From the NCBI GenBank assembly GCA_965219535.1, contig CBDCNV010000001.1:90001-122000 (forward strand): DNA of 32,000 nt, written 5' to 3'. The stretch comes from Opitutales bacterium (GTDB taxonomy: Bacteria > Verrucomicrobiota > Verrucomicrobiia > Opitutales > PNEW01). Both the position numbers and the translations under genes were made by a program. The notes beneath the pieces are model-generated. The model was not told the origin of the DNA. It saw only the letters and a list, made by a program, of their open reading frames with translations, and ran no database searches. Below are positions 1 through 32,000 of this stretch, one piece after another (positions within the stretch are counted from its first letter, which is position 1; each line of letters begins with the position of its first letter).

Positions 1-1
1 G

Positions 2-412
2 TACATACAAGACTTATTCGGGTGGGATGAACAGCTCCAGCTCGGGCGTCACAAAGACCGTTTCTCCCAAGAGAACACGAACCTCATTGTGCAAAACGAT
101 ACTGTAGTTGGATGGATTTCCGTGTTAGATCACGGGGATCACACCAAGATTGACGAGTTGTACGTGCTCCCCGAGTTTCAACGCAAGGGAATCGGAACAG
201 CTGTGCTTCAGGAGGTGATCAATCACGTCAAGCTACTCAATGTTCCGTTGCGCCTTAGGGTTTTAGGTATCAATCGTGACGGCATCCGCTTGTACGAAAG
301 ACTCGGATTTGCAAAACAGCATGAAGACGGGCCGTTTCTGTACATGGAACTGAATCTTCTTAAAAAAGAAACGACAGAACCATGGCAAAAGGGGTCAGGC
401 TCTGCATTCTGA
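2..412 (+). CDS. GNAT-family N-acetyltransferase, 5' end cut by the window edge; paralog of 3685..4185
   Basis: The frame is open from position 2 (YIQDLFGWDEQLQLG...). It is collinear with the 3685..4185 product, and the acetyl-CoA-binding-type motif QRKGIGTAVL is present. The last codons and the stop (410-412) lie inside the left inverted repeat of the RAYT unit. Confidence 0.8.
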   Translation, partial: YIQDLFGWDEQLQLGRHKDRFSQENTNLIVQNDTVVGWISVLDHGDHTKIDELYVLPEFQRKGIGTAVLQEVINHVKLLNVPLRLRVLGINRDGIRLYERLGFAKQHEDGPFLYMELNLLKKETTEPWQKGSGSAF

Positions 413-1438
413 CAGTATAGAGATAAGAACCTTATCTTTTCTTATATCTCCCATTTTAAGAGTCTTAATGGAGCGAGAGATGCTATCGGGGTGACCCATG
501 TTCAGTTGTTTACTAATCCATGGATTGGAGGCATTGCTTTTGCGTTTTAAAATCATGGCAATGACAACTTTCCACGGTGCAGATTTTTTATCATTGGCAA
601 TCTCCTTAGTTCCCTTAGCAAGTCTGTTGAGGTAATTTTTAAGTAATACTTCTGCAGATAGACCATTAATATCACCAACCGCTTTGGCTCCCGGTATTTT
701 ATATTTTAATTCTTTATTAAATTGTTTAAAGAGCTGTTTTTTGAAAGACCTGCTACCGATAACCCAACCTTTACACATTTTGGAAAACTGTAACTCCTTT
801 TGGGCCTGTTCATTCATTGACAGCCATAGGAGATATTGCTCATAACTTTTGTGCCCTGAAGGGGTGTCTTTTAAGCCTCCTATCTCTGACAACCAGCTTT
901 CAAATTGACAAAAGGGTGGTCGCTTTCTCTTCCTGAACAATAAGGGATAACTTGACCAACGATACATTCTTAGTTCATCGACAGACACGATGCCAGCACG
1001 TACCGGATTTAAGTGAATATAGTTAACCAGTGCAGCTAAACCTGGCCCTGGCTCAACAAGCAGAGCATAATAACGACCCTGAAAGAGATGACCACTAACT
1101 TTACGATAACGATTAAACTTATTAGCAAATGTGGATTGGAGCCAGTGCATGCCGAAGATTAGATTTGCGTTGGGCGTTTCTATAGCCAGATGAAAGTGGT
1201 TTCTCATAAGGCAGTAGGCATGTAAAACCCAGTGGCTTTTTTCTGCTCCTAAATATAGACAGTTAAGAAATGTCTGTGCAGCTCCCGCACTTTTAAAAAT
1301 ATCCTGACGATAGTTACCGCGGTTTATGATATGATATATCGCTCCTTCAAACTCGTAGCGTGGGAGTCGTGCCATCATATAAATATACGGCTTACCTTAT
1401 ATCATATTAATGTCAGAACGCAGGGCCTGACCCCTTTT
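387..1438 (-). mobile_element. RAYT/IS200-like unit: a Y1 transposase gene bracketed by 27-bp inverted repeats
   Basis: aaaaggggtcaggctctgcattctgac (387-413) matches the reverse complement of gtcagaacgcagggcctgacccctttt (1412-1438) at 25 of 27 positions. Each arm holds a GTCAG-N10-CTGAC hairpin, and both mismatches fall in the loop. Confidence 0.8.
395..1378 (-). CDS. REP-associated tyrosine transposase (RAYT, IS200-like Y1/HUH) with a C-terminal DnaA_C-like HTH extension
   Basis: HUH motif in RNHFHLAIE, the GHLFQGRY motif, and the catalytic-Tyr motif YIHLNPVRAGIV. The C-terminal segment KVVIAMILKRKSNASNPWISKQLNMGHPDSISRSIK resembles a DnaA C-terminal HTH. The stop codon (395-397) lies inside the left IR. 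Confidence 0.85.
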   Translation of the reverse strand: MMARLPRYEFEGAIYHIINRGNYRQDIFKSAGAAQTFLNCLYLGAEKSHWVLHAYCLMRNHFHLAIETPNANLIFGMHWLQSTFANKFNRYRKVSGHLFQGRYYALLVEPGPGLAALVNYIHLNPVRAGIVSVDELRMYRWSSYPLLFRKRKRPPFCQFESWLSEIGGLKDTPSGHKSYEQYLLWLSMNEQAQKELQFSKMCKGWVIGSRSFKKQLFKQFNKELKYKIPGAKAVGDINGLSAEVLLKNYLNRLAKGTKEIANDKKSAPWKVVIAMILKRKSNASNPWISKQLNMGHPDSISRSIKTLKMGDIRKDKVLISILSECRA

Positions 1439-1461
1439 CTAATCAATTTAATTTTCGCTCT

Positions 1462-3039
1462 TCAGTTGTTTGCAGCGACCTTTTCTGTTTTATATAAAAC
1501 TATTCCCTTTTCATCGTAAAAAGTGATACGCGCTAAGGGCTGCTGCTTCCCTTTTCCCGATTTCACCGTTAAGATTAAGAAACCACCCGTGGGTTCTTCA
1601 TTGTGATAGGGTTGTTTGATTTTACCTTCGGGATCGGAGGAATTTGGATCGCCAGGGAGATAACCCATGGTCGCATTGGCGCCAACCAATGCGCCACAGG
1701 AGAATTCTTCAAACCCTGAAGGATGGATGGCGTGATATTGCCAGTGCCGATCTCCACAGATAAGGTAAAAGTTTTTATCGCGAAAGCCGTTCTCGGTAAG
1801 CCATCGGAAAAAAGCTTCTCCCTCATAGCGAAATCCACCGGGATTAACATGGCTATCGCGTTTCTCATCGCCGGCACCGGGACCGATCATTGGCGTGGCA
1901 GAGAGGAGGAATTTAAATACGGTATCGCTTTGTAACAGTGTTTCTTTAAGCCAATTCTTTTGTTTTAATCCCCAAATGCTTTTATTTGGGCCATCCGGCC
2001 TGTCGTTAGCATCGCGATAATCTCTACCTTCGACAAACCAGATCTGAAGCCAATCATTAACCCTGAATGTTCTATAAGTTACTGGATTACTTTCTTCGGG
2101 ATCAACCACCGGGAGTTGTTCTTGAAACATTCTTATACCCAGCTTCGCTGAGGGGAGTGATCCAGAACCTGATACATGCTCATAAATGTTGGTTTTAGGG
2201 TAATAGTCTAAGTTATAATTGCGCTCCACAAGGTAGGGGTTTATGGGATCGGAATCGTTGAAACGAAAATCGTGGTCGTCTTTCATCCAGTAAGTTGCCA
2301 CTTGCTGAAAGAGATCAACAAATCTCGGCTGTGAGAACTGTTCCTGATATTTTCTCCTTATCTGCTGCTGCGTCTCGGCGCGCCCTACAAAGGGACCATC
2401 ATAATAAACATTATCGCCCGTTCCCACAAAGTAATCAGGTTTGAGCTTTAAGATAGAGACGAGAGCTGGATATCCCAGCAGTTTATCTTCACCGCTGCTT
2501 GGGGGAATCTTTTTTTTCACCGCTGCGGGGGGGAATCTTTGTTTTTCCCGACCTGTGTGGTGAAACCTTGAGTAGTGCATTCCAGTAACGACGGCAAAAT
2601 TAATTTCATCATGAGATTTACCCCCCCCATGGGTCTTAAAATTAGAAGTCATTCCCTTTCCTGTGTTTATGGTATCCGAACCGTAGATAACACGGTAGTA
2701 GTAACGCCTACCCGGATCCAAGTCAGTTATTTTTGTCTTAACAATATAATCGTAATCTGGGACTGCTTTTATCCATGGCGTTCGGAAAGATTCTTTAAAG
2801 TCTGGAGTGGTCGAAATTTCAAAACAAGCCCATCCGGTTAAACCAGGAATCCCCGACCACGATTTATCGAAGAGAGGATTCGATGAAGTTATTCGTGTCT
2901 GAAGAATAACACTGTGATCCGAAACTTCACCAGCCATTTGCCCTTGGGCTAATGAGTATGCCTCCAGAAAACCAGCTCCATACTCTATGGTATATATTGC
3001 CAATGATAAAAAAATTATTAAAAATAATTTCAGTTTCAT
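1462..3039 (-). CDS. phoD: PhoD-like alkaline phosphatase/phosphodiesterase, secreted
   Basis: N-terminal signal peptide MKLKLFLIIFLSLAIY. PhoD-type metallophosphatase motifs GDNVYYDG, WMKDDHDF and CGDRHWQYH. Confidence 0.8.
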   Translation of the reverse strand: MKLKLFLIIFLSLAIYTIEYGAGFLEAYSLAQGQMAGEVSDHSVILQTRITSSNPLFDKSWSGIPGLTGWACFEISTTPDFKESFRTPWIKAVPDYDYIVKTKITDLDPGRRYYYRVIYGSDTINTGKGMTSNFKTHGGGKSHDEINFAVVTGMHYSRFHHTGREKQRFPPAAVKKKIPPSSGEDKLLGYPALVSILKLKPDYFVGTGDNVYYDGPFVGRAETQQQIRRKYQEQFSQPRFVDLFQQVATYWMKDDHDFRFNDSDPINPYLVERNYNLDYYPKTNIYEHVSGSGSLPSAKLGIRMFQEQLPVVDPEESNPVTYRTFRVNDWLQIWFVEGRDYRDANDRPDGPNKSIWGLKQKNWLKETLLQSDTVFKFLLSATPMIGPGAGDEKRDSHVNPGGFRYEGEAFFRWLTENGFRDKNFYLICGDRHWQYHAIHPSGFEEFSCGALVGANATMGYLPGDPNSSDPEGKIKQPYHNEEPTGGFLILTVKSGKGKQQPLARITFYDEKGIVLYKTEKVAANN

Positions 3040-3205
3040 ATATTGTAATCCGTAGATGCAACTTTCTGGTTTATTTTAAATCAATTTATCAATGATCTCA
3101 GAGATTCGATTGATAATTATACTTAACCTCCGCTTAAAGTTCGTCCTTTGTTGATAGGGTAGTCAAGTTAGAATGGTATTTCTTACTTTGAATTTGATCC
3201 TCAAC

Positions 3206-3459
3206 CTAAGGAAGATTAAATTGAGAGGGATCATACCCTCTGAGTCGTATTGCTTTTTTAAGCAACTCCATATCTATCTTGGCCCCACGGGTAATATCAT
3301 TTTTATGAAACCAGCCTTGGTTTAATTCCAAAGCAAATTGCAACTCATCACGTCGCGATATTCAGACAAAGTCCTTACCGTCGCCTCTTCATCCTCACCC
3401 ATGAGGCGGCTGTAACCCTCTACGTCAGCGCTGAGAATGGCCGTTAGCTTGCGTTCCAT
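3206..3459 (-). pseudogene. Remnant of a class III adenylate/guanylate cyclase family gene (N-terminal ~35 codons joined out of frame to a short C-terminal tail)
   Basis: The minus-strand ATG at 3459 gives MERKLTAILSADVEGYSRLMGEDEEATVRTLSEYRDVM, a typical start of a cyclase catalytic domain, and then hits a stop. A second frame continues as ELQFALELNQGWFHKNDITRGAKIDMELLKKAIRLRGYDPSQFNLP*. Neither piece reaches 60 aa, so neither is in the ORF track. Confidence 0.5.
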
Positions 3460-3684
3460 GACTGATAGGTTCCTCTTAGTGTGCACTCTGCACAATTCAG
3501 AACAGATCAGACTATTACTGCTGCACTCTGTGTGTCAATTCAGGGTGGAGCCATTGCCAAAGGTGAGTTCAGAATATGCGTTAGCAAATACTCTTGATCC
3601 TATCGCTTCATAGAATAGGATGCCTAATTGGCAGATGTGTAGAGGCTACCTATGATATGTTAGCGGTTAGACAATTCTACTCGG

Positions 3685-4185
3685 ATGCGATCCATGTTGA
3701 AAAAGAGCATATCTGGTCATGAAGACATTCTGTTGAGACAAGCGTCTGTTTCTGATTTTGACTTAACCTTTTCGATCAAAAAGTCAGCCGGTGGTCAGTA
3801 CATACGAGATGTGTTCGGGTGGGATGAACAAGTCCAGCTCGGCTTTCACGAAAAGCAGTTCTCTCCAGAGAACACTTACCTTATTGTGCAGAACGATACT
3901 ATAGCTGGATGGATTTCTGTGTTCGATCATGAGGATCACACCAAGATTGATGAGTTGTATGTGCTCCCCGAGTTTCAGGGAAAGGGAATCGGGACATCTG
4001 TGCTTCAGGTAGTGATCAATCACGTAAAGTTGCGTGATGTTCCGTTGCGCCTCAGAGTTTTTAAAATCAATCACGACGTTATCCGCTTGTACGAAAGACT
4101 CGGATTTACAAAACAGAATGAAGACGGGCCGTTTCTGTACATGGAACTCATTCTTCCAAAGAAAGAATCAAGAGCAGACAGCTAA
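3685..4185 (+). CDS. GNAT-family N-acetyltransferase
   Basis: 166-aa ORF with motif QGKGIGTSVL and the C-terminal LYERLGF. By eye it is about 85% identical in nucleotides to the partial copy at 2..412. The stop codon is embedded in the first bases (acagcTAAccat) of repeat copy A. Confidence 0.85.
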   Translation: MRSMLKKSISGHEDILLRQASVSDFDLTFSIKKSAGGQYIRDVFGWDEQVQLGFHEKQFSPENTYLIVQNDTIAGWISVFDHEDHTKIDELYVLPEFQGKGIGTSVLQVVINHVKLRDVPLRLRVFKINHDVIRLYERLGFTKQNEDGPFLYMELILPKKESRADS

Positions 4186-4270
4186 CCATCACCTTGCCAA
4201 CTAGCCATTCTCGAGCGTCAGCTACTGATGAGAGCGTTTTGATGGGCTGGGGTATAGAGGGGCTATATAA
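4178..4270 (+). repeat. Family-1 intergenic repeat, copy A (short form with a duplicated 5' decamer)
   Basis: acagctaaccat / aactagccat, followed by the core tctcgagcgtcagctactgatgagagcgttttgatgggctggggtata, then a small hairpin tatag-agggg-ctata. Confidence 0.8.
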
Positions 4271-4392
4271 TTAAGCGCCAAAACACCGTGGTAACTCGCT
4301 GTCGGTGATAAGGGTCAATATTGATTATGAATCAACAACTCCTCGCAATATAATACTCTCAGAACTCAAGACACCTAAGCTTATGTATTTGT

Positions 4393-5568
4393 TTACATGA
4401 GGGGCATGCGGATTTCTCCGGGCTTCCAAAGTCTCAGAAAGTAGTGTCCTAAGCCAGATGCCCCATACATATAGTCGGCTGAGTACTGTCCCGGTTCGTC
4501 TGTAGGCCAAGCGTCTCCTTCGGGTAACTCTTCTCTGTATCCGAAGGCCATCTCTGCAAAGACAATGGCATTCTGCAACCAGGATTTTTCCTCAGTGACG
4601 CGGTAAAGTTCGACGAATAATTCCCCGCACCCTGAAAGACCAATGCATTGGGTTATGTTGTTACGGAAGTCGCCATAGGCGAAGGTAGTGGTACCACATT
4701 GCAGCGCAATTTCATAGTAAGAAGTATCCTCAAATATCTCATAGGCGAGTAGAAATACTAGGCCAATCCCTGCAGAACCATGGCTCCACTGGCAGCGATC
4801 GAGTTCCCTCTTTCCAATAACAATAACGGGGTACCAGTTAAAGCCACCTCTGTCTGGACGTGCGTGCTGAACCAAGGTTGCCAGGATTTCACGCGCATTA
4901 CTTGACCACTTTTCATCCCCTGTAGCCTTGTAGAGTAGAAGGAAGAAATAAGCTATACCCGCGATACCGTGTGCAACCCCGGTATACGGAACGGGACCGA
5001 ATTCTCCATCGGGACGTGCCAGGCAGTGGCAACCCTGTTCATCACGTATCAAGTTTTGATCAATCCAATCAGCGCAACGGATCGCCCCATTTAAATACTT
5101 TCGTTGGTTCGTGGCTTCCCATAACCGTATGAGGAAAAACCCGTTTGATGCTGCGCCACCCATTAAGTCCGTAAAAGGTCCAGGGTCTTCTGTCATGATA
5201 ATCCGAGCGCATTCATCGCAATATTCGAGATATTCATCATCTTGAATCAAACGCCATAGGTCGAGAGCAGCCATGGCAATACCAGTTTTTCCTGTTAGGA
5301 GCCCCCGGGAGAAGCTCTTCTCGTGATCTGTGTACATACACCATCGACAGCAACCGATAGCGAGGTCGAGAGCAATAGCTGTTTCGGTCTGACGGTGGTA
5401 CTCTGTTAAAAACAGACTGATGCCCCCTGAGCCATTAAATAGGTTGTAGCTGTAGTGAGGGTTATTCTCGTAGTCGATGGTTCGCCAACGAATGCCAGTG
5501 GGAACTTTTTCCGCAGTACGCTCGATGAAGCTAAAGACTGATTGGACACCTGTTACCGTTGCTTCCAT
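4393..5568 (-). CDS. LanC-like (lanthionine synthetase C-like, alpha/alpha-toroid) protein with an atypical metal-site motif pattern
   Basis: Seven GxxG-type repeats typical of LanC (NGSGGISLFL, TGKTGIAMAAL, GVAHGIAGIAYFF, WSHGSAGIGLVFL, GLSGCGELF, YGASGLGHYFL). The preferred start is the ATG at 5568 (MEATVTG), preceded by AGGGGG 9 nt upstream. The track's longer ORF starts at a TTG at 5619. Confidence 0.7.
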   Translation of the reverse strand: MEATVTGVQSVFSFIERTAEKVPTGIRWRTIDYENNPHYSYNLFNGSGGISLFLTEYHRQTETAIALDLAIGCCRWCMYTDHEKSFSRGLLTGKTGIAMAALDLWRLIQDDEYLEYCDECARIIMTEDPGPFTDLMGGAASNGFFLIRLWEATNQRKYLNGAIRCADWIDQNLIRDEQGCHCLARPDGEFGPVPYTGVAHGIAGIAYFFLLLYKATGDEKWSSNAREILATLVQHARPDRGGFNWYPVIVIGKRELDRCQWSHGSAGIGLVFLLAYEIFEDTSYYEIALQCGTTTFAYGDFRNNITQCIGLSGCGELFVELYRVTEEKSWLQNAIVFAEMAFGYREELPEGDAWPTDEPGQYSADYMYGASGLGHYFLRLWKPGEIRMPLM

Positions 5569-5706
5569 GAGACATTTCCCCCTTGCAAATTGATGTACTT
5601 CACACGATCCGACCGGCAATTAATTTTATAGAAACGTTGTATTCTCAGAGTTTTCGCTAAGCAATATTAAAGTCGAGGTGCTATGACTTAGTTTTACCCT
5701 TTCTCT

Positions 5707-5777
5707 CCTACAGCTAACCATTCACGAACGCTGACGATTGATGAGAGCATTTTGATGGGCTTAGGTATACATTAGAC
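5707..5777 (+). repeat. Family-1 intergenic repeat, copy B (short form)
   Basis: cctacagctaaccattcacgaacgctgacgattgatgagagcattttgatgggcttaggtatacattagac aligns along its whole length with copies A, C and D. Confidence 0.8.
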
Positions 5778-5834
5778 ACCCCTCTCAAATATTTCCTCAA
5801 TCAATCGATGCTTTCTTTATTCTTATAAACTCAC

Positions 5835-6158
5835 TCACTCCTCAACCCCCATTTTCCTCACAAACGTTGAGTCTTCCCACAGCTGGAGGTCATCGATTTT
5901 TTGGAGAACACGGCCGATATACCGGTCGGTGAGCTCTGACTCGGCAGCGTAATGGGCCCATAGATTGTGCAACTCTTCCGTTGTGTACGCAGAAGCCGGA
6001 CCATAATTCGGGTGCAACATCGGCGTTCCGGTGTAATCCGGGTCATAGCGTTTTACCAGATATTCCGGCGGATCCCAGGGTTCGTGAGGATCAAAAAAAT
6101 CGACCCAGAGGAAAAAGGGACCGCTCTGTCGCGTCCGTGCATATTCAACTCCCTCTTG
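5835..6158 (-). pseudogene. Internal fragment of a sulfatase (alkaline-phosphatase superfamily) gene
   Basis: The minus-strand frame reads EYARTRQSGPFFLWVDFFDPHEPWDPPEYLVKRYDPDYTGTPMLHPNYGP...WAHYAAESELTDRYIGRVLQKIDDLQLWEDS, which matches the central region of sulfatases. There is no N-terminal CxPSR active-site region and no C-terminal domain. An in-frame stop lies just upstream at about 6159. Confidence 0.6.
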
Positions 6159-6361
6159 TCATCGCGAGTCCCGCAAGCGCTGGATGTGGCGATCTAGGGG
6201 GTTGTCAACACACGACCGACATCGCCTGGATTACCAGTCGATTACGCTTCCTTCTCAATGACATGAGAAGTTGCATGATATAGGATACAAAGTAATCCTA
6301 GAGGTTTCCACTTTTACGCATACACGCTTATGCGCATCATCGCATATCCCCTTTAGACATT

Positions 6362-6390
6362 TTGACCTTTTGACAGCCCGCAATTAGATT
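6362..6390 (+). promoter_or_regulatory. Candidate sigma70-like promoter (TTGACC-N17-TAGATT) for the 6401 gene
   Basis: TTGACC at 6362-6367 and TAGATT at 6385-6390 with 17-nt spacing. This would give a very short or absent leader. It is a pattern match only. Confidence 0.25.
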
Positions 6391-6400
6391 ATTCACTTAG

Positions 6401-9400
6401 ATGATTAAAATTTTTAAATATTGCGGGCTTTTTCTCCTCACTGGCTGCTGCATCTTCTTCATTACTTATTTCTGGGGGGCTCTGTTGAAGCCTGAACTGG
6501 AACGCGAACCCATTGTCTACAGTCCGGAGTTGATCAAAGAAACGGAGGAATTGAGAGACATCAGTTTCGGTGAAGAAGATTTATACCAGGTGCAGCACAA
6601 TGTCGACTACAACGAGGGTGAATCTGGCCGTTGGTACCCTAAAGGGGAGTCGCCCATCCTTGCTGAACTGGTAGAAGAGGGAAAACTGCCAACTGTCGCC
6701 GAGCGCGTGGGACCTGAACCGGTTGTCATTCAGGGAATAGACGGTCTTGGTAATTACGGTGGCACCTGGTATCTGGTCACAAATAATCCCCAAACCGTAT
6801 TGGATATTAAAGCATGGATGTCAGGCACGACACTCGTGCGCTGGTCACCATTGGGCTATCCCATCGTTCCCCACATCGCCAAAAGGTGGGAAGTTTCACC
6901 CGATAAAAGAGAATGGACTTTCTTCCTGCGCAAGGGTATAAAGTGGTCGGACGGCCACCCATTCACCGCAGACGATATCCTTTACTGGTGGAACGATGAA
7001 GTGAAACGGGAAGCCATTGCTATCCCTGCCTGGATGAAAGTGAAGGGAGAATGGGGGGAGATACTAAAAATCGACTCTCATACCGTGAAATTTGTTTTCC
7101 CGCATCCTCATGGGTTTCTCCTGGAACGGTTGGCTTCGACAATCGATGTTTTTGCGCCCCGACACTACCTTGAAAAATATCATCCCGAGCTTGGCAATGA
7201 TGCGCTTATCAAAGCTGCGATGAAGGCCGATAAAATTCCCACCGGACTTGCCCTTTACGCTACGCTAAAGCTTACCAACAACCCCGACCACCCCCGCTTA
7301 TGGCCTTGGATCTATCGAACCTACAAGCCCAACCCACCCCACGCTTTTGTCCGCAATCCCTATTACTGGGCCGTCGATACCGAGGGTCGTCAACTGCCCT
7401 ATGTCGACCGTTTTATGATCGATGTAAAAACGGAAAAGCTTGTTCCAATCGCTGCCGCAAATGGCGCCATTACGATGCAAACCTTTAATATCTATTTTTT
7501 ACACTACACTTTATTCATGTCGCAACGCGAAGCAGGGGGATATGATGTTTATCATTGGTACCCGTCAGGGATTACGGAGTGGGGTCTCTACCCGAACCTC
7601 AATCGTTATGTCGATCCTCTTGACCCAAGCTCCCAAAAGAAATGGGAATTGCTTAACAATAAGCGCTTTCGGCAGGCGCTGTCTCACGCTATCGATCGAC
7701 AACAGATTATCGATGCCGTCTACTACGGAGTAGGAGAACCTGCACAAAGTTCTCCGGGCAAAGAATCCATTTTTTACCATGAAAAACTCAGGTCCAGCTA
7801 CGTCGAGTACGACCCTGATCGCGCTAACGAGCTGCTCGATGAACTGGGACTCACGGGTCGCGATGCCAAGGGTTATCGCACCTTTAAAGATGGTGCCCGC
7901 ATGGTTTGGTATTTGGATATAATTCCGAACTATGCTGAAGGTCCCGGACCTTTTGTCGCTGAAGATTGGCAAAAGGTTGGCCTTAATACGATTCAGAGAT
8001 TCCGTTCCGCTAACCTATACTCCGTCGAAAATGCTGCTCGCATCTATGATTTTACCATCTCTGGAAATGAAGCGGAATTTAATCCTTTTGTATCACATGA
8101 CCGTTATTCTCCCGGTTCTGTCGCCGCCGCCGGATTTACATTATGGTATCAACTGGGCGGATTATATGGCAATCCCGAGGCCAATATACCGGGTAGTGTT
8201 GAGCCTCCAGTCGATCACCCCCTGAGACGATCGATGGAGCTGCTCGACGCCGCTTTCAGCCTATCTACCCTGGAAGAACAGAGAGACCTTTACCGAGAAA
8301 TTCAGGATATCGCCGCCGATAATCTATGGAATATAAACATCACCATTGGCCAACCCTGGGTGGTGATCGTGAAGAAGGGTTTTAAAAGCGTGCCGCCCAA
8401 TTCGATTTACGGGGCTATTTATCATAGCATTTCCAATGGCGGACATGAAGCTTACTATTTTGAGAAACCTGAAGATTCACCGGGATCAATCGCCCAGATT
8501 AAACGCGAAATGACGGAAATCACTCCCAAGCCAAGTGCCCTCGATGAGGTCACCCTTGAAATCAGAAGGGGCGGGTCTCTCGGCCGATTAGTCCGCCATC
8601 TGATCCTTGGAATCCTCGCGATGGGGATGATTCTCGTTGGATTTAAACATCCCTATGTGGGACGCCGCTTCCTCATTATGGCGCCTACTTTACTTATTAT
8701 CTCGATCATTTCTTTTACTATCATCCAGTTACCTCCTTCAAATTATATCGATTTAAAAATTTTACAGGCTGAATTAGCGAACGATAATCAAGCTAAAATT
8801 GAGGCGGAGCAGCTGCGCGAGATCTTTCCCCTCGATGAACCGGTCCTTACCCAGTACGCACATTGGCTTGGCCTTACCTGGTTTCTCTCCTTCAAGTCCG
8901 AGGACCAGGGACTGCTCCAAGGTCACCTGGGTTTTTCCATGCAAAGCCGAACGCCAGTAAACGATGTCGTGGGTGATCGCATCCTCCTCACCTTTTTAAT
9001 ATCGTTAGGATCTATACTCTTTACCTGGGCGATCGCTTTGCCCATCGGTGTCTACTCTGCCGTCCGTCAGTATTCGATCGGCGATTACCTATTCTCCTTC
9101 CTCGGCTTTATCGGGATGTGCGTCCCCAGCTTCCTTCTCGCCCTGCTCATTATGTACTGGAGCAATGTTTATTTCGGCATAAGCATGACCGGGATATTTT
9201 CTCCGGAATTCGCGGGTCAGCCCGAGTGGTCCTGGGGCAAGATCGCTGACCTTATGCAACACATCTGGGTCCCCGTCGTCGTGCTTGGGGTATCCGGCAC
9301 CGCGAGTATGATCCGGGTGATGCGCGGTAACCTGCTCGATGAATTGAAAAAACCCTATGTCGTTACCGCATTGGCTAAAGGCGTAAGACCGCTTAAACTG

Positions 9401-9679
9401 CTCGTGAAATATCCCGTGCGCATCGCGCTCAATCCCTTTATCTCCGGGATCGGTACCTTGTTTCCGCAATTGGTTTCGGGCGGAGCGATTGTCGCCATGG
9501 TCTTAAGCCTACCCACCGTGGGCCCCTTGATGCTCGAAGCCCTCATGACCCAGGATATGTACCTCGCCGGTTCGATGCTCATGGTCCTCAGCTTGCTCGG
9601 TGTGCTCGGAACCCTCGTCAGCGATCTCCTCCTCATCTGGCTCGACCCCCGCATCCGTTTTGAAGCTGGTGCGCGGTAG
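6401..9679 (+). CDS. Fusion protein: N-terminal TM anchor, family-5 (Opp/Dpp-type) solute-binding domain and DppB/OppB-like ABC permease domain
   Basis: The SBP_bac_5-like region includes [38 protein letters not shown]. From about aa 745 (nt ~8630) a permease begins: [28 protein letters not shown] ... [18 protein letters not shown] ... [28 protein letters not shown] (EAA-loop region). The ORF is a single uninterrupted 1092 codons. Confidence 0.8.
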   Translation: [1092 protein letters not shown]

Positions 9680-9705
9680 GTGCGAACGCGCGTTTTAGGT
9701 TTTAT
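9671..9705 (+). terminator. Candidate intrinsic terminator overlapping the stop codon of the 6401..9679 gene
   Basis: GCGCG (9671-9675) pairs with CGCGC (9687-9691), followed by gttttaggttttatgtttt. The stem is short with an 11-nt loop, so support is weak. Confidence 0.35.
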
Positions 9706-9726
9706 GTTTTAAGTGTTAAGTAACGA

Positions 9727-9805
9727 GGTGGAGCGGGCTGTCCCTAGCACGTTTCTTATTTCATATATAAAAAAAATCTAAACGCGCTAGGGACGGCGCG
9801 CTGCG
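9727..9805. repeat. Family-2 palindromic (REP-like) element, copy R1
   Basis: ggtggagcgggctgtccctagcacgttt ... aaacgcgctagggacggcgcgc. The arms are imperfect reverse complements around an AT-rich spacer. Confidence 0.75.
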
Positions 9806-9833
9806 ATTCATCGCTGCTTCCCATAGACCCCCC

Positions 9834-10519
9834 TTACACCATGATGTAGACTATATAGACCGTTCGGATAACAAGAGACAGCCCACTTATATCTGTGAGA
9901 CCGAGCCCGGTGACGCCTTTCTTTTTGATAGGTTGTGGAATTGCAATAAATAATAGTGGGATAATAGCAAAAAGGGCTGTAAATACATCAATCAGAAGAA
10001 CACCTACAGTGGACATAAGACCTAATAAGAATGCCGCAAATGGTGCAGAAATTATGTTCAGTCCTCCAAAAATCACCGCTCTTATACCATGAATATTTGA
10101 AAGATATTTATCGGGAATCATGAGTGGCATTGTTGCCATCATAGCTGGACTATGGAACCCTCCACCTACTGCACGAATAAACATGATGAGGTATACCATC
10201 CAAATTTAAACCTTATCGATATAGAAGAAGTATGCTAAAAACAAGGTTGCCAGAGCAATGATGCTGTCCGACAGCAGCATTATTTGTTTACGATTCCAAC
10301 GGTCGACTAAAGTGCCAATAATTGGACCTATTACTACTTGTGGAAAAATCCGAATAGAGCAGCCATACTTAAAACTGTCGCTGAATTAGTTTCCTGAACT
10401 AACCACCAAACTAAAGCAAATTGAACAATTTGACTGCCTAGTGATGAGACAGTCTGACCAGAAAAAAGGACAAAAAATACTTTAATAGAATGCGATTGAA
10501 CTTGAGCTTCGTTTGCCAA
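9834..10519 (-). pseudogene. Disrupted and 3'-truncated MFS transporter (MFS_3/EntS-like)
   Basis: The N-terminal half of an MFS is spread over three frames: (TTG)MANEAQVQSHSIKVFFVLFSGQTVSSLGSQIVQFALVWW..., then PQVVIGPIIGTLVDRWNRKQIMLLSDSIIALATLFLAYFFYIDKV*, then MVYLIMFIRAVGGGFHSPAMMATMPLMIPDKYL.... It ends after about 6 TM segments, next to repeat R1. Confidence 0.75.
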
Positions 10520-10596
10520 AAGTTGATCAGCTTATATTTATTCTTATCACACCCGCAAACCTTATAAGAATGCTACTCATGCTTGGTGCAAGCGCA

Positions 10597-10703
10597 CCTA
10601 CAGCTAACCATACTCGAGCGGCAGCTAATGATGAGAGAGTTTTGATGGGCTGGGGTATACTTTGGGATATACCCTGAACAATTTAACTGTTCAGATTACT
10701 AGC
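10597..10703 (+). repeat. Family-1 intergenic repeat, copy C (long form: core plus two hairpins)
   Basis: Core cctacagctaaccatactcgagcggcagctaatgatgagagagttttgatgggctggggtata. Hairpin 1 pairs gggtata with tataccc (10653-10674). Hairpin 2 pairs ctgaaca with tgttcag (10674-10694). The element ends with attactagc. Confidence 0.85.
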
Positions 10704-10827
10704 TTAACTTGTGGTATATTTAACTAACTTGCAATGTGGCAAGACTATCGCTAACCAATATGTTAGACGGCAGAATAATCGTAGAAGACTGCTCGAAAAC
10801 CCGAATCCAATGGGGAAAACGTAAAAC

Positions 10828-11349
10828 GTGTCTAGTATTCAGGATAGAATAATTCGTGCTGCGAAGTTGGACGCCAAGCTCTATGAGGAGGTCGAGGCCG
10901 ATCAAGGTGCGATGGGTCAGGCCATTGCCGTAGTTGTCTTATCTGGAGTCGCAGCTGGGATAGGAAACTCCGCAAACGGGGGTCTTTCGGGAACCATCAT
11001 CGGCACGATTGGAGCCCTCATTGCATGGTACGTCTGGGCCCTTCTAACCTATTTCATTGGAACAAGATTTCTACCAGAGCCTCAAACCAAAGCGGATCTC
11101 GGAGAGCTGCTGCGAACCATCGGTTTCTCGAGTGCACCCGGGTTGATTCGTGTCTTGGGAGTCATTCCAGGCTTCACGAATCTCGTCTTTTCTGTTGCAG
11201 GCATCTGGATGCTGGTCGCGATGGTGATTGCCGTCCGTCAGGCGCTGGATTACCAGAGCACGTGGCGTGCGTTCGGCGTCTGCATAATCGGCTGGGTCGT
11301 ACAGGTCGTGATTATCTTGATCTCGCTCTCGCTCTTCGTCTCATCATGA
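10828..11349 (+). CDS. Yip1-domain family integral membrane protein
   Basis: GTG start. The N-terminus IIRAAKLDAKLYEEVEADQGAMGQAI followed by five hydrophobic segments is the typical architecture of the bacterial Yip1 family. Confidence 0.7.
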   Translation: MSSIQDRIIRAAKLDAKLYEEVEADQGAMGQAIAVVVLSGVAAGIGNSANGGLSGTIIGTIGALIAWYVWALLTYFIGTRFLPEPQTKADLGELLRTIGFSSAPGLIRVLGVIPGFTNLVFSVAGIWMLVAMVIAVRQALDYQSTWRAFGVCIIGWVVQVVIILISLSLFVSS

Positions 11350-11396
11350 ATAACTCGCGTCAACTGGAGTGGCCCAAAAAAATCTCACCAGCCCCA

Positions 11397-11504
11397 CCTA
11401 CAGTTTAGTATTCTCGAGCGTCAGCTAGCGATGAGAGCGTTTTGATGGGCTGGGGTGTATACTTTGGATACCCCCTGAACGAATTAACCGTTCAGATTAC
11501 TAGC
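11397..11504 (+). repeat. Family-1 intergenic repeat, copy D (long form)
   Basis: By eye about 85% identical to copy C over ~107 nt. Hairpin 2 is ctgaacg/cgttcag (11475-11495), which differs from copy C by a compensatory base-pair change. Confidence 0.85.
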
Positions 11505-11536
11505 GAATATTAATTAAGTTCGCTCACTAAGGCGCA

Positions 11537-11794
11537 TTACACCCACATATTTCTTACAGCGATGTCAAAGCTGGTGACAATACCGGTGCCCTCATTTTCC
11601 CATGCCGTCTGATAATACTTATAACGTGGCCCGTTAACTTTACCATCTTGAATTACAACATATCCGCTATGATTTTTCGGTGGTATAATGACCATGTAAG
11701 GGGAATTCGTATTCTTATCGGGCCTGTGAGTATTCCATGCAAAGTCTTTGCCCGACTGTAACGTCAATAGTTGCTGCTTCGCTTTATCCTCCAT
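11537..11794 (-). CDS. Hypothetical protein (85 aa)
   Basis: ORF only; no motif recognised. It lies between repeat copies D and E. Confidence 0.45.
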   Translation of the reverse strand: MEDKAKQQLLTLQSGKDFAWNTHRPDKNTNSPYMVIIPPKNHSGYVVIQDGKVNGPRYKYYQTAWENEGTGIVTSFDIAVRNMWV

Positions 11795-11887
11795 TAATAA
11801 AGTCTACTAGCTTCTTAGGTGTTTTGCAAACAATGATACCAGATGCTTGATAATCCACAAACCAATTGCATCCTTGATGATGCCCTA

Positions 11888-11940
11888 TCTCAAACTTAGC
11901 ATTCTTCGAGCGCCAGCTAGACGTGAGAGAGTTTTGATGC
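11888..11940 (+). repeat. Family-1 intergenic repeat, copy E (3'-truncated, most divergent)
   Basis: tctcaaacttagcattcttcgagcgccagctagacgtgagagagttttgatgc. Similarity stops after gttttgatgc. Confidence 0.65.
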
Positions 11941-12147
11941 CACTTTCGCTAATGAGGATGGCATTGACATCAGTATTACAGTGGAAGAGATGGTAATTGA
12001 GTAATCCTAGCTTTAATTACCACTGCTTTCGGGACGCTGAGTTTCCCTTTTACCTATGCGGGTTTCAAGGGCAGTTGCCAGATAACAGAATATTTGGCAA
12101 CTATTGTGAATTTTCAACTACTCGCGATAGGTTCTGAGATTAAAATG

Positions 12148-12537
12148 TTAATTTATATTTTTGCTTTGGGAAAGAATTACTTTGATTACTTGTTTAACAT
12201 CATTCGATGATAGAATGGAATGAAGAGTTCTAATAAATTCTTCTTCATTTTCGACTTTAAATTTTTCATTTGATATTTCGTTAAAAATTTTTAGAGGATA
12301 AAGAAAAAGTGGCTGTTCTATACGGAGCACGGTTACACTATAGTCGTCTAAATTTTGTGCTAAGATATCAAGTCTGATAGAGATTGTATTTGCAGATATG
12401 ATGGGCCAAACTTGTCCTCTAAGAGTTCCATTTGTCTGTGTTCCTAAAATTTCTGCTTGCTTTTTGAGTATTGTAAATGGCGGTGTTATGTCATCACCAG
12501 TTGGCAGATCACCCCATAAATTTTCATCTTTATTCAT
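12148..12537 (-). CDS. Hypothetical protein (129 aa) in a visibly AT-rich segment
   Basis: ORF only; no recognised domain. Composition is clearly more AT-rich than the flanking genes. Confidence 0.5.
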   Translation of the reverse strand: MNKDENLWGDLPTGDDITPPFTILKKQAEILGTQTNGTLRGQVWPIISANTISIRLDILAQNLDDYSVTVLRIEQPLFLYPLKIFNEISNEKFKVENEEEFIRTLHSILSSNDVKQVIKVILSQSKNIN

Positions 12538-12774
12538 GATAGCACCATCCTTTCTATTTCAATTTCAAAATCAAGGGGAAAATGGGCATCGCCAATGTCA
12601 TAATGCGTATGATCGGGATTCAGTTAAAGAACAGCTATATCTGTAGAAATATTAGTGACAATTATCACCTAATCACCTACATGAGGAAATGTTAGCTAGA
12701 AGCTATAAACCTCCTCGGCACCAAAGCACCGAAAAGGATTTTATAATTCTTGGAGATATGCATAGAGCTAAAAC

Positions 12775-14184
12775 TTAACTGGAGGGTAAGGGCCAATTAA
12801 GTGAATTATCTCGGGCCGTCTTCAGATAGTTCTCTATTATTCGCACTACTTTAGGATATTGAGAGGCAAGATTATGATTTTCGGATAGATCATTTGATAA
12901 ATCATATAATTCTAAAGGGGCATCAGGGTCTTGACTAAATGCTTTCCAATTTTGCCAACGCACAGCTTGTTGAAAACCTCGCTCTTGAAATACCTGATCA
13001 ACCTTCCAGTGATTTTCCCAGTAAAGAAATCGATTGGGGTCATTTGGTGATTTCCCAAGAAGTAACGGCAACGCACTATTACCGTCAATGCCTGAGGGAG
13101 ATGTGATTCCAGCCAGTTCAGCCGCCGTGGGAAGAAAATCAGCAAAGTACCACACGGCATTACTTACTTCTCCCTCTTTTACCTTCCCCTTCCATTTTAC
13201 AATCATGGGAACTCGAATACCACCTTCTAATAAATCGCCTTTGTGACCACGCAAGGGCCCATTATTATCGAAACGATCTTCGAATGATTTGAGAGCCCCA
13301 TTATCAGAACTGAAGAAGACAATAGTGTCCTCATCGAGTTTCAGTTCTTGAAGCAAACTGAGGATACGTCCCACATCTGCATCCATGTATGAAATCATTG
13401 CCGCAAATATTTTCTCTTTCATTCCCCAAGGTTTATTTGAATAAGGGTCAGTATCTGGGACAGATAATTCGTCGTGAGGTCCATGAGGTATCGTTAGAGG
13501 AAGATAGAGGAAAAATGGAATATCTTTATGCCGTCGAATAAAATTTATCGCAAAATCAGTAAAGACATCCTGCGAATAAGTTTTTTTATTTAAGCCCTTA
13601 TTACCTTCGAGGTAAAATATGTCATCATTACGCCAAAGAAATTCAGGGAAAAACTCCAGGGCATGATCCTGATTGAGATAACCTAACCATTCGTCGAAGC
13701 CCTGTTTCGTAGGAAGGCCCGTCGTTTGAGGTTCCCCCAAACCCCATTTCCCTGAGATACCTGTCACATAACCCGCCTTTTTAAGGACTTCAGCTACCGT
13801 TATGTTTTCCAATTCAATAGCGACACGCCCTTCAGGTCCAATACCACCAATTTTAGCATGATTGCCGCGAAGTCGAGTATGACCGAGGTGCTGACCGGTC
13901 ATTAAAACGTTGCGGGATGGAGCACAGATAGGTGAGCCCGCGTAGCATTGAGTAAAACGTGTTCCCTCCCTGGCAAGCTGATCCAAATGTGGTGTTTTAA
14001 TTAGTTTTTGACCATAAGAACCTAAATTCCCATAACCTAAGTCATCAGCTAAAATAAAAATGATATTTGGTTGTCTTACTATTGATTCACCAGGACTAGA
14101 AGCTAAAATATCAAAACAGTTTATCAGGATAGTGGATGCGGCGGCGTATATTAATTGTTTAAGAAATCTACGGCGATCATTCAT
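12775..14184 (-). CDS. Arylsulfatase-family (formylglycine-dependent) sulfatase, exported via a Tat-type signal
   Basis: Twin-arginine N-terminus MNDRRRFLKQ. Active-site motif SPICAPSRNVLMTGQ. Also DDLGYG and SSDNG motifs. Confidence 0.9.
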   Translation of the reverse strand: MNDRRRFLKQLIYAAASTILINCFDILASSPGESIVRQPNIIFILADDLGYGNLGSYGQKLIKTPHLDQLAREGTRFTQCYAGSPICAPSRNVLMTGQHLGHTRLRGNHAKIGGIGPEGRVAIELENITVAEVLKKAGYVTGISGKWGLGEPQTTGLPTKQGFDEWLGYLNQDHALEFFPEFLWRNDDIFYLEGNKGLNKKTYSQDVFTDFAINFIRRHKDIPFFLYLPLTIPHGPHDELSVPDTDPYSNKPWGMKEKIFAAMISYMDADVGRILSLLQELKLDEDTIVFFSSDNGALKSFEDRFDNNGPLRGHKGDLLEGGIRVPMIVKWKGKVKEGEVSNAVWYFADFLPTAAELAGITSPSGIDGNSALPLLLGKSPNDPNRFLYWENHWKVDQVFQERGFQQAVRWQNWKAFSQDPDAPLELYDLSNDLSENHNLASQYPKVVRIIENYLKTARDNSLNWPLPSS

Positions 14185-14245
14185 AACGATTTTTATTATA
14201 GAGCCTATGAGTCCATTAGCTAGTTTAAATATAAATTCCGATATT

Positions 14246-14263
14246 CAAGGACTGACCCCATTT
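14246..14263 (+). repeat. Solo partial copy of the RAYT-flanking repeat (half-site)
   Basis: caaggactgaccccattt matches cagggcctgacccctttt from the right IR (1421-1438) at 15 of 18 positions. The GTCAG half of the hairpin is absent. Confidence 0.35.
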
Positions 14264-14318
14264 AAAATTCCTGTTAGTAATATTTCTGAGATATTTTATG
14301 CAGTTAAATTGATACAAG

Positions 14319-14999
14319 ATGAAACCACTTGCCTACCTAAAGGACCGAGCACACGACCTCATGCAGGGACGTGAAGACCGGCTTGAATCTGGTGCCATAG
14401 ACGAAGAGACCTGGTATAAAGAGATATCCGCAGTTATCACGCCTTCGTACCTGGCCGGTGACAACCCACGTCGCCAGTCTGGGCACAGTGGTGACGAAGC
14501 ACGGTGGAAGCAGGCCAGAGGGTTGATCGGCGATGCATTTTATAAAAATGGGACTTTTTTAGATGTGGGATGCGCGAATGGTTACCTCATGGAATCGATA
14601 CAGCGATGGAGCCTGGAGAGGGGTTATGAGATCGAACCCTACGGGGTCGATATCTCACCTGAACTCGCGGTCCTCGCGAGGGAGCGATTGCCCCATTGGG
14701 CAGATCGAATCCATACCGCTAACGCTCTCTACTGGAAGCCCACAGTTCAATATACATACGTTCGAACCGGTTTGGATTATGTTCCACAACGGCGATATAA
14801 GGATTTTATTCAGCACCTGCTGAAAAATGCCGTGCTGCCGGGAGGGCGGTTGATTATCGGGACCTATAACGAAGAAAAGGAGTTAAAGCTCAATGAAGAT
14901 CACTTGACGGGTTTGGGCTTTACGATAAATGGCCGATCAGAACGTACCCATAGTGATCCCCGCCTCTCTTACAAGGTGATTTGGATGGATAAATTATAA
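14319..14999 (+). CDS. Class I SAM-dependent methyltransferase
   Basis: SAM-binding motif I FLDVGCANGYLME. The size and layout fit a small-molecule methyltransferase fold. Confidence 0.75.
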   Translation: MKPLAYLKDRAHDLMQGREDRLESGAIDEETWYKEISAVITPSYLAGDNPRRQSGHSGDEARWKQARGLIGDAFYKNGTFLDVGCANGYLMESIQRWSLERGYEIEPYGVDISPELAVLARERLPHWADRIHTANALYWKPTVQYTYVRTGLDYVPQRRYKDFIQHLLKNAVLPGGRLIIGTYNEEKELKLNEDHLTGLGFTINGRSERTHSDPRLSYKVIWMDKL

Positions 15000-15084
15000 A
15001 GCTTCGTCTTCGCTTGCCACGTCGTAGACTAATGGTGAAGACGGGTCTGCCTCATCGTCTGCGTCTTCTTTTATTAATTACAAT
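14999..15084 (+). repeat. Family-3 repeat unit U1 (AAGCTTCGTCTTCG... type)
   Basis: aagcttcgtcttcgcttgccacgtcgtagactaatggtgaagacgggtctgcctcatcgtctgcgtcttc recurs at 15309 and in part at 17490 and 27398. It has an internal cgtcttc/gaagacg stem. Confidence 0.75.
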
Positions 15085-15089
15085 ATCAT

Positions 15090-15196
15090 GGTGGAGCGGG
15101 CTGCCTGTCCGACATAGCCTTGGCGACGGCTGATCCCTAGCACGCTTCTTCAATTATAGCTGCAAACCTGCGCCCCTTCAGGGCGCGTACTACACC
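15090..15196. repeat. Family-2 palindromic element, copy R2 (interrupted variant)
   Basis: ggtggagcgggctg, then a 30-nt insertion, then tccctagcacgcttctt. The right arm is replaced by the GC hairpin gcgccc-cttca-gggcgc. A ccagggg/cccctgg hairpin follows. Confidence 0.6.
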
Positions 15197-15308
15197 TCCC
15201 CTATACCAGGGGTTAACACCCCTGGCTATTGAGGGATGTCGGGCATACCCTCGGTAGCCTTCACCCCTCCAGGGTGTGATGGATTTGGGTTAATTTTATT
15301 GTTCCGTA

Positions 15309-15413
15309 AAGCTTCGTCTCGCTTGCCACGTCGTAGACTAGTGGTGAAGATGGGTTTGCCTCATCGTCTGCGTCTCTATTGTCATTGCGAGGAGTGAAGC
15401 GACGAAGCAATCC
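15309..15413 (+). repeat. Family-3 repeat unit U2 plus the attgtcattgcgagg...cgaagcaatcc module
   Basis: Direct repeat of U1 about 310 nt downstream. ctattgtcattgcgagga (15376-15393) is the reverse complement of tccctcgcaatgacaatag at 15604-15622. Confidence 0.7.
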
Positions 15414-15589
15414 AGGGGAATGTCTGTTGAGTAATCACAGTCCCTGGACGTAAAACTTCATTCAGAAGTTCGATTGCCAAACTAAAGTGTATATCAAGCT
15501 ACTCATGTTTCTTAGCGGTGATTGTTTTCCGTAACCACAATGACTATACGCCTGGAATGGAAGATGTCGCTCCGTTCGGTAGCCGCGCT

Positions 15590-15622
15590 CGGCTGATAGC
15601 ATCCCTCGCAATGACAATAGGG
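15590..15622 (+). repeat. 33-nt unit CGGCTGATAGC-N-TCCCTCGCAATGACAATAGGG
   Basis: The same unit, in the same orientation, occurs at 27548-27580. Confidence 0.7.
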
Positions 15623-15653
15623 CCGCGCTCCTTTAGACCCTTTTTCCCATTCT

Positions 15654-17189
15654 TCAACACCTCCGCCTGAACCGCCAAAAGAGAAAGATACAACCAACAC
15701 CCATCAATGCCCAGGTGGAGGGTTCTGGGACGACTACGAGATCGAGAGAATTGGCGTTATAAATGGGGGTAAAAAACAGATTACCGTCATCAAACCCAAA
15801 CTCATTGTCAACCGAACCGAACTGACCTGTTATCGACCCGGTCCAGGTGAGAACCGTAAAGATATCCCCTAATTGTGGCAATGTTCCTCCTAATAGTTCT
15901 ATTTCCAAAGAACCACTTGAAAAAGACAAGTCACCCGTGACATTTAATATACTCCAGTCAATCGCGTCTAAAATGGAAACCTCAAATGTACTGCCGGACT
16001 CAAAATTGAAATCAAGATCAATATCAAGCGGCCATGTCGTATCAGGCGCAATTGTGCCAAAGTTATGGAATGTGGAACCCCCTGAAGGATGTACATCTCC
16101 CGCCCCTTTAAAAATTCCATGATTAAATATATCATTGACGATAAGTTCTGATTGAGTTCCGCCCGCCGTAAACATTTCAATAATACCATTCGTTCCAACC
16201 GTAACCGTGTTAGCTTCAAGGGTACCATCGTAATGAATCTTAATCTGATTAGTGGGGCTGGTTGGACCAATTGTGCCAACCATGACATTATCTGCCGTTA
16301 TTAAACCGCCGGAAGACCCGCCACCAAATATATCTACCGTGCCCTGACCAGCTAAGCCCACTTGCAAATCGCCTGCAATTTGCAGGTTTGAATTATCATA
16401 TATTTCAATTGTTCCGCTCCCGCCTGAACTAACGCCGACACGTAAATCCATATCGACAGTGGCATTCGCAGTGTCAGGATATCCTGTTAATACAAGTTTA
16501 CCGCTGCCGCCATCGCCAACAAATAAATTACCATCGACATTAAAATTAGCATTTCCCGACTCATTTAAGGCATCAACACGAATTTCACCTATGCTGCCTG
16601 AGTCAACGCCGATGATTGCATCGTTGCCACTTACATCATTGTTAACATTAAAAGTTGCTACTTCAAAAATTTCGAGCAAACCAACTCCCGTACTGGTCCT
16701 TCCAACATTCAAGTCGAGGGTATTGAAAAAAATCGAATCTATAACATTTAGATGACCCATACCGGAGCTTCCGATTTCGGTAAGGAAGTCAACGTTTATT
16801 GAGCCTTGCTTTACAGTCGCATTAGCATCGTCACCGAAATCTGGTCCGAGAACAAAGCTTGCTGAAGGCCCTGTACTGTTAATATTCCAGAAATTGAAAC
16901 CCATATCGAAGATGATAGTGTTACCTGACGCATTGGAATTATGGATCTCCACTCGGTCCACGTTCGCAAATGAAGAAAATGTAATAGTAGGTGAGGTTGC
17001 AGGAGGACCATCAAATATTGCATTTTGGGAATTGTCGGGAACGGTCCCAAAATCCCAATTATTGCCGGTGTTATAATCACCACCATTGGCATTGGTCCAC
17101 AGCCCGATTGGTACTGATGCTGATGCTGAAATCCAGACCAGGCAGATAAGAACAGGTAATGTCGAAAATAATTTTAAATGAAACTTCAT
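15654..17189 (-). CDS. PEP-CTERM sorting-domain protein with autotransporter-like beta-strand repeats
   Basis: Signal peptide MKFHLKLFSTLPVLICLVWISASA. A G/N/D/T-rich repetitive body. The C-terminus VVPEPSTWALMGVGCIFLFWRFRRRC gives the PEP motif, a TM segment and a basic tail. Confidence 0.85.
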   Translation of the reverse strand: MKFHLKLFSTLPVLICLVWISASASVPIGLWTNANGGDYNTGNNWDFGTVPDNSQNAIFDGPPATSPTITFSSFANVDRVEIHNSNASGNTIIFDMGFNFWNINSTGPSASFVLGPDFGDDANATVKQGSINVDFLTEIGSSGMGHLNVIDSIFFNTLDLNVGRTSTGVGLLEIFEVATFNVNNDVSGNDAIIGVDSGSIGEIRVDALNESGNANFNVDGNLFVGDGGSGKLVLTGYPDTANATVDMDLRVGVSSGGSGTIEIYDNSNLQIAGDLQVGLAGQGTVDIFGGGSSGGLITADNVMVGTIGPTSPTNQIKIHYDGTLEANTVTVGTNGIIEMFTAGGTQSELIVNDIFNHGIFKGAGDVHPSGGSTFHNFGTIAPDTTWPLDIDLDFNFESGSTFEVSILDAIDWSILNVTGDLSFSSGSLEIELLGGTLPQLGDIFTVLTWTGSITGQFGSVDNEFGFDDGNLFFTPIYNANSLDLVVVPEPSTWALMGVGCIFLFWRFRRRC

Positions 17190-17399
17190 ATCCTGCCCAA
17201 ACTGTTAGAAAATTTAATGATATAAGAATTTCAATAACTCAGCAAGCATTAAAGGTGTATCGGAATAGCTGTAGGTAAATATATAGGTCAGTTTGAACTC
17301 ATTTATCTATCCTATATAATACCTAAAATAATTATCTCCATGCCCTTCATAACCCACTCCAGTCTATTCACATACATGTACTCCAGTGATTCTTCCCGG

Positions 17400-17489
17400 C
17401 ATCGAGAGATAGCCGCAGCTATTGCCCCCTCGTACTTAGCAGGTGACAATACGCCTCGCTTACAAGGTGAATTGGATGGATAAACTGTA
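17400..17489 (+). pseudogene. Internally deleted remnant of a paralog of the 14319..14999 methyltransferase
   Basis: 17403-17455 aligns with 14420-14472 (EIAAAIAPSYLAGDNTP against EISAVITPSYLAGDNPR). 17456-17489 aligns with the last codons and stop of the methyltransferase (14965-14999). The same family-3 repeat follows both copies. Confidence 0.65.
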
Positions 17490-17635
17490 AAGCTTCGTCT
17501 TCGTCTGCCTCATCGTCTGCGTCCTCTTATATTAATTACAATAAAGATTACGGACGCAACGGAGTGCGTCCCTCCATAAAATTGCAATGAATAGCTTTTG
17601 GGACGAAGAGGCAGACGGGGACGAAGACGAAGCTT
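17490..17635. repeat. Family-3 long palindrome U3
   Basis: The left arm aagcttcgtcttcgtctgcctc pairs with the right arm gaggcagacggggacgaagacgaagctt, and the outer 15 nt are perfect. There is an inner hairpin ggacgca/tgcgtcc. Confidence 0.8.
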
Positions 17636-17760
17636 ATTTTTTTCTGTATTGGAACAGCTCCACTATTAAGTTTGATCCTGGTTTTCCTCTTAAATACGGT
17701 GAAATGAATATTCTGGAATTCACATGACACCTACGTTTAATATGCAAAACTATAAAGACT

Positions 17761-18174
17761 ATGAGTAATACATACCCACGAAGTTCGTACGATAAAGTTG
17801 GGGGCATTGTTTTTTTTGGAAGAATGCTGGACAAGATCCGCCTCCACGATCAGGGCACGCTGCCCGATGATTATAATCTCGGTGTCGGTTTTGACGAACG
17901 CTGCCTTAAATTTCTTAATGTCAAATACGATGAAGTCACTAAAAGAGTCCTGCAAGGCGGAAGTGATGAGGACATACTCGCGTGGTGTTTTGAAAAAGGA
18001 CGTACTCCGACTGAAGAAGAAATCGAAGTATGGAATGGATTCATGACAAAAGTCGGATGGCGGGACGATAACTCGGAGAAGCTGGTCGAAAGAAAACGCT
18101 TAGGCGGTTTCTCCGATCGTGACGATATACAAACAAATTTTGATTTTCATGATGCCGATGAAGGAAGAATATAA
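17761..18174 (+). CDS. DUF5069-family protein
   Basis: The N-terminal signature PRSSYDKVGGIVFFGRMLDKIRLHDQGTLPDDY matches my recollection of DUF5069. This family assignment was not checked against a database. Confidence 0.6.
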   Translation: MSNTYPRSSYDKVGGIVFFGRMLDKIRLHDQGTLPDDYNLGVGFDERCLKFLNVKYDEVTKRVLQGGSDEDILAWCFEKGRTPTEEEIEVWNGFMTKVGWRDDNSEKLVERKRLGGFSDRDDIQTNFDFHDADEGRI

Positions 18175-18238
18175 TCTATCTTCCATGAATCGGGAATGAA
18201 TGTCTCAACATAGTCAATAAGAGCCGGTTGCTTTTTAG

Positions 18239-19108
18239 CTAACCTTTAACTCCCCCCAGTTGGATTCCACGAACGAGATGTTTTTGCATAACAACAAAAA
18301 CAATGATCATCGGAATAACTGACATTGTGACGGCTGCCATGAGTAAATGGGTCGACTGCTTGTAGGTTGAATCAAAGTAGAGAAGCCCGATGGGTAAGGT
18401 ATAGCGTTCGACCGATTTCAGCATGACCAGCGGCCAGAAAAAACTGTGATACTGACCAATAAAGGAAAATATGGTGAGGGCAATGAGTCCGGGGCGACTC
18501 AAAGGCATGATAACATCCCAGAATATTTGCCATTTGCTGGCACCGTCGATTTCGGCCGCTTCATCAAGCGAGGTTGGTATGGTGAGCATAAATTGTCTCA
18601 GCAGGAAAGTCCCATAGGCATTGAATGAAGCGGGCAGGACCAAACCTAAAAATGTATTAACCAGACTCAGCTGTATCATGATCTGAAAATTGGGGATAAT
18701 CATCACGAGACCGGGAACCATCATCGTCGCGAGGTAAAGGAAAAACACTTTATCGCGACCCGGCCACTGCAACCGGGAAAAGCTGTAAGCCGCCATCGAA
18801 CTGGTAAATACCTGTAAGAGTGTTATCGATGTAGCGATTAGAATACTGTTCCAATAGAAGCGCGCAAATGGGATTTGTTTAAAAACTTCGAGGTAGTTGT
18901 CCCAATGCGGGGTTATCGGTAACCAATCCTTCGTGCCGATCTCGGCGAGCGGTTTTATACTTGTCAGGATCATCCATATAAAGGGAAGAAAGAGCAGAAG
19001 GCTGAGGAGAGTCAAAATTACATGCAGACATGCAGTGGAAAAAAAGGCGCGACGTTCCGCTTTCCTCGCAAGTGACTTTCGATTATTTTCTTCTTCAGTT
19101 ATTGACAT
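18239..19108 (-). CDS. Carbohydrate ABC transporter permease (MalG/CUT1-type)
   Basis: EAA-loop region LDEAAEIDGASKWQIFWDVIMPLSRPGL and six hydrophobic segments. The ATG at 19108 is preferred over the TTG at 19120. It overlaps the stop of the upstream permease by 14 nt. Confidence 0.85.
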   Translation of the reverse strand: MSITEEENNRKSLARKAERRAFFSTACLHVILTLLSLLLFLPFIWMILTSIKPLAEIGTKDWLPITPHWDNYLEVFKQIPFARFYWNSILIATSITLLQVFTSSMAAYSFSRLQWPGRDKVFFLYLATMMVPGLVMIIPNFQIMIQLSLVNTFLGLVLPASFNAYGTFLLRQFMLTIPTSLDEAAEIDGASKWQIFWDVIMPLSRPGLIALTIFSFIGQYHSFFWPLVMLKSVERYTLPIGLLYFDSTYKQSTHLLMAAVTMSVIPMIIVFVVMQKHLVRGIQLGGVKG

Positions 19109-20582
19109 AACGGCTCGCAAATTTCCAGTTGAAGATAGTGACGAGAAAAATGAGGAGAAAAAGTATCCAGGCTATTGCCGAGGCATACCCCAAACCCCCG
19201 CTTTCAAAACCTTCGTTATAGATTATGTAACTCAATGTCGTCGTGGATCCTGCAGGACCTCCTTTAGTCATGGTTCGGGCCATCTCAAACCCACCTTGTA
19301 ATCCGCCAATAACACTGATTATTACGATAAAAAAAGTAACGGGTGTTAATTGTGGCCAGGTTATATGCCAGAATTTCTGAAACTTCCCCGCCCCGTCAAT
19401 ATCAGCTGCCTCATAGAGTTCAACCGGTACATTTTTCAGTCCGGCAAGATAAAGAATCATATTATTTGAACCAATCGCCGCCCACAGACCCATAATCATG
19501 AGGGAAGGTTTAGCCCAATAGTAATCAGCAAGCCACACTGGCGGGTTAAGAATATCCTCGGCCATGGATGGCAAGTAGTAGGAAACCTGCGCCAGGCCGA
19601 GAAGGCAGAACTGAAGAGTCATTAACCCAATTGAGACCATCAGCGCACTGCCTAAGGCATTACCATGTTGGTATTGATCACGTTCCCGCCATTGCATTAG
19701 CACCGTATAGCCATTCGCGATTAAAAGGCCAACCGTCCCAACGATCAGGGCAATGGCAACGGGACGATATTCGAGCCAGGAATAAGTAACCGCTACGGGC
19801 AAGAGAACAAAAAACAGGACCACGAACGCTCCCAAGGCGCCAATTTCTTTTTCGAGCCATAACTGTCGCAAGTAGCGCAGGCCGATTAACAATAAGCCCC
19901 AGGATAAAAGTGCCAGTAGGACAGTGCCAGCGGTTCCACTACCTTGCGGTAAAGCCCTGACAATTAAAGTCAGCCGATCGAGAATAGGTTCCAGGAACTG
20001 GTTTATCGGTCCAGCGTTTGGATTGTAAAGTTTCTTCCATAGGATAAAGGTCGCAACGCCGGCCGCAAAATGCGGGGCATAGAATAAGGTGCGATAAACC
20101 GTCGTCCCTCCCAACACACCGCCAATCAATATTAATCCTGCTATACCGGTAAGAACGGTGGTTAAACTTACGCCGGTTAAGCCACAAATGGTAAGAAAAC
20201 TTATACTGGCGACAAGAACCGCACCGATTAATAAAAAATTGAAGTTACGCGAACTGCTCCCATCCATATTCTGATTCAAAAGAATCGCAGCAATCAGACT
20301 ACCGATGATCGAAAAGGGAATGGCAATCATGAAGAAAAGGGTATTCCCCAGGTATCGCCAGAAATCCCTGTCCATGAATATACGGATAAAATTATCGACC
20401 CCGACAAATTGAATCGGCTCATTTCGAAACATATTGTGCAGACGAAGATCCCAATTCGAAAAAGCTAATACGAAGCTGAATATCAGTGGAAAGAAAACGA
20501 AAATAAAGAACCCCAGAATATTCGGGGTGAGAAAGCCCAGCCCCACGGCGAGTCGATGTTTTTGAGTAGTTGCGGACGCCAT
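19095..20582 (-). CDS. Carbohydrate ABC transporter permease (MalF/CUT1-type), unusually long with extra hydrophobic insertions
   Basis: EAA loop LYEAADIDGAGKFQKFWHITWPQL. The ATG at 20582 (MASATTQKHRLAV...) lies 4 nt after the stop of the upstream binding-protein gene. The track's 20675 start would overlap that gene and is rejected. Confidence 0.8.
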   Translation of the reverse strand: MASATTQKHRLAVGLGFLTPNILGFFIFVFFPLIFSFVLAFSNWDLRLHNMFRNEPIQFVGVDNFIRIFMDRDFWRYLGNTLFFMIAIPFSIIGSLIAAILLNQNMDGSSSRNFNFLLIGAVLVASISFLTICGLTGVSLTTVLTGIAGLILIGGVLGGTTVYRTLFYAPHFAAGVATFILWKKLYNPNAGPINQFLEPILDRLTLIVRALPQGSGTAGTVLLALLSWGLLLIGLRYLRQLWLEKEIGALGAFVVLFFVLLPVAVTYSWLEYRPVAIALIVGTVGLLIANGYTVLMQWRERDQYQHGNALGSALMVSIGLMTLQFCLLGLAQVSYYLPSMAEDILNPPVWLADYYWAKPSLMIMGLWAAIGSNNMILYLAGLKNVPVELYEAADIDGAGKFQKFWHITWPQLTPVTFFIVIISVIGGLQGGFEMARTMTKGGPAGSTTTLSYIIYNEGFESGGLGYASAIAWILFLLIFLVTIFNWKFASRYVNN

Positions 20583-20586
20583 TGAT

Positions 20587-22062
20587 TTATTGCTCCAGCC
20601 AACCTTGTGATTCGTAGTAGCGGCGGTGAAATGTATTATCGATCCAGCTGATGGGCACCGGTAGGTCACGGGCACGTCGTTCTTCTATTTTTTTCTGGAC
20701 CACCATACGGCGCTCATATTCAGTTCGCAGTTCCGGGTGTGACTTCAGGTTTAATTGGATCCGAGCATTTATTTTTTCCTCTAAAAGTCGACTCGCTTCT
20801 ACCGCCGTATAGAAGTCGTTAAGAAAACCTTCAAACATTAATTTCTCCAAGCGTTGCACCGTTGGGACAAAGACGAAAGGGCTCACGGACCGGGCGATGG
20901 AAATGGTTAAAGCTCTGTTACTGAATTTTTCGTGAATCCCCCACTCGCGCGGATATTTTTGCGGTCGTAAAAACGCCTCCGTCTGGATATAACGGGGATT
21001 GGAAGGCAGGCCATCAGCACAATCTACAATTTGCATATTATAATCCTCACTGGCTAGATAAGCTAAAAACAATTCAGCTAGTTGTGGATGTTTCGATCCG
21101 GCATATATACTCGCACAGCGCGAAGTAATAATTCCATTGGGAAATCCACCATGAGGAAACTCCACGGTGTCGAGCGACATGGATTCAAATTCTCTAAACT
21201 GAATGAGCGCCCATCGCCCGGCAATGACCATCCCGTAATTTCCCTGATTGAATAATTGAAAGAGAAATCCTCCATAACCATGCCCCGAGGTAAAAGAAGC
21301 TTCGTCTGCCGCGGAGGGAAATAAATGATCTACGTACATCCACTTATATATTTTGTTATAAACCTCAACATTACGTCTATCGTCCAGGATGCAGGTTGTC
21401 AGCGTTTCATTGAAAATGGATAATCCGAGACTTCTGCGAAATATGGTGTTTTCTCTCATATAAGAGGTCCGGTTGGCAAAAAAAACTTCCCGCCTTTTCC
21501 CGGGCGGATTTGCCGCTTCGACAAATTTTTTTCCCAGTTTTTCAAAAGTATCGAAATCCCACCGTTCAGGCGGGGGGTCCAACCCATAGCGGGCAAAGGT
21601 TTTTTTGTTAACCCAGTAATAATAATTAGAAGCACTGAAGGGAAACGCATACTGCTCCTCATCATTTACGATTAATGGCCTGACCGCGGAATAAGTGCGG
21701 GAGGGATCAAATCCCATACTCGCGGCAGCCTGATCAAGATTCCTTAAAAGACCGATCTGTTTAAAAAAGGGTACATCTGATGAGCCGCCAACGGATATGA
21801 TATCAGAGGCGACGCCGGATACTCCATGGATTAATCTTTTTTGTCCACTGCCTTGCGCGGTATCCAGTCGCATCTCCATTTCTGGAAGATTATTTTTTTT
21901 CAGCCACTTGTGAAATAGATCGACTTGCTCTTCGCGAACGGGATTGGGGTCGGTCACCCAATATAATACCGGTTTGTCCTCTAACCCTTCATTGAGGAAC
22001 CACTCAGTAATTAAAAACGCAATGATTACACAGATTCCAGAGACCGTAAAAATGAGTTTCAT
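20587..22062 (-). CDS. ABC transporter extracellular solute-binding protein (family 1), membrane-anchored; paralog 1
   Basis: N-terminal TM anchor MKLIFTVSGICVIIAFLITEW and an SBP_bac_1-like body. It has the same length as, and is collinear with, the adjacent paralog. Confidence 0.8.
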   Translation of the reverse strand: MKLIFTVSGICVIIAFLITEWFLNEGLEDKPVLYWVTDPNPVREEQVDLFHKWLKKNNLPEMEMRLDTAQGSGQKRLIHGVSGVASDIISVGGSSDVPFFKQIGLLRNLDQAAASMGFDPSRTYSAVRPLIVNDEEQYAFPFSASNYYYWVNKKTFARYGLDPPPERWDFDTFEKLGKKFVEAANPPGKRREVFFANRTSYMRENTIFRRSLGLSIFNETLTTCILDDRRNVEVYNKIYKWMYVDHLFPSAADEASFTSGHGYGGFLFQLFNQGNYGMVIAGRWALIQFREFESMSLDTVEFPHGGFPNGIITSRCASIYAGSKHPQLAELFLAYLASEDYNMQIVDCADGLPSNPRYIQTEAFLRPQKYPREWGIHEKFSNRALTISIARSVSPFVFVPTVQRLEKLMFEGFLNDFYTAVEASRLLEEKINARIQLNLKSHPELRTEYERRMVVQKKIEERRARDLPVPISWIDNTFHRRYYESQGWLEQ

Positions 22063-22204
22063 GAATTGCCAGTACCCTGAGCTAAATTATTAGCATCGCA
22101 TCAATTTAATACTTCCCTGTCTAAAAATCGAGCCCCTGCATCAGGCTGTGTTATTTCATAGGGATGTGAATGGTTGTACATTGTTTATTTTATAATTTTT
22201 TCAA

Positions 22205-23680
22205 TTAATGCTGTAGCCAGCCCTGTTCATCATAGTAGCGGCGATAAAATGGATTCTCGATCCAACTCAAAGGCACGGGCAGATCACTGGCGCGATGTTT
22301 GTCTATTTTATCCTGGATCGAATTACGGCGCTCATATTCCGCTTGCCATTCCGGGTGCGATTCCAGATTTATCTGAATCCTCTCATTTATTCTTTCCTCC
22401 AACAGTCGACTCGCTTCTTCCGCCGAATAAAAGTCGTTTATAAATCCATCGAACATTAATTTTTCAAATCGCCGCACCGTTGTTTCAAGGATGAAAGGAC
22501 TCAAAGACGGGGCAATGGAAAGGGTCAGAGCTTTCTCACTGAATTTTTCGTGAACCCCCCACTCGTTCGGATATTTTTGCGGCCGTAAATAAGCCTCGGT
22601 CAGCGTATAACGTGGATTGGGTGGAAGCGCATCAGCATTTTCCACAATTTGCATATTATAGTCCTCGCTCGCAAGGAAAGCCAAAAACAACTCTGCCAGT
22701 TGCGGATGTTTAGTTCCGGCATAAACCCCTGCGCAGCGGGTAAGAATAATTCCGTTGGGAAATCCTCCATGAGGTAACTCGACGACGTCGAGTGACATAG
22801 TCTCAAATTCTCTTAACTGAATCAGTGCCCATCGCCCACTAAATAGCATCCCATAATTCCCCTCACCGAACAGCTGGAAGAGGAATCCCCCATAACCGTG
22901 TCCCGTGACAAAAGAGGCTTCGTCTGCAGCGGTTGGAAATAAATGATCTTCGTAAATCCACTGATATATTTTGTTATAAACCTTAATATTACGTTTATCG
23001 GAAAGGATACACGCAGTCAGTGTTTCATTAAAAACGGATAATCCGAGGCTTCTTCGGAAGATGCTGTTTTCCAGCATACCTTCGTTTCGGTTGACGAAAA
23101 AAACTTCCCGTCGCTTCCCGGGCGGATTTGCCGCCTCGACGAATTTTCGTCCCAGTTTTTCAAAGGTATCGAAATCCCACCGTTCAGGCGGGGGATCCTG
23201 TCCATAACGGGCGAAGGTTCTTTTATTAACCCAGTAAAATAAACTTGATACATTACAAGGGAAGGCGTACTGGATATTATCATTCACGATAAGAGGACTC
23301 ACTGCAGGATATGTTTGTGAAGGATCAAATCCCCATTTAGCAGCAGCAGCATCCAGATCTCTCAAAATTCCAATCTGTTTATAAAAGGGCAAAGTTGATG
23401 AACCGCCCATGTCCATGATATCGGAGGCGACTCCTGATACTCCATGTATTAATTTTTTTTGTCCACTGCCCTCTGAGGTATCCAGGCGCAGCTCCATATC
23501 CGGATGATTATTTCTCTTAAGCCACTGGTGAAAGAGTTCAACTTGCTTTACACGTACGGGATTAGGATCAGTCACCCAATATAATACCGGCTTGTCCTCT
23601 AATCCTTCATTGAGGAGCCATTCAGTAAGCAAGAAGGCAATAATCACGCTAATTCCAGTTACCAAAAAAATTAGTTTCAT
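22205..23680 (-). CDS. ABC transporter extracellular solute-binding protein (family 1), membrane-anchored; paralog 2
   Basis: 491 aa, roughly three-quarters identical by eye to 20587..22062, with no indels seen. Confidence 0.8.
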   Translation of the reverse strand: MKLIFLVTGISVIIAFLLTEWLLNEGLEDKPVLYWVTDPNPVRVKQVELFHQWLKRNNHPDMELRLDTSEGSGQKKLIHGVSGVASDIMDMGGSSTLPFYKQIGILRDLDAAAAKWGFDPSQTYPAVSPLIVNDNIQYAFPCNVSSLFYWVNKRTFARYGQDPPPERWDFDTFEKLGRKFVEAANPPGKRREVFFVNRNEGMLENSIFRRSLGLSVFNETLTACILSDKRNIKVYNKIYQWIYEDHLFPTAADEASFVTGHGYGGFLFQLFGEGNYGMLFSGRWALIQLREFETMSLDVVELPHGGFPNGIILTRCAGVYAGTKHPQLAELFLAFLASEDYNMQIVENADALPPNPRYTLTEAYLRPQKYPNEWGVHEKFSEKALTLSIAPSLSPFILETTVRRFEKLMFDGFINDFYSAEEASRLLEERINERIQINLESHPEWQAEYERRNSIQDKIDKHRASDLPVPLSWIENPFYRRYYDEQGWLQH

Positions 23681-23849
23681 ATGACTTACTCAACCCGTGT
23701 AGGAGGATTGGATATATTATCAATTAAACACTCTCTTGTCCAACAAATCGTATATCTGAATAACACTGTCTTATAGAAGAGGGATGCGCGTTATTATTAT
23801 TTGATTATTAATTGAGATAGTTTTAGGCATATTCAAAGAAAGGAAATAA

Positions 23850-24854
23850 ATGCGTTGGTATCGATACAGTTGCTTGTTGAGCTCAGCAATATTTTTGCTG
23901 AATATTAATTATTCTTTTGGAGCAAAACCTAAGTTTGAGGGCACCGATAAAATTGACTTTTTCGGTTATACAGACTGTGTAAAACTGGAAAATGATAACA
24001 CCCGCGTCATACTCGGTCATCAAAGCGGCGGTCGTGTCCTTGAATATTCGTGGAAGGGGGAGAACGCCTTATACTTAGATCCGGATGATGAAGGGTATCA
24101 CTATGAGTCCGGTAAACCCATTCGTGATATAAGTGCGGGCAGGTTCGACATTGGCCCCGAGCAAATCATTCCCCGACACCCTGTACTCTGGGCGGGCGAG
24201 TGGAAAGCGGTCATTACCGGCCCGCGGTCATCGCGTTTGACGAGTAAAAAAGATAAAGCAACCGGCGTTCAGCTGATAAGAAAATTTACTCTCGATGAAA
24301 CTACCTCGCGATTGAGCTGCAAGCAGACTATTAAAAATGTATCCGAAGATACCGTATCCTGGTACCACTGGAGCAGGACCTTTGCCAAGGGCGGAGGCAT
24401 TTGTATAATCCCCTTAACACCCGACAGCCGTTTTCCGCATAAATATGTAATGTATGGGCCCGGCCCGGGTATTAATCACCGCCCGGAAGATCCCAATATC
24501 AGGATACGAGATGGTATGCTCGAGATTATTGGCACACCTGCATTCCCCAAACTGGGAATGGATTCCTATGCGGGATGGTTAGGTTATATTATGAAAAACA
24601 ATCTTATCTTCGTTAAACAATACCCCACCTACCCTAATCGGGTTTACAATGAAGTAGCGGGCCTGACCCTCTCCATCTGGTACTACAAAGATGAGAAATG
24701 TGAACTTGAACCAATAGGTCCTAGAGAAATTATAGCTCCCGGTACTTCCGCTTCTTTTACCGAAACCTGGTGGCTGCTGCCCTATCCCTATCCCGAAGAT
24801 GGAAGTGAGGTCGATCTAGCGGATGTAGAAAACCGAGTCAATCAGCTAAAGTAA
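23850..24854 (+). CDS. Secreted hypothetical protein, possibly mutarotase-like (DUF4380-type)
   Basis: Signal peptide MRWYRYSCLLSSAIFLLNINYSFGA. The segments GGRVLEYSWKGENALYLDP and GRFDIGPE recall DUF4380/aldose-epimerase-like proteins. The family call is from memory only. Confidence 0.45.
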   Translation: MRWYRYSCLLSSAIFLLNINYSFGAKPKFEGTDKIDFFGYTDCVKLENDNTRVILGHQSGGRVLEYSWKGENALYLDPDDEGYHYESGKPIRDISAGRFDIGPEQIIPRHPVLWAGEWKAVITGPRSSRLTSKKDKATGVQLIRKFTLDETTSRLSCKQTIKNVSEDTVSWYHWSRTFAKGGGICIIPLTPDSRFPHKYVMYGPGPGINHRPEDPNIRIRDGMLEIIGTPAFPKLGMDSYAGWLGYIMKNNLIFVKQYPTYPNRVYNEVAGLTLSIWYYKDEKCELEPIGPREIIAPGTSASFTETWWLLPYPYPEDGSEVDLADVENRVNQLK

Positions 24855-24950
24855 ACGCAATGGTTCGAATATCTCGACATCGCTTTTCACGCATCTTTCA
24901 AAAGGGCCAATCCGCAACCGTAACAAAACCGTTTCAAGCAAAAATAACTT

Positions 24951-26111
24951 ATGGCTGACCCAATTATAACGAGCTTGGAGATTCATCAATATGAATACTC
25001 GCTGAAAGATTTAGGTAAAGATTACAATGGCTTTAACCTCGTTTACACCCCCGGGAATTCTCAGAAAATGGGTGGATGTATCATCCGGATTCTCACCGAC
25101 AAAGATATTACGGGTGAATATGCTACGGGTAACCTGGCGGACCTTTCGACAATACCCATGTTCTGGCACTACTTGAAAGGAAAACCTGCGCTCCAGCGCG
25201 AGCGTATTTATGACGATGTCAAAAGGGCTTTACGTCAAATGGCTAGAATCGGCCTCGCCCAGGTTGACAATGCGCTGTGGGACATCGCGGGGAAATACTA
25301 TAACGCCCCGGTCCATGAACTATTAGGTGGCTATAAAACAAGCTTACCCTGCTATGCCAGCACCTATCACGGTGATGAAAACGGTGGCCTGGACTGCCCC
25401 GAAGCCTTTGCGGAATTCGCTATCAGGTGCAAAGAGATCGGCTACCCCGCATTTAAAATTCACGGTTGGGGGAATGCACCGGTAAAAAAGGAAATTGCCA
25501 ATGTTCTCTCCGTTCGCGAAGCGGTGGGGGCTGATATGGATTTAATGATAGATCCTGCCTGTGAGCTTACCACTTTCGGCGATGCGCTGAAGGTTGGCTG
25601 GGCGTGTGACGAGGCTAAATTTTTCTGGTACGAAGATCCCTTTAGAGATGGAGGCATCTCTCAGTTTGCGCACCGAAAACTTCGCCAATTAATAAAAACG
25701 CCCCTTCTTCTGACGGAGCATGTGCGCAGTCTCGAGCCGCATATGGATTTCGTGATCGCCGAGGCCACTGACTTTGTCCGTGGAGATGTAGGCTACGACG
25801 GAATAACCGGAGTAATGAAACTCGCGCACGCCGCCGAGTCCCTGGGAATAGATATCGAATTTCACGGGGCAAATCCGACAATAAGGCAATGCATGGCTTC
25901 TGTTCGCAATACAAACTACTACGAAATGGGCCTAGTCCATCCAAACGCACCCATCAGCCATGCCCCAGAATTATATTTAGACTATGACGACTCACTCGAA
26001 GCGGTCGATGAAAACGGCCATATCCCTGTTCCCAAAGGGCCCGGAATCGGGGTCGACATTAACTGGGACTGGATTAATGCTAATCGCACCAACCTTATTG
26101 TTTACGAATAA
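24951..26111 (+). CDS. Enolase-superfamily enzyme (mandelate racemase/muconate lactonizing family), probable acid-sugar dehydratase
   Basis: N-terminal capping-domain motif VDNALWDIAGKYYNAPVHELLGGY. Barrel metal-ligand-type positions MIDPA, WYEDPF and LLTEH. Confidence 0.8.
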   Translation: MADPIITSLEIHQYEYSLKDLGKDYNGFNLVYTPGNSQKMGGCIIRILTDKDITGEYATGNLADLSTIPMFWHYLKGKPALQRERIYDDVKRALRQMARIGLAQVDNALWDIAGKYYNAPVHELLGGYKTSLPCYASTYHGDENGGLDCPEAFAEFAIRCKEIGYPAFKIHGWGNAPVKKEIANVLSVREAVGADMDLMIDPACELTTFGDALKVGWACDEAKFFWYEDPFRDGGISQFAHRKLRQLIKTPLLLTEHVRSLEPHMDFVIAEATDFVRGDVGYDGITGVMKLAHAAESLGIDIEFHGANPTIRQCMASVRNTNYYEMGLVHPNAPISHAPELYLDYDDSLEAVDENGHIPVPKGPGIGVDINWDWINANRTNLIVYE

Positions 26112-26135
26112 TCGGAGAGATTTTAATCAATCAAG

Positions 26136-27362
26136 ATGGCGCTGCGTTTTCTAATCTGTATTACCTGCACTTTATTCCCTTCGTTAGCGTTAATGGGTGT
26201 TCTGGAAACATCATCACCCCGGAAAAACAATGCTTCTCTTATTGAAAATTCACCCAGGAATAAATCCATCATTAAAAGCAAGGGAGCAAACCAAGTGGAT
26301 ACCATCCTCCAACGCGTAAGCGATTACTCATTTCAAAGGATAGAAGACGGCTTCTCTTTTGATAACGGGAGCGATGAGCATGGCGTTGCCGACCTTAGTG
26401 ACACCTCCTGGCGCGTTCGATTATTAGTGGTTCGCGAACTTGTTCGTTTAGGTGAATCCGCCATTCCTCAACTGATAGCCCGCCTGGAAGATAATAATTC
26501 CCATGTTCGCGAGTTGTGCGCGATGGTGCTGGGTATTCTCGAGGCATCAGATGCCAATCAAGCACTTATTAAAAGGCTGCAGGAGGACCCGGATTCCGTT
26601 GTTCGCACCCAGGCTGCTTCCGCACTCGGTCAGATTGGGTTGTATGAGTCTTTAACGGTGTTAGAAGAAACAATGAAAACTGATTCCAGTCGGGACGTAA
26701 TACCTCAATGTGAAATGTCGATCACCCAGATTGAAAATAATATTAAATCCGCCCCAAACCTTGCGGCCTCTTATCGTTCACTCGACGAATCAAAATTTAA
26801 CAGCGTTCAAGTAAATCAACCCGCGGTTGATTTTGAATTAAAAGACACGAACGGAAAATCCTGGCGCCTTTCCGATTTTAAAGGAGAAAAAACTGTCGTC
26901 CTGATCTGGGTATTCGCTGACTGGTGCCCGGTCTGTCATAATGAATTTCATGAATTAATCGAACTGGAAAAAGAATATGCCCGCGCGGATATCCAGGTTT
27001 TTACCTTGGAATGCCACGACCGTTTTCGTTGCCGGGTGATGACGGGTCAGGAAAAAAAGCCCCACTACTGGTTTAAGAAAAAACCATTCATAGATCAGTA
27101 TCCCGAAAAAATCTGGTGGCCGCATCTAGTTGATCTCGCGGGCGCGGTGGGCGCAACCTACGGCGTCGATCCCATGGAATTTGTCGTCCATTCGGAATGG
27201 ATTAATCGTCCATCGACAGTCATCGTGGATAAAAGCGGCATCGTACGTTTTGCCTACTACGGTACCTTCTGGGGCGATCGGCCCACGATTGAGCAAACGC
27301 TCGAGATGGTCCACTCTGAAGATTATCAGTTTGAGCATCCCGAGCGAAGGAAAATGCCTTAA
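26136..27362 (+). CDS. Exported fusion of a HEAT-repeat domain and a TlpA/ResA-like thioredoxin-fold (WCxxC) domain
   Basis: Signal peptide MALRFLICITCTLFPSLALMG. HEAT repeats (WRVRLLVVRELVRLG, NSHVRELCAMVLG, DSVVRTQAASALGQIG). Redoxin domain with VVLIWVFADWCPVCHNEF. Confidence 0.75.
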   Translation: MALRFLICITCTLFPSLALMGVLETSSPRKNNASLIENSPRNKSIIKSKGANQVDTILQRVSDYSFQRIEDGFSFDNGSDEHGVADLSDTSWRVRLLVVRELVRLGESAIPQLIARLEDNNSHVRELCAMVLGILEASDANQALIKRLQEDPDSVVRTQAASALGQIGLYESLTVLEETMKTDSSRDVIPQCEMSITQIENNIKSAPNLAASYRSLDESKFNSVQVNQPAVDFELKDTNGKSWRLSDFKGEKTVVLIWVFADWCPVCHNEFHELIELEKEYARADIQVFTLECHDRFRCRVMTGQEKKPHYWFKKKPFIDQYPEKIWWPHLVDLAGAVGATYGVDPMEFVVHSEWINRPSTVIVDKSGIVRFAYYGTFWGDRPTIEQTLEMVHSEDYQFEHPERRKMP

Positions 27363-27397
27363 ATGAAGAAGGATCAATTCCGAGATTAGATTAAAGT

Positions 27398-27607
27398 AAT
27401 CTTCGTCTGCGTCCCTATGTTTTTTTAGGTGGAGCGGGCTGTCCCTAGCACGCTTCTTTAATTGCGACATTCTCAAACGCGCTAGGGACAGCGCGTTCCA
27501 CCTTATCGCATTGCCGAATAGATGGACTCCGCCTGGATTGCCGCGGTCGGCTGATAGCCTCCCTCGCAATGACAATAGGGACGATGACGAACAGGAAGAC
27601 GAAGATT
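27398..27607. repeat. Composite nested palindrome (family-3 outer arms, family-2 element R3 at 27428-27503, and the 33-nt unit)
   Basis: The outer arm aatcttcgtctgcgtccctat pairs with atagggacgatgacgaacaggaagacgaagatt. The inner arm ggtggagcgggctgtccctagcacgc pairs with gcgctagggacagcgcgttccacc. The element fills the convergent intergenic gap. Confidence 0.8.
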
Positions 27608-27652
27608 GATTTCCTATCATTACTCCTTACCTGCCCGGCTTACTTTTACTAA

Positions 27653-28744
27653 TCAGCCTGGTATCAATTCCAAGCAGACAGGCGCAGGAGCATCGACGAC
27701 ATGGCTGGTCGGAGTGAGGATACCTGTTTGTTGATCCCGACGAAAAGTTACAATCGTATCGGTGTCCTGATTGGCGGCCAATAACCAGTTGCCGGTTTGA
27801 TCGATCGCAAAGTTACGGGGGAACTTACCTTGTGTCGGCTCGTGACCTACTAGCTTTAGACTCCCCGTATCCTCATCGATTTCATAGATGACAAGGCTGT
27901 CGTGACCACGATTGGATCCATAGAGAAATTTACACGAGGGATCGATATGGAGATCAGCGCAATGATTGGTGCCATTAAAATCATCTGGAAGTGTGGACAG
28001 CGTCTGCACTTCACTCAGTTTGCCACTACTCTCATCATAATTGAAAGCGACCATCGTGGAATCGAGTTCATTAATCAAATAGGCATATTTACCATTGGGA
28101 TGAAAGGTAAAGTGGCGCGGCCCCGCCCCGGCTTTGCTTGAGAAGCACAACTCCTCATTCAGTTTCAATTTTCCCTTTGTCGAATCGAAAGAGTAAATTA
28201 AAACTTTATCCAGTCCAAGATCTGGTACGACAGCAAAAATATTATTGCGGTCTACATAAATCGAATGTGCATGGGCTTCCATTTGCCGTTCAGGATTTAC
28301 ACTCGAACCTTCGTGTTGAATGAATTCGGTGGCTTCACCGAGCTGTCCACCTTCCAGTATCGGAAGAACCGAGACGCTTCCTCCCCCGTAATTTGCGACG
28401 AGGACAAATTTTTCCGTCCTATCCAGAATAAGATGACAGGGCCCAGTCCCAACGGAAGATTTTTCATTTATTAATGTCAGCTCTCCCGTTGTCGAGTCGA
28501 TGGAATAAGCGCCTACCACCCCACATTCTTTCCCCTCGTATTCGTGTATTTCATAAATAGCATAGAGGGTGTGATGTTGCTTATTAATAGTCAGAAAGGT
28601 TGGATTATCTACACCCTTAACCTGGCTGGAAAATTTCAACTCCCCGGTTGATGCATCCATACGATAGACGTATAAGCCCTCACTCTTACCCGTGGTATAG
28701 GTTCCAACATAAACCCGCCACTCTTTTACTGAATTTGCATCCAT
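27653..28744 (-). CDS. Lactonase, 7-bladed beta-propeller (6-phosphogluconolactonase/YbhE-like family)
   Basis: The N-terminus WRVYVGTYTTGKSEGLYVYRMDASTGEL, the repeated blade pattern and the length (~360 aa) are typical of this family. Confidence 0.8.
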   Translation of the reverse strand: MDANSVKEWRVYVGTYTTGKSEGLYVYRMDASTGELKFSSQVKGVDNPTFLTINKQHHTLYAIYEIHEYEGKECGVVGAYSIDSTTGELTLINEKSSVGTGPCHLILDRTEKFVLVANYGGGSVSVLPILEGGQLGEATEFIQHEGSSVNPERQMEAHAHSIYVDRNNIFAVVPDLGLDKVLIYSFDSTKGKLKLNEELCFSSKAGAGPRHFTFHPNGKYAYLINELDSTMVAFNYDESSGKLSEVQTLSTLPDDFNGTNHCADLHIDPSCKFLYGSNRGHDSLVIYEIDEDTGSLKLVGHEPTQGKFPRNFAIDQTGNWLLAANQDTDTIVTFRRDQQTGILTPTSHVVDAPAPVCLELIPG

Positions 28745-28829
28745 GAATATTGCATCTCCTCTTTTAATTAAATTAAGAATTTAGAATTATGAATTAAAAA
28801 TTAATGATGTGAGAAAAGTGTCAATTGAC

Positions 28830-29570
28830 TTAATTCTGGCGCAAGAAGTCGTGCACTATCTCAGCGTAACCCTCTGTATAGTCCATCTCCAGGTAATGGG
28901 CGCCGTAGTACTCGAGCGGGGTAAAGTCCGAGAGATCATAAGTTGGCAGGGGATTAAACTGCACAACCCCATTCCCGGCCCGACACTGATGCACTTTAAC
29001 ATCGGTTGTCGTTTTTGAGAGTTCGATGATCTGCATAACGTCAGCCCCTTTCCCGTCCGCACGGGGGATCACTTTCAGTCGCCATGATGGCAGTAAATTG
29101 GGCAAGTCTTCAGGCGCAGCTGGCTGCTCCATCGTCGATCGCACACTCATGATTGATGTCCCCGCTAATAGAGTATCCGTGTGCATCACTCTTTCATCCA
29201 TCTCAACTTTGACGTCGGCAAAAACTTTTGGGGTACCATAAATTTCTCGTCCCGCTGGAATACTGCCGCGGGAATTCAGAAAGACGACAGGAGAAAAGTA
29301 CCCTACTTGTCCTTTATAAGTACACTTTACCGTCAAAATGCTCTCCTCAAACTTTCCGTAATTAGCCGACCAGGGAACAGTGAGCCCGGTCGCTATACAG
29401 TAACCATCTTCCGCTGCTTCGAAACACGCGGGCAGCACCCGATCAATAGCCGCGACATGGGCGCGAAAATAAACAAACTGAAAACGTGTGTTCCGGTAAG
29501 CGGCCGGGGGCATCGGATAATACGGCGAGTAGGCCGGCATATTAGCGATCTTATCGAGGGGAATAGTCAC
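28830..29570 (-). CDS. Acetoacetate decarboxylase (ADC)-family protein
   Basis: MPAYSPYYPMPPAAYRNTRFQFVYFRA is an N-terminal region typical of ADC-family proteins. GREIYGTPKVFADV carries the family's conserved Lys context. Confidence 0.75.
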   Translation of the reverse strand: MTIPLDKIANMPAYSPYYPMPPAAYRNTRFQFVYFRAHVAAIDRVLPACFEAAEDGYCIATGLTVPWSANYGKFEESILTVKCTYKGQVGYFSPVVFLNSRGSIPAGREIYGTPKVFADVKVEMDERVMHTDTLLAGTSIMSVRSTMEQPAAPEDLPNLLPSWRLKVIPRADGKGADVMQIIELSKTTTDVKVHQCRAGNGVVQFNPLPTYDLSDFTPLEYYGAHYLEMDYTEGYAEIVHDFLRQN

Positions 29571-29718
29571 TTTATGATCTATAAATTAATTTTTTAGCCA
29601 AACGACCCAATTAATGATAGGTATGGAGAGAGTAAAGAATGGGCTTTGCGGTTGCAAATGTAAATCGCATGATTCATTGATGGGATTTCGCATTTTAATA
29701 TTGCAGTTCGTTCTGAGT

Positions 29719-31029
29719 ATGACCCGTCCTAATATACTATATATTCATTCCCATGACACGGGGCGTTATGTTCAACCCTATGGGTACGCCATACCAACTC
29801 CCAATATTCAAAAGCTGGCGGAAGAGGGAATATTATTTCGACAGGCCTACTGTGCATCTCCCATGTGTTCACCCAGTCGAGCCGCTCTACTTACAGGACA
29901 AAGCCCACACAGTTGCGGTCAATTTGGCCTCGTAAACTGTGGTTTTCCACTACGCGATACCGAAAAGCATCTTGCCCACACCCTTAAAATAAATGGCTAC
30001 ACCACGGCATTATACGGGTTACAACATTTGCATTATGATCCAACGGTCCTCGGTTATGACCGCATTGTCGAAGCTCAGAAAAATGCCAGAATTATTGATG
30101 GAGTCCTTTATAAATACGATGCCGGACCGACGACCCAAGCGGCGATTGAATTTTTAAATGATAAATCCCAAGAACCCTTTTTTCTAACCGTGGGTTATTT
30201 TGAAACCCACCTGGACTTTCCAAAACTCGGCCCCAAAGACGATCCGCGCTATAGCCCCGTCCCGGCACCCCTCCCCGATACCCCGGGGACGAGAAAAGAG
30301 ATGGCTGGTTTCAAGGCCAGCGCAAAAATATTCGACGATAATATGGGGGCTGTGATCGACGCACTCGAGACAAACGGTTTGAAAGACAACACCCTGGTAA
30401 TTTGCACGACCGATCATGGCATTCCTTTTCCCGGGATGAAAAGGAGTCTGACTGGTCACGGCACGGGTGTGATGTTGATTATGCGCGGACCAGGAGGATA
30501 TTCGGGAGGGCGAGTGTCAGATTCCCTGATTTCACAGGTTGATATCTATCCTACCCTGTGCGAGTTACTAGAAATCGATCCTCCTGAATGGCTGGAAGGT
30601 AGATCCATGCTCCCGATTATTCGCAACGAAAAGGAAGAAATAAATGAGGAAGTATTTTATGAAGCAAACTACCAGGGAATCGACTACACGCCACAACGCG
30701 CGGTGCGCACCCGGCGCTGGAATTATATACGCATTTACGATCAACAGTCGAATATTGTTCAAGAGATGCTATATGATTTGATCTTGGATCCTAACGAGAG
30801 GCACAACATCGCCAATGAACCTTCCATGGGGAACACCCTTAAAGAAATGCAGGACCGCCTAAATCACTGGATGAATGAAACTGAAGACCCCTTGCTTCAG
30901 GGAAGCATACCCATACCCTTGGACTCCATAGCGGTTAATCCCGAGGACAAGGATTTGCTCGGTTTGGGAAAGTACCTCTACAATACTTTAAAATCCTGGG
31001 AAAATAGAATTCTGGTAGATAACCGTTAA
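29719..31029 (+). CDS. Sulfatase (formylglycine-dependent), apparently without a clear signal peptide
   Basis: MTRPNILYIHSHDTGRY and the active site SPMCSPSRAALLTGQ. The ATG at 29719 is preferred. The track's 29614 start adds 35 residues that are not conserved-looking. Confidence 0.85.
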   Translation: MTRPNILYIHSHDTGRYVQPYGYAIPTPNIQKLAEEGILFRQAYCASPMCSPSRAALLTGQSPHSCGQFGLVNCGFPLRDTEKHLAHTLKINGYTTALYGLQHLHYDPTVLGYDRIVEAQKNARIIDGVLYKYDAGPTTQAAIEFLNDKSQEPFFLTVGYFETHLDFPKLGPKDDPRYSPVPAPLPDTPGTRKEMAGFKASAKIFDDNMGAVIDALETNGLKDNTLVICTTDHGIPFPGMKRSLTGHGTGVMLIMRGPGGYSGGRVSDSLISQVDIYPTLCELLEIDPPEWLEGRSMLPIIRNEKEEINEEVFYEANYQGIDYTPQRAVRTRRWNYIRIYDQQSNIVQEMLYDLILDPNERHNIANEPSMGNTLKEMQDRLNHWMNETEDPLLQGSIPIPLDSIAVNPEDKDLLGLGKYLYNTLKSWENRILVDNR

Positions 31030-31055
31030 AAAGAAAAAGAGGAGAAGAAAATATT

Positions 31056-31670
31056 ATGAAAATTATTGCAGTCGGATGTGAGTACACGGGAGTGACGAGC
31101 TTATGTGATGGTCTCATGGACTGGGGAAATAAACGCGGAATTAAATTTCATCTCGATGATCATTTTACCATCCCTGACAAACAACACCTGGCTCCTGAAG
31201 ATCAGGTAGCTGTTACAAACTTCTCTCCAGCCCTTAAGCAGAGGTGGCAGCAAATGCAAAATGTCTACCACGTTCGCCTCATAAATATACTAGATCATAT
31301 TCTTTTAGGAGGATTTCACATTGAAGAAGAAGTTTATGGTCCCCTTTACTATTACCCGGGAAAAAAAGTGAGCGGCTCACGGCAATTTGAATCGGAGATG
31401 CCTGAAGAGAGCATGGTTGTGCATTTAACAGCGCGCCCTGAGGTCATTGAATCGCGCATGGAATCCCAACCTCACGAATTTAATTTGATAAAAAAAGAGG
31501 ATATTCCGATGCTGCTCGATCGGTTCAAAGAAGAAGTCAACAATTCCTGGTTGATGAAAAAAATAGAGATCGATACTTCTGACTTGAGTCCTGATCAACT
31601 CGTTCAGACCTTCCTCGCAAAAGCTCATCCCCTAATGAGTGCGCGTGATCTTTTAATCACGGCTGAGTAG
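31056..31670 (+). CDS. Hypothetical protein with a degenerate P-loop-like N-terminus
   Basis: MKIIAVGCEYTGVTSL resembles the strand plus Walker-A start of small P-loop kinases, but the Lys position is Val. An AGAGGAG-type RBS-like purine run lies upstream (aaaagaggagaag). Confidence 0.5.
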   Translation: MKIIAVGCEYTGVTSLCDGLMDWGNKRGIKFHLDDHFTIPDKQHLAPEDQVAVTNFSPALKQRWQQMQNVYHVRLINILDHILLGGFHIEEEVYGPLYYYPGKKVSGSRQFESEMPEESMVVHLTARPEVIESRMESQPHEFNLIKKEDIPMLLDRFKEEVNNSWLMKKIEIDTSDLSPDQLVQTFLAKAHPLMSARDLLITAE

Positions 31671-31894
31671 TAATTTTAAAAATAATTATCCATTATTAAG
31701 TGCTATGTCTGAATTAAATCGGGTAAGGATTAATTCATGGTCACCATTAGTTGGGTCTTCATTTAATCTACTTAATCATCCAGTTAGGGCAGGCAGCCCT
31801 GGAGGGGCCGATGAAGTTATCAATGTCACGCAATAAGATGTGAGGAATATAAAATCGAACGAAGAAAGGAAGATTTTTAGAAAGCATAGATGAA

Positions 31895-32000
31895 ATGTAC
31901 GTAGGCACACAGTACTTCGGAACAGCGAAAAAAGAAATGGAATTTCTGGTCCGCCATGGGGTGACGCATTTCGACGCCGCAGTCGATGGGATGGATGTGG
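31895..32000 (+). CDS. 5' end of an unidentified CDS running off the window
   Basis: The frame is open from the ATG at 31895 (MYVGTQYFGTAKKEMEFLVRHGVTHFDAAVDGMDV). It is too short to assign. Confidence 0.3.
   Translation, partial: MYVGTQYFGTAKKEMEFLVRHGVTHFDAAVDGMDV

Follow-up and report, generated by a model that had tools for sequence, protein, structure and literature searches.

Results

The analysed window is a stretch of 32,000 nt from an Opitutales bacterium (GCA_965219535.1, contig CBDCNV010000001.1, positions 90,001-122,000 of the forward strand), for which a search against Rfam at the gathering threshold yielded no match over its whole length. At its beginning, a GNAT acetyltransferase ORF (GNAT-1; 2-412, plus strand) is followed by what is very probably a complete TIRtron (380-1445, no strand assigned), consisting of one TIRYT gene (395-1378, minus strand) flanked by terminal inverted repeats (TIRs), and then by the gene of a PhoD-like phosphatase (1462-3039, minus strand), which is part of a block of about 2.1 kb. 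Within TnpA-Y1 this type of gene belongs to subclass 2.1, which corresponds to RAYT Group 1. The source genome (G000) was compared with two sister genomes (G001 and G003) and with a genome of the same order (G040).

The TIRYT gene encodes a protein of 327 aa that matches the Pfam family Y1_Tnp (E 5.6e-12), the match proposed as a check in the original prediction, with the Y1/HUH catalytic core covering aa 13-122 (1013-1342, minus strand; Pfam envelope). The full RAYT signature that had been predicted for this protein is indeed present. As judged in an alignment of 19 family members, it comprises NHFH at aa 60-63 with the invariant residues N60, H61 and H63 (H61 and H63 forming the HUH motif), GHLFQGRY at aa 96-103 with the invariant F99 and Q100, and the entirely invariant YIHLNPV at aa 120-126 with the catalytic Tyr120. 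The Y motif is followed by YRWSSY (WSS; aa 139-144) as proximal SS motif. In a profile alignment with TnpA_REP from E. coli, hMHc falls on nHFHL and Y115 on Y120, and hence the misalignment of the HUH or Tyr positions that had been named as a possible counterargument was not observed. The AF2 model of the protein (pLDDT 86.5) has TnpA_REP as its top fold match in the PDB (4er8_A; E 3e-6, TMt 0.71), and its middle region (aa 150-235) is conserved and helical. The protein has over 7,300 full-length homologs, each around 325 aa long; the names given to them in the sources include 'REP element-mobilizing transposase RayT'.

As the transposase fold also resembles the transposases of ISDra2 and IS608, an insertion sequence of the IS200/IS605 type with subterminal hairpins was considered, which the Y1_Tnp domain would likewise fit. 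Such an element is, however, extremely improbable at this locus, as the protein reaches only 16.4 bits with the NCBIfam model transpos_IS200 (cut-off 55), the Y motif is of the form Y---NP (class 2) and not Y--NQ, the element has true inverted repeats at its ends and it lacks tnpB.

The C-terminal part of the protein (aa 236-327; 398-673, minus strand) is predicted to form a helical domain with a fold like that of DnaA domain IV (AF2 pLDDT 89). In a Foldseek search against the PDB the top seven matches of this domain were all DnaA DNA-binding domains (3pvp, 1j1v, 8btg, 3r8f; TM 0.58-0.64), with modest E-values of 0.17-1. The Pfam model Bac_DnaA_C (PF08299) did not match any of the 19 family members at E<=10, and a six-frame search of the source genome with this model found the true dnaA alone and not the transposase. 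Comparison of the C-terminal region with the DnaA of the source genome by hhalign gave a probability of 0.2, and a profile of the region returned nothing meaningful among PDB sequences. The DnaA likeness of the modelled domain is one of fold only and is not supported by sequence profiles. Of the predicted DnaA_C-like helix-turn-helix extension, the DnaA-type fold is thus retained, whereas the suggested HMMER search with Bac_DnaA_C failed to find it.

The gene is bracketed by inverted repeats, as had been predicted, with a left TIR at 387-417 (plus strand) and a right TIR at 1408-1438 (minus strand). The two arms of 31 nt are complementary at 28 positions (90%) and differ at three, of which two lie within a core of 28 nt. 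Each TIR measures about 40 bp overall, with an outer part made of an 11-nt A-rich segment (380-390 on the left, 1435-1445 on the right) and then GGGGTCAG (391-398; on the right CTGACCCC at 1427-1434). This repeat end fits the published TIRYT motif GGGGWSAS (PMC3733652). The outer end (A)AGGGGTCAG is kept in related units of G001, G015, G040, G031 and G019, while the inner repeat differs, and the outermost segment (11 nt plus GGGGTCA) shows recurrent tandem iterations of 18-19 nt. The left TIR encodes the final seven codons of the TIRYT gene, the stop codon TGA being the complement of TCA within the GGGGTCAG motif. GNAT-1 (end at 412) and the transposase ORF (end at 395) therefore terminate inside the same repeat with an overlap of 18 nt, as the original prediction had stated.

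These repeats had been interpreted as REPs with a hairpin in each arm. The locus would then be a classical REPtron, in which a RAYT of Group 2 or 3 is flanked by REP hairpins and disperses REPs or REPINs via hairpin recognition. Such a reading fits with a single-copy gene that lies between two short repeats in inverted orientation, with the occurrence of the same repeat as inverted doublets elsewhere, with the RayT name of homologs and with the 5-bp palindrome GTCAG..CTGAC, as both arms do contain the literal sequence GTCAG-N10-CTGAC. Yet the hairpin is predicted to fold with only -2.8 kcal/mol (z ~0; 103 of 200 shuffled sequences fold as well), related units lack it in their TIRs, and no GTAG/CGTC foot is present. 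The score with the NCBIfam model REP_Tyr_transpos (NF047646) of 58.9 bits lies below the equivalog cut-off of 80 bits, the protein has the motifs of subclass 2.1, a subclass without reported REP-like structures, and the repeat exists in about a dozen copies and not in hundreds. Overall, a REPtron appears quite unlikely, and the repeats flanking the TIRYT gene are better described as TIRs.

The limits of the unit could be set by comparison with the sister genomes. Homology to GNAT-1 of G001 (99%) stops after position 379, and homology to the PhoD flank begins at 1446 in G003 (99%) and at 1451 in G001. The DNA that is novel relative to the sister genomes is exactly 380-1445 (1,066 bp), with a span of 1,044 bp from GGGG to CCCC that is extended symmetrically by 11 nt on each side. 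The same span of 1,044 bp was found in G001 (locus L003) and, measured from GGG to CCC, in G040. The latter genome contains three copies of 1,064-1,066 bp, which are 99.5-100% identical and have unrelated flanks, and therefore such units move whole. G001 has a relative of the transposase with 79% aa identity at a different locus and in a different context, and no region of G000 is collinear with the flanks of this TIRtron.

The TIRYT might instead be an immobile, domesticated gene with a host function, with the repeats being relics and the junction originating from unrelated rearrangements. The gene is single-copy, the TIR arms have diverged at three of 31 positions and the flanks lack a target-site duplication; moreover, most RAYT groups are housekeeping-like (Bertels et al., 2017, PMC5581495). 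Against this, the novel DNA stops symmetrically 11 nt outside of GGGG/CCCC, near-identical copies of about 1,065 bp exist in G040, the relative in G001 occupies a different locus, and Group 1 is the most IS-like of the RAYT groups (PMC5581495). Domestication is consequently rather unlikely, albeit the most serious competitor of a complete TIRtron.

In G001, GNAT-1 (99% identity) is directly followed by a family-1 repeat. There, GNAT-1 and PhoD are about 2.7 Mb apart, and the PhoD block (1446/1451-3556) is found with 98-99% identity at other loci in both G001 and G003. As the two are not neighbors in G001, the arrangement in the window is a junction or rearrangement and not a simple insertion. 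None of the relatives searched has contiguous GNAT-1 and PhoD flanks, and a target-site duplication cannot be seen. At the end of GNAT-1, the native ...ETAEDS* has become ...ETTE+PWQKGSGSAF*, which is read from positions 380-412 of the TIRtron. The presence of the repeat downstream of the 99%-identical GNAT-1 in G001 supports, at the level of sequence comparison, its loss at GNAT-1 in the source genome. The proposal that the RAYT unit replaced or interrupted a family-1 element is thereby sustained as far as the former presence of the repeat is concerned, but not as a simple insertion. The suggested alignment of the regions downstream of GNAT likewise revealed this repeat in G001, but no clean empty site. 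The short sequence 'acagaaccat', originally regarded as a remnant of ACAGCTAACCAT, was rejected as such, since 'acagaa' is GNAT coding sequence (ACG ACA GAA, corresponding to ACG GCA GAA in G001) and homology to G001 ends at 379. In G003, a weak TIRYT N-terminal remnant of 19 aa and a GGGGTCAG end adjoin the PhoD block. A TIRYT remnant beside PhoD was also suspected in G001; tblastn gave no support for it.

Further copies of the repeat, for which the prediction had suggested to search the genome, do exist, while the transposase gene is single-copy in G000. Inverted TIR dimers of about 80 nt are present elsewhere in the source genome, alongside solo copies, and in a same-genus genome, with at least ten dimers in G001, in which GGCAAAAGGGGTCAGGCTCTGCATTCTGACA was found at 100%. 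The motif AAGGGGTCAG was counted 22 times against 6.8 expected. The solitary half-site that had been noticed at 14246-14263 (minus strand) is borne out as a solo relic of the TIR outer end (AAATGGGGTCAGTCCTTG), with a match at 15 of 18 positions for which 0.03 are expected by chance per window; its ATTCAAGGACTGACCCC also adjoins a full TIR in G001 (locus L034). None of 14 TIR-dimer loci of G001 and G003 yielded a clean filled/empty pair in G000, as homology typically stops at the repeat. In G000, AAGGGGTCA sites lie within 3 kb of family-1 repeats at four of 67 loci (1.2% expected), a co-localization that is not convincing because two of these four are the TIRs of the window itself. The spacing of GGGGTC pairs was not enriched over permuted hexamers genome-wide in G000 alone; enrichment shows only with a longer pattern and in TIR-rich genomes.

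Discussion

The assignment of the unit as a TIRtron with a TIRYT gene is based on the motifs of the protein and on GGGGTCAG at the end of the repeats, which both match. Subclass 2.1 is defined by the motifs NHVH/NH[YF]H, W[EQ]/FQ, YIELNP/Y[IV]HLNP and SS together with an extra C-terminal helix-turn-helix (Quentin et al., 2018, PMC6006769, Table 1), which resembles Bac_DnaA_C, HTH_23 or HTH_28. With this subclass, or RAYT Group 1 (PMC6006769; Bertels et al., 2017, PMC5581495), the protein shares all four motifs and its length, and the locus shares the lack of REP-like structures, the low copy number and flanking 16-mers that occur at around a dozen copies. Unlike in that description, the DnaA likeness is seen here at the level of the fold and not with the Pfam HMM. 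The TIRtron is an already described type of element, to which the unit adds a member. In TIRtrons, a Y1 RAYT-like gene lies between long TIRs with GGGGWSAS and not between REPs (Di Nocera et al., 2013, PMC3733652). As in the window, the 3′ end of the gene extends into one TIR, and the TIRs constitute a genomic family of moderately small size with dimers and solo copies. The present case differs from that survey in its host, which is Opitutales-like (Verrucomicrobiota) and lies outside of it, in limits that are set by sister genomes and in its position at a junction of gene modules.

E. coli TnpA_REP (PDB 4er8) is the closest structure for the catalytic domain, but has only 165 aa, lacks a C-terminal helix-turn-helix and recognizes REP hairpins with a GTAG foot that are present in hundreds of copies. 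The TIR dimers resemble REPIN doublets, which are also palindromic elements of about 80 nt composed of two inverted units with a spacer of 12-13 nt and are probably mobilized in trans. Unlike REPINs, the TIR-end units do not contain a significant internal hairpin and number from a few to about a dozen per genome.

By analogy to TnpA_REP and IS200/IS605 transposases, the N-terminal domain with the HUH motif and Tyr120 would nick and rejoin single-stranded DNA at the ends of the element, while the DnaA-domain-IV-like helix-turn-helix would anchor the protein to the ends of the repeats. Probably, the transposase also works in trans on the scattered TIR-TIR dimers. To our knowledge, neither activity nor mobility has been shown experimentally for any TIRYT. 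The tandem iterations of 18-19 nt may indicate where the enzyme makes its two cuts and could guide the mapping of cleavage sites. As the gene is single-copy here and the TIRs differ from each other, the TIRtron may be inactive or domesticated.

The TIRtron occupies the junction of the GNAT-1 and PhoD blocks, at the site of the family-1 junction repeat in the sister genome. Its arrival, or recombination at it, removed this repeat together with the last two codons and the stop codon of GNAT-1. It is conceivable, yet decidedly a long shot, that TIRYT-type HUH enzymes and GGGGTCA-ended repeats are involved when Opitutales-like genomes exchange gene modules. Hints in this direction are that the limits of the TIRtron coincide with those of the modules on both sides, that TIR dimers also sit where homology between genomes stops, and that the TIRYT remnant and GGGGTCAG end in G003 lie beside the same PhoD block. 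If true, the TIRtron between GNAT-1 and PhoD would be the agent of the junction and not its passenger.

For the gene itself, the annotation is settled as a TIR-associated tyrosine transposase (subclass 2.1/RAYT Group 1) and not a REP-associated one. To its class, the unit adds exact limits, several nearly identical copies within a related genome, confirmation of the DnaA-like domain at fold level and the terminal iterations. For the host, it means that a discrete element of 1,066 bp rewrote the 3′ end of a neighboring GNAT gene.

Transposase gene and family assignment

The gene at the centre of the unit is an uninterrupted open reading frame of 327 codons on the minus strand (395-1378) that encodes a TIR-associated tyrosine transposase (TIRYT). 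It had been proposed to check the protein by a Y1_Tnp profile match and by alignment of its catalytic residues, and both checks were positive: the Pfam model Y1_Tnp matches residues 13-122 (E 5.6e-12), and a profile alignment pairs the HUH histidines and Tyr120 with the HUH motif and Tyr115 of TnpA_REP. The NCBIfam model REP_Tyr_transpos yielded 58.9 bits, which is under its cut-off of 80, and transpos_IS200 was only faintly matched (16.4 bits versus a cut-off of 55). The RAYT motifs of the original prediction (HUH, GxLFQGRY and YIHLNPV) were all found, namely as NHFHL (60-64), GHLFQGRY (96-103) and YIHLNPV (120-126), and they are invariant in an alignment of the window protein with 18 homologs. 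Databases contain more than 7,300 homologs. The best of them, from Verrucomicrobiota, Opitutus and Lentimonas records, are full-length matches (coverage 94-99%, identity about 48%, length about 325 aa) named 'transposase' or 'REP element-mobilizing transposase RayT' in the source records. A confident AlphaFold model (pLDDT 86.5) has E. coli TnpA_REP with a REP hairpin as its top PDB match (4er8_A, E 3e-6, TMt 0.71), followed by the transposases of ISDra2, IS608 and IS200.

The C-terminal extension had been described as a DnaA_C-like helix-turn-helix, which was found for the fold but not for the sequence. When the last 92 residues were modelled separately (pLDDT 89), all seven top PDB matches were DnaA DNA-binding domains (M. 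tuberculosis 3pvp, E. coli 1j1v, 8btg and Aquifex 3r8f among them; TM 0.58-0.64 over about 90 columns, E 0.17-1.6). The Bac_DnaA_C profile (PF08299), however, matched none of 19 TIRYT family members, and a six-frame search of the own genome with PF08299 recovered the true dnaA alone and not the window TIRYT. An hhalign comparison of the C-terminal region with the genome's own DnaA gave a probability of 0.2. The DnaA likeness of the tail is visible in the predicted fold and undetectable in the sequence.

Y1 proteins have been split into subclasses (Quentin et al., 2018; PMC6006769), of which subclass 2.1 contains the longest proteins of that sample. Its members exhibit an HuH motif of the form NHVH or NH[YF]H, FQ at the W position, Y[IV]HLNP and SS, as well as a C-terminal extension that the authors compared to Bac_DnaA_C or HTH_23/28, and they have no REP-like structures. 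According to the same study, subclass 2.1 equals RAYT Group 1 (Bertels et al., 2017; PMC5581495) and includes most TIRYTs of Di Nocera et al. (2013; PMC3733652). The window protein, with NHFH, FQ, YIHLNP, WSS and the DnaA-fold tail, carries all of the listed 2.1 signatures.

Terminal repeats

The inverted repeats predicted to bracket the gene were recovered as the one strong inverted pair found by a repeat search (387-417 and 1408-1438; 31 nt, 28 of 31 complementary). The further claim that they are REPs did not hold. The GTCAG-N10-CTGAC stem has a folding energy of -2.8 kcal/mol (z +0.19 and -0.17 in the two arms), and 103 and 84 of 200 shuffles, respectively, fold as well. Homologous units in five other genomes (G001 L003, G015 L004, G040 L006, G031 L005 and G019 L011) retain (A)AGGGGTCAG at their outer ends, but the inner parts of their repeats are unrelated in sequence and have no stem at the equivalent position. 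As the stem folds like shuffled sequence and is absent from the five related units, the hairpin is incidental; the unit is arranged as a TIRtron, not as a REPtron. [quoted passage not shown] The start of the window repeat, AAAAGGGGTCAG, is an exact fit to GGGGWSAS. The element is a further example of this already described kind. The original observation is thus borne out; its interpretation holds in broad terms but errs on the class of the element and on a single detail, the supposed repeat remnant.

Boundaries of the unit

GNAT-1 (2-412; Acetyltransf_1, E 4e-15) and the TIRYT gene were predicted to converge within one repeat with an 18-nt overlap. This overlap is real, as the GNAT-1 stop TGA lies at 410-412 and the TIRYT stop TGA is the complement of TCA 395-397, the TCA of the motif GGGGTCAG; the final seven TIRYT codons are encoded by the left repeat. 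Window positions 1-379 match the same-genus genome G001 at 99%, with at least 580 nt more upstream at 98.5%. This homology ends after ...GAAACG(A/G)CAGAA, beyond which G001 continues with GACAGCTAA (stop) and then the family-1 repeat, like the 3′ side of the paralogous GNAT-2 in the window. As GNAT-1 of G001 runs into the family-1 repeat, loss of that repeat from the window locus, judged from this comparison, is supported. The 'acagaa' that had been taken for a remnant of the repeat is GNAT coding sequence and was ruled out as such. To the right of the unit, homology of the PhoD block (to 3556) sets in at 1451 for G001 (98%) and at 1446 for G003, a genome of a different genus (99%). From these homology limits, the DNA peculiar to the own genome is therefore 380-1445 (1,066 bp), a symmetric stretch of 11 nt, GGGG...CCCC (1,044 bp) and 11 nt. 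The event removed the last two GNAT-1 codons and the stop; the reading frame now ends in PWQKGSGSAF*, read from the repeat.

A search for an empty site in related genomes had been proposed, but no simple one exists: in G001, GNAT-1 (3.83 Mb) and PhoD (1.13 Mb) lie far apart with different neighbours, so the unit sits at a synteny breakpoint. This agrees with GNAT-1 and PhoD acting as separate blocks, the TIRtron standing in for one block junction. The GNAT-1 block (1-379) and the PhoD block (1446-3556) are 98-99% identical to unrelated G001 positions, the latter also in G003, while the adjoining DNA is non-homologous or about 80-90% identical. The pattern is in keeping with swappable gene modules and suggests that these genomes exchanged DNA recently. 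The GNAT-1 5′ region (G000:C1:89880-90090, reaching into window 1-90) has no ATG at the GNAT-2 start position; a TAA lies ahead of the frame, whose first possible starts are TTG/GTG, as in G001. GNAT-1 may be N-terminally degenerate.

Repeat copies in the own genome and in relatives

The own genome, G000 (two contigs, 4.47 Mb), contains one full TIRYT gene and a 40-aa fragment. Further genomic copies of the repeat, the presence of which had been proposed as a check, were found as inverted dimers (C1:560456, C1:1631563 and C2:1462471; a degenerate one at C2:1437200) and as solo copies (C2:1466011, C2:1458667 and C1:1757922); AAGGGGTCAG was counted 22 times versus 6.8 expected. G001 includes at least 10 window-type dimers of about 80 nt, built from GGCAAAAGGGGTCAGGCTCTGCATTCTGACA, a 12-13-nt spacer and an inverted arm. 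Other repeat families of G000 have only the AAAGGGGTCA end in common with the window TIR, and G000 lacks a cognate transposase gene for these families. The largest of these starts with AAAAGGGGTCAAACGTAGAATTTAAAT and has about 30 copies, many as MITE-like inverted pairs 100-290 nt apart (for example, C1: 550048, 552964, 554873, 558847, 756505/756607, 1762518/1762656 and 1765010/1765148; C2: 727636/727773 and 1446653/1446944). Co-localisation of GGGGTCA-ended repeats with family-1 repeats is weak. The resemblance of GTCAGTTTCTGACA, 40-56 nt upstream of the window, to a shortened TIR is regarded as a coincidence; it lies in an N-terminal coding region common to GNAT-2 and has no GGGG end.

In G003:C6 (L026), a degenerate TIRYT N-terminus, MARKPGIESNDGLYVIIFR, lies about 125-300 nt past the end of the PhoD block, oriented as in the window (a weak match, E 0.14 in a small search); a GAAAGGGGTCAG end also adjoins this block, and the stretch is homologous to G000:C2:891798-892140. 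At another locus (L041), G000:C2:2279230-2279310 and G003:C7:1610930-1611000 have the flank ...GCAAAAGATTG in common, followed by differing inverted dimers with GGGGTCAGG ends; elements at a given site are therefore either replaced or quick to diverge.

Proposed mechanism and mobility

What was observed is the domain make-up, the conservation of the catalytic residues and of the repeat end, and the dispersal of the dimers. By analogy with TnpA_REP and IS200/IS605, the HUH/Tyr domain would act at the ends by cutting and rejoining a single DNA strand, the DnaA-IV-like helix-turn-helix would bind the conserved GGGGTCA end in duplex form, and the dimers would be non-autonomous derivatives served in trans. 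As an alternative role of the C-terminal domain, replication-fork targeting has been suggested (Quentin et al., 2018; PMC6006769).

Tandem copies of the terminal segment of the repeat (about 11 nt plus GGGGTC/A) are common and follow each other at a period of 18-19 nt. The pattern GGGGTC-N6-14-AGGGGTCA occurs 2, 8 and 24 times in G000, G001 and the same-order genome G040, respectively, versus 1, 1 and 2 for the reversed and 1, 0 and 1 for the permuted control. Many element ends carry 2-4 repeats, including arrays of three and four units (G001:C1:1184868-1184912, G001:C1:806628-806652, G000:C2:1466028-1466052, G040:C1:941585-941645 and others). Such arrays could serve as binding sites, or could have been left by the transposition chemistry or by slippage; as the inner breakpoint shifts by a few bases, they may reflect slippage instead of a cleavage footprint.

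The closest TIRYT of G001 (79% aa, 84% nt identity) lies in an unrelated context, with its own TIR variant, GGGGTCAGGCCATGCATTCTGGCA, and a GGGG-to-CCCC span of 1,044 bp as in the window. G040 yielded 64 hits for the TIRYT protein, among them fragments, copies interrupted by in-frame stops and members of several subfamilies; this expansion of TIRtrons can be compared to an IS bloom. In G040, three sampled copies share 99.5-100% identity over 1,064-1,066 bp, and this identity stops at the repeat ends, the flanks being unrelated. As near-identical copies are found within unrelated flanks, it follows that, in at least one relative, whole TIRtrons of the size found in the window behave like insertion sequences, which agrees with Group 1 being the most IS-like group of RAYTs (Bertels et al., 2017; PMC5581495).

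Follow-up and report, generated by a model that had tools for sequence, protein, structure and literature searches.

What kind of element repeatedly separates small, unrelated genes in this part of an Opitutales genome? The window, by which we mean the whole analysed stretch of 32,000 nt, carries five copies of a repeat between such genes. Given that the repeat lies at the junctions of genes that differ between related genomes, it probably marks sites where genes have been swapped in and out. Our best explanation, which we hold tentatively, is a cassette-like system of gene exchange, distinct from integrons, in which the repeat serves as the junction site, the crossover is central and the enzyme is unlinked.

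Anatomy and distribution of the repeat

The repeat unit is about 95 nt long and bipartite. Its left half, of about 45 nt, may form an imperfect hairpin and is followed by the core TGAGAGCGTTTTGATG and then by a right half of about 45 nt, which consists of GGGCTGGGG and a second possible hairpin. The nearly invariant core is the best-kept part of the unit (0.89 identity to the consensus versus 0.57-0.63 in the flanks), and this conservation holds among genomes with 73-80% identity between their linked GNAT proteins. As read directly from the sequence, the core has no clear dyad symmetry. In the possible hairpins, which are unlike each other, 76% of cells are paired, versus 37-57% in slid controls; compensatory changes in 17 or 34 copies were not above those in shuffles. 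The first possible hairpin has a nearly invariant GTT at its 3′ foot, with breakpoints at or adjoining this GTT, and an AAC occurs at the 5′ foot in about half of the copies.

The five co-oriented copies on the + strand are real (Table 1). The 47-nt pattern of the original prediction matches positions 4210-4256, 10613-10659 and 11413-11459 with at most one mismatch (0 expected in 100 shuffles), and a repeat search adds 5705-5769 (78% identical) and 11906-11939 (left half and core only). A search with nhmmer, using a profile of the five copies, finds exactly these five in the window (E-values of 1e-16 to 9e-26; next best 0.26), as does a covariance-model search. Copy E, which had been listed with the other copies, is only a half copy. 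It leaves the family consensus directly after GTTTTGATG and continues with the 25 C-terminal codons of an Ig_7-family gene; it is the junction between the array and this truncated gene. Every internal junction reads TTTTGAT(G)/GGGCTGGGG. An extension to the right of copy C, CTGAAC..GTTCAG plus ATTACTAGC, is common to copies D, L3b and L4a. A sixth copy (Z) lies on the source contig 5.9 kb to the left of the window.

In about ten Opitutales assemblies, searches with profiles and covariance models recovered 34 distinct copies, full or half, and there were essentially no matches outside Opitutales assemblies; the repeat is restricted to a clade of uncultured Opitutales. It has no match in Rfam, in line with the proposal that the family is undescribed. 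Copies are few per genome, probably about ten, and are clustered in one or two loci rather than scattered. A pattern that fits 4 of the 10 copies known from loci L001-L004 has no hits beyond those four loci, which belong to two MAGs (one of them a 4.49-Mb chromosome). One genome has two sub-arrays in opposite orientation.

Table 1. Positions of the repeat copies, modules and anchors in the window
Feature	Positions	Strand	Remarks
Second GNAT paralogue	1-386	+	83-85% identical to 3798-4185
Y1 (RAYT-like) transposase	395-1378		Own inverted repeats, different from the repeat family
Left-hand anchor	3322-3555	-	Cyclase fragment and upstream element
Adenylate/guanylate cyclase N-terminal fragment	3322-3459	-	45 codons
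Conserved 70-nt element upstream of cyclase	3480-3555	-	
EcKL-kinase remnant	3552-3650	+	Gene 3′ end and intergenic region, carried with GNAT module
GNAT acetyltransferase module	3685-4185	+	Ends at copy A
Copy A	4178-4275	+	Extra ACAGCTAACCAT motif at 4178-4189, holds GNAT stop codon
Copy A, left half	4190-4228	+	
Copy A, core TGAGAGCGTTTTGATG	4229-4244	+	
Copy A, right half	4245-4275	+	
LanC-like module	4393-5619	-	Between copies A and B
Copy B	5705-5790	+	Most diverged full copy; core TGAGAGCATTTTGATG at 5742-5757
B-C interval	6401-10199		Fusion ORF and MFS fragment
SBP_bac_5/ABC-permease fusion ORF, 1092 aa	6401-9679	+	Intact
MFS transporter fragment	9834-10199	-	
Copy C	10595-10705	+	Core 10632-10647; possible hairpin 2 at about 10651-10672
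Yip1-domain module	10828-11349	+	Between copies C and D
Copy D	11395-11505	+	Core 11432-11447; right-hand extension as in C
85-aa orphan module	11537-11794	-	Between copies D and E
Copy E	11887-11939	+	Left half and core only; core 11924-11939
Fixed right-hand anchor	11906-12636		Core, Ig_7 fragment and 129-aa ORF
Ig_7-family 3′ fragment	11927-12004	+	Last 25 codons, ESFDATFANEDGIDISITVEEMVIE and stop; fused to copy E
129-aa ORF	12148-12537	-	

Modules differ between genomes, and breakpoints cluster at the core

Annotation confirms that the LanC-like, Yip1 and 85-aa genes of the window each lie between copies, and module genes occur in both orientations. The B-C interval, supposed to hold only decayed or orphan genes, contains an intact ORF in addition to the MFS fragment. 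The GNAT gene was thought to end inside copy A; its stop codon (4183-4185) belongs to the extra motif just 5′ of the copy. The linkage of GNAT gene and repeat is kept in five other assemblies, and a copy follows a homologous GNAT gene in L011-L014. The tail of the second GNAT paralogue keeps ACAGAACCATGGCAA, the start of the repeat's left half, and is broken by a RAYT unit. In related genomes, modules with copies on both sides carry CorA, GYD, SnoaL, a 225-aa ORF, RDD, a 151-aa ORF, a cyclase and NAT.

Related genomes have different modules at three conserved anchors. Next to the cyclase upstream element there is an RDD gene in L013, an unrelated 225-aa gene in L002, the GNAT gene in the window and the 85-aa module in L022 and L023; in L013 and L002, a repeat copy directly follows the element. 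To the left of the Ig_7-fragment/129-aa anchor, the window has the 85-aa module, L003 has GYD and L011 has GNAT. This anchor is 95-96% identical in two other assemblies, whereas their other shared genes are 72-86% identical, which argues for recent lateral exchange. Locus L011 corresponds to the window minus the 7.7 kb between copies A and E, and one hybrid copy remains there.

Four assemblies contain the 85-aa module from core to core, in a total of five contexts. Positions 11437-11939 of the window are 87.5% identical to positions 10354-9865 of L022, with both ends inside cores, and in three further contexts the match likewise stops at the core of E. Three paralogous 85-aa modules occur in one genome, always antisense to the repeat. 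The two halves of a copy can be discordant: in E, L3c and L11, the right sides share 95-98% identity and the left sides 60-65%. Left-only half copies end between GAGAG and GTTTTGATG, and right-only half copies begin at GCGTTTTGATG or TTGATG. The gene-shuffling hotspot that had been proposed is borne out: synteny breakpoints and differences in module presence or absence between related genomes coincide exactly with the repeat core.

The ends of several modules are ragged and run into neighbouring genes, of which EcKL, cyclase, MFS, Ig_7 and Yip1 fragments are left. Such ends are more in keeping with imprecise or illegitimate recombination than with a precise system. The EcKL remnant is the ragged left end of the GNAT module, and a remnant of the Yip1 module's 3′ end with copy D is also found in L023.

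Candidate explanations

In the exchange system that we propose, a mobile module would run from a right half-site through a single gene, which can point either way, to a left half-site, and recombination would take place between the halves in the nearly invariant 11-16 nt of the core (TGAGAG-CGTTTTGATG). With the crossover at this position, deletion or excision of the DNA between two direct copies would therefore leave one hybrid copy. A circular module with one complete site could insert into a resident copy, with a copy being restored at either end of the insert, and the enzyme would act in trans from a gene away from the arrays. Our inference is a site-specific exchange, as opposed to ordinary homologous recombination; the circular intermediates and the nature of the enzyme are likewise putative. 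Several observations count against such a system. The hairpins have no covariation support, and the core lacks the dyad symmetry of core sites of tyrosine or serine recombinases. No recombinase of any kind recurs across the loci, in neighbourhoods that total about 215 kb from about ten assemblies, of which L001-L004 were scanned for longer ORFs only. There is a phage-type integrase about 2.3 kb from a copy in L025, but at that locus only, and a resolvase unique to L022 lies between two opposed sub-arrays. Also, crossovers in the core are expected from ordinary homologous recombination at the longest identical stretch.

The main rival, which we consider somewhat unlikely, is a conserved, low-copy intergenic element of an accessory region that has an ordinary local function (e.g., terminator, RNA-stability element or protein-binding site) and is shuffled by RecA-dependent or illegitimate recombination without a dedicated enzyme. 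No recombinase is consistently linked to the copies and the module ends are ragged, as such an element would predict. Genes on the repeat's strand stop 7-62 nt upstream of a copy, a terminator-like UUUU follows the first possible hairpin, and the GNAT-repeat linkage is vertically conserved, including one core-genome context in L012. However, copies B, C, E and Z sit where no co-directional gene ends, and 0 copies pass a terminator scan. Homologous recombination works poorly on about 95 nt of 60-85% identity, and yet full copies flank each of at least ten different single genes. Moreover, junction E joins the core to non-repeat sequence within a gene, and the greater conservation of the unpaired core than of the stems is left unexplained. 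The genes flanked by full copies are unrelated, which also speaks against a quite improbable explanation, namely that the repeat is the region between convergent GNAT and Ig_7-family genes, spread by segmental duplication. There are six cases of a copy following a GNAT gene; in six loci (Z, L1a, L10, L13b, L14 and L022, which equals L024), a convergent Ig_7-family gene has its stop codon directly at a copy, and the L014 copy lies exactly between a GNAT gene and a convergent Ig_7 fragment. Nevertheless, neither gene family adjoins most copies, and left and right halves reassort, a mosaicism that argues against duplicated flanks.

Two further readings involve transposition or integrons. It is improbable that these are tandem arrays of non-autonomous single-strand HUH (IS200/IS605-like) elements, in which each module would be one element with GGGCTGGGG and hairpin 2 as its left end and hairpin 1 and ...GTTTTGAT as its right end. 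ISDra2 inserts 3′ of TTGAT and has subterminal hairpins on single-stranded DNA (PMC2806898); here, insertion 3′ of a TTGAT supplied by the right end would make the array grow head-to-tail, consistent with the sequence at every internal junction. At junction E, the intact Ig_7-family homologue in L010 encodes S-I-D-A-T-F, and an ATT GAT codon pair would give TTGAT exactly at the break. Y1 transposase genes occur in or adjoining three loci (the window, L022 and L024). However, they are RAYT-like (327 aa, 58.9 bits versus a cut-off of 80) with their own, different inverted repeats, and a Y1 gene is absent from most loci. Right-only half copies retain GCGTTTTG, which is longer than the 5-nt target, the hairpins are not supported by covariation, and they are dissimilar, whereas IS608-type ends are alike. 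Very improbable is the reading put forward originally, a chromosomal integron or CALIN: a divergent cassette array without integrase, whose hairpin with an AAC...GTT foot would be an atypical attC recombining at G/TT, with IntI elsewhere. The array layout, the cassette-like genes (GNAT, SnoaL, GYD and small orphans), the GTT and AAC at the hairpin's feet and the report of integrons in Verrucomicrobia (PMC4889954) are compatible with it. Against it, the GTTRRRY box occurs in 0 of 16 copies and RYYYAAC in 2 of 16. AAC to GTT spans about 36 nt (or about 44 nt with 7-nt boxes on each side), the shortest attC collected being 57 nt, and what should be an unpaired central spacer is the paired part here. 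Conservation continues for about 45 nt 3′ of the crossover; in attC only 6 nt are left on one side of it. Genes have mixed orientations. The locus of the window was annotated completely, and no IntI or other integrase was found in the window, as predicted, or in the 10 kb to its left. A covariance model built from 13 class 1 attC sites, which finds untrained attC sites at 29-52 bits, scored nothing at E≤10 when run on 172 kb from these loci. With filters off there was only noise (best 10.6 bits, not at the repeat), and copy A alone among the repeats scored (6.8 bits, E 4.4).

Comparison with known systems

REP/MITE elements, the other original suggestion, were rejected because the copies are too few and too clustered. 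Like REP and REPIN sequences, the repeat is short, possibly structured, lineage-specific and intergenic, with RAYT-like genes in three loci. However, it is bipartite and about 95 nt long, while a REP is a palindrome of 20-40 bp (PMC3733652). REPs number tens to hundreds per genome and are scattered, and the RAYT genes here are flanked by repeats other than this family.

IS200/IS605 elements are also strand-specific, have unlike ends on the left and on the right, which here both carry a possible subterminal hairpin, and lack terminal inverted repeats and target duplication. As in ISDra2, TTGAT is immediately 5′ of the putative left end. Unlike these elements, the modules have no cognate short TnpA gene, and their cargo consists of ordinary cellular genes.

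With attC arrays and CALINs, the repeat shares direct, co-oriented copies at the junctions of small unrelated genes, a gene content known from chromosomal cassettes (GNAT, SnoaL, GYD and orphans), hybrid junction copies whose two sides have different histories, arrays without a neighbouring integrase and a crossover that adjoins a conserved GTT at a possible hairpin foot. It lacks the attC boxes, its hairpin is too short and is paired at the spacer, and the attC model fails to score it. Its crossover lies in the middle, flanked by about 45 conserved nt in both directions, and not at the 3′ edge. Unlike in integron arrays, genes point both ways and one genome has opposed sub-arrays.

IMEX elements form tandem arrays at a chromosomal site using a host recombinase, which is the basis of our last comparison. 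The core of dif is dyad-symmetric, unlike that of the repeat; IMEX cargo consists of phages or plasmids, whereas the modules here are single genes of 0.5-1.5 kb, in arrays at several loci per genome. Nonetheless, Xer-dependent IMEX elements at dif resemble the repeat arrays in having a bipartite site with a central crossover, in regenerating the full site on both sides upon each integration, and in forming direct-orientation arrays of modules that carry no recombinase.

Anatomy and distribution of the repeat

Anchored alignments resolve the repeat into a bipartite unit of ~95 nt. Its left half reads (C)CTACAGCTAAC-CA-TTCTCGAG, followed by a variable segment of 13-15 nt and by (A)T. The core, TGAGAG-CGTTTTGATG, is the best conserved part, with a mean identity to the consensus of 0.89, versus 0.57-0.63 for the flanks and the variable segment. 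The right half begins with GGGCTGGGG and continues with GGGGTAT-loop-ATACCCC and TTGG.

Two hairpins could form, one by pairing of TTCTC with GAGAG around a variable inner hairpin, the other by pairing of GGGGTAT with ATACCCC. With 17 copies, and again with 34, the proposed partners pair in 76% of cells, versus 37-57% when they are slid. Compensatory changes in both sets are no more frequent than in shuffled controls, and the hairpins are therefore plausible, not demonstrated. Folds of single copies are weakly better than those of shuffled sequences (z 0.5 to -2.6). A small ORF in the right half (MGWG...) was rejected on inspection of the copies, because variation in loop length changes the frame from copy to copy.

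The five copies originally predicted in the window were recovered by pattern, repeat and profile searches. The 47-nt pattern of that prediction has three matches with at most one mismatch (4210, 10613 and 11413; 0 expected from 100 shuffles). The repeat search found four 65-nt copies that are 78-100% identical, plus a fifth of 34 nt at 11906-11939, and a profile HMM built from the five copies retrieves exactly these five in the 32 kb, all on the plus strand (E 1e-16 to 9e-26; the next best match has E 0.26). The window is part of contig ctg255876 (362,819 bp) of ENA assembly ERZ25072670. In a 10-kb extension to the left, a sixth copy (Z), which lies 5.9 kb outside the window, has the same orientation and adjoins the stop codon of a convergent Ig_7-family gene.

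Among 185,579 species genomes, the exact pattern matches solely in two Opitutales MAGs, at two loci each; one of these genomes is a 4.49-Mb chromosome, and neither has a match elsewhere. Of the 10 copies known in L001-L004 (related loci from other Opitutales assemblies), the strict pattern detects 4, and each 8-kb locus has further copies that it misses. Because it finds this fraction and nothing elsewhere in these genomes, copy number is low, probably ~10 per genome, and the copies are clustered. In OY829953, at least seven copies occur within one 20-kb locus and two within another, i.e., at least nine in two loci. A metagenome scan with the pattern gave a single weak partial match (L005), and the family is rare outside this Opitutales clade. 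Homologues of three window proteins (the 129-aa ORF, the GNAT and the 85-aa ORF), traced into their contigs, led to eight further loci with copies. A covariance model of the family, run on 216 kb from ~10 assemblies, has 37 matches, of which 34 are distinct; orthologous copies in this set are non-independent observations. We found no description of the family in Rfam or in the papers searched, in agreement with the initial impression that it is undescribed.

Modules, anchors and breakpoints

The original prediction held that each interval between copies contains one small unrelated gene, with decayed or orphan genes in one interval. For the LanC-like gene, Yip1 and the 85-aa orphan this proved correct (see table), but the B-C interval is not merely decayed or orphan. 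It contains an ORF (6401-9679) in which an SBP_bac_5 solute-binding domain is fused to an ABC-transporter permease (BPD_transp_1). This ORF is also predicted on the source contig, which excludes an artefact of the window. In about half of the single-gene modules the gene runs antisense to the repeat, as do LanC, the 85-aa family, GYD, cyclase and NAT. Full repeat copies flank at least ten unrelated single genes on both sides; an origin of the repeat by duplication of the flank of GNAT and Ig_7-family genes, which do adjoin some copies, is quite improbable.

Positions and content of repeat copies, modules and neighbouring features
Feature	Location	Strand	Content
Copy A	window 4178-4275	+	gene ending here: GNAT
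Interval A-B	window	-	LanC-like
Copy B	window 5705-5790	+	
Interval B-C	window		intact 1092-aa SBP_bac_5/permease fusion and MFS fragment
Copy C	window 10595-10705	+	
Interval C-D	window	+	Yip1
Copy D	window 11395-11505	+	
Interval D-E	window	-	85-aa orphan
Copy E	window 11887-11939	+	left half and core only
RAYT-like Y1 transposase	window 395-1378	-	327 aa; unit 387-1438
Adenylate/guanylate cyclase upstream element	window 3480-3555; L013 4420-4500; L002 6480-6540		
GC-rich inverted repeat	window 9726-9814, 27427-27509, 15089-15120, 15582-15625, 27540-27583; L010 2359-2438		
Third repeat family	window 14961-15085, 15319-15375, 17452-17543		
TTGCCA-N14-TGGCAA element	window 12023-12102; L010 7214-7295, 8657-8736, 9485-9564, 12128-12198		
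Common C-terminal domain	L008 16567-16866; L010 12281-12818, 18259-18358; L001 340-650; window 11927-12004		

Synteny bears out the proposed gene-shuffling hotspot, in that related genomes carry different modules, bounded by the repeat, next to three conserved anchors. The right anchor (window 11906-12636) comprises the core, an Ig_7 fragment and the 129-aa gene, and is 96% identical in L003 and 95% in L011, versus 72-86% for other shared genes, although few genes are available for this comparison. Directly to its left lies the 85-aa module in the window, a GYD module in L003 and a GNAT gene in L011. The L011 locus matches window 3678-4244 (the GNAT and the left part of copy A) and resumes at 11924; it thus equals the window minus the 7.7 kb between A and E, with one hybrid copy remaining. 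Copy E and its counterparts in L003 (L3c) and L011 (L11) have right flanks that are 95-98% identical and left halves that are 60-65% identical.

The left anchor is a 70-nt element upstream of a cyclase gene; in both L013 and L002 a repeat copy comes next. The module nearest to the anchor on that side encodes an RDD protein in L013, an unrelated 225-aa protein in L002, the 85-aa protein in L022 and L023, and the GNAT in the window. At the third, far-left anchor, the TPR gene with copy Z is matched by L003 1280-2104 at 72%. Some module ends are ragged: they hold an EcKL remnant at 3552-3650, pieces of a cyclase and of an MFS gene and, in L023, a Yip1 remnant. The possibility that L004 adjoins L002 was discarded: the frame across the join lacks homology upstream, and L022 shows L004 within a 20-kb locus without L002.

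The 85-aa module occurs in several contexts. Window 11437-11939, from the core of D to that of E, matches L022 10354-9865 at 87.5%, with both ends inside cores; in L022 a cyclase and an Ig_7 gene adjoin it. Three more matches to this module, in L023, in L025 and at another L022 site, likewise end at the E core, within one base. OY829953 has three paralogous 85-aa modules, all antisense to the flanking repeats, whose proteins are 80, 64 and 62% identical to that of the window.

Partial copies also break at the core. Left-only copies end after GAGAGCG (L022 14400), GAGA (L012), GAGCGCA (L3a, in L003) or GTTTTGATG (E, L3c and L11), and right-only copies start with GCGTTTTG (L013 4491 and L022 10314) or TTGATG (L023 9082). 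At junction E, the core is joined to codon -25 of an Ig_7-family gene whose homologue is intact in L010; a repeat copy has therefore recombined with non-repeat sequence. Simple inversion as the origin of this junction was rejected, as the Ig_7 fragment is not followed by a right half in reverse complement. The breakpoints fall at a core that is conserved and probably unpaired.

We also noted other features of the window and of related loci. The noncoding element upstream of the cyclase (…CACAATTCAGAACAGATCAGACTATTACTGCTGCACTCTGTGTGTCAATTCAGG…) is ~90% conserved in three assemblies, and in the window the cyclase gene downstream of it is cut to 45 codons (3322-3459). A second, unrelated repeat family is a long GC-rich inverted repeat (AGGTGGAGCGGGCTGTCCCTAGCACG...CGCGCTAGGGACGGCGCGCTG) after gene ends, 82% conserved in another assembly; its Rfam scores are just chance microRNA-like hairpins. 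A third family, in pieces of 41-65 nt that are 88-95% identical, lies on both sides of a PEP-CTERM protein gene (15654-17189). An 80-nt noncoding element with the palindrome TTGCCA-N14-TGGCAA separates the Ig_7 fragment from the 129-aa gene, and L010 has four copies of it, adjoining Ig_7-family genes and a tandemly duplicated 129-aa gene. A C-terminal domain of ~100 aa, ending ...NEDGDDITVEVDEVTIE*, is common to Ig_7, Kelch and FG-GAP proteins in these genomes and may be a lineage-specific sorting or anchoring domain. Finally, two tandem 491-aa SBP_bac_1 paralogues (20587-22062 and 22205-23680) lie upstream of two ABC permease genes; over 300 nt at their 3′ ends (20582-20881 and 22200-22499) the two share 76% identity.

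Integron, REP and other readings of the repeat

The original prediction favoured an integron cassette array or CALIN, and attC boxes, attC model, layout and gene orientation all speak against it. Sites of the attC type are 57-141 nt long and cross over at their 3′ edge, with ~6 nt of the site beginning the next cassette, whereas the repeat is conserved for ~45 nt on both sides of its breakpoint. The distance from AAC to GTT in the repeat is ~36 nt (~44 nt with 7-nt boxes), versus at least 57 nt in the attC sites we collected. The ends of attC have conserved boxes, 5'-RYYYAAC-3' and 5'-GTTRRRY-3' (PMC5027507). Because the crossover-side box is GTTTTGA in nearly all copies, GTTRRRY is matched by none of 16, while RYYYAAC is matched by two of 16. 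Six canonical box pairs occur in the window, none of which coincides with a repeat copy.

The covariance check suggested by the original prediction was run with a model made for this analysis (R1), distinct from IntegronFinder's own, and did not score the copies above noise. An attC covariance model describes an R box, an unpaired spacer, an L box and a variable terminal structure, and R1 was built from 13 of 15 usable attC sites collected from class 1 integrons on six plasmids. On the source plasmids it recovers 13/13 training sites, three short sites that were left out of training (29-52 bits; one is a second copy of a trained site) and, weakly, two long ones. It has no match at E<=10 in the window and ten related loci. 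With filters off, only noise is scored in window 1-13000 (at best 10.6 bits, away from the repeats), and copy A is the only repeat scored (6.8 bits, E 4.4).

The layout differs as well. Integron cassettes have genes co-oriented with the array, whereas genes in the repeat modules run in both directions. L022 9818-17212 (OY829953.1, ~1.506-1.513 Mb) consists of two opposed sub-arrays, with three copies on the minus strand and four on the plus, unlike an attC array. No integrase had been seen in the window, as its gene annotation confirms, and no tyrosine recombinase or integrase occurs there or in the 10 kb to the left. A Phage_integrase gene does lie near a repeat copy in one locus, L025. A divergent integron array is, in our judgement, highly improbable.

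The alternative first raised, a REP/MITE family, is disfavoured by unit size, low clustered copy number and RAYT flanks. REPs are imperfect palindromes of 20-40 bp that are present in high copy number, scattered between genes (PMC3733652), whereas the repeat is ~95 nt long and occurs in a few clustered copies per genome. A cognate RAYT is flanked by its own REP repeats in inverted orientation. Here, the RAYT flanks differ from the ~95-nt repeat: in the window they are 31-nt inverted repeats at 387-417 and 1408-1438 (GGGGTCAGGCYCTGCRTTCTGACA), and the L022 RAYT, 47% identical to that of the window, has different 30-nt inverted repeats (GGGTCAGACTGCGAATTCTTTGATT). Against the model for REP-associated transposases (cut-off 80), the Y1 gene of the window reaches 58.9 bits, and its unit is inserted directly after a GNAT paralogue. 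The L022 motif also occurs as a REPIN-like pair in L003 4603-4791. Elements of the single-strand HUH (IS200/IS605) type have similar subterminal hairpins at their two ends, a fixed target of 4-5 nt 5′ of the left end and a Y1 TnpA in the genome. The appeal of this reading is that most copies have TTGAT directly before the right half, as ISDra2 has before its left ends (PMC2806898), and Y1 genes lie near repeat copies in three loci. However, the two possible hairpins are dissimilar and lack covariation support, the nearby Y1 genes have other ends, and no cognate transposase was found for the repeat, making this reading unlikely.

The strongest competing reading, possible though we doubt it, is a conserved intergenic element with an ordinary function, copies of which recombine via host pathways. 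Intrinsic terminators are GC-rich stem-loops with a T-rich tract behind them, downstream of a co-directional gene. A terminator scan of 3500-12800 misses all five copies; the first possible hairpin has just four T after it, and at the source locus 4 of 6 copies lack a co-directional gene that ends upstream. The repeats also contain no predicted consensus promoter. Rfam 15 has no match in the window at gathering scores and none on a repeat at E<=10 (4000-12300), and ARAGORN finds no tRNA or tmRNA, arguing against such an origin. Copy A contains CUGAUGAG, reminiscent of a hammerhead ribozyme, but on inspection the motif is unconserved among copies and GAAA is absent.

A possible cassette system

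We favour a bipartite recombination site with a central crossover, acted on by an enzyme unlinked to the arrays, although at somewhat below an even chance. Modules would be excised between direct repeat copies and then re-integrated at resident copies, by a recombinase encoded away from the arrays. In the loci from ~10 assemblies, for which the longer ORFs of L001-L004 were compared with Pfam, no recombinase is consistently linked to the arrays. The 129-aa protein was dismissed as a recombinase, given that it matches no family and is missing from most arrays. A 239-aa resolvase-family gene (L022 13189-13908) lies between the opposed sub-arrays, with a repeat copy ~10-15 nt past its stop; it is 21% identical to the L014 resolvase, is confined to its locus and was found at no other array examined, and was rejected as a shared enzyme. 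The reverse complement of the core (CCATCAAAACGC) matches a hix half-site at 8/12 positions, a lead and not a finding; the second half-site required in Hin/Gin-type sites matches at just 5/10.

More tentatively, and from sequence comparison of ~10 assemblies, Opitutales (Verrucomicrobiota) could hold an undescribed gene-cassette system, a functional analogue of the integron with an unlinked recombinase and a 16-nt core within a ~95-nt bipartite site. We consider this possible but doubtful. Single genes would move as units between two half-sites, by site-specific recombination at the core. If true, modular gene shuffling evolved more than once in independent cassette architectures, a hypervariable locus of these genomes is explained, and there is a new recombination site and an enzyme to seek in a phylum known mainly via metagenomes. 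Among the module products are acetyltransferases, including a member of the aminoglycoside N-acetyltransferase family (Antibiotic_NAT), as well as a LanC-like protein and several orphans. Even if passive, the repeat is a precise breakpoint marker, usable to chart accessory-gene turnover in Opitutales populations.

To our knowledge, no other well-understood system than the integron both stockpiles cassettes of single genes and shuffles them. A single recombinase family and a single type of site define integrons. The repeat behaves as a cassette junction, yet departs from attC in every criterion tested.
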